A stretch of 64,000 bases of DNA from Actinomycetota bacterium (lineage in GTDB: Bacteria; Actinomycetota; Actinomycetes; Actinomycetales; Microbacteriaceae), in the NCBI GenBank assembly GCA_005778835.1, contig SXMG01000049.1, positions 1,746 through 65,745 on the forward strand, in the 5' to 3' direction. Below the pieces are notes generated by a model that had not been told where the DNA came from, did no database searches, and saw only the letters and a list, made by a program, of their open reading frames with translations. A program made the position numbers and the translations under genes. Positions 1 through 64,000 of this stretch are shown here, piece after piece (the stretch's first letter is position 1; each line of letters starts with the position of its first letter).

Positions 1-1
1 T

Positions 2-76
2 GAGCTCGATGACGACGACGATCTGGACGACGACGAGCCGGGCATCACCGACGAGAGCGGCACGAGCCGGGTCTAG
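2..76 (+). CDS. 3' end of an upstream gene (acidic C-terminus), partial
   Basis: Frame 2 reads ELDDDDDLDDDEPGITDESGTSRV then TAG at 74-76 with GC-rich codons; the start is outside the window. Confidence 0.45.
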   Translation, partial: ELDDDDDLDDDEPGITDESGTSRV

Positions 77-147
77 TACCTGATGTCTCGTGCTCTAGCT
101 CGGGGCTCGCGTGAGTACGATCGAGGCAACTGACAGCATCATGCCCG

Positions 148-447
148 TCACGCTCCGTGCCGGCGCGACATGCGCTGAACCTCGGCGTCGATGTCGGCCT
201 CGGTGATGACCTTGCCCGGTCCCCATGCGTCGATCGCCATGAACATCGCGGCGATTCCCATGCCGCCGATCGCGAAGATCGGCCAGAAGAAGGCGTTGGG
301 CGTCAGGAACGCCCACACACCGACGACGATGGCCGAAACGGCGGCCCAGACGAGAAGAAAGCGGAAGAACTCGCGCTGGGCCTTCAGCCGACGATAGGCC
401 TGCTTGCGCACTCGCTCCGACTCGGTGGCATTGCTGTTCGTAGTCAT
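148..447 (-). CDS. 2TM domain small membrane protein
   Basis: Two hydrophobic helices with FFWPIFAIGGMG and an acidic tail; ATG at 447 lies 7 nt after a TAGGCT -10-like box. Confidence 0.75.
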   Translation of the reverse strand: MTTNSNATESERVRKQAYRRLKAQREFFRFLLVWAAVSAIVVGVWAFLTPNAFFWPIFAIGGMGIAAMFMAIDAWGPGKVITEADIDAEVQRMSRRHGA

Positions 448-565
448 GTCATCGAGCCTACGAGCGGGCTTGGCCACGCGCATCCCCCGAATGGTGGACG
501 CTCTGACCCACCCTTCAGCGGGCCTCGACCTCCGTCGTTGCGGCTGCGGCCGCGCGTCAGCGGCC

Positions 566-718
566 CTAGTGGTCGAGCTTGATCGCGCCCGTCGAGAAGA
601 TCGAAAGGGCGATGAAGACGAGCGACGGCAGCACGATCAGTGCCGCGAAGCCGCCGAACAGCAGAACAGAGAACTTCTCCAGCCGCGTGAGTGCGGGCGC
701 TCCGTCGTCGAGTGTCAT
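566..718 (-). CDS. 50-aa single-TM small protein (not in the ORF track)
   Basis: MTLDDGAPALTRLEKFSVLLFGGFAALIVLPSLVFIALSIFSTGAIKLDH*; TATCAT-N6-ATG leaderless arrangement. Confidence 0.55.
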   Translation of the reverse strand: MTLDDGAPALTRLEKFSVLLFGGFAALIVLPSLVFIALSIFSTGAIKLDH

Positions 719-732
719 GCTCCGATGATACG

Positions 733-1644
733 TCAGCGCGAGTGGGCGCCGGGCAGGCCGTAGCCCTCGTCGACCGAGCCGATGGCGAGTCCGTCGGCGA
801 GCAGGCCCGCGAGCGCACGCTCGCGCTGCACGGCGTCGGGCCAGAGCGACTCGACGGCCTCGGCGGGCACCGGAGTGTCACTCAGGCGCAGCTCGCGCAT
901 GATGAGCCCGCGCACCTGACGGTCGCTGCCCTCGAAGCGCGCCTGGCGGGGTGCAACAGGGCCCTCGTACTCGGGGTAGCCGGCCGCGCGCCAGGCGCAC
1001 AGCTCGGCGATCGGGCAGGCCTCGCACTTCGGCGTGCGGGCGACGCACACCGTCTGGCCGAGCTCCATCGCGCCGGCGTTGAACGCGCGCGCTTCGGCCG
1101 GGTCGCTCGGCAACAACTGCTGCATCGTGGCGAGGTCGGCGCGAGTGCGCGCGCGCCCGGCCTCGCCCTGACCAGCAACGGCGCGGGCCAGCACTCGGCG
1201 GGTGTTGACGTCGACCACCGGCACGGGCTGGGCGTAGGCGAACGCCGCGACGGCGCGGGCGGTGTAGTCGCCGATTCCGGGCAGGGCGAGAAGAGCATCC
1301 ACGTCATCGGGCACGACGCCGCCATGCTGCTCGCTGATGGCGACGGCCGCGGCGTGCAGGCGCAGTGCGCGGCGCGGATAGCCGAGGCGATCCCACGCGC
1401 GCACCGCCTCGGCGGGGGAGTCGGCGGCGAGCGCGTCAGGCGTCGGCCACCGTGCGAGCCACTGCTCGAGTCGGGGGACCACGCGTGCCACGGGCGTCTG
1501 CTGCAGCATGATCTCGCTCACGAGCGTGCCCCAGGCGCTGAAGCCCGCGCGGCGCCAGGGCAGGTCGCGCGCGTTCTCGGCGAACCACGCAATCACGCGG
1601 GGCGGGATGCCCGCACGCCGCTCGGCGTCGCCTGCTGACTCCAC
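733..1644 (-). CDS. mutY: A/G-specific adenine glycosylase (short actinobacterial MutY)
   Basis: SEIMLQQT, HhH motif LPGIGDYTA, VDVNTRRV, Fe-S motif C-X6-C-X2-C-X5-C. Confidence 0.9.
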   Translation of the reverse strand: MESAGDAERRAGIPPRVIAWFAENARDLPWRRAGFSAWGTLVSEIMLQQTPVARVVPRLEQWLARWPTPDALAADSPAEAVRAWDRLGYPRRALRLHAAAVAISEQHGGVVPDDVDALLALPGIGDYTARAVAAFAYAQPVPVVDVNTRRVLARAVAGQGEAGRARTRADLATMQQLLPSDPAEARAFNAGAMELGQTVCVARTPKCEACPIAELCAWRAAGYPEYEGPVAPRQARFEGSDRQVRGLIMRELRLSDTPVPAEAVESLWPDAVQRERALAGLLADGLAIGSVDEGYGLPGAHSR

Positions 1645-1673
1645 CCCACCACGCTACGTCGTCTCGTGTGCAA

Positions 1674-1808
1674 ACTCTGCTCTGCGTAGTCGCATATTGC
1701 GCAACCGAACTCGCGAAGTCGCAGTTTGCGACCACGCGGCGCTCGTGATGCAGCGAGTCGGCAATCGAGCGCGACCTGTCGGTTGCGCAGGTCGCACAGA
1801 GCATGAGT
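1674..1808. repeat. Intergenic nested inverted repeats (REP-like hairpin)
   Basis: TGCGCAACCGA 1698-1708 / TCGGTTGCGCA 1779-1789; TGCTCTG 1678-1684 / CAGAGCA 1797-1803; inner GTCGCA/TGCGAC hairpin. Confidence 0.5.
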
Positions 1809-1823
1809 CCGTAGGGTCGGCGC

Positions 1824-2468
1824 ATGACCGATCGCGCCGCACTGCTCGCCGATATCGCCGACGAGGTGCTCGCGCAGAATCCTTCCGGTCGCCGGATGCT
1901 CGCGGTCGATGGCGTCGATGGCGCGGGCAAGACGACCTTCGCCGACGCCCTCGAGCCGGTGCTGCAGGATCGTGGAGTGCACGTCGTGCGCGCGAGCATC
2001 GACGGCTTTCACCGACCGAGGGCAGACCGCTACGCGCGTGGTCGCGACTCGGCCGAGGGGTACTACCGGGATTCCTTCGATCTCGAGGCGCTTCGCACGC
2101 TTCTCATCGAGCCGTTTCGTTCGGGGGCCGAGGAGGTCGTGGTCACGGCGTTCGATCACGCGAGTGATGCACCGGCCGAGCGGCGCGCGACGGGCATTCC
2201 GAGGGATGCGGTGCTCGTGATCGACGGCGTCTTTCTGCACCGGCCCGAGCTTCGCGGGCTCTGGCACAGCAGCGTATGGCTGGAGGTCGACGACGCGGTG
2301 CGCGATGCGCGACTCGCCGCTCGCGACGGCGCTGGCTCGCTCGCGCCGCGCTACTCAGACGGGCAGGCGATCTACGCTCGCGAAGCGAATCCCCGGCGCG
2401 CCGCCGCCATCATCATCGACAACAACGACGCGGCTCACCCTCGGCGCGACTTCGCCGACTTCTGCTGA
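1824..2468 (+). CDS. Uridine kinase-like P-loop kinase
   Basis: VDGVDGAGKTT Walker A, SIDGFH, VLVIDGVFLHRPEL. Confidence 0.8.
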   Translation: MTDRAALLADIADEVLAQNPSGRRMLAVDGVDGAGKTTFADALEPVLQDRGVHVVRASIDGFHRPRADRYARGRDSAEGYYRDSFDLEALRTLLIEPFRSGAEEVVVTAFDHASDAPAERRATGIPRDAVLVIDGVFLHRPELRGLWHSSVWLEVDDAVRDARLAARDGAGSLAPRYSDGQAIYAREANPRRAAAIIIDNNDAAHPRRDFADFC

Positions 2469-2512
2469 CTCGCGGCTGGGCAACGCTCAGCATGCGCCCC
2501 TAGCGTGGCGGC

Positions 2513-4024
2513 ATGAAGATGCTCGTCACCGGGGCCACCGGCTACATCGGCGGACGCCTCGTGCCGCGCCTGCTCGAGGCGGGCCACGAGGTGCGCGTGT
2601 TCGTGCGCGATCCGGTGCGGCTGCGCGACGTGCCCTGGGCGGGCGACGTCGAGGTCATCGTGGGTGACTTGAGTCGCTCCGCCGACGTCGAGCGCGCGGT
2701 CGACGGCATCGACGTTCTGTACTACCTCGTGCATTCGATGAGCAGCGCCGGCGACTTCGAGCGCACCGAGCGGCAGGTGGCGTCGACCGTCGCGCGAGCC
2801 GCGGCCGCCGCGAAGGTCGGCCGCATCGTCTACCTCGGCGGCCTGCACCCCGACGGCCCGCTCTCGGCGCACTTGCGCAGCCGCAAAGAGGTCGGCGACA
2901 TTCTCATGTCGAGCGGCGTGCCGACGGCGGCGCTGCAGGCCGGGGTCGTCATCGGCTCGGGCTCGGCGAGCTTCGAGATGATCCGGCACTTGACCGAGGT
3001 GCTGCCCTACATGCCGGCCCCGAAATGGGTGCGCAATTTCATTCAGCCGATCGCGGTGCGGGATGTTCTCCACTACCTCGTCGGAGCATCCACCCTGCCG
3101 GCCGACGTCAACCGCACCTTCGATATCGGAGGCCCCGACGTGCTGCGCTACGGGCAGATGATGAACGGCTACGCCGTGGAGGCGGGCCTCAAGCAGCGCC
3201 CCATCGCGAGCCTGCCGGTGCTGACGCCCTATCTGGCGAGCCAGTGGGTGAACCTGGTGACGCCGATTCCGCGGTCGCTCGCGGTGCCGATCATCTCGAG
3301 CCTGCAGTACGACGCCGTGTGCAGCGAGCACGACATCGACGAGTACATCAGCCCGCCCGACGCCGGTCTCACGGGCTACCGGCTCGCCGTGCGCTACGCG
3401 CTCGCCAAGATGCGCGAGGGCGAGGTCGAGACGAGTTGGCAGAACTCGACCGTGCAGGGTGCGCCGAGCGATCTGCTGCCGAGCGACCCCGAGTGGAGCG
3501 GTCACACCGTCTTCACCGACCGGCAAGAGGCCGAGTCGTCGGCCCCGCCCGAGGCGCTCTGGCGCGTCGTCGAGGGCATCGGCGGCGACAACGGCTGGTA
3601 CTCACTGCCCGTCGCGTGGGCGGCGCGCGGCTGGCTCGACAAGCTCGTGGGCGGCGTCGGCCTGCGGCGCGGCCGACGCGACCCCGACCGCCTCGCGCAG
3701 GGCGAGGCGCTCGACTTCTGGCGCGTCGAGCGGCTCGAGCGCGGGCGCTTCTTGCGGCTACGTGCCGAGATGAAGCTGCCCGGCCGCGCGTGGCTCGAGT
3801 TCACGGTCGAGGAACGGCCGGGCGGACGCTCGCGACTCGTGCAGCGTGCCATCTTCTTCCCGACCGGGCTGGGCGGGCGACTCTACTGGGCGGCGGTCTT
3901 CCCCTTCCACGGCATCATCTTCTCGGGCATGGCGCGGTCGATCGCGGCCACGGCTGCGACGACACGCGGTCGCGCGATCGGAGGCGAGTCGGCAGCGAAC
4001 GGTGTTCAGGTCACAGAACGGTAA
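2513..4024 (+). CDS. Atypical SDR/NAD(P)-binding protein with C-terminal DUF2867 (YbjT-like)
   Basis: VTGATGYIGGRL Rossmann motif; C-terminal DFWRVE...LRAEMKLPGRAWLEF. Confidence 0.88.
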   Translation: MKMLVTGATGYIGGRLVPRLLEAGHEVRVFVRDPVRLRDVPWAGDVEVIVGDLSRSADVERAVDGIDVLYYLVHSMSSAGDFERTERQVASTVARAAAAAKVGRIVYLGGLHPDGPLSAHLRSRKEVGDILMSSGVPTAALQAGVVIGSGSASFEMIRHLTEVLPYMPAPKWVRNFIQPIAVRDVLHYLVGASTLPADVNRTFDIGGPDVLRYGQMMNGYAVEAGLKQRPIASLPVLTPYLASQWVNLVTPIPRSLAVPIISSLQYDAVCSEHDIDEYISPPDAGLTGYRLAVRYALAKMREGEVETSWQNSTVQGAPSDLLPSDPEWSGHTVFTDRQEAESSAPPEALWRVVEGIGGDNGWYSLPVAWAARGWLDKLVGGVGLRRGRRDPDRLAQGEALDFWRVERLERGRFLRLRAEMKLPGRAWLEFTVEERPGGRSRLVQRAIFFPTGLGGRLYWAAVFPFHGIIFSGMARSIAATAATTRGRAIGGESAANGVQVTER

Positions 4025-4083
4025 CGGGCTGCGCTAGCATGGCTCCACCGCAATGACGCGGTGACTGTCTGAAAGCGAACGCG

Positions 4084-4980
4084 ATGCCCCTGACGCGCAC
4101 GATCGACCGACCCCGTCGATACTCAGTGCGTCGCAGCACGGCCGCCTTCACCGCCACCCTGGCCCTCGTGGCCGTGCTCACCTTCGACCACACGGCCGCG
4201 ACCGTGCACGCGGCGCAGCCGCTCGGGTCGTTCGGGCTCAACGACGGGCTGCCGCTCACGGTCGCACACCGCGGCGACCCGGCCGCCGCACCCGAGAACA
4301 CGATGCCGGCCTTCGAGGCCGCCCTGCGCAGCGGAGCCCAGGTGCTCGAGCTCGACCTGCAGGCGACCGCCGACGGCCACGCGGTGCTCTTTCACGACGA
4401 AGTGCTCGACCGCACCACGAACGGCAGCGGCCCCATCGCCGAGCGCACGCTCGCCGAGCTGCAGACCCTCGACGCGGGCAGCTGGTACGGCAGCGCGTGG
4501 GCGGGCACGAGCATCCCGACCTTCACCGAATTCCTGCCCCTGCTGCAGTCGTCGAACGCGCGGGCCCTCATCGAGCTCAAGGGCATCTGGACCCCCGACG
4601 AGCTGCGGCCCGTCGCCGCCGCGATCTACCGCGCCGGAGTGCAAGACCGCGTCGTGCTCGCGAGCTTCGAGACGCCGACGCTGCTCGACCTGTGGCGCGA
4701 GGCCCCGTCGCTCGCGCGCGCTGTCGTCGTGCGGCGGCTGCCCGACGACCCCGTGGCCTTCGCGGCCGCGCACGGGGCGTCGACCGTGGTGACGAGCCTG
4801 CGGTCGTTCCAGGTCGAGCCCGAGGCCGCTGAGCGCCTGCGCGCCGCGGGCCTCACGATCATCGTCTACACGCTCAACCGCGCCGACTTGTGGCAGCAGG
4901 CAGTGGACCTCGGCGTCGACGGCGTCGTGACGGATGCTCCCCGCCGGCTCGCGCAGGTGCAGGCTGCGACGCGCGGGTAG
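4084..4980 (+). CDS. Glycerophosphodiester phosphodiesterase, likely exported
   Basis: VAHRG, PENT, LELDL, FHD, IELK, GVDGVVTD; hydrophobic N-terminal segment. Confidence 0.88.
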   Translation: MPLTRTIDRPRRYSVRRSTAAFTATLALVAVLTFDHTAATVHAAQPLGSFGLNDGLPLTVAHRGDPAAAPENTMPAFEAALRSGAQVLELDLQATADGHAVLFHDEVLDRTTNGSGPIAERTLAELQTLDAGSWYGSAWAGTSIPTFTEFLPLLQSSNARALIELKGIWTPDELRPVAAAIYRAGVQDRVVLASFETPTLLDLWREAPSLARAVVVRRLPDDPVAFAAAHGASTVVTSLRSFQVEPEAAERLRAAGLTIIVYTLNRADLWQQAVDLGVDGVVTDAPRRLAQVQAATRG

Positions 4981-6363
4981 TCAGCGACGCTGCAGCAGTG
5001 CGGCATATATCTCGATGCCCTCGAGGAACGACGAGATGCGGATGCGCTCGTTCTTCGCGTGCAGGCACGCGCGCTCGGCGCCGCTGAGCCGGAACGGCGC
5101 GAAACGGTAGACGTGGTCGCTGATCGTGGTGAAGAAGCGCGAGTCGCTCGCCTGCATCATGACGTAGGGGCTCACGAGCAGCCCGGGCACGCTTTCGTCG
5201 ATCGCACCCACGAGGTCGTCCCAGGCGCGCCCCGAGGCGGGGGAGACGGGGGAGGGTTCGCTCGGCAGCAGCACGTCGATGACGACCAGCTCATCGTTGA
5301 TGGTGCGCCGCACCTCGTCGACCGCTTCGGCCACGCTCGACCCCGGGGCGATGCGCATGTTGACGGTCGCTTCAGCGTGCTCGGGCAGCGCGTTGGCGGC
5401 GTGCCCGGCGCGCAGCTCGGTCACGGCCCGCGTCGTGCGCAGCAGGGCGGTCGTCTCGGCACCGCGCCGCAGCAGCACGCGCAGCAGGAGCGGCGCGAAA
5501 GCGTCGACGTGCCGGAACACGAACCGCAGGGGCTGCTTCGTGCGCGCGCCGAGGGTGCGGATCATCGCGCGCATCGTCGGGTCGAGCCGCGCCTTCGCCG
5601 GTGAACCGTTCAGTCGCAGGATCGCCAGGGCGAGCCGCTCGGTCGCCGCGAAGGGCGGCGGGCTCGAGGCGTGACCGCCCTGCTGCTCGACCCGCAGTGT
5701 GAGGGTCGTGATGCCTTTCTCGGTCACGCCGATGAGCGCGGCAGGCTCGTCGAGCCCCGGAAAGACGTCGCGCACGATCGCGCCGCCCTCGTCGACGACG
5801 AGCGAGGGGCGGATGCCGCGCTCGCGCAGCGCCGCCACGATCGCCTGCGCACCCGTGCCCGCGACCTCCTCGTCGTGGCCGAAGACGAGCAGCACATCGT
5901 GCCGCGGGGTGAAGCCCGCCTCGAGCAGGCGGTCGACCGCTTCGAGCACGGCGACGAGCGAGCCCTTGTCGTCGATCGTGCCGCGGCCCCAGACGACCTG
6001 CTCGCCGTCGTGCTCGAGCACTTCGGCGCCGAACGCGGGGTGCTGCCACCCGTCGTCGGTCGCCGGCACGACGTCGTAGTGCGCCATGAGCACGGTCGGC
6101 GCGCTCGCCCCGGTCGGGTCGCTGCCGGGCCAGCGGTAGAGCAGCGAGTACGGCACGTCGCCCTCGGGATCGGTGCCGTGGCGCTCGACGGTCAGTGCCT
6201 CATGCACGCGCGGGTACAGCGCGGGCAGTGCGGCGATGAACTGCTCGAACGCGTCCCGATCGGCGCGCGGGCCGGGGCCGGTCGTCGGGCGCGAGATGGT
6301 GGGGATGCGCACGAGGGTGCGCAACCTCTCGATCGCGCGGGCGTCGGCGGCAGCATCCGTCAT
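4981..6363 (-). CDS. M20/M25/M40 family metallopeptidase
   Basis: LMAHYDVVP, GRGTIDDKG, HDEE, VVDEGG, GGHASSP, HAKNE. Confidence 0.9.
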   Translation of the reverse strand: MTDAAADARAIERLRTLVRIPTISRPTTGPGPRADRDAFEQFIAALPALYPRVHEALTVERHGTDPEGDVPYSLLYRWPGSDPTGASAPTVLMAHYDVVPATDDGWQHPAFGAEVLEHDGEQVVWGRGTIDDKGSLVAVLEAVDRLLEAGFTPRHDVLLVFGHDEEVAGTGAQAIVAALRERGIRPSLVVDEGGAIVRDVFPGLDEPAALIGVTEKGITTLTLRVEQQGGHASSPPPFAATERLALAILRLNGSPAKARLDPTMRAMIRTLGARTKQPLRFVFRHVDAFAPLLLRVLLRRGAETTALLRTTRAVTELRAGHAANALPEHAEATVNMRIAPGSSVAEAVDEVRRTINDELVVIDVLLPSEPSPVSPASGRAWDDLVGAIDESVPGLLVSPYVMMQASDSRFFTTISDHVYRFAPFRLSGAERACLHAKNERIRISSFLEGIEIYAALLQRR

Positions 6364-6408
6364 GCATTGAGCCTATGGCGGGGCCTGCAGAGCAGGTAAC
6401 GTGCCAGA

Positions 6409-8280
6409 ATGCGCCGTTTGCCGATCGCCCTCGTCGCGGGCGCGGTGATGCTCGTGCTCGCGATCATCGCCGCCGTCGTCCTGCTGCCCCGGGTTCTGCC
6501 GACCACGCTCTCGAGCGGCCCGGCACCGCAGGCGGCGGCCGCCGCGATCTCGAACGGGCCCCTGCGGGCCGATGTCAACGCCTTCACCTTCGACTCGTTC
6601 CACGCCGACTACGTGCTGGGCCGCGACGAGACGGGTCACGCAACGCTGACGACGACCGAGACGCTCGTCGCCCGCTTTCCCGACTTCGATCAGAATCGCG
6701 GCATCCGTCGGTCGCTGCCCGCGACCTATCAGGGCCACACGACGAATCTGCAGGTCGTCTCGGTGACCGACGAGAACGGGCAGCCGAGGCCTTTCACGGT
6801 CGATGCCGGGTCGAATCGCATCGACATCGTGTCGGCGGTGCCCGAGGGCAGCTACACCTACGGCGTGCAGACCTACGTCATCACCTACACGCAGCGCGAC
6901 GTCGTCGACTACTTCAGAAACTCGGGTGCCCAAGAGTTCTACTGGAACACGAACGGCACCGACTGGGCGCAGCCGTTCGCGAGCGTCTCAGCGTCGGTGA
7001 CGCTCGACGACGGGCTCGCTGGAGCCCTGCTGCCGGGCCGAGCGTTCTGCTACGTCGGCTACGCGGGCTCGACCGACCAGTGCGAGATCTCGGTCGACGG
7101 CGACACGGTCGCGACGCAACCTGTCGCCCTCTTCCCGTACCAGAACGTGACGATCGCGCTCGGCTTCGCCGACGGCACCTTCGAGCTCTTCGACAGCTCG
7201 GTCTTCGCGTCGATCTGGGGCTGGCTGCTCGTGCTGTGCGCGCTCGCCGCGGTCGGTGCGGCGATCGCGGCGGTCGTGCTGCGGGTGACGGTGCATCGGG
7301 ATGCTCGCGGCAGGCCCGTCATCGTCGCCGAGTACCTGCCGCCGCCGGGAATGAGCCTGCTCGAGGCCTCGATCCTCACCCGTCACCGCGCGCGCGCCGT
7401 CGCGAGCCAGCTCGTCGACTTCGCAGTGAATCGCGTGCTCACGATCATCGAGGTGCCCGGCGGCTGGTTCTCGCTGAGGTCGACGTGGCGCCTGCGGCTC
7501 GAGTCGGGCATGGGCGTCGAGGGGGAGGAGCGGCGCCTGCTGAGCTACTTCTTCGGCGGCGGGCTCGTCGGCGGCACGGAGCACACCCTGAAGGCTCAGA
7601 ACACGACGCTCAGCACGCAGATTCAGAAGCAGCTGACTCGCATCTCGACCTCGATGGTGAAGCGCGGGTGGCGCCGCACGATCCCTGCCCGTCACTCCGG
7701 GTTGTTGACGCTCGTCGTCATTCTCTCCACGATCGGAGCCTTCATCTCGGTCGTGAGTCTCACTGATGAGGGGCGGGCCGACGGCGACTCGGTCTTCCTC
7801 GTGATCCCGCTCACGTTCCTCTGCTTCTTCATCGTGGCCGCGATGCTCTACCGTCAGCCGTTGACCGAGAAGGGGGCCGAGCTCGCGGACCACATCAAGG
7901 GCCTCGAGCTCTACATCCGCCTCGCCGAGGCCGACCGTCTGCGCGTGCTGCAGTCGCCGCAGGGCGCCCTGCGCGAGCCGGTCGATGTCAACAGCCCCGA
8001 GCAGCGCATGAAGCTCATCGAGCGACTGCTGCCGTGGGCCGTGATGCTCAAGCAGGAGCGCGAGTGGGCGAGAGAGCTCGGCGAGTTCTATGCCGAAGGG
8101 CAGAGCCCGGCCTGGTTCTCGAGCTCTCGAGCGTTCTCGGTGAGCGCGTTCTCGGCCGGAGTCGGCTCGGTCGCCTCGACGCTGTCGTCGAGCTACTCGG
8201 GGTCCAGTTCGTCGGGCGGTTCGTCGGGCGGAGGCTCCTCCGGCGGCGGCGGTGGCGGTGGAGGCGGCGGCGGAGTGTAG
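6409..8280 (+). CDS. DUF2207 family membrane protein
   Basis: N-terminal TM, NRGIRR, EFYWN, several TMs, ERLLPWA, Ser/Gly-rich tail ending GGGGGGGV. Confidence 0.85.
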   Translation: MRRLPIALVAGAVMLVLAIIAAVVLLPRVLPTTLSSGPAPQAAAAAISNGPLRADVNAFTFDSFHADYVLGRDETGHATLTTTETLVARFPDFDQNRGIRRSLPATYQGHTTNLQVVSVTDENGQPRPFTVDAGSNRIDIVSAVPEGSYTYGVQTYVITYTQRDVVDYFRNSGAQEFYWNTNGTDWAQPFASVSASVTLDDGLAGALLPGRAFCYVGYAGSTDQCEISVDGDTVATQPVALFPYQNVTIALGFADGTFELFDSSVFASIWGWLLVLCALAAVGAAIAAVVLRVTVHRDARGRPVIVAEYLPPPGMSLLEASILTRHRARAVASQLVDFAVNRVLTIIEVPGGWFSLRSTWRLRLESGMGVEGEERRLLSYFFGGGLVGGTEHTLKAQNTTLSTQIQKQLTRISTSMVKRGWRRTIPARHSGLLTLVVILSTIGAFISVVSLTDEGRADGDSVFLVIPLTFLCFFIVAAMLYRQPLTEKGAELADHIKGLELYIRLAEADRLRVLQSPQGALREPVDVNSPEQRMKLIERLLPWAVMLKQEREWARELGEFYAEGQSPAWFSSSRAFSVSAFSAGVGSVASTLSSSYSGSSSSGGSSGGGSSGGGGGGGGGGGV

Positions 8281-8458
8281 ACTTCTGCTCAAGCGCTTCC
8301 GCCCACCGGCCGTTCCTCGACCGGGTCAGGGCGACGAAAGCGCGGCACGTGCAGTCGTCGAGTTCGCGCGCATCTCGCGAGCCCGAGGCGGTTCTGCAGA
8401 TCATGCAGGGCTGCGGTTCGTTCGGAGCATCCACGCTCCGCACCGTTCGAGGAGGGGC

Positions 8459-10603
8459 ATGGCCCAGACCGGCCAGCGTCAGAGAAAAGGGTCGTCGTCG
8501 AAGCAGACGTCGACGCGCCGTCGTCGACCGCTCGACGAGCAGGGAATCATCCCGATTCTCGCCCGCGCAGTGCGCGAGGTCGAGAACGCCGCCGAGCGCG
8601 GCGCGAAGGTGAGCCCCTCGAACCGCACGAAGTTCCAGGTCGCCGCTCTGCTCGTGCGCGAAGAGCGCGCCCGGGTGAAAGACGACCGCGAGGTGCCCGA
8701 GAGCGAGCGCGCCGAAGTGCTCAAGCGCCTCGACGGCCTCGCGAGCATCATGGCCAAGACGGCCGCGCGCGACACCTCGCTCATCGCCCTGCTGGCCCCG
8801 GAGGCGAAGGTCTCCGACGCCGCGAAGGCGCTGCGCCGCGACATGCTGCTCGCTTCAGGTGCTGAGCTCGAGCCGGATGACCTGCTCATCGTCTCGGAGC
8901 CGGAGCCCGTGGCTCCTGAGGTCGCGAAGCAGGTCGTGCCGAAGTCGGTCAAGCAGGCGCAGCTCGCCAACCCGTTCTTGGCCCCCGACCTCTCGGCTCT
9001 CAACCCGCAGCCCGTGTCGACGGCCGGTCGTCTCGCGAACTGGGAGCTCATCGAGCCCCTCTTCCGCTCGTTCGAGTACGGCGCGGGCGGGCAGTCGGCG
9101 TCGATGCCGCTGCCCGAGGCCGGCTCGCTCGCCACCCCCGGCGGCATGGATCTCATGCTCCACCAGTCGAAGCTCATCGAAGCGGTGCGGCGCGGGCACC
9201 GTACGTTCCTGCTCGCGGACGAGCCGGGCCTCGGCAAGACGGCGCAGGCGCTCATGGCCGCGAACGTCGCGAACGCGTTCCCGCTGCTCGTCGTCGTGCC
9301 CAACGTGGTGAAGACGAACTGGGCGCGCGAGGTGCAGCGCTGGATTCCGCAGCGCTCGGCGACGGTCGTGCACGGCGACGGCGACGACCTCGACGCCTTC
9401 AGCGACGTCGTCATCGTGAATTACGAGATTCTCGACCGCCACGTCGGCTGGCTCGGCCGGTTCGGCTTCAAGGGCATGGTCGTCGACGAGGCGCACTTCA
9501 TCAAGAACGCCACGTCGCAGCGCACTCGTCACGTGCAGGCGCTCGCGCAGAACGTGCGCGTGCTGCACCCGAAGGCGCTCATGATGGCGCTCACGGGCAC
9601 GCCGCTCATCAACCAGATCGAAGACTTCCGGATGATCTGGAAGTTCCTCGGCTGGATCGACGACAAGAAGCCTTTGGGCCGCCTGATGTCGTCGCTCGAA
9701 GACACCGGGCTCACCCCGGCTGATCCGGGCTTCTTCGCCGCCGCGCGACAGTGCGTCATCGAGATGGGCATCGTGCGCCGCAAGAAGGTGGATGTCGCTG
9801 CCGACATTCCCGCTCGTCGCATCGCCGACATCCCGGTCGAGCTCGACGACGACGTCGCACGGTCGATCCGCGCGTCGGAGGAGGCGCTCATCAACCGTCT
9901 GGTCGAGCGCTACCGCCGTGTCGTCGCAGCCCGCGAGGTGCCGCCGATCGGCATCGACCGCGAGCTCGTGCGGCTCGTCGCTTCGGCCGAGCTCGAAGAG
10001 TCGAAGCAAGCAGCGAACGGCGACAACGTGTTCACGATGGTGCGCAAGATCGGCACGGCGAAGGCCGTGCTCGCGGCGGACTACACGGCGCAGCTGGCCC
10101 GCAACGTCGGCAAGGTCGTCTTCTTCGCGAAGCACATCGACGTGATGGATGCCGCCGAGGCGCACTTCGCGAGCGTCGGCATGCGGTCGGTCAGCATTCG
10201 AGGCGATCAGTCGCCGAAGGCGCGGCAGGAAGCGATTGACGGCTTCACGAACGACCCTGAGGTCAGCGTGATCGTGTGCTCGCTGTCGGCCGCGGGCGTC
10301 GGCGTGAACCTGCAGGCCGCATCGAACGTCGTGCTTGCCGAGCTGTCGTGGACCTCAGCGGAGCAGACGCAGGCGATCGACCGCGTGCACCGCATCGGTC
10401 AAGAGCTGCCCGTCACGGCGTGGCGCATCCTCGCCGCGCAGACGATCGACGCCCGCATCGCCGACCTCATCGACGCGAAGGCGGGTCTCGCGGCCCGTGC
10501 GCTCGACGGGTCGGACGAGCAGGTCGCCGCCGAGGGCACCGTGCAGGTGCAGGCGCTCATCGCGCTGCTCACCGACGTGCTCGAGCAGCGCGCCGCCGCC
10601 TAG
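8459..10603 (+). CDS. SNF2-family helicase (conserved actinobacterial type)
   Basis: LLADEPGLGKT, DEAH, LTGTP, GVGVNLQ, QAIDRVHRIGQ; SD GGAGG just before ATG 8459. Confidence 0.88.
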   Translation: MAQTGQRQRKGSSSKQTSTRRRRPLDEQGIIPILARAVREVENAAERGAKVSPSNRTKFQVAALLVREERARVKDDREVPESERAEVLKRLDGLASIMAKTAARDTSLIALLAPEAKVSDAAKALRRDMLLASGAELEPDDLLIVSEPEPVAPEVAKQVVPKSVKQAQLANPFLAPDLSALNPQPVSTAGRLANWELIEPLFRSFEYGAGGQSASMPLPEAGSLATPGGMDLMLHQSKLIEAVRRGHRTFLLADEPGLGKTAQALMAANVANAFPLLVVVPNVVKTNWAREVQRWIPQRSATVVHGDGDDLDAFSDVVIVNYEILDRHVGWLGRFGFKGMVVDEAHFIKNATSQRTRHVQALAQNVRVLHPKALMMALTGTPLINQIEDFRMIWKFLGWIDDKKPLGRLMSSLEDTGLTPADPGFFAAARQCVIEMGIVRRKKVDVAADIPARRIADIPVELDDDVARSIRASEEALINRLVERYRRVVAAREVPPIGIDRELVRLVASAELEESKQAANGDNVFTMVRKIGTAKAVLAADYTAQLARNVGKVVFFAKHIDVMDAAEAHFASVGMRSVSIRGDQSPKARQEAIDGFTNDPEVSVIVCSLSAAGVGVNLQAASNVVLAELSWTSAEQTQAIDRVHRIGQELPVTAWRILAAQTIDARIADLIDAKAGLAARALDGSDEQVAAEGTVQVQALIALLTDVLEQRAAA

Positions 10604-11124
10604 TCGCGCAGGGCCGAGCAGTGGTCGGCCTGTCGCAGTGCGACCGCCCGACTGACGGCTTGCCGATCTCCGCTGAGGTAATCAGCGGTGCTCCAGTGGA
10701 TGACAGGGTTGCACGGCATGGCGATGCCCCACCGCCGCGCGATCAGTGCGGGGCGCGGAGTGCGCGGCGTGTTGGCGGGTACGACAATGTGCAGCGGCTG
10801 CGGAACACTCACCGCAGAGATCGCGATTCCGGCCTCCTTCGCTTGATGCAGGTCGAGTGCGCTCACGCACGCGAGCGGCCCACCCAACCGCCACGCGAGA
10901 CGAATCACATCGGGCAGTCTCGGCGAGCAGTGCCACCCTTGTCGCACTGCTTGCAGCGAGCCGTAGTCGCGATACAGCTCGAGAGTCGTTTGGTCGATGC
11001 CGAGTTGTCGAAGCTCGCGAGTCGACACGATGCCGCCTCGCTGTCGGAGCAGTGACGCGACGGACGGGCGCAGGTGCCCCGTGCCCGTGGGTCGCCCTGT
11101 TCGCTTGTTGACCGGTCGTAGCAT
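10600..11124 (-). CDS. AbiEi-type wHTH protein (Rv1482c-like N-terminus, short)
   Basis: GGIVSTRELRQLG...VRQGWH...GGPLACVSAL; no obvious C-terminal DUF559 nuclease. Confidence 0.6.
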   Translation of the reverse strand: MLRPVNKRTGRPTGTGHLRPSVASLLRQRGGIVSTRELRQLGIDQTTLELYRDYGSLQAVRQGWHCSPRLPDVIRLAWRLGGPLACVSALDLHQAKEAGIAISAVSVPQPLHIVVPANTPRTPRPALIARRWGIAMPCNPVIHWSTADYLSGDRQAVSRAVALRQADHCSALRD

Positions 11125-11278
11125 GGCTCCAGCCTGCAGACGCGTTGGCCCGATTCGTCTACCGTCACGGCGTCGGTGAACTTACCCCTGCCGACCTCGA
11201 GCAGTGGAGGAGTCAGTGCCGTGTCGAGAGGCCGGCTCGCACGAACCCCGACGAGTCCAGCCGGACGTGTTTCCCCGC

Positions 11279-11342
11279 AGACTCCCGAATTGTAGGAAGT
11301 TCCGGAGCGCCGTGTAGCTGCGTTCCTACAGTTCGGGAGTCT
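11279..11342. repeat. REP-like inverted repeat (CTCCYGAATTGT family)
   Basis: AGACTCCCGAATTGTAGGAA 11279-11298 pairs with TTCCTACAGTTCGGGAGTCT 11323-11342. Confidence 0.75.
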
Positions 11343-11391
11343 CTGAGGGAGGGCGGTTGGTGGCGCAACGTGGGGGATCGGGGCGCGGGGC

Positions 11392-12735
11392 TCAGCGGTG
11401 GGCGGCGCGCTCGGGCGCGGCGAGGGCGGCGACAGCGGCGAGGGGGATCGGCAACCACGAGGGGCGGTTGCGCGCCTCGTACATCGCCTCGTAGACCGCC
11501 TTGTCGAGCTCGAAAGCGTCGAGTAGCGATTGGTGGGCGGCGAGATCGAGACCGCTCGCGCTCGCATAGCCCTCGAGGAAGGCCCCGCGCGCGGCCCGTG
11601 CCCAGGATGCTCGCGCGACGTCGTCGAGCATCGCACCCGCGCCTCCCGGAGCCCCCGTGTTGCGCAGCGAGCCCACGACGTAGTCGAACGAGCGCAGCAT
11701 GCCCGCGATGTCGCGCAGGGGCGAATCGACGCGCGCGCGCTCGGCAAGTGGCCTCAGCGGTTCGCCCTCGAAGTCGACGAGCAGCCACTCGCCCGACTGG
11801 CGCCGCAGCACCTGGCCGAGGTGGAAGTCGCCGTGGATGCGCTGCAGGGGCGGCCACGCCGCCTCGCGCGCGGCGTCGTAGACCGCCTCGATCGCCGGAC
11901 GCAGCTCGCGCAGCTCGGGCACGTCGGAGGTCGCGATCGCGAGCCGCTGATACCAGCCCGCGACGAAGCCGACGATGTCGCCGAGCGACGCCTCGCGCGA
12001 CGGCAGGCACTCGGCGAGGGCCGTGTGCACTTCAGCCGTGACGCGGCCGAGTCGCTCGGCGTCGTCGGCCCACGACTCGTCGGCGGCCGCCGCCTCGAGC
12101 GCGAGCGGCCAGCCGTCGCGCACACCCGGCACGAATTCTTGCGCGAACGCGATGTGGCCGGTCGACGGCTCATCCGAGTGCGTGTGCGACCCGAGCGGGT
12201 CGACCCAGGTCGCTTCGAGCGAGCCGAGCATGCGCGGCACCGAGCGATTGCCGACCGAGGTGAGCGCCGTCTGCAGCACCACGTCGGGGTTCTCGCCCGC
12301 GTGCACGAGCCGGAAGAGCTTCACGACGAGCGGCGCATCCCCGCCCGCATCGAAGATGATCGACGTGTTCGACTGCTCGCCCGTGTGCACGCGCGACGAC
12401 TCGTCGGCCCGCTGCACGCCCAACCGGGCGAGCAGCTCGTGCGTGTAGGTCTCATCGTGCGCGGCGTCGAACAGGTAGTCGTCGTTCTCGTCGCGGCCGA
12501 TGAACGTGCGACCAGAGCCGCGGGGGATCGTCGTGCGCAGCACGAGCGGCACGTGGTACAGCGACGGCGGATTGTTCGCCATGTCTCGCACCAGCAGCAC
12601 CACGATGCGAGCATCCGGGTCGGCGCACGGCCACTCGTCGCGCGCGACCTCGGCGAGCTCGGGAATGCGCCCCTTGCCCGCGTACCACCGCTGGCGAGAC
12701 ATCCAGTCGGTGAGGCACTCCAGCGTGCTGTGCAT
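11392..12735 (-). CDS. mak: Maltokinase (Mak/Pep2-like)
   Basis: RQRWYAGKG, EQSNTS, VKLFR, RIHGDFHLGQVL, DFEGEP, PLRDIAGMLRSFDY, KAVYE. Confidence 0.85.
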   Translation of the reverse strand: MHSTLECLTDWMSRQRWYAGKGRIPELAEVARDEWPCADPDARIVVLLVRDMANNPPSLYHVPLVLRTTIPRGSGRTFIGRDENDDYLFDAAHDETYTHELLARLGVQRADESSRVHTGEQSNTSIIFDAGGDAPLVVKLFRLVHAGENPDVVLQTALTSVGNRSVPRMLGSLEATWVDPLGSHTHSDEPSTGHIAFAQEFVPGVRDGWPLALEAAAADESWADDAERLGRVTAEVHTALAECLPSREASLGDIVGFVAGWYQRLAIATSDVPELRELRPAIEAVYDAAREAAWPPLQRIHGDFHLGQVLRRQSGEWLLVDFEGEPLRPLAERARVDSPLRDIAGMLRSFDYVVGSLRNTGAPGGAGAMLDDVARASWARAARGAFLEGYASASGLDLAAHQSLLDAFELDKAVYEAMYEARNRPSWLPIPLAAVAALAAPERAAHR

Positions 12736-12769
12736 ACTTCGACCCTACACACGGCGGGCGAGGCGACGG

Positions 12770-13642
12770 TCAGGTGCGTCGCGCGTGCAAGAAGCCGTTC
12801 ATCGCGGCCGAGAGCGCAGCATCCACCGCCATCGGCACACCGTCGACCGCGCGCACGGGGGCGGCATGCCGCACGCTCGAGACCAGCCAGGCCGCATCGG
12901 CAGCGCGCAGGTCGTCGGGAGTGAGCGGCTCGACGACCGCCTCGAGCCCCCACTGCGATGCCGCGGCGAAGAGGTCGGCCTGGGTCGTGCCGGGCAGGAT
13001 TCCCACGTCGTCGGGCGGCGTCGACCAGCGTTTGCCGCGCTTGAGCACCACGGTCGAGGTCGGCCCCTCGAGCAGCTGCCCGTCGGTCGAGACGAAGATC
13101 ACGTCGTCGGCACCACGGCGCTGCGCCTCGCGCACCGCGGCGCGATTGACCGCGTACGACAGCGTCTTCGCGCCCGCCAGTAGCCACGGGCTCGACTGCG
13201 CGACATCGCTGCGGTAGCCGCGGTCGAGCAGGGCGACGCTGAGGCCCTCGGTGCGCTCGCGCCGGAAGTCGGGCGACACGGTGCCGTAGACCCACCCCGT
13301 CGGCAGCGGCTGCCCTTCGACCCCGCGCGAGAGCACCGTCTTGACCCAGGCCTCGTCGTGGTCGGCGAACCGCTCGGCCACGGCGATGATCGCGTCTCGC
13401 CAGATGCCGCGATCGGGCGCCGGCAGGTCGAGCATGCGCGCCGAGCGCTCGAAGCGCGTCAGGTGCGCTTCGAGCGCCTGCGAGTGGCCCTGCACGACGC
13501 TGAGCGTCTCGAAGATGCCGTCACCGCGCGTCGCCGCGACATCCATGACCGCGAGCTGCGGATGCTCGGCATCAGCCTCGACCAGGTGCGCAGCCGCGTC
13601 GGCTCCGGTGTGCACGACGAGCAGCAGGTGCGCAGAAGTCAT
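12770..13642 (-). CDS. Class IV PLP aminotransferase (4-amino-4-deoxychorismate lyase-like)
   Basis: RGDGIFETL, AKTLSYAVN, LEGPTS, ILPGTT, SSVR. Confidence 0.85.
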   Translation of the reverse strand: MTSAHLLLVVHTGADAAAHLVEADAEHPQLAVMDVAATRGDGIFETLSVVQGHSQALEAHLTRFERSARMLDLPAPDRGIWRDAIIAVAERFADHDEAWVKTVLSRGVEGQPLPTGWVYGTVSPDFRRERTEGLSVALLDRGYRSDVAQSSPWLLAGAKTLSYAVNRAAVREAQRRGADDVIFVSTDGQLLEGPTSTVVLKRGKRWSTPPDDVGILPGTTQADLFAAASQWGLEAVVEPLTPDDLRAADAAWLVSSVRHAAPVRAVDGVPMAVDAALSAAMNGFLHARRT

Positions 13643-13848
13643 GCGCTGAAGGTATACCCGCAGTCGTCGCTGCGGCACTCGAAGCCCGGCGGGTCTGCGT
13701 CATGCACGACACCGCCCAGGGCGATCTCGCCGCGCAGAGCAGCGCGGATGTGGGACGGCTCGGGGTAGCCGTAATGCAAGGGGAGTGCTCCGTCGGTTCC
13801 GCATCGCGGACACGTCGCCACTCCCGGCCCAGGGGCGGTGTCGTTCAT
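13639..13848 (-). CDS. Small putative Zn-binding protein
   Basis: CPRCG...YGYP...IALGG...CRSDDCG; 4-nt overlap with the downstream start. Confidence 0.6.
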   Translation of the reverse strand: MNDTAPGPGVATCPRCGTDGALPLHYGYPEPSHIRAALRGEIALGGVVHDADPPGFECRSDDCGYTFSA

Positions 13849-13885
13849 GATCTCAGTGGAGCGCGCACCACTGACAAACCAAGAA

Positions 13886-14626
13886 TCAGCGCAGATCGGC
13901 GCGTACTACCGGTATCTCGCCGGTGTTGCGCCGACCGTGCCCGACTCCGCGCACGCCGCGCGTGTGCACTCGGTTGATGAGAACTGCGAGAGCCGCCAAG
14001 ACGATGATGAAGGCGGCGATGCCGACCACGTAGGTCACGACACCCATGACCCCGTTTGGCCCGTCGGGCTCGAGGAACGGGTAGGGGTACCAGCCCGTGA
14101 ACTCTCCGCGCAGCATCGTGACGCCGACCCAGATGAGCGGGTAGCTCACGGCGAGCCACATCGTCTTCCAGCCGATGCGCACGCGCCCGGGGGTGAGCAG
14201 CCAGTCGAGGGCGATGTAGATCGGAATCCACACGTGCAGCGACTCGTTCGGCCAGACCGGCCCCACGTAGCCGTCGTCGTTCGGCACATCGCGCAGCAGC
14301 AGGTTGTAGACGACGCCCGTGACGATCGCATACGAGAAGATGCTCGCGCGGATCGCCGTGTAGAGCCGGGTGTCGCGGTCGAGCCGGAAGGCCATGATGC
14401 CGCCCGCGATGAGCACGACGATGTTGATCATCGCGGTCTGAATGGTGAAGAACGCGAAGTACTCGGTCGGCTCGAATCGACCGACCGAGATCTGGTCAGT
14501 GATCTGCGTGATCAGCGCGCCGAGAATCAGCAGGCCTGCGACGAGGCTGATGATGCCGGCGATGTGTCGAAGGGTGGAGAGTCGGGCAGCGGCGGCTTTT
14601 TCGCCGAGGGGGGAGGGCGCACTCAC
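13886..14626 (-). CDS. Pr6Pr / FAR-17a-AIG1-like membrane protein
   Basis: YFAFFTIQT, LH, WYPYPFL and about six TM helices. Confidence 0.8.
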   Translation of the reverse strand: MSAPSPLGEKAAAARLSTLRHIAGIISLVAGLLILGALITQITDQISVGRFEPTEYFAFFTIQTAMINIVVLIAGGIMAFRLDRDTRLYTAIRASIFSYAIVTGVVYNLLLRDVPNDDGYVGPVWPNESLHVWIPIYIALDWLLTPGRVRIGWKTMWLAVSYPLIWVGVTMLRGEFTGWYPYPFLEPDGPNGVMGVVTYVVGIAAFIIVLAALAVLINRVHTRGVRGVGHGRRNTGEIPVVRADLR

Positions 14627-14711
14627 TCGATCGACGGTAGCAAGATTCGTCGATGCGCACGCATCTTTTTGGCGAGCATCCCTCGTCTGATCGGCCTCTT
14701 TATCGAGACGT

Positions 14712-16916
14712 TCAGCTTTCGTGCGACTCGTCGGCAGCCAGGCCGAGCACGTCGAGCAGCCAGGCGAGCTCGATGGCCCGCTGCTTCCAGGCCGAGTAGC
14801 GGCCGCTCACGCCGCCGTGCCCGGCCTCCATCTCGCAGCGCAGCACGGCGTCGGCGCCGACGTCGCGCAGCCGGGCGACCCACTTGGCCGGCTCGACGTA
14901 GAGCACGCGCGTGTCGTTGAGGCTCGTGACGGCGAGAATGCGCGGGTAGAGCTGCTCGGTCACGTTCTCGTAGGGCGAGTAGGCCTTCATGTAGGCATAA
15001 ACGTCCGCATCGTCGAGCGGGTTGCCCCACTCGTCCCACTCGATCACGGTGAGCGGCAGCTCGGGCATGAGGATGCTCGTGAGCGGGTCGACGAACGGCA
15101 CGTCGGCGAGAATGCCGGCGAACAGCTGCGGCGCGAGGTTCGCGACAGCGCCCATGAGCAAGCCTCCCGCGCTGCCGCCCTCGGCGACGAGGCGGTCGGG
15201 GGCCGTCACGCCGGTGTCGACGAGGTGCTGCGCGACCGCGATGAAGTCGGTGAAGGTGTTCGTCTTCGTGAGCGTCTTGCCGTTCTCGTACCAGGCGCGG
15301 CCCAGCTCGCCGCCGCCGCGCACGTGCGCGATCGCGAAGACGACGCCGCGGTCGAGCATCGACAGGCGCGGGATGCTGAAGCCGGGGTCGATGCTCGCTT
15401 CATACGACCCGTAGCCGTAGAGGTGAGTTGCCCGTGGCCCCGCACTGTCGTCACCGTCGAGCCGCCCGCCCCTGCCTTTGCGCCACACGAGCGAGATCGG
15501 CACGCGCGTGCCGTCGGCCGCGACCGCCCACTCGCGCCGCTCGGCGTAGTCGGCCGACGAGTATCCGCCGAGCACGGGCTGCTGCTTGAGCACGGTGACG
15601 GCGGCGGCGCCCTCGGCGAGCCGGGCGACGTCGAGGCTCGCCACGGTCGCGGGCTCGGTGAAGCTCGCGTAGCCGATGCGGAGCGTGGGCTGATTCCACT
15701 CGGGGTTGCCGCGGGCGCCGATGCTGAGCAGCTTCGCACTGTCGGCGAGCGGCACGACGATGTCGTTCCACTCGAGCGGCGAGCCATCCAGGCGTGCGAT
15801 CGCCGTGGCGGGCAATCCGTCGCGCCGGTAGTCGAGCACCAGGAAGCGTGCGAAGGCATCGATGCCCTCGACCCGCCGACCGGCCTCGTGCGGGATGAGG
15901 GTCTCGGGCGGCGCGAGGGGAGCATCCACGGGCACAGCGACGATCTGGAAATCGGGGGCGTTGTCGTTGTGAGTGATGAGCCACAGGTCGCGGCCGTCGA
16001 TGACGGCGTGGTCGAGGTCGTACTCGACTCCGGCGCGGCGCGGCCAGACGACCGCGAACTCTCCCTCGGGCGTCGACGCGTCGAGCGCGCGGGCCTCGCT
16101 CGTGATGCTGCTCGACGCCTCGATGATGAGGTACCTGCCGCTGCGGGTGCGGCCGGCGCCGACCCAGAAGCCGTCGTCGGGCTCGTGGAAGACGGCCACG
16201 TCGTCGGCGGGGTCGGTGCCGACGCGGTGCCGCCAGACGGTGTCGGGCCGCCACGACTCGTCGACTGTCGTGTAGAAGACGTACTGCCCGCTGGGGTCGA
16301 AGAACGCCCCGCCCGCGGTCTGCTCGATCGTGTCGGGCAGCGTCTCGCCCGTGACGAGGCTGCGGATGCGCAGTGTGTAGCGCTCGTCGCCCTCGGTGTC
16401 GACGCCGAACAGCAGCCAGTTGCCGTCGTCGCTGACGTCGAGCGAGCCGAGCGAGAAGAAGTCGTGACCCTCGGCTTCGACGTTGCTGTCGATGACGATC
16501 TGCTCGCCCTCGCGGGGCTGACTCGGGTCGTCGAGCGGCGGCGGGGGAGCCCAGACCGCCGGATCGTCGGGGTTCGCCGGATCGATCGGCACCGCGGGCA
16601 CGCGGCACTGGATGCCGTACTGCAGCCCCTCGACCGTGCGGCCGTAGTACCACCAGTCACCCTCCCGCACGGGAATGCCCATGTCGGTCTCGAGCGTGCG
16701 CGCGGTGATCTCGCCCACGATCGTGTCGCGCAGACCCTCGAGGTGAGCCATGCGCGCATCGGCATACGCGTTCTCGGCCGTCAGGTGGGCGATGACCTCG
16801 GGGTCGTCTTTCGCCCGCAACCACTCGTAGGGGTCGAGCACGACGTCGCCGTGGTGCTCGCGACGATGCGGCTTCTGCGGCGGGTGGGGAGGGTTCGGCA
16901 GGAAAGAAGTGCTCAC
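14712..16916 (-). CDS. ptrB: Oligopeptidase B (S9A)
   Basis: DPYEWLR, YGYGSYE, HVRGGGELG, GGSAGG nucleophile, DTRV, GHGG; GTG 16916 follows TACGCT-N6. Confidence 0.92.
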   Translation of the reverse strand: MSTSFLPNPPHPPQKPHRREHHGDVVLDPYEWLRAKDDPEVIAHLTAENAYADARMAHLEGLRDTIVGEITARTLETDMGIPVREGDWWYYGRTVEGLQYGIQCRVPAVPIDPANPDDPAVWAPPPPLDDPSQPREGEQIVIDSNVEAEGHDFFSLGSLDVSDDGNWLLFGVDTEGDERYTLRIRSLVTGETLPDTIEQTAGGAFFDPSGQYVFYTTVDESWRPDTVWRHRVGTDPADDVAVFHEPDDGFWVGAGRTRSGRYLIIEASSSITSEARALDASTPEGEFAVVWPRRAGVEYDLDHAVIDGRDLWLITHNDNAPDFQIVAVPVDAPLAPPETLIPHEAGRRVEGIDAFARFLVLDYRRDGLPATAIARLDGSPLEWNDIVVPLADSAKLLSIGARGNPEWNQPTLRIGYASFTEPATVASLDVARLAEGAAAVTVLKQQPVLGGYSSADYAERREWAVAADGTRVPISLVWRKGRGGRLDGDDSAGPRATHLYGYGSYEASIDPGFSIPRLSMLDRGVVFAIAHVRGGGELGRAWYENGKTLTKTNTFTDFIAVAQHLVDTGVTAPDRLVAEGGSAGGLLMGAVANLAPQLFAGILADVPFVDPLTSILMPELPLTVIEWDEWGNPLDDADVYAYMKAYSPYENVTEQLYPRILAVTSLNDTRVLYVEPAKWVARLRDVGADAVLRCEMEAGHGGVSGRYSAWKQRAIELAWLLDVLGLAADESHES

Positions 16917-17005
16917 CTGCACAGCGTAGGCGGCGGGCGAACCTGGCAGTTCGCCTGGCTCCGTAGGTGATCGGGCCGGATGCTGTCACCGTTGTCGCCG
17001 CACCA

Positions 17006-17112
17006 CTGTCCCCAGACCTCGGACTCCCCATCATCGCCTCGCCCATCGCGCGAGGCTGACCCGGAGTCGCCGAGGGCGCCGTCTCCTCTCGTGCTTGAGC
17101 GACGGAGGACAG
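17006..17112 (+). ncRNA. Candidate cis-regulatory leader RNA, copy 1
   Basis: P1 CTGTCC/GGACAG; P2 CCTCG-GACTCC / GGAGTC-GC-CGAGG; P3 CCGTC/GACGG; the SD overlaps P1/P3; second copy at 21708-21809. Confidence 0.65.
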
Positions 17113-17117
17113 CCCCT

Positions 17118-18809
17118 GTGACCATTACCCATCCCGCCCTGGCGGCCGCGCATCCGCGCCGCTACTCGGTCGACGACGACGTCGCCCACGTGCCGGTGAA
17201 CGCGTCGATCCGCTCACCCTCAGTGCTGCTCTTCATCCTGCTGGCGCTGCTGGGCGCCCTCGCCTACGCGATCTTCCTCTTCAACCCCGACAACCGCGGA
17301 GACCTGCTGCCGTTCGCCCTGGTGGTCGTCGCCGAAGTAGTGCTCATCAGCCACGCGCTCGTCGCGCTCTGGACGATTCTCTCGGGCGGGCAAGACCCGC
17401 GAGGCTTCGCCTTTCACCAGGCCCAGAACGATCTGTTCGATGTGGATGCTGATTCCGACCCCGTCGTCGCTCGAGCACCCGAGCTCTGGCCCATGCGTCT
17501 CGACGACGCGGCGGCGACGGTCGACGTCTTCATCACCGTCTACGGCGAGCCCCTCGACGTCATCGAGCGCACGGCGCGTGCCGCGGTGGCGATGCACGGC
17601 GAGCATGCGACCTGGATTCTCGACGACGGGCGCTCCGACGACGTGCGCGATCTCGCCGCCGAGGTCGGCGCGCGTTACATCCGCCGGCTCAGCAACAACG
17701 GGGCCAAGGCGGGCAACGTGAATCACGCCCTCAGCATCACGTCGGGCGACTACTTTGCCATCTTCGACGCCGACTTCGTGCCGGCGCCCGAGTTCCTCTA
17801 CGAGACGCTGCCGTTCTTCTGCGACGAGAAGGTCGCCTTCGTGCAGACCCCGCAGGCCTACGGCAACAGCTCGACGCTCATCGCCCGGGGCGCGGCGTTC
17901 ATGCAGTCGCTCTTCTACCGTTTCGTGCAACCCGGCCGCAACAGCTTCAACGCCGCGTTCTGCGTAGGCACCAACGTGATCTTCCGGCGCACGGCGATCG
18001 AGAACGTCGGCGGCATGTACACCGACTCGCAGTCAGAAGACGTCTGGACCTCGCTCATGCTGCACGAGCGCGGGTGGACCTCGATCTACATCCCGATCGT
18101 GCTCGCCGTGGGCGATGCGCCCGAGACGATCGAGGACTACACGAAGCAGCAGATGCGCTGGGCGACCGGCGGCTTCGAGATTCTGCTCACCCGCAATCCG
18201 CTGAATCCGCGGCGTCGCCTCACACCCGATCAGCGCATCCAGTACCTCGTCACGGCCACGCACTACTTCATCGGCATCGTGCCCCTGCTGCTGCTGCTCG
18301 TGCCGCCGCTCTCGATCTACTTCGACCTGCGGCCCGTCAACCTCAGCGTGACCGGCGCCGAGTGGCTGCTGTTCTACTTCGGGTTCTACGGCATGCAGAT
18401 TCTGCTCGCCTTCGCGACGATGGGCTCGTTTCGCTGGGAGACCCTCATGCTCGCGGCGGTCTCGTTCCCGATCTATCTGCGCGCGTTCGTCAACGTGCTG
18501 ACCGGGCGTCGTCAGCGCTGGCACGTCACGGGCGGTCAGCGGCGGCGCAGTTCGCCCTTCAACGTCATGGTCTCGCAGACCCTGTTCTTCGTCTTCCTCG
18601 CCCTCACCTCGGTCGTGGCGATCTACAAAGACCTCGGCAACGGCGCGCTCACGCTGGCCACCGCGTGGAACGTCACCAACACCCTCATCATCGGCGCGTT
18701 CATCGTCACGGCGGTGATCGAAGCGCGCCGCATCCGTCTCGAGCAGCGCGAACGCAAGCGCGCCGTGTTCGTTCCCACTCGTCGCAGTCAGAAAGAAGCC
18801 ATCTCATGA
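17118..18809 (+). CDS. Processive GT2 beta-glucan synthase (BcsA/CrdS/BgsA-like), no PilZ
   Basis: DDG, KAGN, FDAD, QTPQ, FCVGT, SED, QQMRW (QxxRW); N- and C-terminal TMs; GGAGG before GTG 17118. Confidence 0.88.
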   Translation: MTITHPALAAAHPRRYSVDDDVAHVPVNASIRSPSVLLFILLALLGALAYAIFLFNPDNRGDLLPFALVVVAEVVLISHALVALWTILSGGQDPRGFAFHQAQNDLFDVDADSDPVVARAPELWPMRLDDAAATVDVFITVYGEPLDVIERTARAAVAMHGEHATWILDDGRSDDVRDLAAEVGARYIRRLSNNGAKAGNVNHALSITSGDYFAIFDADFVPAPEFLYETLPFFCDEKVAFVQTPQAYGNSSTLIARGAAFMQSLFYRFVQPGRNSFNAAFCVGTNVIFRRTAIENVGGMYTDSQSEDVWTSLMLHERGWTSIYIPIVLAVGDAPETIEDYTKQQMRWATGGFEILLTRNPLNPRRRLTPDQRIQYLVTATHYFIGIVPLLLLLVPPLSIYFDLRPVNLSVTGAEWLLFYFGFYGMQILLAFATMGSFRWETLMLAAVSFPIYLRAFVNVLTGRRQRWHVTGGQRRRSSPFNVMVSQTLFFVFLALTSVVAIYKDLGNGALTLATAWNVTNTLIIGAFIVTAVIEARRIRLEQRERKRAVFVPTRRSQKEAIS

Positions 18810-19549
18810 CCTGGTCCACTCGTTTTCGTCTCTTCTTCGGCACCCTGCTCGTGATCGCCCTCGTGGGTCTTCTCACGATCGCGCTCTCGCAGCGCAAGGG
18901 CGAGGCCACCGCCAACTCCGCGGCGATCGACGCCGTCACCTACGAGGTCGGCACCGACTACGCGGGAGCTGTCATCGAGCAGTTCGTCGTGCGCGGCGAC
19001 CTCGTGAACGCGGGCGACCCGATCGCCACGATTCAGAGCAACGACCTCGTGCGCGACCTGGCCGACGACATCGTCGTGCGCTCGAGCGAGGTCTTCACGG
19101 TCAACCCCGACGGCACGCTCACCGTCACGTCGGCGGTCAGCGGCGTGGTGCTCTCGGTCGACGTGCCGCAGGGCGGGTACGCGCCCGCCGGGGGAGCCGT
19201 GGCGACGATCGCCGCGGTCGACACTCTCTTCGTCAGCGCCGAGTTCGAACTGTCGACCGCCGACTTCGCCCGCATCGTCGAGGGCGCGCCGGTCGAGATC
19301 GTCATGCCCGACGGCGCCGTGCTCGCGGGGTCGGTCGGCCCCGTCGAGACGACGACCGTCGAAGGCTCTGCGCTCGCGACCGTCGCTGTGATCATCAGCG
19401 CCGACGAGTTCGTCGACCAGGGCGGCTTCATCCTGCCCGGCACGCCCGTGACCGCCACGATGGCGCTGCGCAACGACGACATGCTCGCGAGCGTCACCGG
19501 CCTGGTGCGCACGGTCATCTCCGACGTGCGCATCGCGCTCGCGCTGTGA
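18806..19549 (+). CDS. HlyD/membrane-fusion-like protein with biotinyl-lipoyl hairpin
   Basis: N-terminal TM, V..GDLVNAGDPIATI, SAVSGVV...GG, ILPGTPV; ATGA overlap with the GT2 stop. Confidence 0.72.
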   Translation: MTWSTRFRLFFGTLLVIALVGLLTIALSQRKGEATANSAAIDAVTYEVGTDYAGAVIEQFVVRGDLVNAGDPIATIQSNDLVRDLADDIVVRSSEVFTVNPDGTLTVTSAVSGVVLSVDVPQGGYAPAGGAVATIAAVDTLFVSAEFELSTADFARIVEGAPVEIVMPDGAVLAGSVGPVETTTVEGSALATVAVIISADEFVDQGGFILPGTPVTATMALRNDDMLASVTGLVRTVISDVRIALAL

Positions 19550-21621
19550 TCGAGGTCAGGCGTCGACGCGGGCGGGTGACGGCGGCCGTCGCCGGCTTCG
19601 TCTCGCTCGCCATCATGGCGACTGGATGCTCTGCCGAGGGCTCTGCAGACTCCGAGTCGCGCCCCACTGCCCGCGGCACCGTGCTGATCGATGCCGAGAT
19701 CGAGCCGCTGCTGTTGACGGTGCCGCGCGAGTCGCTCGCGAGCGTGCCTATGGCGCGCCTTGCCGACGACCTCGTGCCGCCCACCAACCGCTGGTTCAGC
19801 GGTCTCGTGTTCGGCGACGAGCCGCAGCCGGTCTTTCCGCTCCCGCTGTCGTTCCGGCTCGGCGACACGGGGTTCTCGTTCGGCGTTCCGAGGGTCACCT
19901 CGGTGCCCGCCCTGATCTCGGGCCCGATGACCGACGACGTGACCGTCGAGACGGGTGCCACGAGCGCCCTCGTGACGCGCTACGACGAGGTCTCGGTGAC
20001 GGTCACGCTGCTCGACGGTGACGCGGCGCTCGCCGAGGTCACGATCGCGCGCGGCTCGTTGCTCATCGGCTACCGATCGCTCGCCGACCACGAGGTCTCG
20101 GTCGAGGTGCCGCTCGAGCCGGCCGGCGACGACGTCTTCTCGACGACGATCGGCGGGGCCGAGTACGGCCTCGTCGCGCCCGAGGGCGAGCTGAGCGACG
20201 ACGGGCGCATCCTGAGCCTTTCGGAGGGGGCGACGGCCACCTGGGTCGCAGTGCCGGCCGGAGCCTCGCTCGACGAGCTCGTGCCGTTCGCGAACCCCGT
20301 CACAGGGGTCGAGGTCGACTACGCGCTCGACGGCACCGGCGATGACGCGAGCGCCACGACGACGCTGCGCTACCGCACCGAGGGCGACGGACCGACGCTC
20401 GTCGGCTCGCTGCCGCATCAGAGCAGCACGGTGCCGGTCGACGGCGCGCAGTGCGAGCTCGGCAGCGTTGACACGACCTACGGGGTCATGACCGTGTGCG
20501 GCGCGACCGCCGTGGCCTACGCGGTGCCCGACACGGCCCCCGTCGAGACGGCCGCGATGAGCGCTCTCGACCTCAGCGGGCTCAGCGACGCCGACCGCGA
20601 CGAGCTCGCAGAGACCGTAGCCCTCGAGGCCGGCACGCTGCCCGACCTGCCCGCCGACACCTACTTCGGCGGCAAGGCCCTCGCGCGCATCGCGACGCTG
20701 CTTTCGCTCGCCCGCGAGCTCGAGCGGACCGCAGTCGCCGAGGCCCTGCACGAGCGGCTCGTGACCGAGCTGCGCACGTGGACCCAGCTCGACGGCTGCG
20801 ACGAGCGCGCCGACCGCTGCTTCGTCTACGACCCCGCGCTGCGGGGCATGGTCGGCAAGGTTCCGTCATTCGGTTCGGAGGAATTCAATGATCACCACTT
20901 CCACTACGGCAGCTTCATCTATGCCGCCGCGATCGCGGCCGAGGGCGACGAGGCCTTCGTCGCCGAACTGCGCCCGATGATCACGCTGCTGGCGGCCGAC
21001 ATCGCGAGCTCGGGCGGCGAGACGTTCGCCACCTGGCGCGCCTTCGACCCCTACTCGGGCCACTCGTGGGCTTCGGGCTTCTCGCCCTTCGGCGACGGCA
21101 ACAACCAGGAGTCGAGTTCTGAGGCCGTCGCCTCGCACGCCGCCGTGGCCCTGTGGGGCGCGGTTGTCGGCGATGCGGCGCTGGAGGAGCAGGCGAGGTG
21201 GATGCTCGCCCTCGAGTCGCACTCGGCCCGCACCTACTACACGGCCGTCGACACGACCGAGCAGCCCTACGCGAACTTCGACCGCGGCGTCGTCGGCATC
21301 GTGTGGGACGGCAAGCGCGACTACGCCACGTGGTTCAGCGGCGAGCCCGCGGCCATTCTGGGCATCCAACTGCTGCCGATGCGGCCGGGCACGTCGGGGT
21401 CGCTCGCGATCGATCCGGAGCGCATCCTGTCGAACATCGACGAGGCGACCGCCTCGGGGCCGGCCCCGCAGTTCGCCGACTACCTGCTCATGTACCAGGC
21501 GCTCGCGGGTTCTGAGCAGGCCGAGCTCGCGCTCGAGGCCGCTCGCGAGCTGCCGTACTCGAGCATCGACGACGGCAACTCGCGCAGCTACCTGCTGGCG
21601 TTCATCATGGTGCAGCGATGA
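19546..21621 (+). CDS. GH81 endo-beta-1,3-glucanase, lipoprotein
   Basis: PTNRW, DTYFGGK, FNDHHFHYG, HSWASG, NQESSSEA, GIQLLP; lipobox ATGC; GTGA overlap. Confidence 0.88.
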   Translation: MIEVRRRRGRVTAAVAGFVSLAIMATGCSAEGSADSESRPTARGTVLIDAEIEPLLLTVPRESLASVPMARLADDLVPPTNRWFSGLVFGDEPQPVFPLPLSFRLGDTGFSFGVPRVTSVPALISGPMTDDVTVETGATSALVTRYDEVSVTVTLLDGDAALAEVTIARGSLLIGYRSLADHEVSVEVPLEPAGDDVFSTTIGGAEYGLVAPEGELSDDGRILSLSEGATATWVAVPAGASLDELVPFANPVTGVEVDYALDGTGDDASATTTLRYRTEGDGPTLVGSLPHQSSTVPVDGAQCELGSVDTTYGVMTVCGATAVAYAVPDTAPVETAAMSALDLSGLSDADRDELAETVALEAGTLPDLPADTYFGGKALARIATLLSLARELERTAVAEALHERLVTELRTWTQLDGCDERADRCFVYDPALRGMVGKVPSFGSEEFNDHHFHYGSFIYAAAIAAEGDEAFVAELRPMITLLAADIASSGGETFATWRAFDPYSGHSWASGFSPFGDGNNQESSSEAVASHAAVALWGAVVGDAALEEQARWMLALESHSARTYYTAVDTTEQPYANFDRGVVGIVWDGKRDYATWFSGEPAAILGIQLLPMRPGTSGSLAIDPERILSNIDEATASGPAPQFADYLLMYQALAGSEQAELALEAARELPYSSIDDGNSRSYLLAFIMVQR

Positions 21622-21707
21622 CCTTCTGCGCCCCGCGCTGCCACCTGTGAATCTGCCCGGCGCGAGGCTGACGGCGCGCACAGGGGACCAGACTGAGAGT
21701 GTTCAGT

Positions 21708-21809
21708 TGTCCCTAGACCTCGGACTCTCATCCGCGAAGCGCCTCGCAGCGTGACGCTCCCTGAGTCGGCGAGGCCGTCGACTCTCGGTACCCCGAGCGA
21801 CGGAGGACA
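21708..21809 (+). ncRNA. Candidate cis-regulatory leader RNA, copy 2
   Basis: P1 TGTCC/GGACA; P2 CCTCG-GACTC / GAGTC-GG-CGAGG; P3 CCGTCG..CTCGG-tacc-CCGAG-CGACGG; same layout as 17006-17112. Confidence 0.65.
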
Positions 21810-21813
21810 CACT

Positions 21814-22059
21814 GTGGCCACTCTGACTTCTTCTTCTCTGGCGACTGCGACACGTTCGCCCCTGGTAGCGCCGCGGCCTTCAGCCGCGCGCACCGGCGTG
21901 GCGGCGAGAGCCACTCGCCGAACGCGAGCGCGCATCGCGCTCGCCATCATCACCTCGCTCACCGCCGTGGCGGCGACGAGCGGCGTCATCGTGATGATCA
22001 CCATGCTTCCCGCGGATGACCTCGAAGTCATCACAGGGTTGATCGGCTTGATGAACTAG
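21814..22059 (+). CDS. Small membrane protein (81 aa)
   Basis: GTG after GGAGGACA SD; Ala/Arg-rich N-terminus then hydrophobic IALAIITSLTAVAATSGVIVMITM. Confidence 0.6.
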   Translation: MATLTSSSLATATRSPLVAPRPSAARTGVAARATRRTRARIALAIITSLTAVAATSGVIVMITMLPADDLEVITGLIGLMN

Positions 22060-22137
22060 GGGGCCCTGCGGGCACGGCTCATGCGAGCTCGGCTCGTGAA
22101 GCTCGCTCAAGGCGAGCCGTCGTAGGCTGGCGGCACC

Positions 22138-23064
22138 ATGTCTGACTCGCCCCTGGCCGCCAACCCCTACGAGGTGCTGGGGGTGTCGCCGACCGCGTCA
22201 GACGACGAGCTCAAGCGCGCGTACCGGGTCGCGCTGCGCAAGGCGCACCCCGACACGGGCGGGTCTGCCTCGCAATTCGACGCGGTGCAGCGGGCCTGGC
22301 AACGGGTCGGCTCGCCGTCGGCGCGCTACGCCTACGACTCGGGGGCGGATGCTGGCTCACCGTCGCGCGCCTGGTCGCAGTCGGGCGGCGGGGCCTCGGG
22401 GCCTCAGCGCTACGACTCTCGGCCGTCGGCCAAGTCGCACGGGCACCCCGGCGGCTGGTACCGCGAGCAGTACCTCGACCACATCCGCGAGTGGGTGGGT
22501 CGCGGAGCCGACCTGCCCGACCCCTTCGACGACGCGCTCGTGCGCTCGGCTCCTCGGCAGATCAGGCACCTGCTCGCCGCGGCGATCGCGGAGGAGCGCT
22601 CGGCCGCAGCGCTCGCGACCCTCGGCATGGGTTTCACGATCTGGCACGACGTGCTCGCCGGGCAGACGCGCGACGACAAGCTCGACCACGTCGTGCTCGG
22701 GCCGACGGGCTTGTGGGCGGTGCTCAGCGAAGACTGGGGCGCACCCGTCTCGGTCAAGCGCGGCGAGGTCATCGGCACAGGGCTCGCGCCCGGCGAGAAG
22801 CCTCTTGCACTGCTCGGCTCGCGGGCGCGCGTGCTGGCGCGGGCGGCGCGCGTCAAGTTCTCGGCGCTCGCGATCGTCGTCGAAGACGATCAGGCTGCGC
22901 AGTCGCTCACCGAGCTCGGCACCGTGCGCGGAGCCCAGGGCCTTCTCGTGCAGCGCTCGCGGTTGGTCAACGCCATCCGCACAGGGCTGCCCGGGGTCGG
23001 AGTCGGCGGCACCGACCTGTTCGAGGTGCGCACGCGGCTGCAGTCGGCCGTGCGGTTCGTGTGA
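22138..23064 (+). CDS. J-domain protein fused to a NERD-like nuclease fold
   Basis: NPYEVLGV...LKRAYR...HPD; C-terminal IWHDV...LDHVVLGPTGL. Confidence 0.8.
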   Translation: MSDSPLAANPYEVLGVSPTASDDELKRAYRVALRKAHPDTGGSASQFDAVQRAWQRVGSPSARYAYDSGADAGSPSRAWSQSGGGASGPQRYDSRPSAKSHGHPGGWYREQYLDHIREWVGRGADLPDPFDDALVRSAPRQIRHLLAAAIAEERSAAALATLGMGFTIWHDVLAGQTRDDKLDHVVLGPTGLWAVLSEDWGAPVSVKRGEVIGTGLAPGEKPLALLGSRARVLARAARVKFSALAIVVEDDQAAQSLTELGTVRGAQGLLVQRSRLVNAIRTGLPGVGVGGTDLFEVRTRLQSAVRFV

Positions 23065-23882
23065 GTGGTGCGGTGACGCGGGTCGCCGGGGTCGACCTGG
23101 CGGCGGAGGCGGCGGGCACGGCTCTTGCGGTGCTGAGCGCGGGCGGGGGAGCCGTCGCGCTCGAGTCGCTGAGCCTCGGCCTCGACGATGACGCCATCGT
23201 GCGGGCCACCCGCGAGGTCGAGCTGATCGGCATCGACTGCGCGTTCGGCTGGCCGCGCGACTTCGTCGACTTCGTGTCGCGGCACTCGAACGCGGCCGAG
23301 CGTGCGGCCGCGGTCGGCGGCGTGCAGCCCGCCGACCCCGCGCCTGCGCTCGAGGCCACGGGCGACCTGGCCTGGCGCCGCCGCCTCGCCTACCGCGAGA
23401 CCGACCGCGTCGTCACCGAGCGGACGGGCGCGCGGCCCTTGAGCGTCGCGACCGACCGACTGGGTATGACCGCGCTGCGGTGCGCCGTGCTGCTGCAACG
23501 TCTCGCCGCTGATCTTGCCAGCGTCGGGCGCCACGTCGACCGCTCGGGCCAGAACGGCAGTGCCGTCGTCGAGGTCTACCCCGCGATGGCCCTGCGCGTG
23601 TGGGGGCTGGCGCGCCCGGGCTACAAGCAGTCGGCGGATGCTCGCCGCGCCCTCATCGTCGACCTCGAGCAGGCTGCCCCCTGGCTTGAGCTCGGCGAGC
23701 ACCGTGCCCTCATGACGACCTCGGCCGATGCACTCGACGCGGTGCTGGCCGCGCTCGTCGCGCTGGCGCATCGGCGCGGTGCGAGCATCCCGCCCGAATC
23801 GCATCAGCAGCAGCTGGCCGAGGTGGAGGGCTGGATCGCGATCCCGACCGTCCCGCTCGACCAGCTGGGCGCGGTAGCCTAG
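23061..23882 (+). CDS. DUF429 family (RNase H-like predicted nuclease)
   Basis: GVDLAA, IGIDCAFGWP, YRETD, VEVYPA, DALDA, EGWI; GTGA overlap. Confidence 0.82.
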   Translation: MSGAVTRVAGVDLAAEAAGTALAVLSAGGGAVALESLSLGLDDDAIVRATREVELIGIDCAFGWPRDFVDFVSRHSNAAERAAAVGGVQPADPAPALEATGDLAWRRRLAYRETDRVVTERTGARPLSVATDRLGMTALRCAVLLQRLAADLASVGRHVDRSGQNGSAVVEVYPAMALRVWGLARPGYKQSADARRALIVDLEQAAPWLELGEHRALMTTSADALDAVLAALVALAHRRGASIPPESHQQQLAEVEGWIAIPTVPLDQLGAVA

Positions 23883-23932
23883 AGGTTTGGGGGATACCCG
23901 CGTTCTGCGGCGCCCCTGTGAGGGAGTGCTGG

Positions 23933-24718
23933 GTGGCTGGGTCGTCGACGGAAGAGTGCATTCACGGTTTCGAGCCGGGAATGTGCGCCAGTTGTTTTCC
24001 GCCCGCTCCGCCCGCGGTGCCTTTGCCGGTGAAGCGAACACCTCGTACGGCGGCGCGTAGCCTGCGCACCCCGGCTCCGGGTGCCACGGGCAAGGCCGCC
24101 GAGGTGCGTCCGCCGGCGCTGCCGCACCGCATCTTCCACGTGACGCACATCTCCAACCTGCCGCTCATTCTCGAGTCGGGCGAGCTGCGCCCCTCGGCAT
24201 CCGCTGAGCCCGCGCTGCGCCTCGCGAGCGACATCACGCACGAGCTGCGCGCGACCGCGCCCGTGGCCGACGGCGTGACGGTGCACGACTGCGTGGCGTT
24301 CTCGCTGAGCCCGCTCGCGACCTGGTGGGGCGAGGTGCAAGACGGCGCTGCGGGTCCGACCTGGAGCGATGAGGCGCGCGCCGCATCCACGGTCGACTTC
24401 GTCGTGCTCGGTGTCGACATCGAGGCGGTCGCGAACGAGCTGGTCGTGTCTGACGGTGATGCTGCGGCGAAGCTGACGAGGCTCGGTTCGGGCCCCGACG
24501 GCCGTGACCGGATGCTCGCTCGAGCCGCCGCGACCCCGTGGGCTCTGCAGGCCGCCGAGGCGCTGCTGCCCGGCTCGGTGCCGCTCGACCGCGTCGCGCT
24601 GGTGGCGGTCGCGAACGACCGCCGCCGCGACGAGGTGCGTGCGCTGCTCAAGTCGGCGGGTGTCATGGCCAAGGTCGCGGTGTATCCGCCGTGGTTCGTG
24701 CCGCACGTCGGCGACTAG
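23933..24718 (+). CDS. darT: DarT-like (DUF4433) ADP-ribosyltransferase with N-terminal Cys/His motif
   Basis: IFHVTHISNLPLILESG, HDCVAF, VVSDGDAA, QAAEALL; N-terminal CIHG...CASC; GAGGGAG before GTG 23933. Confidence 0.72.
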   Translation: MAGSSTEECIHGFEPGMCASCFPPAPPAVPLPVKRTPRTAARSLRTPAPGATGKAAEVRPPALPHRIFHVTHISNLPLILESGELRPSASAEPALRLASDITHELRATAPVADGVTVHDCVAFSLSPLATWWGEVQDGAAGPTWSDEARAASTVDFVVLGVDIEAVANELVVSDGDAAAKLTRLGSGPDGRDRMLARAAATPWALQAAEALLPGSVPLDRVALVAVANDRRRDEVRALLKSAGVMAKVAVYPPWFVPHVGD

Positions 24719-24843
24719 TTCGGCCGCTTAGCCCGCGCTTTTCGCGCTGTCGAGCCGAGTGAGGCTGACGACTTCGTCTGCCGAATCAATGGCAAGCGCG
24801 CTTCTGGGAGGAATGTCGCGGCGCAGGAAACTCCGCTGAACCA

Positions 24844-24879
24844 ATGTGACGCTCGTGGCACGTGCCGTCAGCGTCACAT
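24844..24879. repeat. Intergenic hairpin
   Basis: ATGTGACGCT / AGCGTCACAT enclosing the palindrome GGCACGTGCC. Confidence 0.6.
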
Positions 24880-25001
24880 AGCTCTCGCAAATCTGACCGC
24901 CCAGCCCTTGTGGGTCGCACGCCCGTCTGCTCAGGGCGCAATCCCGCGTTCGGGGCACCCGCATCCACGCCGCAAGCGCGGGCCCGAAGTAGTCTCACCT
25001 C

Positions 25002-26759
25002 ATGGCCCGCATGATCCCGCCGACGATCGGCGACGACGCCCCGCCGGGGGAGCACGCGGTGTTCGCGGCCCTGCAAGCCGCGCCCGACGACTGGGTCGTC
25101 TTCCACTCGCTCGAGATCGCGCAGCACGTCAGCCAGGTGCAGGGCGAGGCCGACTTCGCCGTCGTCGCGCCGGGGCACGGCGTGCTCGTCATCGAGGTGA
25201 AGTCGCACGAGAGCATTGAGGCCGACGGCGACGGACGCTGGCGCTACGGCAAGCGCGACTGGGTCACCCGCAGCCCCTTCGAGCAGGCGTCGGGGGCGCA
25301 GCACTCGATCATCGAGTTTCTCGAGTCGAGGGGCGCTGGCCCGAACGGGTATCCCATCTTTCACGCGGCGTGGCTCACGCAGTTGAGCAAGAGCAAGTTC
25401 AGCGCAGGAATCGGCTGGCACGAGTGGCAGCTACTCGACGCCGCCGATCTGGCGGGTGACAAGGCGCCCAGTGCGATCATCCGGACCCTGAACAAGGCCA
25501 GCGCGCACCTGGCCGAGACGATCAGCGGCTACCGCCGCGTCGAAGGCCAACCCGACCAAGCGCACACGCAAAGAATCCAAGAACTGCTGACCCCGCGCTT
25601 TCAGCTCGAGCTGAGCGCGAAAGAGCTGGCCCGCCGGCGCGAACACGAGCAGGCCACGTTCACGGCCGAGCAGGTCAAGATTCTCGACGTGGTCGGCAGC
25701 AATCCGCGGCTACTGGTCGAGGGTCCGGCGGGGTCGGGCAAGACGTGGGTGGCCGCCGAGGCCGCCCGACGCGCGGCCGAGCAGGGCAAGCGCACGCTCG
25801 TCGTCGTGTTCAACCGGCTCATCGAGGCGCGGCTGGCCGAACTGTGCGGTGAGGGCATCGAGGTGCGGCGCATCCACTCGCTGATGGCGCAGGTGGTCGA
25901 CCGTCACGCCGGCAAGAACGAGGCGCAGCGCAAGCTGCAGAGCGGACGCGTCGAGCGCGACTGGTACGACGTCACCCTGCCCGAGCAGGCGCTCGAGGCG
26001 GCGCTCGAGCTGGGGCCGCAGTACGACTATCTCGTCGTCGACGAGGCGCAAGATGTGGCGCTCGAGCAGTACCTCGACGTGCTCGACGCGCTCATGGTCG
26101 GTGGGCTCGCGCAGGCGCCGGTCTTCATCACCGGAGACTTCGACCACCAGGTGATCTACCGCCGCCACGGTGCTGTCGAGAGCGCCGCTGACGGCGCGGG
26201 CACCGATGAGGCACCGGATGCTCCGCCCACCCCGCGCGCGACTATCCTGCGCCGTGTGCCCGGACTCATGCAGTTGCGCCTGACCTCGAACGTGCGCACA
26301 ACCCCCGAGGTGGCGCGGTTCGTGGCCGAGCTCATCGGTGAGCCGACCCTCTACAGCGAGCACCGCCGCAGCGACGACGACCAGGTCTCGGTCGAGCGCC
26401 ACACCTTCACCACCATGGATGAGCAGCTGCGCCTGCTCGCCGACGCCGTCGAGCGCATCCTGTCGGAGCCGTTCACGGTGCGCGAGCTGGTGATTCTGTC
26501 GCCCTACGCCCGTGAGCGGTCGGCTGCCGGCCAGGCTCTCGCTGACCCGACCGCGGATGCCCGCCTCACGTCACGGCTCGGCACGGGCATCGAAGACACG
26601 ACGCGCATTCGGTGGGGGAGCATCCACGAGTTCAAGGGCCTCGAGGCGCCCGCAGTGATTCTGACCGACGTCGACCTGTCGAAGGGCTACCACCGCGACC
26701 TGCTCTACGTGGGGGCGTCGCGCGCAACCGATCGGCTTGTGGTGCTGGAGCAGAAGTAA
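25002..26759 (+). CDS. NERD nuclease + SF1 (UvrD-like) helicase fusion
   Basis: GEADF...VIEVKS; GPAGSGKT; DEAQD; NVRT; SIHEFKGLE; LYVGASRA. Confidence 0.88.
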   Translation: MARMIPPTIGDDAPPGEHAVFAALQAAPDDWVVFHSLEIAQHVSQVQGEADFAVVAPGHGVLVIEVKSHESIEADGDGRWRYGKRDWVTRSPFEQASGAQHSIIEFLESRGAGPNGYPIFHAAWLTQLSKSKFSAGIGWHEWQLLDAADLAGDKAPSAIIRTLNKASAHLAETISGYRRVEGQPDQAHTQRIQELLTPRFQLELSAKELARRREHEQATFTAEQVKILDVVGSNPRLLVEGPAGSGKTWVAAEAARRAAEQGKRTLVVVFNRLIEARLAELCGEGIEVRRIHSLMAQVVDRHAGKNEAQRKLQSGRVERDWYDVTLPEQALEAALELGPQYDYLVVDEAQDVALEQYLDVLDALMVGGLAQAPVFITGDFDHQVIYRRHGAVESAADGAGTDEAPDAPPTPRATILRRVPGLMQLRLTSNVRTTPEVARFVAELIGEPTLYSEHRRSDDDQVSVERHTFTTMDEQLRLLADAVERILSEPFTVRELVILSPYARERSAAGQALADPTADARLTSRLGTGIEDTTRIRWGSIHEFKGLEAPAVILTDVDLSKGYHRDLLYVGASRATDRLVVLEQK

Positions 26760-26768
26760 CTGTTGCGC

Positions 26769-27041
26769 TTACGTGGTTTCGAGAGCAGCCGCGGTGGCCG
26801 CTCCGAAGCGCTGCTGGGCTGCTTGCTTGCTGATGCCCAAGACGATGCCGATGTAGCCCCAGCTTCGACCGGATGCCCGCGAGGCTGCCACGGCGGCCCG
26901 AAGCTCGGCTTCCGCGTCACGCACTGCGCGCTTCGCCAATCCGATCCTTCTGAGGTCTGCCGGGTCTTCCACCTCCAATGTGCTGAGGTCAACAGTCTCG
27001 AGAAGCTCTTCGATGTCTCGTAGCGTTCTAGCGGGTTTCAC
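26769..27041 (-). CDS. Putative HTH antitoxin
   Basis: AVAASRASGRSWGYIGIVLGISKQAAQQRF; 4-nt overlap with the upstream toxin-like ORF. Confidence 0.7.
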   Translation of the reverse strand: MKPARTLRDIEELLETVDLSTLEVEDPADLRRIGLAKRAVRDAEAELRAAVAASRASGRSWGYIGIVLGISKQAAQQRFGAATAAALETT

Positions 27042-27286
27042 GGCTTGTCCTTCCCCTCGAGGAATCGAACGAATCGGCGTCGCAAGGGCATCGCATGGAT
27101 AACCCGAGCGTCGCCATCAGGGTCTGCAAGAACGACCTCCAGCAGTCCACCATGACGGTCGGGGCCGATCACCAAAACCTCCTGATCGTCGAGCGCATAG
27201 TTCCGCATCGGGAATTCCAGCGCGTGCCTGATGTCATCGTCTGCCGCTCCGTGCTTGTTCGCCGATGAGAGAATTCGTGGCTCCAT
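27038..27286 (-). CDS. Putative RelE/BrnT-fold toxin (toxin-first pair)
   Basis: SANKHG...DIRHA...IGPDRHGGLLEV...VIHAMPLR; the start could instead be 27295. Confidence 0.65.
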   Translation of the reverse strand: MEPRILSSANKHGAADDDIRHALEFPMRNYALDDQEVLVIGPDRHGGLLEVVLADPDGDARVIHAMPLRRRFVRFLEGKDKP

Positions 27287-27327
27287 TGTAGGCATCGACC
27301 CCCTGGAACGTCAACCCTTAGTTGACG
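27285..27327 (-). promoter_or_regulatory. Sigma70-like promoter with palindromic operator
   Basis: Minus strand TTGACG (27314-27309)-N18-TACAAT (27290-27285); palindrome CGTCAAC-N5-GTTGACG 27309-27327. Confidence 0.55.
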
Positions 27328-27441
27328 ATCGTCTCGTCGAGTCAGTGTGCTGGTCGGGGTCATAAGGAATGTCGATCGTGTGGCGATGTGTGAGGTCGAT
27401 GCAACCTTCGGCGCCGGGGGAGGAGACGAACCCCCGCGACG

Positions 27442-28566
27442 TCACTCGGTCTCGTTGACCTCTTCAACAAGCGCGGTGATTGCGTCGATGATCGCCGGCA
27501 CAGCGGCGGGGGCTGCCGAGGCATCGAAGAGCCGAGCCGAGATCGCCGAGTTCGGTACTCGCCCGAGAGGAATCGCCTCGACCGCGGCGAGGTAACGTTC
27601 GGCGGCTGCGGCCACGCTCGGAGTCCTGGCAAGAGACGTCCGGTCGATGCCCACGGCGAGGTACTTCAAACCCTGCCAGCTGACCCCATCAGGAAGACCC
27701 CACGCGATGGAGAGTGGAAGGTTCCGGTCGGGGGTCTGAATCCGGATCGAGAGTCCTTTCGACCCCCATTCGAGCGCAAGGCCGAGGGCGCTGCAGCCGG
27801 CCAGGAAGTCGCGAAACGCATCACGGTAGACGCCGTCTTCGAGCGACGCCAAGAACGCCACCTCATCGGTCTTTCCCTGCGACGCTCGCGTTGCGGTCGA
27901 TCGTCGTGGGGGCGAGGCAACCACCTGCGCCGCGTGCGCAATAAGCTCGGCACCCGAAAGCTGCACGATCTCCACGAGAAAGAACCGCCCCACGCGCATC
28001 GTGCTGTTGAGGTACTCGAGGCTGCCGCGCATGGTCTCGGTGAACCGCTGGGCAGCGACCACAAAGTGGAAGTCGCCCGACTGCAGCACGTCGGCGAGGC
28101 GCTCGAGCAGAGCATCCGTCGCCTCGCTGTCGAGGGCCCACCCGGCGCGACGGATCGCGTCGCGCAGATCGTGGCAGCCGGCGAGGTGCTCGGGCGCGTG
28201 CCCGCCGCGCAAGAAACGCTGCACAACCCCGCGGTCGAAGTCGTCGAGCGACATCTGCCACAGGTCTGAGCCGTAGTCGATCAGCTGCGCAAGCGCGTGC
28301 CTGAAGTCGGGGTTCTGCGGCCCGGTCTTGAACTCGACGAGCACCATGTCGCCCGACGAGGCGAGGCACAGCAGGTCAATGGATCCGGATGCCAGCGACG
28401 TCTCACGCCCAATGACGAGCAAGTCACCGTCGAGCCCGAGGTCGTCGGCGGGGATGAGCTGCGGGTTCATCTTCATGACCTCCTGCAGGTGGTGTTCGCT
28501 CGGCGCGGGCGACTCGACGAGATCGAAGTGCTCGCCCGCGCGCTCCACCAGAAAACGACGGGGCAT
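27442..28566 (-). CDS. NucS/EndoMS-like PD-(D/E)xK nuclease domain protein
   Basis: E..LQ...IGRE...IDLL...VLVEFK...ALAQLIDY; C-terminal domain unassigned. Confidence 0.72.
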   Translation of the reverse strand: MPRRFLVERAGEHFDLVESPAPSEHHLQEVMKMNPQLIPADDLGLDGDLLVIGRETSLASGSIDLLCLASSGDMVLVEFKTGPQNPDFRHALAQLIDYGSDLWQMSLDDFDRGVVQRFLRGGHAPEHLAGCHDLRDAIRRAGWALDSEATDALLERLADVLQSGDFHFVVAAQRFTETMRGSLEYLNSTMRVGRFFLVEIVQLSGAELIAHAAQVVASPPRRSTATRASQGKTDEVAFLASLEDGVYRDAFRDFLAGCSALGLALEWGSKGLSIRIQTPDRNLPLSIAWGLPDGVSWQGLKYLAVGIDRTSLARTPSVAAAAERYLAAVEAIPLGRVPNSAISARLFDASAAPAAVPAIIDAITALVEEVNETE

Positions 28567-28627
28567 GGATGCTCCTTCCGCGGTGCGTACGAGGCTACCG
28601 GGTTGCTCCGACGCTGTGACAAGGCGA

Positions 28628-28822
28628 CGGATGCCCGCGCACCTCAGGCCTCGGCTTCGACATCCTCGACCCCACGCGCATGAGATTAGGGAGCATCTAC
28701 GAGTTCAGGGGTATTGAGTCGCCCGGGGCCATCCCGACCGACGTCGACCTGTCGAAGGAGTACCACCGCGATCTGCTCTATGTGGGGCGTCGCGCGCGAC
28801 CGATCGGCTTGTGGTGCTCGAA
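28628..28822 (+). pseudogene. Degenerate duplicate of the 3' end of the NERD-helicase gene (26554-26750)
   Basis: Reads GSIYEFRGIESP...TDVDLSKEYHRDLLYVG versus GSIHEFKGLEAP...TDVDLSKGYHRDLLYVG; 1-nt loss in the G-run after YVG; shared ACCGATCGGCTTGTGGTGCT. Confidence 0.85.
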
Positions 28823-28922
28823 TCTTCACCCTCAACCTTCTAGCCCAAAGCAGTCAGCGCCCTTCGCGGCGTCGAACTGAGGTTTGGCCAGGTCGCTCCG
28901 CAGACGACTCTAGGATGTGCGC

Positions 28923-30809
28923 ATGTCGTCTGTGTGGGTCGTTCTGGACACGAAGTCCGAAGTCGGTGCGCGTCGGGTAGGTCGAGTCGCGGAGGACGAT
29001 GCGATCGCTTCCCAGGCAACGGAGCTGACGGTTCAGTGGCCGGACGGAAACATCGAACGCCTGAAGATGTCGGCCTCGTACCGGAAACTCCGTCTCGACT
29101 CACTCAGCGCGATGGCGGAACTGATGCCAGATCAGCTGACTCGTGAGTTGGAGTCGTCGCCGCTCGTGTTCGCGCGCGCGTTGGTGGAGATGCCCAAGGC
29201 GCGCTTACGCGAGAAGGATCTGCTCGTGCTGGTTGCCACGCGCGGCAAGATCGAGAAGTCGGTAGTAGAAGCGGCGTGGAAGAAGCACCGAGCCGCGTTC
29301 GAGTCACTTCTTGAGGTGGATTTCGAGCAGACGGCTAGCGGGCCGAAGTACTACCTTCGCGCACCACTGGGCACCATTGATGTGCAAGGGGGGTCGACGG
29401 GGGAGGTACGCAAGGGAGAAGTATCTGCACCTGAACCCTCAGGGACAGCGAGAACTGAGGATCGGGATGTTTCGGGTGACGTGACCTCTCGCCTTGAAGA
29501 AAACCCCGTGCCCGCTTCAGGTGTCAGCAACCTTGCCGAGACTATGGACAATCGGCAAGACACCGCAGTAATCGTGGATGCACTATCGAGCAAGAGTCCC
29601 GTGCGCATAGACAAGCTGGACTTGGACGCTTGGTTCGCGTCGAAGGCACCGAGCAAGGCGATCGCAGAAGGTTCTGCTCGACTCGACGTTCTCCCTCATG
29701 ATGACGAGGGTTTCGTCGAAGCTGCTGGAAGGTACTCAATTCTGGTTGGACGGATCCTAAAGAGAAACGACGTGACCGTTTCCCCCGAAATTCTAGCGGG
29801 AGCGTTCGTGTCATTGTGGCGTAGCGGTCAGGACTCTCTCCGTCAGCGAGGCATGGATGCTCTGGAGGCTGCGATTGCTCGCGTCGAAGAGCCGTCCGAG
29901 TTCTTTGCGAGGGTAGATCAAGTAGCTATCCAGGCGGCGCTAGCAGAACTGCCCATTCGCGAATCTGGTCTGCGGGGCCGCTTTTTGCTCGTGGTTGCGC
30001 GAGCAGGCAAGTCACGAATCGAGGATGCCGCATGGTGGAGAGGACTCTCATGGGAGGACGTTTTGGAGGGCTCTTCGGGCCGGTTGTCGACGGTCTTGAC
30101 TACAAGTGATGTTCTCCTTCGGAGGGTCCGCGCCGTAGCTGACGAGCACGCGAGCCAGATTTCTACAAGACGTGGGCTGTTTTCGTTCTTGAGCGGCCCA
30201 CGCTTCGCAATCGAGCACATACCTCCCACTCGCGTTCGTGAGCTGTTTGATCGCGTGGGCCAACAGGACTCACTACTCGCCGGTTGGCATTCGGAGCTGT
30301 CGGCAAGCGCAGAACGAGAGGACCTGAATGATCGCCTCCAGGCTGCTCAAGCAGAGCTTGATCGAGTCTTGAAGGACGAGACGAATGCCAGCGCAGAGCT
30401 CAGTGCGTTGAGCAAACAACTCGAGAGCACGCAGCTGCAGTTGGAAGCTGCCCGAGTGGAGCTAACTGGGTTATCGGTTCGAGAACGTCGGCAGTTGAAT
30501 ATTGAAGCCGCGAAGACAATCGCACAGATCGCTGCGACCGTCGATGCCGAAGCACGTGAAACGGACCATGATGCGCTCACGCAAAAAGTCAACCGACTTT
30601 CCGGGAAGTTCGGGCTTCGCCCATCGGCAATGCGGGGGGAGTCGGTTGTATTCGACCCGGCGCTACACAACGCGCCTGGTACACGTCCCGAAGTTGAGGA
30701 GCTCGTGAATGTCGCACGTGCCGGGTACATCTGGGAGGACGGGGACGAACAGGTAGTCGTGCTCCCCGCCTTGGTGACTCGAGCGGGGAAGAGTGAGGGA
30801 AACGCGTAG
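28923..30809 (+). CDS. Large helical/coiled-coil protein with C-terminal GrpE-like domain
   Basis: Coiled coil then FGL...GESVVFDPALH...VNVARAGY...VVLPALV, matching the GrpE head; TAGGAT-N6-ATG. Confidence 0.7.
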   Translation: MSSVWVVLDTKSEVGARRVGRVAEDDAIASQATELTVQWPDGNIERLKMSASYRKLRLDSLSAMAELMPDQLTRELESSPLVFARALVEMPKARLREKDLLVLVATRGKIEKSVVEAAWKKHRAAFESLLEVDFEQTASGPKYYLRAPLGTIDVQGGSTGEVRKGEVSAPEPSGTARTEDRDVSGDVTSRLEENPVPASGVSNLAETMDNRQDTAVIVDALSSKSPVRIDKLDLDAWFASKAPSKAIAEGSARLDVLPHDDEGFVEAAGRYSILVGRILKRNDVTVSPEILAGAFVSLWRSGQDSLRQRGMDALEAAIARVEEPSEFFARVDQVAIQAALAELPIRESGLRGRFLLVVARAGKSRIEDAAWWRGLSWEDVLEGSSGRLSTVLTTSDVLLRRVRAVADEHASQISTRRGLFSFLSGPRFAIEHIPPTRVRELFDRVGQQDSLLAGWHSELSASAEREDLNDRLQAAQAELDRVLKDETNASAELSALSKQLESTQLQLEAARVELTGLSVRERRQLNIEAAKTIAQIAATVDAEARETDHDALTQKVNRLSGKFGLRPSAMRGESVVFDPALHNAPGTRPEVEELVNVARAGYIWEDGDEQVVVLPALVTRAGKSEGNA

Positions 30810-32501
30810 ATGAAGGGTTTGGACTTCGGAACCACGACGTCGCTCATCAGCGAGTCAAGCCCGGCCCGAACCGCGGTTACGCCAATCGGGCGCACAGACA
30901 AGTGGTTGCCGTCGCTCCTTGCGCGATCGGGGTCACAGTGGAGCGCGGGGGACGACGCCCTGGTCTTCCCTGAGGAGCAGATCATCCGTTCAGCGAAACG
31001 GGCCATAACGCGTCGACGCCAGACGTTCTCAGTTTTCGATGGTTCGTCGCACGTTGAAGTAGATGCCGACGAAGTGATCAGGGAGATCCTTCGTGCGCTC
31101 GTCGTGGTCGCCGAGGACGCATTCGTATCGCTCAATGATGAATCCGAGGTGAGGCTGGGCTGCCCAGCCATGTGGGAGGGGGATCAGCGGCGTCGTCTCA
31201 TTCGATTGGCTCAGGAAGCGGGCATCTCGGTGAGCGAGAACACGGTCATTGACGAGCCGATCGCGGCCGGCATCGCCTGGGTCAATCAACGCACGCGCGA
31301 AGGCAGTCAGGTGACGGGGAAGCTCTTGGTTTTCGACATGGGGGGCGGCACTCTCGACGTGGCGGTGCTCCACGTTGACGCCAGACCAACTGAGCTTGGC
31401 AAGAAGCGTGTTCCGCCGGTCGTATCTGTTCAATCTTCCATCGGTGTGGACGAGGCAGGGGACTCTCTAGACGATGCCATCGAGCGTGACTTCGTCGATC
31501 GCCTGAGCGAACGCGGATTCGACGTGGATGGCCATCCCGCGCATGCGGAGCTGACCGGATGGCTCCGACGAGCTGCTCGCGCAGCCAAAGTCGAGCTCTC
31601 GGCTACGAGAGAGACAACTGTGGTTGTTGGCCACCCGAACATCGATGTGCCGACGTTCTCATACAGTCGAGATGAGCTGGAAACCGCTTTTCGACCCCAA
31701 CTCGATCGAGCTGTCGAAGTAGTGAGGCTTGCCCTGCGAGCAGCTCTAATGGCGCAAGTCAAGTCTCCAACCGATGAGCGGACGATGTCACCGGCGGCAG
31801 CGAGACAGTACTCCGACGACAAGCTTGCCGATGGGGTCCAGTACGTCGTGCTCGCCGGCGGGATGGCTCACATCCCTGCTGTGCGTGAGCGCCTGGGCGA
31901 GATCTTCGGTGGTGACCGCATCTGGGTCGGAGTCGACGAGAGTTCGGGACGCACCGGTATGGACAGCACCGAGATGATCGCTCTGGGGCTTTCGTACCAT
32001 GAGGACAGTGACCGTATGAACCTTCACCGACCGGGCTTCGACTTCGTTCTGGAGTGGGACGACGGTGCAAGTGGTGCGCGGCGAGAAGTCATCGTGTACG
32101 AGGCCTACAGCCCTCTGTACACGCCGGAACAGGTTTTCAATACAAACAGCACCAAGTACACGTGGAAGCCTCGCGACGCTGACGGCGTTCCGCGCCGGGG
32201 GGAGGGGCTGCTCACCGTTCGCGCGCTGTCAGGCGAGCGTCTTGACTTCACCTACGAAGGAATCAGACTGCCGGGCATAAGGATGGACTTTGGCACTGGT
32301 GACTTCACGATAAGTCTCGAGCCAAACGGCAGGGTGTTCTGGCGTGATGGCGGGGGTCGAGTAGGCGCGGTACGGGTGGCCCAGTGGCCGGTGATCCGCG
32401 GCAACAAGCAGGAGACTATTGCCATCAAGGACATTGACGACGAACGGTCAGGCAGGTGGTCGGTTGATAGCCTTCCGTGGCACCTCAAGCCCTACGACTG
32501 A
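30810..32501 (+). CDS. Divergent Hsp70-family ATPase
   Basis: GLDFGTTTS, IDEPIAA, VFDMGGGTLDV, AKVELS, LAGGMAHIPAV; ATG directly follows the upstream stop. Confidence 0.88.
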   Translation: MKGLDFGTTTSLISESSPARTAVTPIGRTDKWLPSLLARSGSQWSAGDDALVFPEEQIIRSAKRAITRRRQTFSVFDGSSHVEVDADEVIREILRALVVVAEDAFVSLNDESEVRLGCPAMWEGDQRRRLIRLAQEAGISVSENTVIDEPIAAGIAWVNQRTREGSQVTGKLLVFDMGGGTLDVAVLHVDARPTELGKKRVPPVVSVQSSIGVDEAGDSLDDAIERDFVDRLSERGFDVDGHPAHAELTGWLRRAARAAKVELSATRETTVVVGHPNIDVPTFSYSRDELETAFRPQLDRAVEVVRLALRAALMAQVKSPTDERTMSPAAARQYSDDKLADGVQYVVLAGGMAHIPAVRERLGEIFGGDRIWVGVDESSGRTGMDSTEMIALGLSYHEDSDRMNLHRPGFDFVLEWDDGASGARREVIVYEAYSPLYTPEQVFNTNSTKYTWKPRDADGVPRRGEGLLTVRALSGERLDFTYEGIRLPGIRMDFGTGDFTISLEPNGRVFWRDGGGRVGAVRVAQWPVIRGNKQETIAIKDIDDERSGRWSVDSLPWHLKPYD

Positions 32502-32508
32502 CGCCCGC

Positions 32509-35500
32509 CTAGTCAGTCGGCGACGCAATGAGTAGAACCGCGACATTCTCCACGCTCATTGCCACGTCGCGCTTCGCGTCGTATCGATGCGAGATCTCCC
32601 CCATCCGAGTTTCGAGGTTCCTAATCTGACCGGTCATCATTCGCTCGATCTGAACCGCGGTACCGTTCGCCACTGCGGTGCGGAGGCGCAAGAGAGCCCT
32701 GTCCCGCTGAATCTTAAGTGACTTCGCTTCAGAAGCAACCCGCGATGCGATCAGAGCTTCGTTCTCCTGTCGACGCTCCGTACGTTCCTTCGCGCGGCGC
32801 GTAGACACCATACGGAGCAGTTCTGCTCGTCGCCTGATGACTCCATCTGATGCCGCTTCGATGATGGACGTTTGAAGCGTGCCTTCGGCAAGCGCCGTCA
32901 TGAGTGCGTCGGACATGCCGTCCTCCGGCATGCCGGTTTCCAGGTCTACGGCGGTAACCCAGAGTTCCTGCTTGTCCCTGAGGCCGCCCGAGGTGCGAAC
33001 TATGTCAACCGTTGCCACAAAAGCCTGGCCTGCCGGAAGGCCTTCGACCGTCACCCTGCCGTACCGAGCGAGTTGTTCGCTCTTCTCTGCCAAGAGATCC
33101 ACGGCGAATCTGATCAGGGGGTGCCGAGCAGTCACGAGTTCGACGCGTGTAACCGTGGCGTGCTGTGGATTGAAGGTGATGGTGATGGGAGTGCCGTCGC
33201 GGATCATCCCGAGCAACTTCGCGACCCCGTGCATCGTCCCGCTCTTCGTGTGTCGGTACGCGTTGAGCGCGGCCGATAGGGCATGCGAGCCATGAATCGT
33301 CCAGAGTTCGGGGTCAGACGTGGCTTCAAGTCTCGAGTCCTTGGCGCTCAGGGCAGTCGTGAGTAGTGCGCGGAGCTCGGCAGCACCGACGTATCTTCCG
33401 TTAGTGGGGCCGGCGTCACTAAGTCCTTCGACATCGAGCAAAGCCAGTGAGGTCAGCATTCCGCTTTGCTCTTCGAGGTGTTTCGCGCGCTCGCGCTCTT
33501 GAGATACCGCGACGTTGAACTGATCTATCGCACGAATCTTCTGGTCTTCACTGAGGTGTGGGTTGAGAATCGTCTTGTTCAGTTCAGAGAAGCCGCCCCG
33601 CATGATCGGCTCGAGATCACCGATCGAGTTCTCGAATACTCCGATACGGGCGTAGAGACGTCCGAAGATCTTTGACTCGATCGTGTCAGGCGTGAACATG
33701 TTGAAGACGTGGATCTTGTCACTGAGCTGTCCGAACCGATCGAGTCGACCGATTCGTTGTTCGACCTGCATTGGGTTCCACGGGAGGTCATAGTTGATGA
33801 GGACATTGCAGAACTCGAAGTCGAGGCCTTCCGATCCCACTTGGTTCGCAATAAGTACGTCGATTTCGCCGGCGCGGAAACGATCGATGACGTGCTGCCG
33901 CTCATCCATCGGAATCCCACCATGTAACACAGCAGTGCGACACTCGGCACCGAGTGCATCGGCGAGATACTCAACGGTGCCGCGGAAGAAAGAGAAGATC
34001 AAGGCCTGAGGCATCTCGTTCTGCCGTGCGAGCCGGAGGCGTTGGGTTAAGGCCTGAAGCTTCGAATCGTGATCGAGCCGGGTCTGCAAGACCAGTTCGA
34101 TGAGGTCATCGTCGACCTCGATGTCGGTGTCGAGCAGTGCCTCTTCCCCTAACTCAGTCTGGGCAGCCTGCTCGGTGATGGCCTCGTCTGAGTCGCTGAG
34201 GCTCCATCCGTTTCGGTCAGCGAGCCGTTGCTGTGCGACGACCAAGCTGCTGCAGGCCTGCCGCAGAGGCATCTGCATCGCGAACCCTAGGGGAGCATTT
34301 GCCGCACGGGCTCGCCGGAAAGCGTGTTCTTCGATGGCTGAGTAGAGGTCGCGTTCCGTCGAGGACCACGCCACGTTGACTTCTTCGACCTCTCGCATCG
34401 CCTTCTTGCCGGGCACATCGATCTTTCTGGTGCGGGTCACGATGGCGCCAAGAGTGTTGAGCTCGGAGGCGTATCGCTTCACCCTCGCAATGTCGTCAGT
34501 CGACGGCACCTCCTCATCGAGAAGGATCTGCTCGAGCTTCTCGAACGTCGGCCTACCGGCAAGTGCTCGACCGTGGTCGCTCTGCTTGACGGCGGCGAGT
34601 TCGGCGAGAGCATCTTGTTTCGAACGGTGCATGGGGTCGGCCATGATGCGCATGACGGCGTTCAAGTGCTTGTTGGGTTCGAGCTGACTCGAGAAGACTG
34701 CCGGATCAGCGAATGCTCCTGGCTCGAGCAAGTTCACGAGGGTGTAGAGATCGTGCGTGCCGAGGTTGAGCGGAGTCGCCGATAGGAAGACGACGTGATC
34801 GGCTAAAGCGCCGAGCACTGATCCGACGTCGTGTGACCGCCTGCCCGGGTTTCGCATCGAGTGCGCTTCGTCCACGATCACCAGATCAAGGTGAGGAGAG
34901 AGTTCAACGAACTGCTCTAGCAGGTCTTTCGCGCTACGCAACCTCTCGAGCGAAATCACCCCAACAATGTCTGCGTCTTTGCCGTCCCGAACCTCATCGA
35001 GGAATCGCGCGAGGTCTCCTGAAGACAACTCGGGGAGGGGGCGCATGAATCGACGATCCATCTCTTGGCGCCACTTCACTCGAAGTGATGCGGGCACGAC
35101 AACGATTGCGCGATTGACGGGATTCCGTTGCTCGAGTTCGGTCCAGATGAGGCCCGCCTCGATGGTCTTGCCCAGACCGACCTCATCGGCGATGAGTAGC
35201 CTTCCCGACTCGCTGTTGAGCATCTTGAGAACCGGTATGAACTGATACGGCTTAAACGTCGTCTTAGTCGCGGCATACGAGTACAAGGTGTCGCTAAGCG
35301 GATACGCCAGCTTCACCCACGACAGAGTGCGCGCGATGTCCTCAGCCTCAGCTGGCCCTTGAGTGATCCAGAAATCCGGGTCTCGAATGTCGCCCTCGAG
35401 GAGGGTGAGGTCATCGACGTCGAAGTTTTCGATGACGCCGTTGACGTCGATGTCAGCGGTATGCCCGTCGGCGAGCCGACGAACACGCACGACTCGACCC

Positions 35501-35925
35501 CATCCCGTTCGGCTAGGGATGTCAACAAGATCCCCAGCATGGACGGGGCTGTCGCCAAGTAGGGGTTGTGCGTCATCCCAATCGTCTTCATGGGTGTAGA
35601 CCGCCTCACCGAGATGATTGGAGTTGTACGCGAGGCGGTCATCTTGCGGTTCGGCGGGATCCTTTCCTCCGTTGACCCAGACGCTGTGCCACTCGCCACC
35701 ACGCATGAATGCATAGATGCCGTTATGCAGTCGCTGCAATCGGCGCGTAGACCGACTCACTCTCGCGTCGTGTGCTCCCACAGCTGCAATCTGAGCAGCG
35801 ATTTCATCAGTTTCGCGACCGATCAGCAACGACGTACTCGGTTTCAACGCTGCCACCCACCTTGTGTCAGCACTGAAGGGCCGGTACGCGCAGTCGGCCT
35901 CGGCGGGTAACGAAGAGCTGCTCAT
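32509..35925 (-). CDS. SNF2 helicase/ATPase, RapA/DrmD-like
   Basis: LLIADEVGLGKT, DEAH, LSATP, GSEGLDF, NYDLPWNPMQVEQRIGRLDRFGQ; SH3/Tudor-like segment before the ATPase; coiled-coil tail. Confidence 0.9.
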   Translation of the reverse strand: MSSSSLPAEADCAYRPFSADTRWVAALKPSTSLLIGRETDEIAAQIAAVGAHDARVSRSTRRLQRLHNGIYAFMRGGEWHSVWVNGGKDPAEPQDDRLAYNSNHLGEAVYTHEDDWDDAQPLLGDSPVHAGDLVDIPSRTGWGRVVRVRRLADGHTADIDVNGVIENFDVDDLTLLEGDIRDPDFWITQGPAEAEDIARTLSWVKLAYPLSDTLYSYAATKTTFKPYQFIPVLKMLNSESGRLLIADEVGLGKTIEAGLIWTELEQRNPVNRAIVVVPASLRVKWRQEMDRRFMRPLPELSSGDLARFLDEVRDGKDADIVGVISLERLRSAKDLLEQFVELSPHLDLVIVDEAHSMRNPGRRSHDVGSVLGALADHVVFLSATPLNLGTHDLYTLVNLLEPGAFADPAVFSSQLEPNKHLNAVMRIMADPMHRSKQDALAELAAVKQSDHGRALAGRPTFEKLEQILLDEEVPSTDDIARVKRYASELNTLGAIVTRTRKIDVPGKKAMREVEEVNVAWSSTERDLYSAIEEHAFRRARAANAPLGFAMQMPLRQACSSLVVAQQRLADRNGWSLSDSDEAITEQAAQTELGEEALLDTDIEVDDDLIELVLQTRLDHDSKLQALTQRLRLARQNEMPQALIFSFFRGTVEYLADALGAECRTAVLHGGIPMDERQHVIDRFRAGEIDVLIANQVGSEGLDFEFCNVLINYDLPWNPMQVEQRIGRLDRFGQLSDKIHVFNMFTPDTIESKIFGRLYARIGVFENSIGDLEPIMRGGFSELNKTILNPHLSEDQKIRAIDQFNVAVSQERERAKHLEEQSGMLTSLALLDVEGLSDAGPTNGRYVGAAELRALLTTALSAKDSRLEATSDPELWTIHGSHALSAALNAYRHTKSGTMHGVAKLLGMIRDGTPITITFNPQHATVTRVELVTARHPLIRFAVDLLAEKSEQLARYGRVTVEGLPAGQAFVATVDIVRTSGGLRDKQELWVTAVDLETGMPEDGMSDALMTALAEGTLQTSIIEAASDGVIRRRAELLRMVSTRRAKERTERRQENEALIASRVASEAKSLKIQRDRALLRLRTAVANGTAVQIERMMTGQIRNLETRMGEISHRYDAKRDVAMSVENVAVLLIASPTD

Positions 35926-37130
35926 CGGTGGGCCCCCTCCACGATCTCGGGAATCATGTCGGCTGTCAGCTCGACGGGTCGTGATGCGTGGTCGAGCAGC
36001 TTCCAGCCGATCCCGAGCTGGTCACGCTGGAAGTCTCTGGCGATGGCGGGCAGCTTTCGACCATCACGCCACGCTTGAGCTATCGCCTTCGAGTCTGCAC
36101 CGCTGTAGGTCTTTCCGTGCTTCGGCGCGGATGGGTCGTCGACTATCCCCTGGGGCGCGAGCAGTAGGGAAATCAGTCGCAGAGCGACCTGCTTCTGGTC
36201 CACTCGGAGTGTTTCCGCAGTGGCACTGAGATTTCTCGTCGTCAAGTAGGCGTTCAGCAGCGCGGCGTCTTCGGCGGCATTCCACTGTTTGTCTTCGTCG
36301 TCGAAGACGCCGACTCCACTGGTCTTCGTGGCGGTGGTGCGTGTGACGATCGGAGGCTTGGGTGCGGCCTTCGGCGTGGACTTCAGGGGGAGCTTAGGCG
36401 GAAGCTTCGACTCCAAGGGGCTCGCCTTCCACGAAAGCGGCGTGCCCTTGGACGTTGGTGCAGCTTTCGCCGCATCCTCCGCCGCTGGCTCCGTGGGCCG
36501 AGCGAGCAACGTGCTGATTTCTGCGCGCAGCTTGAGCATCTCGAGCTTCAAGTCGTCAACTTCACGAAGAGCCGCGTCACGCTCTGCCTGGGCGGCGAGG
36601 AGGCGAGCGGTCGCTCTGTCGACCCAATCCTCAGCTTCAGTGATATCCGCATCACGATTCGCGACGCCCTTGACCCCTTTGGCGAGCCTTGCCCTCAGGT
36701 CCGCGCACTCCTGATGCAAGGCGAGATTATGCAGCTCGACTCCGCGCAGCTTGTCTTGTAGCTCCGTGATCGCGGCGGCGCTCGACTGGTCGACACCCAA
36801 TCGAACCTGTTCGCGCGTCACGCTGGCGGCCGCACTCGCGGATCTCTCGGCGGTCTCAACCCGCGTTTGGAGATCTTCGCGAGCAGCCTGCTCCTGCAAG
36901 AGGAGAGATTGCAGCGATGCGTTCTCCGTCTTGAGCCCCTCGACCATGGTGTTCATCGCCGACGCTGTCGCAGGGTCGACCCGTGCAGCGCTGGCTTGGG
37001 GGCGTCGAGCCAGGCCGTTGATTTTGGCCAGGACGACCACAGCCACTACGAAAACCACTGCGAGCAGCAAGAGAGTGATTGTCGCGATCAGAGCGATGAG
37101 CGGAAGCCACCCGTTTGTGATGGACGACAA
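35922..37130 (-). CDS. Membrane-anchored coiled-coil protein with two Myb/SANT-like HTH repeats
   Basis: N-terminal TM, long coiled coil, P/K/T linker, QWNAAEDAALL...ALRL and HGKTYSGADS...IARDFQR...WKL; 4-nt overlap with SNF2; GGGAGG SD. Confidence 0.7.
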   Translation of the reverse strand: MSSITNGWLPLIALIATITLLLLAVVFVVAVVVLAKINGLARRPQASAARVDPATASAMNTMVEGLKTENASLQSLLLQEQAAREDLQTRVETAERSASAAASVTREQVRLGVDQSSAAAITELQDKLRGVELHNLALHQECADLRARLAKGVKGVANRDADITEAEDWVDRATARLLAAQAERDAALREVDDLKLEMLKLRAEISTLLARPTEPAAEDAAKAAPTSKGTPLSWKASPLESKLPPKLPLKSTPKAAPKPPIVTRTTATKTSGVGVFDDEDKQWNAAEDAALLNAYLTTRNLSATAETLRVDQKQVALRLISLLLAPQGIVDDPSAPKHGKTYSGADSKAIAQAWRDGRKLPAIARDFQRDQLGIGWKLLDHASRPVELTADMIPEIVEGAHR

Positions 37131-37257
37131 TTGACCTCCCTGATGGTCGAACTCTGCTCACCATAGTTGAGCAAGCAGACACGGCAACAGCGACGAGGCG
37201 GCGCCTGTCCGCCGCCGTTCGCCTACTCGACCGCTTCTCAGCAATAGGGTGGGCGCT

Positions 37258-37857
37258 ATGACCTCCGAGCCCATCGTCGAGCTCCGCGGCCTCACTCTGA
37301 GCATTGACCCCGGTGAGCACACGATCGAGGGAGCGGGCTTGTCGGCCCGCGAAGAGGTCGTCGTCGAGGGGCGCGCCCGCGTCTCGACCGTGAAGACCGT
37401 AGACGGCTTTCACGCGACGATCGGCGTCTGCACCTGGCCGACCGGCGACGAAGGCTACGAACACGACATACGCCTGCTCGACTTCTGGACCGGCGCCGAC
37501 GACTACCGCCGACTCGAACGCGCCGGCAAGATGTCGCTCGCGCAGTCCGGCGATCGCCGGGTAGGCATCCTGCGCGCCATGGCGTACGGCGAGCGCGAGT
37601 GGCCGACCCTGCAGACTGTCGGCTGGGAGTCCCTCGACCGTCTGGCGGGCACGGACGTGGCGCACCTGCTGCGTGATCACGGGGGTGTGCCCGGTTCGGT
37701 CATCGAGCTGAACCAGAACGCGAAGCGCTTCAAGGATGCGCCAGCCTTCTCCATCGGCGACGACCCGACGGCGGCCTTCGTCGCATTCGCCGTCACGCGC
37801 GTCATGCCGATCGCCCGAGGCTTCGGCAAGCCCGGCCTGGAGCCCCTGCACGCATGA
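37258..37857 (+). CDS. Hypothetical protein
   Basis: GC-rich codons, TAGGGT-N7-ATG, ATGA-coupled to the next gene; no family recognised. Confidence 0.65.
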   Translation: MTSEPIVELRGLTLSIDPGEHTIEGAGLSAREEVVVEGRARVSTVKTVDGFHATIGVCTWPTGDEGYEHDIRLLDFWTGADDYRRLERAGKMSLAQSGDRRVGILRAMAYGEREWPTLQTVGWESLDRLAGTDVAHLLRDHGGVPGSVIELNQNAKRFKDAPAFSIGDDPTAAFVAFAVTRVMPIARGFGKPGLEPLHA

Positions 37858-39065
37858 CGCAGATCACGGTCGAGATGCCGGAGCGCGACAGCTACGGCGA
37901 GATCATGAAGGGCTACTTCTCCCTGATGCGCGGGTTCGGTATCGAGCTGGGGATGCGCTGCGACGCCGTACTCTCAGAACTCGACGGCGTGAACTGGTGG
38001 GCAGAACTGGTGTCCCAACGCCGCGATGAGCAGGAGAACCGCTGGAAGGGCTCGGTCAACCGGTTCGACCCCGGCCTCATGCTGCCCGAGTACGTCTGGA
38101 GACTCGATTCGCCACTCGCCAAGGCCCTGTCATCGAAACCCGACTCACGCGCTATAGCCAAGAAGATCCAGATCGCCCGCAATAGCTGGGTGCACTTCAC
38201 CACGGCGCCCGGCCCGCTCGAGCTTCAAGATGTGGCGACTCTGGTGAAGCAGTTCGCGAGCCTGAACGACTTGAAGATCAGCACTATGGCGACGCGCATG
38301 ATCAACCGCCTGGAGCGCATCCGCAACGGGAGGTACCAGCCGTTCAACGATGTGATCGCCAGGTGGCGGATCGACAACCCGTCGACTCCGGCTCCTGCAG
38401 CGAGCCCCGCGGCTGACCAGACGATGCCGGGCGTCGAGCAGCCTCCCCAGCCGGACCCGGGCGTCGAGCAGCCTCCCCAGCCGGACCCGGCCGCCGAGAC
38501 CATCGAGGTCGAGGCTCCCGCGATCGAACGCCGACCGCCGATCGGCGGCCGCTGGACGGGCGAGATCCCGGCCGGCCGCTTCATCCCAAGCGCGATCGGC
38601 GACCTGGTCGACCCGGGCAGGGGCGACGGCCTCCGTGCCCGTGTGGACGCCGACCTCTGGCCGCGCAAACGGCGTCTGTGGCTCGCGGCCCGCCCGCTCG
38701 GCGGCGTATGGGTCGACGAGCTCGACGGCGCAGTCGGCGGCTATGTCGACAACGTGCCGCGCCTTCTCGGCTACCTCGGTGACGAGCCCGACGACGGCCT
38801 CGCCCGCGGGTTCCTCACCCCGCGCTACTACGAGGTGTCGGCCGGCCGCATCGTTGACCTCGACTCCGGACTCGCACTCGAAGACGTCGTCTCTGCCGAC
38901 GCTCGCGAGGCGGCACAAGACACCCAGAAGACCGTGGCCGACTCAACACCCCAGCGTGCGGGCCTTCGCCTCAGCACCTACGGTGACCTCGTCGCGATCA
39001 CCGACGATGGTGTAATGCGCGTGGCCGTAGTTGAGCCCGCGCACTGGTTTCCGGGGCACCTCTAG
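37854..39065 (+). CDS. Swt1-like HEPN domain protein with Pro-rich linker and unknown C-terminal domain
   Basis: IARNSWVHF (RxxxxH) in a helical N-terminal domain. Confidence 0.7.
   Translation: MTQITVEMPERDSYGEIMKGYFSLMRGFGIELGMRCDAVLSELDGVNWWAELVSQRRDEQENRWKGSVNRFDPGLMLPEYVWRLDSPLAKALSSKPDSRAIAKKIQIARNSWVHFTTAPGPLELQDVATLVKQFASLNDLKISTMATRMINRLERIRNGRYQPFNDVIARWRIDNPSTPAPAASPAADQTMPGVEQPPQPDPGVEQPPQPDPAAETIEVEAPAIERRPPIGGRWTGEIPAGRFIPSAIGDLVDPGRGDGLRARVDADLWPRKRRLWLAARPLGGVWVDELDGAVGGYVDNVPRLLGYLGDEPDDGLARGFLTPRYYEVSAGRIVDLDSGLALEDVVSADAREAAQDTQKTVADSTPQRAGLRLSTYGDLVAITDDGVMRVAVVEPAHWFPGHL
38431..38490 (+). repeat. Perfect 30-bp tandem duplication in a coding linker
   Basis: GCGTCGAGCAGCCTCCCCAGCCGGACCCGG x2; the protein repeats PGVEQPPQPD. 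Confidence 0.95.
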
Positions 39066-39290
39066 AGACTTTGGCGTGCCGAGCTCGCTTGACCACAGCT
39101 TCTCCTGGTTTCTGAGCTTTGCTTGTGGGTCAGCCTGCGACCTGCTTTACTAAACGTACTTGCTTCCGGAAGGCGGCGAGGAGCACCACCCGTTGGCTCC
39201 TGAAAAGGGGCTGCTACACCAACACTGCAAGTCCGCAAGGGCTTCTGGAAACGCCAAGACGACAAGATTCGCTCGTCGTCGAAGACTCAG

Positions 39291-39320
39291 AAGCCGACCT
39301 AGGTCGGCTTTTTCGTTTTC
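39291..39320 (+). terminator. Intrinsic-terminator-like palindrome plus T-tract upstream of the AIPR gene
   Basis: Perfect palindrome AAGCCGACCTAGGTCGGCTT followed by TTTCGTTTT. Confidence 0.6.
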
Positions 39321-39357
39321 TGGGCCAGGAGTTCTTCCTTCATCAGAGGAGAACACA

Positions 39358-40758
39358 TTGACCATCACCAACGCTTCGGCACCCACAACCATCACGGTCA
39401 AGTTCGAACAGATCGCTTCACAGACTGCCGACGGCATTACCCGGATCTCAGGATTCGTTCGTGCCCGCCACTTTGTGGCCATCATCGACGCACTCGATCT
39501 CGAGGCGAACCCACGTGCAGCGCGCGTGGGCCGCGTCACCAACGCGATCATCGAATCGATCCAGACCACGCCCAAAGAGTTCCCCTTCAAGACGAAGGGC
39601 GTTCTGCTCGGCGCTACGAACTACGAACTTCTTGATCGCGGTCGAGTACGGGCTGTATTCGTTGAGCGCGACAACGAGGGAATCCTCGATGGCGGCCACA
39701 ACACGATGGCGATCGGTCTCCACATTCTGCGTGTCGCGGGTGTGCCCGAAGCCAAGGTTCGAAAGGTCAAGGACTGGGCGTCTTTTCGCGCACTCTGGAA
39801 CGCCGAGTCTGACACGGTCAAGCAGTTCCGCGGAGAGCTTGCGGACTTCGGCAAGGCTGAGCCAGCGCAAGACGACGAACTCGCCTTTCTTGTTCCGGTC
39901 GAGCTCATTGTCCCGAGTGACCCCGACGACGTCGTAATCGTCCATGACTTCCAGTCTTCGATCCTGGAGATCTGCGCCGCTCGCAACAACAACGCCGAAC
40001 TCGTAGTCGCCGGCAAGTCGAACCAGGCGGGTTTCTACGAACACCTGAAAACTCTCCTGCCCCAGGAGATCAGCGAGCGAATCGAGTGGAAGACGGGCGA
40101 GGGAGGAGCGGTCAAGGTTTCGGACCTGATCGCACTCACCTGGATCCCGCTCAGTCTTCTCGAGCCGATGCCGACCGACGAGGGCGTGAAGCCAGTCGTC
40201 GCGCCCATCCCGCAGAACCTCTACCGCAATAAGGGAGAGTGCCTGACGAAGTTTGACGATCTCATGCGCCTCGACGCGGTCACCACCGAAAGCGGCGGTA
40301 AGTTCGAGCTTCACAACCAGCGTGTCTACAGCGCGCTCAAGATCGCCGCGAATATGCCGGAAGTGTTCGACCTCATCGAAGAGATCTTTCCCGACGCGTA
40401 CAACAAGGCTGATGGCAGGTACGGCCGCATCGGGGCCGTCAAGAAGATGAACCAGAGCACGCGTTCGAAGACGTCGAACTTCGAAGGTCGGGCTATCCCC
40501 GTGGCAAGCCCTGACGGCTTTCTCTACCCGGTCGTCTATGGAGTTCGGGAACTCATGAAGCAGGCGAGTGACGGCAAGATCGAGTGGAAGGTCGAGCCCC
40601 TCCAATTCGTGCGTGACCACATCCTCGACATCGCCGAGGCATACAAGGCAGTGGTGTCGGCTCTGGACTGGGACCCCGTCCGTGTCGGCAAGGCTCCGCT
40701 GGCTTATCAGGTTGTCACCACCGCGTACCAGGCGGCGCTCGCGAAGTCAGCACGTTGA
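39358..40758 (+). CDS. AIPR-like (ParB-fold) protein
   Basis: ANPR, FPFKTKGVLL, GILDGGHNT, ARNNN; SD AGAGGAG before TTG 39358. Confidence 0.68.
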   Translation: MTITNASAPTTITVKFEQIASQTADGITRISGFVRARHFVAIIDALDLEANPRAARVGRVTNAIIESIQTTPKEFPFKTKGVLLGATNYELLDRGRVRAVFVERDNEGILDGGHNTMAIGLHILRVAGVPEAKVRKVKDWASFRALWNAESDTVKQFRGELADFGKAEPAQDDELAFLVPVELIVPSDPDDVVIVHDFQSSILEICAARNNNAELVVAGKSNQAGFYEHLKTLLPQEISERIEWKTGEGGAVKVSDLIALTWIPLSLLEPMPTDEGVKPVVAPIPQNLYRNKGECLTKFDDLMRLDAVTTESGGKFELHNQRVYSALKIAANMPEVFDLIEEIFPDAYNKADGRYGRIGAVKKMNQSTRSKTSNFEGRAIPVASPDGFLYPVVYGVRELMKQASDGKIEWKVEPLQFVRDHILDIAEAYKAVVSALDWDPVRVGKAPLAYQVVTTAYQAALAKSAR

Positions 40759-40843
40759 GCCGCCGCTCGCGTGCCCGGCGCAAAGTGTCCAATGTCGGTC
40801 GTCCCCGCAACCCTGAAGAACTGCTTTCTGGCCGGAGAGGAGC

Positions 40844-43800
40844 ATGACCATGGGTGACGCGCTGCAGGTGAAGGGCACCACGAACGTGCCGTGGAACGAC
40901 GTCAAGGTCGACGGGGCGACCGCCCAGTCGGTGCACTACGGACGCGACGAGTCGGGCGTCGGCGAAGTGCAGGTCGCCGTCGCGACGATCACCGGCAAGC
41001 CGACGAAGGCGCTCATGAACGAGCTCTGGAAGATCCGCGGGGTCAAGAGCGCCATGCCCGTGGTCGTCGCCGCGGTCGCCCCCGAGGGCGTCTACATCTA
41101 CAGCGGCGGCACGGATGCCCTGCCGCTCGGCCCGCTGCCCCACGCGCAGGCTGCTCTGCGGCTGCAGGCGGTGCTCGACGAGCCCGATGGCCTCGCCGCT
41201 GCGAATCGACTGCGTGCGGTGGAGGATTCTTACCAGACCATCGGACTCGGCGGCTTCGCCAACCACTACCTGTTCGCGAGCTACCACCTGAAGCGCGACG
41301 TGCCTCGGCGCGCCGACTGGGATGCCGCGGGGGAGCGCGCCGAGCCGATGCTCTCCCGCCGCGGCGCCGAGCTCATCTCGTCGCTGGGCTTCACGAGCGA
41401 GCCGGCCCCAGGTGGTGCCCTCGTGCTCCGAGGCACCACCGGCCAGCGCCGGGCCATCGCTGTGCTGCTCGACGAGTCGGAGAACTTCGATCAGAAGAGC
41501 GCCCGTCACCAGCTGTCGCCGGTCGCCCACGGCCTCGAGCTCGCCCGTCGCGAGGAGGTCGCGTGGGTCGTGCTGCTGCGCCAGAGCACCCTGCGGCTCT
41601 ACCCCGGCCGCGACGGCGTCGGCGTCGGACAGCGCGGGCAGTCTGAGACCTACTTCGAGCTCGACCTCGCGATGGTCGATCCCGATTTCGCGGCCCTCCT
41701 GCCGCTGATCTTCTCGGCCGAAGCGCTCGAGCCGGGCGGCTCTGCCGACGAGATCCTCGCCGGGTCGGGCCGCTACGCCGCCGACCTCGGCTCGCGTCTG
41801 CGCGACCGCGTCTACCTCGGTGTCGTGCCGCGGCTCTCGATCGCCGTCGCCGAACGCCTCCCGCAGCTGGGCGTGACGGTCGACGCCGAGGGCCTGCAGG
41901 TCGCCTACAAGCTGAGCATGCGCATCCTGTTCCGACTGCTCTTCCAGGCCTACGGCGAGGCGACCGAGCTGTTGCCGGCGGGCCGCAACGAGCACTACGA
42001 CGCCAACAGTCTGCGGGCCTTCGTCGAGCGCGAACTGTCGACCGACCCGGCTGACTTCGCCGCCGAGGCGTCGTCGATCTGGCGCGATCTGGTGCAGGTG
42101 TGGGATGCGATCGCCCACGGCAACCCGCGCTGGGAGGTTCCCGCCTACGGCGGCAGTCTCTTCGACCCCACGACCGACGAGGGCCAGCTGCTTGAGCGCT
42201 TGCAACTGCCCGACAACGTGCTCGGCCCAGCCCTGCAGGCCATGCTCATCGAGCGGACGGAAGATGACTCGCTCGGTGCGGTCGATTTCCGCTCTCTGCA
42301 GGTGCGTGAGTTCGGCACCATCTACGAGGGCCTCCTCGAGTCGTCGCTCTCGCTCGCCGAGACCGACCTGACCACTGACAAGAACGGCGTCTACATCCCG
42401 GCGCCTGAGGGTGCCGAGCCGGAGGTGCGCGCGGGCGAGCCCTACTTCCACTCCGCTTCCGGTGAGCGCAAGGCGACAGGCTCGTACTACACGCCGAAGA
42501 TCGTCGTCGACCACCTTATTGAGCGCTCGGTCGAGCCTGCGCTCGACGCGCACCTCGCACGCGTGAAGGCGCTCATGGACGAGGGCCGTGAGCGAGAGGC
42601 CGGGGACCTGTTCTTCGACTTCCGCGTCGCCGATCTCGCGATGGGCTCCGCGCACTTCCTGGTCGCAGCGGTCGACAAGATCGAGCGCGGCATGCGCGAC
42701 TTCCTCACCGCTACGCCGGTGCCCTCGGTGCGCGCCGAGCTGCAGCGCCTTGCCGAGAAGGCGCGCGAGGCGCTCGGTGCCGACGCCCAGGCGGCCGAGG
42801 CGATCACCGAGGCGCAGCTGCTGCGGCGCCAGGTGGCGCGCCGCTGCATCTACGGTCTCGACATCAATCCGCTCGCGGTCGAGTTGTCGCGCCTCGCCCT
42901 CTGGATCCACACCTTCGTGCCCGGCCTGCCGATGTCGAGCCTCGACCACGGACTCGTGCTCGCGAACTCGCTCACGGGCATCGGCACGGTCGACGAGGCG
43001 ATGGATGCTCTAAACGCGAAGGCGCTGTTCGAAGACCTCATCCGCGAGCCGCTGGCGGCAGCGCACGAGCTCCTCAAGGACTACGCCCGCGCCTCCGAGG
43101 CAGACAAGTCGGAGGTCGCGCGTGGCTCCGAAGTGCTCGCGAAGGCAGTTGAGGCTGCAGCACCCGCACGGGCAATCTTCGACGTCGCCCTCGCCAAGCG
43201 GCTCGGCCTGCCCGTCGGCGAGGCCTGGGACGCTCAGCAGTTCATCGAGCTCGCCGCCGACCCCCGCATCCGCGAGGCGGTCGACTCACTGAGCCCGGCG
43301 CACCTGCCGTACCTGTTCCCCGAGGTGTTCCTCCGCGACAACCCTGGCTTCGACGCCCTTGTCGGCAACCCGCCGTGGGAGAAGGTCAAGCTCGAGGAGC
43401 ACCAGTGGTGGGGCCTGCGCATCCCGAAGCTCCGCAGCATGCCGCAAAAGGAGAAGAACGCAGCGCTCGAGGCGTTCCGAGCCGCGCGCCCTGATCTCGT
43501 GGCTCAGTACGAGCGGGAGCGTGCCGCGACGGATGCGTTCCGCTCGATCCTCTTGCGAGGCCCTTATCCCGGTCTTGGTTCAGGAGACCCAGACCTGTAC
43601 CAGGCTTTCGCGTGGCGGTTCTGGCGTTTGGCTCGTAGTCACGGACGCACGGCGGTAGTGATGCCTCGAGGTGCTTTGTCCGGATCTGCTTTGCAGTCGT
43701 GGCGTCGCGATGTGCTGGAGCACGGTGCCTTCTCCGACGTCTGCTTCTTGCTCAACAACCAGAACTGGGTTTTTCCGAACGTCCATCCTCAGTACACCGT

Positions 43801-44836
43801 TGCGCTGATCGTGATGGAACGGGCGGAAGAGTCAGTCGTTCGGGTGTGCGGCCCGTTCGCGAGCGCTGATGAGTTCCACGCCAACGCTCGAAACCTTGCC
43901 GTGGTTGACGGTGAGCAGTTTCTTTCATGGTCTTCTACGGCGGCTTTCCCACTAATTCCAGATCCGACCTCAGCGCAAGTGTTTCTGCAGATGAAGAAAT
44001 CACCGCGCTTCGATAAAGCCCGAACCGATTGGGAGTTCCGGCCTTTCAGAGAATTCGACGCGACCAACGACAAGGACAAGTTCGAGTTCGACATCGAAGA
44101 GCCGAGAGCGCGAATCCCCGTGCTCGCTGGCGCCTCTTTCCACTTGTGGGACCCCAACTTCGGCACCCCTTACGCCTACGCGCGCCCGGAGGTGCTTCGT
44201 CCAGCGCTTGCCACGAAGCTCGCCCGAGCAGTAACGACACCTCGATCGGTTTACTCCGGCCTGAGCTTCGCCAATGATGAGCTGCCGATGGATCGGGCCC
44301 GGATCGCTTTTCGTGACATCAGTCGCTCGACCGACTCTCGGACGACATTGCCATGCTTGCTCCCGCCCGGGAGCGTCGCCGTGCATAACGCGCCTCTGCT
44401 CGTCACCCGCAAGGGCGATGAGAAGGCTGAGGCTTTCCTCCTCGGCGTCATGAGCTCGATCCCGTTCGACTGGGGCTCGCGGCGGTGGGTCGAGCTTCAC
44501 CTCACCTTCGAAGTGCTCAACGCATTGCCAGTTCCGCAATACGTACCTGGTACCGCGATCGCAGACCGAATCGTGCACATCGCCGGACAACTCGCCGCCG
44601 TCGACGAGAGGTACACCGACTGGGCAACGGCGGTAGGCGTTAAGGCGGGGTCGGTGACCGATCCGTTTGAGAAGCAAACTCTCATCGCTGAGCTCGACGC
44701 GCTCGTCGCGCACTCCTACGACCTCACTCGCGCGCAGGTCGAGCATGTATTCGCCACGTTCCACCGCGGGTGGAACCACGAAGACCGCCTAGCGGCCGTT
44801 CTCGAGCACTACGACACCTGGAAGGACGCCGCGTGA
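40844..44836 (+). CDS. Large Eco57I/type IIG-like N6-adenine DNA methyltransferase with C-terminal TRD
   Basis: RILFRLLF, YGGSLFD, FGTIYEGLLE, RKATGSYYTP, DLAMGSAHFL, YGLDIN, GNPPW. Confidence 0.9.
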   Translation: MTMGDALQVKGTTNVPWNDVKVDGATAQSVHYGRDESGVGEVQVAVATITGKPTKALMNELWKIRGVKSAMPVVVAAVAPEGVYIYSGGTDALPLGPLPHAQAALRLQAVLDEPDGLAAANRLRAVEDSYQTIGLGGFANHYLFASYHLKRDVPRRADWDAAGERAEPMLSRRGAELISSLGFTSEPAPGGALVLRGTTGQRRAIAVLLDESENFDQKSARHQLSPVAHGLELARREEVAWVVLLRQSTLRLYPGRDGVGVGQRGQSETYFELDLAMVDPDFAALLPLIFSAEALEPGGSADEILAGSGRYAADLGSRLRDRVYLGVVPRLSIAVAERLPQLGVTVDAEGLQVAYKLSMRILFRLLFQAYGEATELLPAGRNEHYDANSLRAFVERELSTDPADFAAEASSIWRDLVQVWDAIAHGNPRWEVPAYGGSLFDPTTDEGQLLERLQLPDNVLGPALQAMLIERTEDDSLGAVDFRSLQVREFGTIYEGLLESSLSLAETDLTTDKNGVYIPAPEGAEPEVRAGEPYFHSASGERKATGSYYTPKIVVDHLIERSVEPALDAHLARVKALMDEGREREAGDLFFDFRVADLAMGSAHFLVAAVDKIERGMRDFLTATPVPSVRAELQRLAEKAREALGADAQAAEAITEAQLLRRQVARRCIYGLDINPLAVELSRLALWIHTFVPGLPMSSLDHGLVLANSLTGIGTVDEAMDALNAKALFEDLIREPLAAAHELLKDYARASEADKSEVARGSEVLAKAVEAAAPARAIFDVALAKRLGLPVGEAWDAQQFIELAADPRIREAVDSLSPAHLPYLFPEVFLRDNPGFDALVGNPPWEKVKLEEHQWWGLRIPKLRSMPQKEKNAALEAFRAARPDLVAQYERERAATDAFRSILLRGPYPGLGSGDPDLYQAFAWRFWRLARSHGRTAVVMPRGALSGSALQSWRRDVLEHGAFSDVCFLLNNQNWVFPNVHPQYTVALIVMERAEESVVRVCGPFASADEFHANARNLAVVDGEQFLSWSSTAAFPLIPDPTSAQVFLQMKKSPRFDKARTDWEFRPFREFDATNDKDKFEFDIEEPRARIPVLAGASFHLWDPNFGTPYAYARPEVLRPALATKLARAVTTPRSVYSGLSFANDELPMDRARIAFRDISRSTDSRTTLPCLLPPGSVAVHNAPLLVTRKGDEKAEAFLLGVMSSIPFDWGSRRWVELHLTFEVLNALPVPQYVPGTAIADRIVHIAGQLAAVDERYTDWATAVGVKAGSVTDPFEKQTLIAELDALVAHSYDLTRAQVEHVFATFHRGWNHEDRLAAVLEHYDTWKDAA

Positions 44837-47800
44837 CCGAACAGCTGCCCGTCTTCGCGACCAACCGGCTCGCGCCTCCAATGACGGTAGGGGAGGAGAT
44901 CGCGCGGCTGTTCCGGGTGAACAGGGAGGCGCTCGCATCCGCCCCCAGCGCCGCCATCGCGACCGCCTACGTCAACCCGGCCGGCTTCCTGTTGATCGCC
45001 GATGAGCTCGAAAAGCTGCCTCGCATTCGCGTGCTGCTCGGGGCGGAGCCCCTGCCCGACCCGGTGCTCACCGAGCGCGCGGATGAAGCCCTTCGCGCAC
45101 GCCTGCGCGAGGCGCTCAACGACCACGATGCCTGGTTGCGGGCCGAGCGCGACGCTCTCGGCTTCGCGCCGGAGGCCACGCTGTCGGCGAAGCGGCTCGT
45201 TGCCTGGCTGCGCGCCGCTGACGAGCGAGGTGAGCCCGTCGTCGAGATCCGCCGCTACACCGGTGGATTCCTGCACGGCAAGGCGTACATCAGCCACCAC
45301 CCGACGCACCCGGCCTACCTCGCTGGGTCGAGCAACCTCACCCTGGCCGGGCTCACGCGCAACGCCGAGCTCAACGTCGGCGCATCTGGGCAGCACGGCT
45401 CGACCGGCCAGGTCGTCGACTGGTTCGAGGAGTGCTGGACCGACAGCGAGACCTATGACCTTGCCGCGCTCTACGAGCCCCTCTGGGGCGAGCACAGCCC
45501 ATGGACGGTCTACCTGCGCATGCTGCTCGAGCGCTACGGGTCGCACCTCGACGAGGAGAAGTCGGAGTCGCTGCGGTTCGAGCTCACACGGTTCCAGGTC
45601 GACGGGGTGCGGCGCATGCGCCGCCTGCTCGACGAGATCGGCGGCGTTCTCGTCGCCGACGAGGTGGGTCTCGGCAAGACCTACCTCGCCCTCGAGGTCA
45701 TCGCTGCCGCAAGCGAAGAGCTGCGGCAACGGGTCATCGTAGCCGCGCCGGCTGCCCTGAAAGCGGGGGTGTGGGATCCCATCTTGAAGCGCTACGGGAT
45801 GAGCAGACGGGTCACCGCATACTCGTATGAGGAGATCCGCAATCGGATGGACCCGGAGAAGGAGCCGGACCACGACTTCCTCAACGAGGTGGAAGACGCA
45901 GCCCTTGTCATCGTCGACGAGGCGCACAACCTGCGTAACGCCTCCGCGGCTCGCTCGGGGGCGCTCGACCGAGTCATCCTCTCGGGTAAGCACCCGAAGA
46001 AGGTCGTCCTTCTTACGGCCACACCCGTCAACAACTCGCTCATAGACCTGGAGACGCTGCTGAAGTACTTCGTGCGCGATGACGCACGGTTCGCCTCGCG
46101 GGGCATCCCGTCGATTCGCGGCTACATCCGCGACGCCCAGAAGCTCGACCCGGAGGCTTTGACCCCGGCACACCTGTTCGACCTCATGGACGAGGTCGCC
46201 GTGCGCCGTACTCGAAGCTTCGTCAAGCAGAACTACCGTGGCGAGACAGTGCCCGGCCCCAACGGTACGAAGATCGTGGTCGAGTTTCCCGACCCCGATG
46301 TCTACCGGGTCGACTACACGCTCGATGAGGCCGGCGAGGCGCTCGTCGACGCGGTCACCTACGCGCTCGACATCCCCGAAAGCGAGAAGCACGTCGCCTC
46401 GTTCGAGGTGCGACGCAACGACCCACGACGACTCTTGCTCTCGCGCTACGCACCGAGCGCCTATCTGAAGAGCGAGAAGCTCGACGGTAGCCAGGTGTCG
46501 AACATGGGCCTGCTGCGGTCGGCGCTGCTCAAGCGGCTCGAGTCGTCGCCGCAAGCGCTCGCCAGCACGCTGCAGGTGCTCATCACCGCCCATGAGGGAT
46601 TCCTCGCCGCGCTCGACAAGGGCATGGTGCTCATCGGTGGAGCCCTGCGCGACTACATCAGTTCGGAGTCGGAGGACCTCGACGAGATCGTCGCCGGCCT
46701 CGACGTGGATAACGCGCACCAGGCGACGCCGGCCGCCGACTACCACGCCGACGTGCTTGCGTCAGATGTCGTGCTCGACCTCGAGCTTCTGCGCAGCATC
46801 CGTCAGCTCGCCGTCGATGCCGCCGCCGGGGACGAGCCCAAGGCGCAGCGTCTTGTCGACGAACTCGGGGCCATCGCCGCGGACTCGCGCACGACGAGCG
46901 CAAAGGGCATCAGCTCGAGCGACCGGCGCAAGCTCATCGTGTTCTCGACCTACGCCGACACGATCCGAGACCTGCACGAGCGCATCGACAAGGCGCTCGA
47001 TGAGGCACCCGAGGGCAGCCTGCTCGCCGACTACCGGGGTCGCCTGGCTCCGGCCATCATCGGCGAGTACGCATCGGGCAAGACCGGTGGCATCAACCAG
47101 GTCAGCCGTGCGAAGGCGATCGCGGGCTTCGCGCCGCGCACGGCGGGGCAGCTCGACAACGAGGGCATTCCCGTCCACTCGGACGACTACGACATCCTGC
47201 TCACGACCGACGTTCTCGCGGAGGGCGTCAACCTGCAGCAGGCTGGACGCATCGTCAACTACGACCTGCCGTGGAACCCCATGCGCATTGTGCAGCGCCA
47301 CGGCCGCGTCGACCGCATCGGCAGCGAGCATGACAAGATCCATCTCGGCGTCTTCTTCCCGACCGAGCACCTCGATGAGTTCCTCAACCTCGAGAACACG
47401 CTCATCCGCAAGCTGAAGCAGGCCGATGCCGCCATCGGCACCGGCAAGGTGCTACCCGGCGTGAACCCCTACCCGCCGAAAGACCACTACGACGCCGACG
47501 ACATCGTCGACGAGATCGAGCAGCTCGTCGAGACCAGTGGCGGATCCGCCGCCGGCTCGGGGGAGGAGTACCGTCGCCGCCTCGCGAACGCGCTGGATGC
47601 CGAGCCGGGGCTGCGCGAGCACCTCGAGGCCCTGCCGCACGGGATCGGCAGCGGCTTCCGCTCGACGGTGATCGAGGGCAACCACTACGTCTTCTGCATG
47701 CGCATGGGGCCCGACGACAGCGAACATGTGTGGTTCCGCAACGTGCCGGTGGACGAAGACTGGGCTCCGGTTACCGATGAGCACGGTGTGACGACGGTTG

Positions 47801-48270
47801 AAGACGACACCCTCAAGTCGCTCGTGACCGCCGACCCGGGCAGCGTCACGATGCCGCGTGAGCTGAGTGACGCCGCCTTCCGCGGCGCCTACGACGCCTG
47901 GAATCTCGCCCGCGAGCACGCACATACCGAATGGATGCGCGGCACCGACCCCGCGAACCTCACCCCAGAGCTCCCCAAGGTGTTCCGCGAGGCTGCCGAG
48001 ATCGTGCTCGCCCACGGAGCCGGGCTCGCCGTCGGCAAGCAGGGTGAGCTCATGAAGCGGCTCAAAGCCGTGCCCAGCGTGAAGGCGCGGAACGCCATGC
48101 GACGGGCCATCCGCGGCCACAAGGCCGGGCCGGAGCTGATCCCGGCCATCGAGGCAGTGCTCGACGAGTTCGGCATCCGTCCCGCAGAGAAGGTCGTACC
48201 ACTCACGCCGATCGACCGTGAAGACGTGAGACTTGTGGCGTGGATGGCCGTGCAGGGTACGAATTCCTAG
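44833..48270 (+). CDS. PLD-nuclease + SNF2 helicase fusion
   Basis: FLHGKAYI...GSSNLT...NAELN; ADEVGLGKT, DEAHN, LTATP, AEGVNLQ, YDLPWNP...QRHGRVDRIG; GTGA overlap. Confidence 0.9.
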   Translation: MTEQLPVFATNRLAPPMTVGEEIARLFRVNREALASAPSAAIATAYVNPAGFLLIADELEKLPRIRVLLGAEPLPDPVLTERADEALRARLREALNDHDAWLRAERDALGFAPEATLSAKRLVAWLRAADERGEPVVEIRRYTGGFLHGKAYISHHPTHPAYLAGSSNLTLAGLTRNAELNVGASGQHGSTGQVVDWFEECWTDSETYDLAALYEPLWGEHSPWTVYLRMLLERYGSHLDEEKSESLRFELTRFQVDGVRRMRRLLDEIGGVLVADEVGLGKTYLALEVIAAASEELRQRVIVAAPAALKAGVWDPILKRYGMSRRVTAYSYEEIRNRMDPEKEPDHDFLNEVEDAALVIVDEAHNLRNASAARSGALDRVILSGKHPKKVVLLTATPVNNSLIDLETLLKYFVRDDARFASRGIPSIRGYIRDAQKLDPEALTPAHLFDLMDEVAVRRTRSFVKQNYRGETVPGPNGTKIVVEFPDPDVYRVDYTLDEAGEALVDAVTYALDIPESEKHVASFEVRRNDPRRLLLSRYAPSAYLKSEKLDGSQVSNMGLLRSALLKRLESSPQALASTLQVLITAHEGFLAALDKGMVLIGGALRDYISSESEDLDEIVAGLDVDNAHQATPAADYHADVLASDVVLDLELLRSIRQLAVDAAAGDEPKAQRLVDELGAIAADSRTTSAKGISSSDRRKLIVFSTYADTIRDLHERIDKALDEAPEGSLLADYRGRLAPAIIGEYASGKTGGINQVSRAKAIAGFAPRTAGQLDNEGIPVHSDDYDILLTTDVLAEGVNLQQAGRIVNYDLPWNPMRIVQRHGRVDRIGSEHDKIHLGVFFPTEHLDEFLNLENTLIRKLKQADAAIGTGKVLPGVNPYPPKDHYDADDIVDEIEQLVETSGGSAAGSGEEYRRRLANALDAEPGLREHLEALPHGIGSGFRSTVIEGNHYVFCMRMGPDDSEHVWFRNVPVDEDWAPVTDEHGVTTVEDDTLKSLVTADPGSVTMPRELSDAAFRGAYDAWNLAREHAHTEWMRGTDPANLTPELPKVFREAAEIVLAHGAGLAVGKQGELMKRLKAVPSVKARNAMRRAIRGHKAGPELIPAIEAVLDEFGIRPAEKVVPLTPIDREDVRLVAWMAVQGTNS

Positions 48271-48372
48271 GTTGGTCGACGACCTCGGGGGAACAGGGCC
48301 CGTAGTGAGTCCCAACTTCGGTTTAACTTTCGCTATGAAGCAGATCAGAAAGTCCGACGAATTGGGGGTGGA

Positions 48373-49260
48373 ATGCAGACAAAGTGGACCCGGCTCGTCG
48401 TAGAGACGCAATTGGCTGTCGATCTTGTAACGACTGGCATTCGTCGCATTAGTTTCATGCCGATGAGCGGCAAGAGCGACCAGCGACTTCCGTATGACCA
48501 GGTTTACCCGCTGTACGCGGGTCTACACACCTACACGACAGGTCTCGAGCGCCTTGTGAAGCTATCTATAGCTTGCCATGGCTTCTTGGAGCACGGTGTC
48601 TTTCCCGAGGTTCGCAGTTTCAGTCACAAGATCGGGTCCTTGCTTGACGCACTCGAGGATCTGGAATTTCCAGACCACGATCGGGAATCTTGGAATTACT
48701 TCGAGCGCCCTTCCGATGCGGATAGTCGAAACCTTATCGATTGGCTAGAGCGCTTCGCGGCCGGTGGCGGTAGATATGAGATTCTGGACTCTCTTTCTGC
48801 GAAGGAATCCGATATCCTCACATGGACCAATTGGCAAGAATTCTGCGCAGGAGCAACAGTCTCTGATCGTGTCAAGTGGATAATCTCGATGCACAATGCC
48901 ATCGGCGATGCTATACGCGACGTGACTTCAGATGCTGACTTGGAAGCTGTAACAGCACCTCATCTCCATGAATTCGACGGGGGTCTACACGAATCGTCTG
49001 CCGCGGTTGCTTTGTCGATGTATCGCTTGGCTAGATGGCCGGCTTCGCTTCTTGACAGGGTTAGTCACTACACCCATCAAGACCTTCCGATTCTTGGTGA
49101 AGCCCTTGTCGGTCTAGAGCAGAGTTCCGAAGACTTCTTTGCGTGTGAGGTTGCTCGTATATCGGACCCCGATGTGGCCGAGGAAGAACTGCTTGCACAC
49201 AGAGAAAACTTCGTCAGCAGCCAGCTAGGCGAAGGCGACGAGGATGACTTTCTTGACTGA
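48373..49260 (+). CDS. Hypothetical protein, possibly HEPN-like
   Basis: GLERLVKL...SHKIGSLL...RY resembles the E..K...H..L...RY HEPN pattern; markedly AT-richer. Confidence 0.55.
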   Translation: MQTKWTRLVVETQLAVDLVTTGIRRISFMPMSGKSDQRLPYDQVYPLYAGLHTYTTGLERLVKLSIACHGFLEHGVFPEVRSFSHKIGSLLDALEDLEFPDHDRESWNYFERPSDADSRNLIDWLERFAAGGGRYEILDSLSAKESDILTWTNWQEFCAGATVSDRVKWIISMHNAIGDAIRDVTSDADLEAVTAPHLHEFDGGLHESSAAVALSMYRLARWPASLLDRVSHYTHQDLPILGEALVGLEQSSEDFFACEVARISDPDVAEEELLAHRENFVSSQLGEGDEDDFLD

Positions 49261-49293
49261 CCGCTCGTTGACGAGGAGAAAAGTGTCGAACCC

Positions 49294-49769
49294 ATGATGA
49301 GTGAAGATTTCGTCGTCGATGCGGTAGAGGTCTTCGTGGTCAACGCTGGCTGGGTCGTCACGAGCAAGGCCCATGCGCATCAGCAGGGTGATGATCTTGT
49401 GGCCATTAGTTCAACCTTGAGACTGCGTGTAGAGGCAAAGGGCAGCGGAAGCTCCAAGCCGGGCACCCGACGCTTTGGCCAGAGCTTCACAGGAGGTCAG
49501 GTCAAGACCCATGTTGCTGTAGCAGTTCTTCGAGCGATGAGTTGGTATCACGAGGCGAACCAGCCCACCCTGATGGCCCTCGCTCTCCCGCGGGACGATG
49601 CCCACCGGCTACAGATCGCGAAAGTGAAGCCAGCGCTAGATCGGCTGAGAATCGGCGTGTTCTGGGTTTCCAAAGATGGCAGTGTCGACGTTGACGCGCC
49701 TTGGAGCCTCTATAGATGCTCGCCCGACCACTCGAGTCTCGACTCTACGGACGCGTTGATGCCTGAGGC

Positions 49770-49773
<4 letters not shown>
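49294..49773 (+). CDS. Small PD-(D/E)xK restriction-endonuclease-like protein
   Basis: SEDFVV...GDDLVA...VEAKG. Confidence 0.62.
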
Positions 49774-51590
<1,817 letters not shown>

Positions 51591-51728
51591 ACCACCGGAC
51601 GGGGCGCGACGCGGCGTCGTCGGCGCCGGCTCGCAGCGGCTCCTCCACCGCGTGGTTGCACACGCCTCCCTGCCCCGAGTGGCTGAGCGGCGGGCCACGG
51701 GAGACGCGCGCCGGGCATCCTGCCCCGC

Positions 51729-52175
51729 ATGACCGGCGCCTTTCGCACCTATCAGCCCACCGTCACCCGCCCGATCACTGACGACGATTTGCAGACCCCC
51801 GAGGCGCAGCTCGCGTATGCGCTCGGGCCGGCGATTCGCTGGCAGCTGTGGCTGTTCTTTCCGGCGAACGACGACGGGTTCGGCGGGCTCGCGATGCCGT
51901 GCGACGACCTGCCGCGCCGCGCGCCCGTCGACGCTGCCGAGACCCTGTTCACGGTGATCAACCGGGTCGGGCGTCACGCCGGGGCGAGCGAACTGATCGT
52001 CGGTCTCGAACGCCGCGGCGGCCCTGACCCCGGCCGCCTCGATCGAGAGTGGATGTTCGCCGCATCCACCGCCGCCGACCGAGCCGGCGTGCGCCTGCGG
52101 GCCGTGCTGATCAGCCACACCCGCGGAGTGCGCGAGCACGCGCCGCCCGCCCCGACCCTCGAGATCGGAGAATGA
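51729..52175 (+). CDS. Hypothetical protein
   Basis: Intact ORF with QLWLFF and LERRGG...D..W...GVRLR pattern; function unknown. Confidence 0.6.
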   Translation: MTGAFRTYQPTVTRPITDDDLQTPEAQLAYALGPAIRWQLWLFFPANDDGFGGLAMPCDDLPRRAPVDAAETLFTVINRVGRHAGASELIVGLERRGGPDPGRLDREWMFAASTAADRAGVRLRAVLISHTRGVREHAPPAPTLEIGE

Positions 52176-52185
52176 TGACGTCACA

Positions 52186-52204
52186 GGTTATACCGGGTTA
52201 TACT
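52186..52204 (+). promoter_or_regulatory. Operator repeats overlapping the -10 of a leaderless mazEF promoter
   Basis: GGTTATAC at 52186 and 52196; TATACT 52199-52204 then 6 nt to ATG. Confidence 0.6.
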
Positions 52205-52210
52205 CGGGCC

Positions 52211-52486
52211 ATGAAGACAGCTATCTCGGTGCCGGACGACCTGTTCGAGCGAGTGGAACAAAGGCTTGATGAGCTCGGCATGAACAGATCAGAGTTCTAT
52301 GCGACCGCTGCTCGCGCGTTTCTCGACAGTCTCGAAGCCGAGAGCCTCACGGCCGAGATCGACGCGGCACTCTCGGTTGTCCGTGCGGATCCGGAGACTC
52401 GTGCCGAGATGGATCGCGAGCGGGCCGAGTTGAACGCTTATGCTCTGCGTCGACTCGAGCAACTCACAGACGGAGATGAGTGGTGA
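52211..52486 (+). CDS. mazE: RHH antitoxin of a MazEF pair
   Basis: MKTAISVPDDLF...MNRSEFY; acidic C-terminus ending EW; overlaps the toxin. Confidence 0.8.
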   Translation: MKTAISVPDDLFERVEQRLDELGMNRSEFYATAARAFLDSLEAESLTAEIDAALSVVRADPETRAEMDRERAELNAYALRRLEQLTDGDEW

Positions 52487-52824
52487 TATCGAGAGGCGAT
52501 ATCTGCTGGGCCGACTTCGGCCCCATCGTCGACAGAAGCCCTGCGAAGCGACGCCCTGTCGTCGTCGTGCAAGCAGACAAGTACACGCAATCCCTGTTGG
52601 GCACGATCGTCGTCGCGACCCTGTCTAGTGCGACGAGTCGCTCCACGATTCCGGGCAACGTGTTCATACCGGCAACCGCGAGCGGACTACCGAAGAACTC
52701 GGTGGTCATCGCGACCGAGTTGCAGACTGTGGATCGCGATGCCCTCAGCGAGCCGGTCGGGTCGGTGCCTCCGATCATCATGCGCGACATTGACGCCGGG
52801 CTGCGGCGCGTGCTGAACCTGTAG
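52480..52824 (+). CDS. mazF: PemK/MazF endoribonuclease toxin
   Basis: RGDICWADF...KRRPVVVVQ...GL..S...IDAGLRRVL. Confidence 0.9.
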   Translation: MVISRGDICWADFGPIVDRSPAKRRPVVVVQADKYTQSLLGTIVVATLSSATSRSTIPGNVFIPATASGLPKNSVVIATELQTVDRDALSEPVGSVPPIIMRDIDAGLRRVLNL

Positions 52825-52862
52825 GCGGCTCAGCGCGCGCCGAGCATCCGGAACCTGTTCAA

Positions 52863-53069
52863 TCAGTCGTCGAGCACGAAGGTGACCTCCATGGTCACCT
52901 GGTAAGCCCCGACCTTGCCGTCGACGATGTGCAGCTTCTGCTCTTTGATCCACGCGCCGCTGACGCCGCGAAGGGTGCTGTTGGCACGGTCGACACCGAC
53001 GCGAACGGCGTCTTCGAAGCTCTTCTCCGACCGGGCGGTGATGGTGGTGATGCGGGCGACGCTAGACAT
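52863..53069 (-). CDS. Dodecin family protein
   Basis: SEKSFEDAV...TLRGV...WIKEQK...YQV..VTFVL. Confidence 0.88.
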   Translation of the reverse strand: MSSVARITTITARSEKSFEDAVRVGVDRANSTLRGVSGAWIKEQKLHIVDGKVGAYQVTMEVTFVLDD

Positions 53070-53331
53070 GGGGATCTCCACTTCGTTGTGACCACTTGAG
53101 GGGCCCAGTCAACTCCTGCGGGTGGCGCGCGTCTAGGGGTTGACCTGCGCTGCAGGCCCCTAGGGCAGATTGATGATGAAATGCGCGGATACGCGCTAAT
53201 CTGCTATCGTGGAATAGCGCACTACCGCGACAATCGAACCAGGCGTCGCCAGGGTGCAGACGGGCGGCATCTGACCCAATGTCACCCGTCGCCCCTACCC
53301 TGAGCAGACCCCTGGCCGGAGGAGAACCCCT

Positions 53332-56300
53332 GTGTACCTGACCACGAACGAGAACGGCGAGCGACTGCTCGTCACCTCGGCGAGCGACCTCACGCGCGCC
53401 GCCGAGTGTGAGTTCCGGGTCGCGCGCGACCTCGATGCGAAGTTGGGTCGGCTCGAGCCGGTGAAAGACGAGCCGGATGCGATGCTCGCGCGCACCGCGA
53501 CGATGGGCGACGCGCATGAGGCCGCCATCATCGCCGACTACCGCGCCAAGGCCGCGCACCCCGACGACGTGCTCGAGATCGATCGCGCCCACGGCGGCGG
53601 CCTCGAGGCCGACGAGCCGTTCGCCGCGCAGACCCTCGAGGCAATGCGGGCCGGAACTCCCGTCATCGTGCAGGCCACCTTCGTCGACCGGCAGCACAAT
53701 CCCGGCGGGCCGGACGAGTTGCCGATCGCGTTCGTCGGCTTCGCCGACTTCCTCGTCCGTAACCCCGACGGCGCGTACCGGGTGCAAGACAGCAAGCTCG
53801 CGCGCCGCGCGAAGGTCACGGCACTGTTGCAGCTCGCCGCCTACGCCGAGCAGCTCGAGCGGCTCGGCATCGCGGTCGACCCCGAGGTCGACCTGATTCT
53901 GGGCAATCGCGAGGTGAGCATCCACCGACTCGACGACATCGCGCCGGTATTGCGAGCCCGCCGTGCACGACTGCACCGTCTGTTGCGTGAGCGCGCGGCG
54001 GCCGAGGGCCCGATCGCGTGGCGCGACCCGAGCGTCACCTACTGCCGCTCGTGCGCGTGGTGCGAGTCAAAGATCGCGGTGCACGACGACGTGAGCCAGG
54101 TCGCCGGACTCACCGGCGCGCAGTGGACCAAGCTCGGCGCCGCCGGCATCGAGACCCTCGCGCAGCTCGCCATCAGCACGGGCACGGTCGCCGGCATCGC
54201 CGCGAGCACGCTCGACACGCTGCGCCTGCAGGCTGCCCTGCAGCACGAGGCCGTGGGAGCGACCCCGGGAACACTGCCGCCCGTCAAGGTGCGCGACGCG
54301 GCTCCGCTGCACGCGCTGCCGCCGGCGAGCCCGGGCGACCTGTTCTTCGACTTCGAGGGCGACCCGCTCTACACCGAGAGCGACCCCGCACGCTGGGGCC
54401 TCGACTACCTGTTCGGCATGGTCGACGCCGAGGCGGAGTTCACGGCGTACTGGGCGCACAGCTTCGCCGAGGAGCGGGATGCACTCATCGCCTTCCTCGC
54501 CGACGTCGAGACCCGCCGACGCGCGCATCCCGACCTGCACGTCTACCACTACGCCGCCTACGAGCGCACCCACCTGAGGTCGCTGAGCGCTCGACACGGG
54601 GTCGGCGAAGACATCATCGACGAGTGGCTGCGCAGCGGAGTGCTCGTCGACCTGTATCCCGTCGTCACGCGCGCCCTGCGCCTCGGCACGCCGAACTATT
54701 CGATCAAGTCGCTCGAGAAGATCTACTGGCCTGACGCGCGCGCGGGCGCAGACCTGGCCCGCGGCGACGACTCGGTCGCGATGTACGTCGACGCCCGCAC
54801 GGCGCGCGAGAACGGCAAGAGCGCCGAGGCCGACGCGCTGCTGGCGACCATCGCCGACTACAACCGCGTCGACTGCGTCAGCACCCTGCGGCTCGCCGCG
54901 TGGTTGCGGGGGCTCGCGGCACAGCATCCCGCACCCGCCCCGACGCTCACCGACGACGACGCAGCCGACGATGACACGGAGGACGACCGGGGGCCCCAGC
55001 TCGACGACTCTCCGCTGCGCACCGCGCTGCTCGAGCTCGCGGCGAACGACGACGGTACGCCGTCGACCGAGCCCGACCGCACCGCCGAGCAGCGCGCCTA
55101 CGCCTACGCCGCCGCGGCGATCGACTACCACCGCCGCGAGCACAAGACCTTCTGGTGGGAGCACTTCGACCGCCTCGTCGCCCCGCCCGAAGACTGGGCT
55201 GACGTGCGCGACGTCTTCACCGTCGATGTGGATGCTCCGCACGAGCAGACCCCCTGGGGCAAGTCGGGCAGGCAGCGGTCGCTGCGCCGCACGCTCACCC
55301 TCCGCGGAACCTGGGCTCCCGGCTCGCGCCCAACCGTCAGCGGCCGTAGCGGCCCGTTCGCCGTCTACAACCAGCCCGCCCCGATGCCCTCCAACAACCG
55401 CGATCGCCTCGCACGGTCGGCGCGTGCCGTCGCGTTAGATCGCATCGGGGAGGGGTTCGTCGTCGTCACCGAGACGCTCGCCGACGGGGTTGACGAGTAC
55501 ACCGACCTGCCGGTTGCGCTGACTCCCGCGAGCCCGCCCGACCCCGGACAGCAAAAGCCCGCCATCGAAGAGTGGGGCGCGCGACTCGTCGACGCACACC
55601 CGGAATGGCCCGCCGAACCCGTCGGCGACTTGCTGCGGCGCGTGCCGCCTCGTACCCGAAGCGGGGCGGCACTCGCGCAAGTCGCCGACGACCACGCTGT
55701 GGAGGGAGGCGACGGCGTGGCCGTCGCGGGCGAGCCCGATCGGGTCAGCGCCGTTGTCGCGAGCCTGCTCGACCTCGACCGCTCGTACCTCGCCGTGCAG
55801 GGCCCTCCCGGCACGGGCAAGACCTACCTCGGCTCGCACGTCATCGCCCGACTCGTGAGCAAGCACGGGTGGAAGGTCGGAGTCGTCGCGCAGAGTCACA
55901 CCACGGTCGAGCACGTGCTCGAAGAGATCGTGCGGACCGGGCTCGATGCCCGCCTCGTCGGCAAAGCACCCAAGTCGAGCGCTGACCCCGCCGACTATGC
56001 GACCGCCCGCTACACGGTGCTGGGCAAGGCCGATGATGTCGCCGCGTTCGCCGCCGAGCGTGCTGCTGACGGCAACGGCGGCTACGTGATCGGCGGCACC
56101 GCGTGGGATTTCGCGAGCCCCAAGCGCGTCGGCCGCCGCGCCCTCGACCTGCTCGTGATCGACGAAGCCGGGCAGTTCTCGCTAGCCGCCACGATCGCCG
56201 CGAGCATGGCCGCGAAGAACCTGCTGCTGCTCGGCGACCCGCAACAGCTGCCGCAGGTGAGCCAGGGCACCCACCCCGAGCCGATCGACGGCAGCGCGCT

Positions 56301-56964
56301 CGGCTACCTCAGTGCCGGGCACGACGTGCTTCCGGCCGAGCTCGGCTACTTCCTCGCCGAGACCCGCCGGCTGCACCCCGCCCTCGCCGAGCCCGTCTCG
56401 CGGCTCAGCTACGAGGGCCGCCTGCACGCGCACCCGAGCAGCTCGCTGCGCGAGCTCAAGGGGGTAGCGCCCGGGCTGCACCCCGTGCCCGTCGAACACA
56501 ACGGCAACGCGACCGAGTCGGGGGAGGAGGCAGACGAGGTCGTCGCGATCATCCAGCGCCTCATCGGCTCGGCCTGGAACCCGGGGCCGGATGCTGCGCC
56601 TCGGCCGCTCGCCGCCGACGACGTCATCGTCGTCACGCCCTACAACGCGCAGCAGCAGACGATTCGCGAGCGGCTCGACGCCGCAGGCCTGCGCGGCACG
56701 CGCGTCGGCACGGTCGACAAGTTTCAGGGGCAAGAGGCCGCGGTGGCGATCGTCTCGCTCGCCGCCTCGAGCTCGCGCGACGCCCCGCGCGGCATGGAGT
56801 TTCTGCTCAACCGCAACCGCCTCAACGTCGCCATCTCGCGCGCCCAGTGGGCCGCCTATCTCGTGCACTCGCCCGGGCTGCTCGACTCGCTGCCGCACAC
56901 CCCCGGGGGCGTGGCCGAGCTCAGCGCCTTCATCCGCCTCACTGAACAGGAGCCCCCGTCATGA
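53332..56964 (+). CDS. TM0106-family RecB-like nuclease + RNase H-like domain + Upf1-like SF1 helicase
   Basis: SASDL..C, ADFL..DSK..QLAAY, CRSC.W.C, FFDFEGDP, YSIKSLE, YN..D, QGPPGTGKT, IDEAGQ, GDPQQL, TVDKFQGQE, RLNVAISRA. Confidence 0.9.
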   Translation: MYLTTNENGERLLVTSASDLTRAAECEFRVARDLDAKLGRLEPVKDEPDAMLARTATMGDAHEAAIIADYRAKAAHPDDVLEIDRAHGGGLEADEPFAAQTLEAMRAGTPVIVQATFVDRQHNPGGPDELPIAFVGFADFLVRNPDGAYRVQDSKLARRAKVTALLQLAAYAEQLERLGIAVDPEVDLILGNREVSIHRLDDIAPVLRARRARLHRLLRERAAAEGPIAWRDPSVTYCRSCAWCESKIAVHDDVSQVAGLTGAQWTKLGAAGIETLAQLAISTGTVAGIAASTLDTLRLQAALQHEAVGATPGTLPPVKVRDAAPLHALPPASPGDLFFDFEGDPLYTESDPARWGLDYLFGMVDAEAEFTAYWAHSFAEERDALIAFLADVETRRRAHPDLHVYHYAAYERTHLRSLSARHGVGEDIIDEWLRSGVLVDLYPVVTRALRLGTPNYSIKSLEKIYWPDARAGADLARGDDSVAMYVDARTARENGKSAEADALLATIADYNRVDCVSTLRLAAWLRGLAAQHPAPAPTLTDDDAADDDTEDDRGPQLDDSPLRTALLELAANDDGTPSTEPDRTAEQRAYAYAAAAIDYHRREHKTFWWEHFDRLVAPPEDWADVRDVFTVDVDAPHEQTPWGKSGRQRSLRRTLTLRGTWAPGSRPTVSGRSGPFAVYNQPAPMPSNNRDRLARSARAVALDRIGEGFVVVTETLADGVDEYTDLPVALTPASPPDPGQQKPAIEEWGARLVDAHPEWPAEPVGDLLRRVPPRTRSGAALAQVADDHAVEGGDGVAVAGEPDRVSAVVASLLDLDRSYLAVQGPPGTGKTYLGSHVIARLVSKHGWKVGVVAQSHTTVEHVLEEIVRTGLDARLVGKAPKSSADPADYATARYTVLGKADDVAAFAAERAADGNGGYVIGGTAWDFASPKRVGRRALDLLVIDEAGQFSLAATIAASMAAKNLLLLGDPQQLPQVSQGTHPEPIDGSALGYLSAGHDVLPAELGYFLAETRRLHPALAEPVSRLSYEGRLHAHPSSSLRELKGVAPGLHPVPVEHNGNATESGEEADEVVAIIQRLIGSAWNPGPDAAPRPLAADDVIVVTPYNAQQQTIRERLDAAGLRGTRVGTVDKFQGQEAAVAIVSLAASSSRDAPRGMEFLLNRNRLNVAISRAQWAAYLVHSPGLLDSLPHTPGGVAELSAFIRLTEQEPPS

Positions 56965-57593
56965 CCAATCCCGACTACACCGCCCTGCTGCTCATCGTCG
57001 ACCGCAGCGGCTCGATGCAGACCATCCGCGACGACATGGTCGGCGGGCTCACGAGCCTGCTCGCCGCCCAGGCAGAGTTGCCCGGCATTCTCACCGTTGA
57101 CATCGTCACGTTCGATGACGAGATCGAGCACCAGGCCGTCTTCGCCGACCCCGCCACCGTTGAGGTACGACTCGAACCACGCGGCATGACCGCGCTGCTG
57201 GATGCTCTCGGCGAGTCGCTCGAAGGCTTCCGCTCGGCGCTGCAGGCCCTGCCGTCGCACGCCCGCCCCGACACCGTGCAGGTGGTCGTCGTGACCGACG
57301 GGCACGAGAACGCGAGCAGGCGCTACACGCGCGAGCACGTCAAGCGCATCATCGCCGACCTCACGCTCGAGGCGAAGTGGGACTTCGTCTACCTCGGCGC
57401 GAACCAAGACGCCATCACGGTCGGCGTCGACCTCGGCTTCGACGCGGGAAGCTCGATGACCTACGCGGCCGACTCGATCTCGGTGGGCGCGAGCAGCGAC
57501 GTGCTCAACCGCTACATGACCGACGTGCGCGGCAAGTCGAAGAAGGAGTTCGCGCCCGCCGAGCGCGCCCGCGTCAACCCCGACGCGGAGTAG
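56961..57593 (+). CDS. vWA domain protein
   Basis: MIDAS DRSGSM, TALLDA, VTDGHENAS, YLGANQDA; ATGA overlap. Confidence 0.85.
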   Translation: MTNPDYTALLLIVDRSGSMQTIRDDMVGGLTSLLAAQAELPGILTVDIVTFDDEIEHQAVFADPATVEVRLEPRGMTALLDALGESLEGFRSALQALPSHARPDTVQVVVVTDGHENASRRYTREHVKRIIADLTLEAKWDFVYLGANQDAITVGVDLGFDAGSSMTYAADSISVGASSDVLNRYMTDVRGKSKKEFAPAERARVNPDAE

Positions 57594-57602
57594 TCACGTC
57601 GC

Positions 57603-58604
57603 TCAGCCGAAGTCGCGCCGAGACAGCTCAGCCCGGCGAGGCCCGACGAGTCGCACTGAGCGCAGTGACGCGTCGGCGCCGATGCGGTTCTCCGCGCGCT
57701 CGAAGGTCGTGACGAGCCCGCGGTAGGCCCAGAGCGCAGCCTGCTCGTCGGCGAAGGCGCGCGCGACGATGCCGCCCGGGCCGCGGTCGAGCTCGATCGT
57801 GAACGGCGTGCCGGTCGGCAGCTCGTCCACTGGCAGCCAGGCGTCGAGCTGGCGCGCGCGGCTCGAGAGCGTCACGAGGCGATCGGCCGGCACGTCGTCG
57901 ATGCGCGAGCGCGACGTGCGGCGCGAGCCACTCCACACCGCGCGCACCTTCTCGGCCTGGCGCGCCTGCACCTCGTCGGCGGTCGGCTTGCGAAAGAGTC
58001 GCGATGGCTTGCCGACCGAGCCGGAAGTCATGTCGCCCGTCTCGATGAGCAGGGGCTCCATCATGCGCCGGAAGGTGTCGCGCTGCGGTGTCGTCGGGTC
58101 GACCGCACTGTGCAGCACGAGCAGCTCGCGCAGCGTGAACGGATGCTGCAGCAGCCCCCACGGGTCGGGCTGCGTCGCGTAGTCGCCGCGGATCCGTTCG
58201 ACCGAGACGGCGAGGATGCGCGCGTGGTCGAAGTCGAGCGGGTCGGCGCGGTCGATCGGCACGGCGATGCCCGCAGGGACGACCTCGCTCGGCAGCGCCA
58301 TCGCGTGCGCGACCGAGAGCACCCAGCCGCGCTCATCGCGGTCGGGCTCGTCGAAGACCACGAGCTGCCGCGGGTCGCCGCCCTCGATGCCGGCCTTTTC
58401 ACGCAGCGAGCGGCGCACGGCGACCTCGAGGGTCTCGCCCTCATGCAGAAAGGTGCCCGGCAACCGGCGTCCGCCCTCCGGGCCCTCGACGAGCACGACG
58501 CAGAGCTCGTCGGCGATGACGGTGAAGACCGCGGTGTCGACGGCGACCGACGGGCGCGGGTAGTCGAGCAGTGAGCGTTCGTGCGGGCTGGTGCGGTCAT
58601 CCAT
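57603..58604 (-). CDS. nrtR: NrtR-like NUDIX + wHTH regulator with C-terminal extension
   Basis: YPRPSVAVD, LPGTF..GETL..R.L.EK, PDRD.RG..LSVA, FDH..I, FTL.EL, FRR, GKPSRLF. Confidence 0.78.
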   Translation of the reverse strand: MDDRTSPHERSLLDYPRPSVAVDTAVFTVIADELCVVLVEGPEGGRRLPGTFLHEGETLEVAVRRSLREKAGIEGGDPRQLVVFDEPDRDERGWVLSVAHAMALPSEVVPAGIAVPIDRADPLDFDHARILAVSVERIRGDYATQPDPWGLLQHPFTLRELLVLHSAVDPTTPQRDTFRRMMEPLLIETGDMTSGSVGKPSRLFRKPTADEVQARQAEKVRAVWSGSRRTSRSRIDDVPADRLVTLSSRARQLDAWLPVDELPTGTPFTIELDRGPGGIVARAFADEQAALWAYRGLVTTFERAENRIGADASLRSVRLVGPRRAELSRRDFG

Positions 58605-58606
58605 GG

Positions 58607-58636
58607 TCGTATTCTCGCACGATTGCGCTAATACGA
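58607..58636. promoter_or_regulatory. Palindromic putative NrtR operator
   Basis: TCGTATT-CT-CGCA-N4-TGCG-CT-AATACGA just upstream of the nrtR start. Confidence 0.5.
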
Positions 58637-58667
58637 TGCTGCGGCGCGGGGTTCGCGCCTGAACCCG

Positions 58668-59972
58668 CTACGACCCGGCGCTGCTCGATTCGACCTCGTA
58701 GGTGAACGAGCCGGGCACGCCGCCGTAGGTGACGCGCAGCAGCGAGACCGGCCCGATCTCGTCGTAGGCGGTGCAGACGAAGGTGCTGCCGACCGCTAGC
58801 GTCGCTTCTGTCGGGCAGAGCACGCTCACCTCGAGGCCCTGCTGCTGCAGGTCGGTCGCGATCTGCGACTCGACCTGGCGCAGCTCGGTGAGGCTCGCAT
58901 CGCGCGGCAGCGCAAGGCTCGCGGCGCCGAGCGCGGCACCGACGATGATGCTGAGCGCGAGGTAGACCCAGGTCGGGGCGACGCCCTTGCCGGTCGTGCG
59001 CAGCACGTGGATCGCCCGGGCGATGAGGTACATGAACGGTCCGACCAGAATCCACAGCACCGACGGGCGGTACTCGTGGCCGAGCGCGCCGAGGCGCCGG
59101 AAGTCGGTGATCGCGCCGATGACCACCCAGGCGAGCAGGGCGAAACCCAGAGCGGCACCGATGATGGTCGTCGAACTGCTCGTGCCGCCGTCGGTCAGCA
59201 CCCAGCCGAGGGCGAGCAGGCCGAGCTGCAGCAGGGGCGAGAGGGCGAGCATCCACGCTCCGCCGGTGGTGACGCCCGTGACGGTGCGTGTCGACGAGCC
59301 CCCGCGGGCGCTGCCCCAGGTGCGCGTCATGGGCTCGTAATCGACACTCGCGAGGTCGACCGAGCCGGTGGGCTGGGCGAAGCTCGACGACGAGGTCCAC
59401 GGGGTGCCCGCCGACGCCGGGGCCGGCGGAACCGTGGCGAGCGGGGTGACCGCGAACGAGCCGGAGTCGGTCGGTCGGGGCGGGTCGGCGCTCGGGGCGG
59501 GGGCCTCGCCCGACCAGCTCGGCGCGGGTGGTTGGGCGCCCGCCCAGCCCGAGGGCTCGACCGCGGGCGACGTCGGAGGCACCAGGCGCACGGGTTCAGA
59601 GATCGGGAACGAGGTCGACGTCGGCGGCACGAGCTTGACCGGAGCCGAGACCGGAATCGACGGGGAGCCCGACGCGCGCACGTCGCGGCGGCTCGGCACG
59701 GCGTCGGCCGCGGGCGGCACGTCGAGGTCGGTGGCGGCCGGGTCGGCGACGGGCGGGGGCACGGGCGCGGACGGCGCCGGCATCGGGATCGATGATGCGG
59801 CCGTCGGCTCGGCGGTGGCGGCTGCCGAGACGGGCGGCGGGTACGCCGACGCATCGGGCGCGGGTGCGGCGGGGTTGGGCTGCGTGTGGTCTGTCCAGCC
59901 CTCGCCGTCCCACCAGCGGATCAGCGCAGCATTCTCGGCATCGGTGTACCACCCGGGTGCTACCGAACTCAT
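58668..59972 (-). CDS. DUF2510 membrane protein with Pro-rich linker and DUF4333-like C-terminus
   Basis: APGWYTD...RWWDG..WT; four TMs; VLCP...GSTFVC. Confidence 0.78.
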   Translation of the reverse strand: MSSVAPGWYTDAENAALIRWWDGEGWTDHTQPNPAAPAPDASAYPPPVSAAATAEPTAASSIPMPAPSAPVPPPVADPAATDLDVPPAADAVPSRRDVRASGSPSIPVSAPVKLVPPTSTSFPISEPVRLVPPTSPAVEPSGWAGAQPPAPSWSGEAPAPSADPPRPTDSGSFAVTPLATVPPAPASAGTPWTSSSSFAQPTGSVDLASVDYEPMTRTWGSARGGSSTRTVTGVTTGGAWMLALSPLLQLGLLALGWVLTDGGTSSSTTIIGAALGFALLAWVVIGAITDFRRLGALGHEYRPSVLWILVGPFMYLIARAIHVLRTTGKGVAPTWVYLALSIIVGAALGAASLALPRDASLTELRQVESQIATDLQQQGLEVSVLCPTEATLAVGSTFVCTAYDEIGPVSLLRVTYGGVPGSFTYEVESSSAGS

Positions 59973-60070
59973 CTCGCCCCCTTTGCGCGACGACGGTCTC
60001 GCCGTGAATGGGGCCAGTCTAGGGCTGAGTCTCGCTCAGTGCTATTCGACTCTGCAGCCCGTTATGGGGG

Positions 60071-60304
60071 CTACGACGCCTCGGGCTGAATCGGTGCAGC
60101 GCCCGCGTCGGTGCGCTCATCGGCGGCGTGCTCGCGCTCGTCTGACGTCGACTCGTCGTGGTCGTCACCGACCTCGTCCTGATGCGGGCTGACCTTGCCT
60201 TCGTCGAGCACTTGCTCGCCGGCGACGATGTCGCCCGTGTCGGCGTTGCGCTCGTCGATATCGTCGGCGACGGGGTCAGAGCCGTGCTGGTTCGTGTCAG
60301 TCAT
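60071..60304 (-). CDS. Small acidic hypothetical protein
   Basis: MTDTNQHGSD..., very D/E-rich. Confidence 0.5.
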   Translation of the reverse strand: MTDTNQHGSDPVADDIDERNADTGDIVAGEQVLDEGKVSPHQDEVGDDHDESTSDEREHAADERTDAGAAPIQPEAS

Positions 60305-60422
60305 GTCACTGCCTGCTCTCGTTCGATCGTGCGGTGCCCGTGGGCGGGCGCCCGTCCCTCTCCAGAGGTCCAGGCGCCCTGAACCGAGCACGGCCGCTTC
60401 ACGCCGCCCTCGGCCTGCTGGG

Positions 60423-60638
60423 TCAGATGCCGGAGTCGCTCTCGACATCGTCGGCACTGGGGTCTTGTTCGCGACGCGGCTGCTCGTCACCCTCGACGAC
60501 GCCGTCGCCGACGAGGACGGGGTCGCTCGGGCCGGGCTCGCCCTGGCCGGCGCCGATATCGCCCTGGGCGCCCGGGTTCTCGCCCTGGGTGAGGTCGTCG
60601 TCGTCGTGGGTGCCGCTGGTGTGGTCGTTCATGCTCAT
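60423..60638 (-). CDS. Small acidic hypothetical protein
   Basis: MSMNDHTSG..., D/E/G-rich; AAGGGGG upstream. Confidence 0.5.
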   Translation of the reverse strand: MSMNDHTSGTHDDDDLTQGENPGAQGDIGAGQGEPGPSDPVLVGDGVVEGDEQPRREQDPSADDVESDSGI

Positions 60639-60762
60639 GATCGAGCCCCCTTGCTCTTCGTAGCGCCGGGCTGGTCGCCGCGGCGTGCCCCCACTCAACT
60701 CGCGAACGGCTCGCACCGACAGGGGTTGCCAGGGGCGGGCGCCCGGGCTATGGTTCGCCGCG

Positions 60763-61428
60763 ATGAGACGCGCAGCAGGCATCGCCGCCGACTACCTCTA
60801 TGTGCTGCGCTCGCGGCTGCGGTTCTACCGCTACGGGTCGCGTCCGCCGGCTCCGATCGAGGCGGGGGCGGATGCTCCGCCTCCCGTTCTGCTGATACCC
60901 GGCGTCTTCGAGACCTGGCACTACCTGAAGCCGCTGCGCGATCGGCTCGAGGGGCTCGGCCACCCCGTGCACAGTGTGCCCGAGCTCGGCTTCAACCGTC
61001 ACCCGATCCCGGAGATGGCAGCCCTGCTCGCCGCCTACGTCGAGCATCGCGACTTGCGCGACGTGCGAATCGTCGCCCACAGCAAGGGCGGTCTCATCGG
61101 CAAGCTCCTGCTCGTCGGCGACACCGATGGCAGGTTCGACCGCCTCATCTCGATCAACACGCCCTACCTCGGCAGCCCGCTCGCGCGCTTCGGCCTCGGG
61201 CCGTGGCGCGAGTTCTCGCCGACCCGCCCGGTCATCGTCGAGCTCGGCGAAGCGCTCGACGTCAACGCACGCATCACCTCGCTCTACAGCGAGTTCGACC
61301 AGTACGTGCCGGCGGGCAACTCAGTGCTGCCGGGCGCCGAGAACGTGGTGCTGCCGCACATCGGGCACTTCCGCGTGCTCGCGGTGCCCGCCGTCATCGA
61401 CGACGTGGTCGACCGCCTCAGCTCGTGA
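60763..61428 (+). CDS. Alpha/beta hydrolase (lipase/esterase-like)
   Basis: VLLIPG, AHSKGG, TPYLG, D.YVP, GHF; start uncertain. Confidence 0.82.
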   Translation: MRRAAGIAADYLYVLRSRLRFYRYGSRPPAPIEAGADAPPPVLLIPGVFETWHYLKPLRDRLEGLGHPVHSVPELGFNRHPIPEMAALLAAYVEHRDLRDVRIVAHSKGGLIGKLLLVGDTDGRFDRLISINTPYLGSPLARFGLGPWREFSPTRPVIVELGEALDVNARITSLYSEFDQYVPAGNSVLPGAENVVLPHIGHFRVLAVPAVIDDVVDRLSS

Positions 61429-61585
61429 CGGCGCTCGCCTCGTCGACGACCTCCATCGGCACCGTGTCACCGAGGTCGTGGTGCACGGTCGAATCCCAGT
61501 GGGCGTAGACCTTGTGGTCGAGGTCGTCGCTGGGCGCAGCATCCGTCATCGAGAGGCGATCGTCATCGTTCGTCAGTGAGCTCAT
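61418..61585 (-). CDS. Possible small acidic protein
   Basis: MSSLTNDDDRLSM...; fills the gap between convergent/divergent genes. Confidence 0.35.
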   Translation of the reverse strand: MSSLTNDDDRLSMTDAAPSDDLDHKVYAHWDSTVHHDLGDTVPMEVVDEASAVTS

Positions 61586-61678
61586 GGTGCTCAGTGAAGC
61601 CTGTTCGGGTGATGCGGCATAGGGCTTGACTTGCGTCGGCACAGGGGCATTCAGGGCGGCACCTGACAGAATCGCCCC

Positions 61679-62521
61679 ATGCCTGCCGCTGACGCCACGC
61701 CCGTGACAGATGATCGCCGAACGCTCACCCTGAAGCTGCTGCCCACCGCCATCGTGGTGACGAGCGCCATACCGCTGTTCGGCTTCGAGAACCGGCTCGT
61801 CGGCTACCCGTGGCTCGTGATCGGCCTCATCATCGCCTACTTCGTCGACCGCGAGTTGATGAAAGATCTCGGCATCATCGCTGCGGGCCTCATCGTCGTC
61901 AGCACGGTGAGCGTCAAGGCCGACATCTCGTGGCCCAACTTTTTCTTGCTCGGCTTCGTGCTGAGTCTCGCTGTGCTCGTGCCGTTCGTGCTTGACCGAT
62001 TCGTGTTCCAGCGGAAGGTCATCCGTTTTCCCTGGCGCAGCGGGCAGAAGTGGCAGCCGTGGGAGAAGTCGTACCTGTTCGCCGTGCCGTTCCTCGGCTG
62101 GCTCATTCTGCCGTTCTACTTCATCACCTCGGGCGCGTACCAGAACTGGCCGGCCGTCTCCGAATCCTCCGAAGTCGCCCGTCTCTTCGTGGGCGTCAAC
62201 GCCGTCGGAATCTGGGACGAGCTGTTCTTCATCTGCACCTGCTACGTGCTGCTGCTGCGCCACTTCCCGGTGCTGACCGCCAACATTCTGCAGTCGATCA
62301 TCTTCGTGAGCTTCCTGTGGGAGCTCGGCTACCAGGCCTGGGGCCCGCTCATGACGATCCCGTTCGCGATGCTGCAGGGCTGGATCTTCCACCGCACCAA
62401 GTCGCTCACCTACGTGATCATCGTGCACCTGCTCTTCGACCTCGTGGTCTTCCTCGCGATCGTGCACGCCCACAACCCCGGCGTCTTCCCGTTCTTCCTC
62501 GTCGAGAGCCCGGGGTCGTAG
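61679..62521 (+). CDS. CPBP (CAAX protease-like) intramembrane protein
   Basis: Multiple TMs; IWDELFF, G.I..RTKSL...HLLFD. Confidence 0.78.
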   Translation: MPAADATPVTDDRRTLTLKLLPTAIVVTSAIPLFGFENRLVGYPWLVIGLIIAYFVDRELMKDLGIIAAGLIVVSTVSVKADISWPNFFLLGFVLSLAVLVPFVLDRFVFQRKVIRFPWRSGQKWQPWEKSYLFAVPFLGWLILPFYFITSGAYQNWPAVSESSEVARLFVGVNAVGIWDELFFICTCYVLLLRHFPVLTANILQSIIFVSFLWELGYQAWGPLMTIPFAMLQGWIFHRTKSLTYVIIVHLLFDLVVFLAIVHAHNPGVFPFFLVESPGS

Positions 62522-62570
62522 GTAACAACTGCTCATGGTGCGGGGGCTGAGTCGCCCGCAGTCTGGGTGC

Positions 62571-63008
62571 ATGACCTCACGTGCCTTCCGCGCCCTGGCC
62601 GTCGCCGGCGCCCTCGCGTTCGCCCTGACCGGATGCTCGACCGCCGCCCCCGTCAGCACCGACGACCTCATTCCCGATGTCGCCGAGCGCGGCGACCCGG
62701 GTGGCAGCACCGACAGCAACGCCGGCGAGGTGGGCGACGGCGAGGTCACCGTGATCGGCGCCGACCTGACCTCCGGCTCGGCGGCCCTCATCGCCGAGAT
62801 CTACGCCGAGGGGCGCGACCCGATCCCGACCGTCGAGTTCCTCGACGCCACGACCGTGCGCTTCACCTGGCCGGAAGGCTCGCTGACCGAAGAGCAGGCG
62901 CTCAGCAACTGTCAGATCGCTTACGGCTCGATGAGCGGCGAGGGCGTGCGCGTGCTCTTCGCCATCGGTGACGCCGAGGCTGACTGCACCGCCGAGATCG
63001 AGGGCTGA
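62571..63008 (+). CDS. Putative lipoprotein
   Basis: Signal peptide with lipobox LTGC. Confidence 0.7.
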   Translation: MTSRAFRALAVAGALAFALTGCSTAAPVSTDDLIPDVAERGDPGGSTDSNAGEVGDGEVTVIGADLTSGSAALIAEIYAEGRDPIPTVEFLDATTVRFTWPEGSLTEEQALSNCQIAYGSMSGEGVRVLFAIGDAEADCTAEIEG

Positions 63009-63014
63009 GTCCCG

Positions 63015-63152
63015 CGTCTCCACAATTCAGGAGATCGGGATGCTCGCGCCTGGTCGACACGCCGTGCGAGCATCCCGCACCGGCGTTTCTGGGCCGCAGT
63101 TCCTGAATTGTGGAGATGCCACCCCGCGCGTGGCTCCTGAATTGTGGAGACG
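63015..63152. repeat. REP-like inverted-repeat element (same family as 11279-11342)
   Basis: CGTCTCCACAATTCAGGAG 63015-63033 is the reverse complement of 63134-63152; extra copy 63101-63116; inner GGGATGCTCGC/GCGAGCATCCC hairpin. Confidence 0.85.
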
Positions 63153-63176
63153 GCGCAGTGGGGCAGACTCGGGGGG

Positions 63177-64000
63177 GTGACCCTGCTTGACGCGATGCCC
63201 CGCCCGTACGAGGCCGGTGCGGCGTACGACGCGATCGAGAACTGGGCGGTCGGGCAGGGGCTGAACCTGTATCCGGCGCAAGAAGAGGCGATCTTCGAGC
63301 TCGTCGCGGGCGCGCACGTCGTGCTCGCCACGCCCACCGGCAGCGGCAAGAGCCTCGTCGCGGTCGCGGCCCACGCCATCGCCCTCGCTCAGGGGCAGCG
63401 CACGTACTACACGGCTCCGATCAAGGCACTCGTGAGCGAGAAGTTCTTCCAGCTCGTGGAGATCTTCGGCGCTGAGAACGTCGGCATGGTGACGGGCGAC
63501 TCGGCCGTCAACGGCGAGGCGCCGATCATCTGCTGCACCGCGGAGATTCTCGCCAACCAGGCGCTGCGCGAGGGCGCCGACCTCGAGGCCGGCATCGTCG
63601 TGATGGACGAGTTCCACTACTACGCCGACGTCGACCGCGGGTGGGCCTGGCAGGTGCCGTTGCTGACTCTCACCAACGCGCGGTTCCTGCTTATGAGCGC
63701 GACGCTCGGCGACGTCACGCCCATCGCCGCCGACCTCGAGCGCCGCACCGGCCATCCGGTGAGCGAAGTCACGCACACCGAGCGGCCGATCCCGCTGACG
63801 TTCGAGTACGTGCGCACGCCCGTGCACGAGACCGTGGAGACCCTGCTCGAGAACAAGCAGGCGCCGATCTACATCGTGCACTTCAGCCAGGCTGCGGCGA
63901 TGGAGCGCGCGCAAGCGCTCTCGAGCATCCGCGTGGTGACGCGCGAGCAGCGCGACGAGATCGCGGCCGCGATCGGCGACTTCCGCTTCGCGACGGGCTT
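63177..64000 (+). CDS. Ski2/HelY-like DEAD/DEAH helicase, partial (runs off the window)
   Basis: In-frame translation shows YPAQEEA, TPTGSGKS, TAPIKALVSEKF, MDEFH, LMSAT. Confidence 0.88.
   Translation, partial: MTLLDAMPRPYEAGAAYDAIENWAVGQGLNLYPAQEEAIFELVAGAHVVLATPTGSGKSLVAVAAHAIALAQGQRTYYTAPIKALVSEKFFQLVEIFGAENVGMVTGDSAVNGEAPIICCTAEILANQALREGADLEAGIVVMDEFHYYADVDRGWAWQVPLLTLTNARFLLMSATLGDVTPIAADLERRTGHPVSEVTHTERPIPLTFEYVRTPVHETVETLLENKQAPIYIVHFSQAAAMERAQALSSIRVVTREQRDEIAAAIGDFRFATG

What the first reader, a model, noticed from the sequence alone, without database searches (positions are those of the whole stretch)
28923..37130. Candidate undescribed four-gene defence module: GrpE-tailed protein + Hsp70 facing SNF2 ATPase + membrane coiled-coil Myb protein
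Seen: two tightly coupled gene pairs (0-nt gap; 4-nt overlap) converge with only 7 nt between their stops. The block is visibly AT-richer than the flanking genome and sits among nuclease, TA, HEPN and RM genes. Knowledge: RapA/DrmD/ZorD-type SNF2 ATPases occur in DISARM and Zorya; I know no catalogued system with this four-gene composition. Inference: a co-acquired anti-phage unit in which a private Hsp70/GrpE switch assembles or restrains a membrane-tethered DNA-binding sensor and a translocase.
Basis: partly seen in the sequence, partly recalled or inferred. Interest (0 to 1): 0.85.

Follow-up and report, generated by a model that had tools for sequence, protein, structure and literature searches.

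The report
Hsp70-gated SNF2 motor defence module
Three genes that travel together across many actinobacteria, often beside anti-virus genes, encode an unusual Hsp70 chaperone ATPase, a partner with a GrpE-type tail and a RapA-like DNA motor, and they likely form an undescribed chaperone-controlled anti-phage system, while the fourth, membrane-anchored gene is likely a recent add-on in one lineage.

Summary
The conserved unit is three genes, not four. A (winged helix, helical solenoid, GrpE tail) lies directly upstream of the lidless Hsp70 B in 77 of 78 loci. The RapA/DrmD-like SNF2 C faces B in 56 of 78, across 14 Actinomycetota families. D was in 0 of 78. D is coupled to C only in one terminal clade close to this genome (one contig seen directly, seven contig-length matches). 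Loci with C have a defence neighbour in 29 of 54 cases, loci without C in 1 of 21. The same chromosomal slot holds CBASS, IetAS, Hma/Mza-like or RM genes in congeners. No catalogued system or paper found matches, and no nuclease, methylase or J-domain was detected. Best reading: a chaperone-gated translocase for anti-phage defence, possibly acting on RNA polymerase; the sister SNF2 clade pairs with a HelD-like protein and A's winged helix resembles the delta subunit. Function is untested.

The parts
28923..30809 (+). Gene A (core): N-terminal beta-barrel (res 1-57), winged helix (57-148), disordered linker, ARM/HEAT-like helical solenoid (208-460), coiled coil and GrpE beta tail (461-625)
   Evidence: AF2 model pLDDT 88.6; GrpE by profile E 1.3e-9 and fold Z 8.0, rmsd 3.2, 153 aligned; winged helix best match RNAP delta N-domain Z 8.9, rmsd 2.5, 81 aligned; 181 representatives at E<=0.001
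30810..32501 (+). Gene B (core): Hsp70-type ATPase with intact nucleotide-binding motifs and an all-beta C-terminal domain, no helical lid
   Evidence: Pfam HSP70 E 1.9e-18; model pTM 0.89; Z 40.2, rmsd 2.6, 358 aligned to BiP; catalytic residues invariant in 71 of 71 aligned members
32509..35925 (-). Gene C (core): RapA/DrmD-architecture SNF2 ATPase, convergent on B
   Evidence: Pfam SNF2 and Helicase_C; PADLOC DrmD 464 bits; NCBIfam DrmD 322 and RapA 184 bits, both under cut-off; best solved relative RapA E 5e-50; faces B in 56 of 78 loci
35922..37130 (-). Gene D (lineage-restricted accessory): single N-terminal membrane helix, coiled coil, Pro-rich linker, conserved C-terminal helical domain predicted to be HTH-like
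   Evidence: Hydropathy peak 3.18 at residue 15; 17 homologues; 0 of 78 loci; coupled to C on contig L132
28628..28821 (+). 81% direct repeat of the 3' end of the NERD-helicase gene (26554-26749); marks the left edge of the cassette, about 100 nt before A
   Evidence: Self-blastn, and 4 copies between cargo genes in G1067, 2 in G1092

Best explanation
Genes A, B and C are a conserved, horizontally spread three-gene module that likely acts in anti-phage defence, in which the lidless Hsp70 (B), predicted to be recharged by the GrpE tail of A, would hold or release the SNF2 motor (C), and the freed motor would strip protein complexes, most likely RNA polymerase, from DNA. Shown: the genes, their folds and motifs, their co-inheritance and their location in defence hotspots. 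Inferred: A dimerises like GrpE and serves B as its own exchange factor (about 0.8); the trio works as one unit (about 0.8); its job is defence (about 0.6); the target is the transcription machinery rather than DNA alone (about 0.3). With no nuclease or methylase detected, the output would be blocked transcription or growth arrest rather than restriction. D is likely a later recruit, transcribed with C in one clade, which may tether DNA or the motor to the membrane but is not needed elsewhere.
For: A upstream of B in 77 of 78 loci (the other is cut by a contig end); C convergent on B in 56 of 78, stops within -92 to +80 nt in 55 of 56; 14 named families. Reverse test: 3 of 3 complete SNF2 hits over 700 bits in 400 genomes of the order lie beside A and B. 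Where C is missing, A is usually shrunken: 19 of 22 such loci lack both the N-terminal barrel and the solenoid. Defence neighbour within three genes: 29 of 54 loci with C against 1 of 21 without; narrower RM/BREX/Hhe/OLD/Wadjet/DISARM-like set 26 against 0. Same slot in congeners carries Hma plus Mza-like genes, CBASS, IetAS plus a type III methylase, or a type II methylase (5 of 30 congeners examined). Patchy: the trio in 3 of 400 genomes of the order, B in 3 of 400 of the class. B's ATPase motifs invariant; the genome has its own DnaK pieces and GrpE elsewhere. For an RNA polymerase target: C's closest solved relative is RapA; its sister clade (joint support 96) is followed by a HelD/HelR-like gene; three delta-subunit structures are among the top 17 folds for A; delta and HelD recycle RNAP together (PMC7749165, abstract).
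Against: No experiment. 25 of 54 loci with C have no recognised defence neighbour. The control group is mostly one or two clades, the label list was chosen after seeing the Pfam output, and neighbours were annotated through one representative per cluster, so the Fisher p of 6e-5 overstates. 22 of 78 A-B pairs lack C and sit among housekeeping genes, so Hsp70 plus GrpE can persist without the motor; two short A-like genes occur without B (G181, G076). RapA architecture is shared by BrxHII and related helicases that work with methylases on DNA (PMC12839542, section 27), so it does not prove an RNAP target. The delta match is tied within about 1.5 Z of histone H5 and FOXP3 winged helices and is not seen by sequence. 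No J-domain partner is conserved, so how B's ATPase is triggered is unknown. Convergent genes need separate promoters and need not co-operate.
Confidence: 0.5

Rival explanations
1. The trio is an accessory to neighbouring restriction systems: C translocates on DNA for a nuclease encoded in trans (as DrmD or BrxHII do), A's winged helix reads DNA, and B assembles or disassembles the complex. It has no activity alone.
For: Commonest neighbours are GmrSD (11), type I RM subunits (17) and DUF4011 proteins (4); C's best PADLOC model is DrmD; short A-like genes lie directly upstream of GmrSD-RAMA genes in G181 and G076; no nuclease detected in the trio.
Against: No neighbour family is constant: the most frequent clusters occur in 10 of 78 loci, and 25 of 54 loci have no defence neighbour.
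Confidence: 0.2
2. A mobile stress or transcription-recycling module, not defence: a RapA-like motor with a delta-like factor and a private chaperone frees stalled RNA polymerase, and it accumulates in islands only because it is mobile.
For: RapA, HelD and delta resemblances; 22 A-B pairs in housekeeping surroundings; the B tree largely follows host families.
Against: Defence enrichment is specific to loci with C (29 of 54 against 1 of 21); the slot is interchangeable with known defence systems; occurrence near 1% of genomes.
Confidence: 0.2
3. One reading: an obligate four-gene unit in which Hsp70/GrpE restrains a membrane-tethered DNA sensor (D) and the translocase.
For: D precedes C with the same 4-nt overlap on contig L132 at 53% identity; 7 exact contig-length matches between D and C relatives, and A, C and D relatives all on an 8601-nt contig.
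Against: D in 0 of 78 loci; D-linked C proteins form one terminal clade at 75-80% identity; D-like domains also occur apart from the trio, beside other island genes or fused to HATPase-sigma70 and YqaJ proteins.
Confidence: 0.07
4. Two unrelated units (A-B and D-C) that met by chance in an island.
For: Opposite strands; A-B exists without C in 22 of 78 loci.
Against: Tail-to-tail B/C junction kept in 55 of 56 loci over 14 families at 31-51% B identity; the C proteins beside A-B form one side of a branch (support 94).
Confidence: 0.03

Closest known systems
DnaK-DnaJ-GrpE chaperone system (PDB 1DKG, 3A6M; PMC8215388, passages read)
   Same: Hsp70 nucleotide-binding fold with intact motifs; GrpE-type coiled coil and beta tail encoded next to it.
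   Different: B lacks the helical lid and scores 73 bits against a DnaK cut-off of 822; GrpE is fused to a winged helix and a solenoid; no J-protein; linked to a SNF2 motor; rare and mobile.
DISARM DrmD, BREX type 3 BrxHII, Hma (RapA-architecture SNF2 defence helicases; PMC12839542 section 27 read)
   Same: SNF2 core with an N-terminal barrel and RapA-like C-terminal region, in defence islands.
   Different: No methylase, DrmA/B/C, BrxC/PglZ or DUF499 partner travels with C; partners are an Hsp70 and a GrpE fusion; true DrmD proteins branch separately.
GAP1-N2 GTPase-centred conflict systems (Kaur et al. 2020, PMC7159879, passages read)
   Same: Actinobacterial conflict loci that carry Hsp70 plus GrpE.
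   Different: Those are built on TRAFAC GTPases and include a DnaJ or TPR-fused FNIII protein; no GTPase or DnaJ is conserved here, and no SNF2 is described with their Hsp70.
Type III CoCoNuT CnuD (Bell et al. 2024, PMC11090510, passages read)
   Same: Hsp70-like domain inside a predicted defence system.
   Different: CnuD has degenerate ATPase motifs, HEAT repeats and McrB/C partners, and the paper has no GrpE; B's motifs are invariant and no McrBC is linked.
RapA and HelD-delta RNA polymerase recycling factors (PMC7749165 abstract; PMC8666675 search listing)
   Same: C resembles RapA; the sister clade pairs with a HelD-like protein; A's winged helix resembles the delta N-domain.
   Different: All scores are far under family cut-offs; these are housekeeping factors without an Hsp70; RNAP binding is untested here.

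Membership tests
Hsp70 superfamily (B) | Actin-like nucleotide-binding domain with phosphate-1, catalytic Lys/Glu, DxGGGT and adenosine motifs | tested here: met
   Pfam over cut-off; fold Z 40; D5, G7, T8, T10, K63, E149, D176, G178-T181, D183, G350-G351 invariant in 71 of 71
Canonical DnaK | Score over the DnaK equivalog cut-off and an alpha-helical lid | tested here: not met
   73 bits against 822; no long helix after residue 394 in the model
Canonical DnaK | Substrate-binding beta-sandwich | tested here: inconclusive
   Residues 411-541 are all-beta; full-length alignments to ATP-state Hsp70s are loose (rmsd 7-12); the domain was not folded alone
Canonical DnaK system | J-domain co-chaperone in the unit | tested here: not met
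   HPD in 2 of 46 A, 3 of 71 B, 3 of 46 C, 0 of 18 D; no DnaJ family among 295 neighbour representatives
GrpE (A, C-terminal part) | Long helix, helical bundle and beta domain homologous to GrpE | tested here: met
   Profile E 1.3e-9; Z 8.0, rmsd 3.2, 153 of 168 aligned; Pfam cut-off itself not reached (best 17.6 of 25.8 bits)
GrpE (A, C-terminal part) | Dimerises and accelerates ADP release from its Hsp70 | not testable with these tools
   Inferred from homology and adjacency in 77 of 78 loci
DISARM | DrmD over cut-off, with DrmA, DrmB, DrmC and a methylase in one operon | tested here: not met
   322 bits against 610; no DrmB or DrmC model hit among 22 window proteins scanned; true DrmD clade separate
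BREX type 3 / BR / Hma systems | Helicase linked to BrxC or DUF499 ATPase, methylase, PglZ | tested here: not met
   No such family is conserved among neighbours
Zorya | ZorA/ZorB membrane motor with ZorD | tested here: not met
   A and D have no PADLOC hit; C matches ZorD at only 67 bits
GAP1-N2 Hsp70-GrpE systems | One or two TRAFAC GTPases with associated GAP1 proteins | tested here: not met
   No GTPase cluster recurs beside the module; definition from PMC7159879 passages
Type III CoCoNuT | McrB GTPase and McrC-like partners; degenerate Hsp70 | tested here: not met
   One McrC neighbour in 54 loci; B motifs intact; definition from PMC11090510 passages
PADLOC candidate PDC-M61 | Strong match to M61B together with the system's other gene(s) | tested here: inconclusive
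   Only a weak partial match of B to M61B (E 2e-5; 32 of 71 members, best 2e-8); no M61 hit in A, C or D; the composition of M61 could not be read
RNAP delta N-domain / HARE-HTH (name recalled, not from a call) | Delta-type winged helix, distinct from other winged helices | tested here: inconclusive
   Best fold match Z 8.9, rmsd 2.5, 81 aligned; H5 and FOXP3 at Z 7.5 and 7.3; no sequence-profile hit
Myb-like domain (D) | Myb/SANT three-helix repeat detectable by profile or fold | tested here: inconclusive
   No Myb family among the Pfam rows shown for 18 members (25 of 46 families shown); ESM feature hits to Myb/GcrA clusters at 0.79-0.80, a lead only

The most novel reading that the evidence does not exclude
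A chaperone-gated anti-phage machine aimed at RNA polymerase: a delta-like winged helix on a GrpE scaffold docks a private Hsp70 on transcription complexes, and on infection the Hsp70 switch unleashes a RapA-like motor that strips polymerase from DNA and shuts transcription down; a sister system does the same with a HelD-like partner, and one freshwater lineage has tethered the machine to the membrane through gene D.
Probability: 0.22. Interest if true: 0.9.

Novelty: categorically new. Interest (0 to 1): 0.68.

Why it matters
No system in the libraries searched, and none in the papers found, combines an ATPase-intact Hsp70, its own GrpE and a SNF2 translocase without a nuclease or methylase. 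If it protects, it shows a chaperone cycle used as the switch of an immune motor, and it offers a natural Hsp70 that works without a lid or J-protein. It is testable at once: many carriers are cultured Streptomyces, Arthrobacter, Cellulomonas and Micromonospora strains, and clean ATPase mutants exist for both motors. The sister pairing of the same SNF2 clade with a HelD-like protein suggests that polymerase-recycling factors have been recruited for defence more than once.

Tried and rejected
Complex prediction of A(1-152) with C(1-800): no answer (runs 0.00, 0.53, 0.00); not evidence either way, and other interfaces were not tried. No RNA holder listed among sequencing runs. Sigma-70 promoter scan: 0 found, 1.4 expected; terminators at chance level. 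B not found in plasmid or phage collections, although one locus is a Streptomyces plasmid. No viral fold match for A at E<=0.001. B and C share no profile similarity. A's N-terminal barrel was not matched by any fold search, since it was not folded alone; 'SH3/Tudor-like' is my reading of five strands. The DnaJ-NERD gene at 22138 was considered as the missing J-protein and dropped: it is 6 kb away, common in congeners lacking the block and not seen beside other loci. The metagenome scan for D gave only 2 loci. One contig in run X2 joins 28822 to 40813, skipping the block, but with a 52-nt side it is only a hint. The careful tree of B did not finish; the quick tree was used. Ten literature searches found no description of the trio; the library lacks most subscription papers, and I opened no supplements, so large candidate tables from prediction papers may list these families.
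Full report
Observation. Their GC is 0.59-0.63 against 0.693 for the genome. The flanks hold a NucS-like nuclease, a Swt1-like HEPN, an AIPR-like gene, a type IIG RM enzyme, a PLD-SNF2, a NERD helicase and DarT. Contigs from two other studies bridge the A/B, B/C and C/D junctions at near identity, so the order is real.

Anatomy of A. The single sequence has no Pfam, PADLOC or NCBIfam hit, but 181 representatives are related. The AlphaFold model (pLDDT 88.6) shows a five-stranded N-terminal barrel, a winged helix, a disordered linker, a helical solenoid, a long helix and a beta tail. The last 160 residues are GrpE by profile (E 1.3e-9) and by fold (Z 8.0, rmsd 3.2, 153 aligned). The winged helix matches the RNA polymerase delta N-domain best (Z 8.9, rmsd 2.5, 81 aligned; two more delta structures in the top 17), with histone H5 and FOXP3 close behind. 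The solenoid resembles armadillo repeats at Z 8-9, which for helical repeats may mean only a common arrangement.

Anatomy of B, C and D. B is an Hsp70 whose catalytic residues are invariant in 71 of 71 aligned members (8 partial or motif-variant rows and one long row were left out of that alignment). After the nucleotide-binding domain it has an all-beta domain and no helical lid. It is far under the DnaK cut-off, and the genome has DnaK pieces and a GrpE elsewhere. No J-domain motif is conserved in any of the four families. C is a SNF2 ATPase with conserved motifs, nearest to RapA among solved structures and to DrmD among defence models, but under the curated cut-offs. D has one N-terminal hydrophobic helix, a coiled coil and a conserved C-terminal domain; 'Myb' is a lead only.

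Co-occurrence. A scan of GTDB with a B alignment found 100 relatives; the best 80 were kept, as 78 loci, all Actinomycetota (the other 20 were not seen). A lies upstream of B in 77 of 78. C faces B in 56 of 78, with stops within -92 to +80 nt in 55 of those 56, across 14 named families. From C's side, 3 of 3 complete hits over 700 bits in 400 genomes of the order lie beside A-B; of two further partial hits, one is cut by its contig end and one is truncated and has no A-B nearby. These handles probably overlap with loci, so I do not add the counts. Of the 22 loci without C, 19 have an A reduced to winged helix plus GrpE or less; two long-A loci are followed by a different SNF2 (ZorD-like, true DrmD) and one is nested in the clade with C; three have under 3.5 kb of DNA after B. 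The module is rare: 3 of 400 genomes of the order, B in 3 of 400 of the class, A in 1 of 400 of the phylum sample.

Gene D. A D profile finds nothing in the 78 loci. Yet D is not a chance neighbour. On metagenome contig L132 a 53% identical D is followed by the start of C with the same 4-nt overlap. Seven of 19 contig lengths recorded for D relatives equal one of 28 recorded for close C relatives, and A, C and D relatives all map to an 8601-nt contig, about the size of the block. This is inference from lengths; B was not checked on those contigs. The D-linked C proteins form one terminal clade with the window's C (75-80% identity, support 94). D's C-terminal domain also occurs apart from the trio, beside other island genes and fused to HATPase-sigma70 and YqaJ proteins. 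So D is most likely a recent recruit to an older three-gene core.

Defence context. Up to three called genes on each side were annotated through 295 cluster representatives. A defence-type neighbour occurs in 29 of 54 loci with C and 1 of 21 without (loci with fewer than two neighbours dropped: 2 and 1); with a narrower label set 26 against 0. Kinship and my post hoc labels weaken the statistic, and 25 of 54 loci have no such neighbour. Locally, none of the listed matches in 30 congeners covers the block apart from short SNF2-motif pieces (41 weak matches unlisted). In five congeners examined, the slot next to the NucS-like gene holds Hma plus Mza-like genes, CBASS, IetAS plus a type III methylase, a type II methylase, or the same downstream genes without the block. 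The block starts about 100 nt after a degenerate repeat of the NERD gene's 3' end that separates cargo cassettes in other congeners.

Mechanism. Shown: an ATPase-intact, lidless Hsp70 always paired with a GrpE fused to a winged helix, and a SNF2 motor kept tail to tail with them in defence hotspots, with no nuclease, methylase or J-protein detected. Inferred from established Hsp70 biochemistry: A sets B's nucleotide state, so B can act as a clamp with few clients. I infer that C, or a complex C acts on, is the client, because A loses its extra domains where C is lost. Three weak and partly independent hints point to RNA polymerase as the target: the RapA architecture of C; the delta-like fold in A; and the sister clade of C (joint support 96), whose 8 sampled members are each followed by a gene family whose best matches are HelD/HelR (5 of 5 tested, all under cut-off). 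Delta and HelD recycle polymerase together in Bacillus (PMC7749165, abstract). Against this, BrxHII and related defence helicases share RapA's architecture and work with methylases (PMC12839542, section 27). I put defence by the trio at about 0.5-0.6 and the polymerase target at about 0.3.

Comparison and novelty. Membership tests fail for DnaK, DISARM, BREX-3/Hma, Zorya, GAP1-N2 and CoCoNuT; PDC-M61 is inconclusive. Hsp70 in conflict systems has precedent (PMC7159879 and PMC11090510, passages read), but not with a SNF2 motor and a winged-helix GrpE. Ten searches found no description; no supplements were opened. Earlier notes of this scan report similar trios in other genomes; these are unchecked AI notes, were read after my own counts, and are not counted as support. 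Verdict: real, conserved and apparently undescribed three-gene module with a lineage-specific fourth gene; probably defensive; mechanism open. Interest 0.68.

Noticed in passing
L024:8380-13679, L025, L026, L027, L028, L029, L134, L144: A sister two-gene module: the SNF2 clade closest to C followed in the same direction by a 640-690 aa HelD/HelR-like SF1 ATPase, in island surroundings. Possibly a second undescribed system built from RNA polymerase recycling factors.
   Followed up: partly
window 26554-26749 and 28628-28821; L139 (4 copies), L141 (2 copies): The 3' end of the NERD-helicase gene is repeated between cargo cassettes, suggesting a hotspot that gains defence cassettes by recombination at this sequence.
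   Followed up: partly
L045, L048, L080-L082, L084, L087-L089, L096, L099, L101, L102, L113, L114, L116: Short winged helix-GrpE plus Hsp70 pairs without the SNF2, among housekeeping genes; duplicated in tandem in L045 and L048. Function unexplained.
   Followed up: partly
L010:9626-10432 and L011:9503-10201: Short A-like genes without an Hsp70 in 20 kb, each directly upstream of a GmrSD-RAMA type IV restriction gene.
   Followed up: no
L137:9461-12811, L138:10169-13480, L136:943-2655: D's C-terminal domain is fused to HATPase plus sigma70 proteins and to a YqaJ-like nuclease, so it is a mobile domain of island proteins.
   Followed up: no
window 37249-39065; L042, L111, L135, L139: An unknown 200-aa gene and the Swt1-like HEPN gene recur as a pair in several genomes, with or without the block; candidate two-gene system.
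   Followed up: no
window 23918-24718: DarT-like ADP-ribosyltransferase with no DarG recognised among the proteins scanned; common in congeners.
   Followed up: no
window 40844-48270: Type IIG RM enzyme with an overlapping PLD-SNF2 helicase, a separate unit also present in G1067 and G1076.
   Followed up: no
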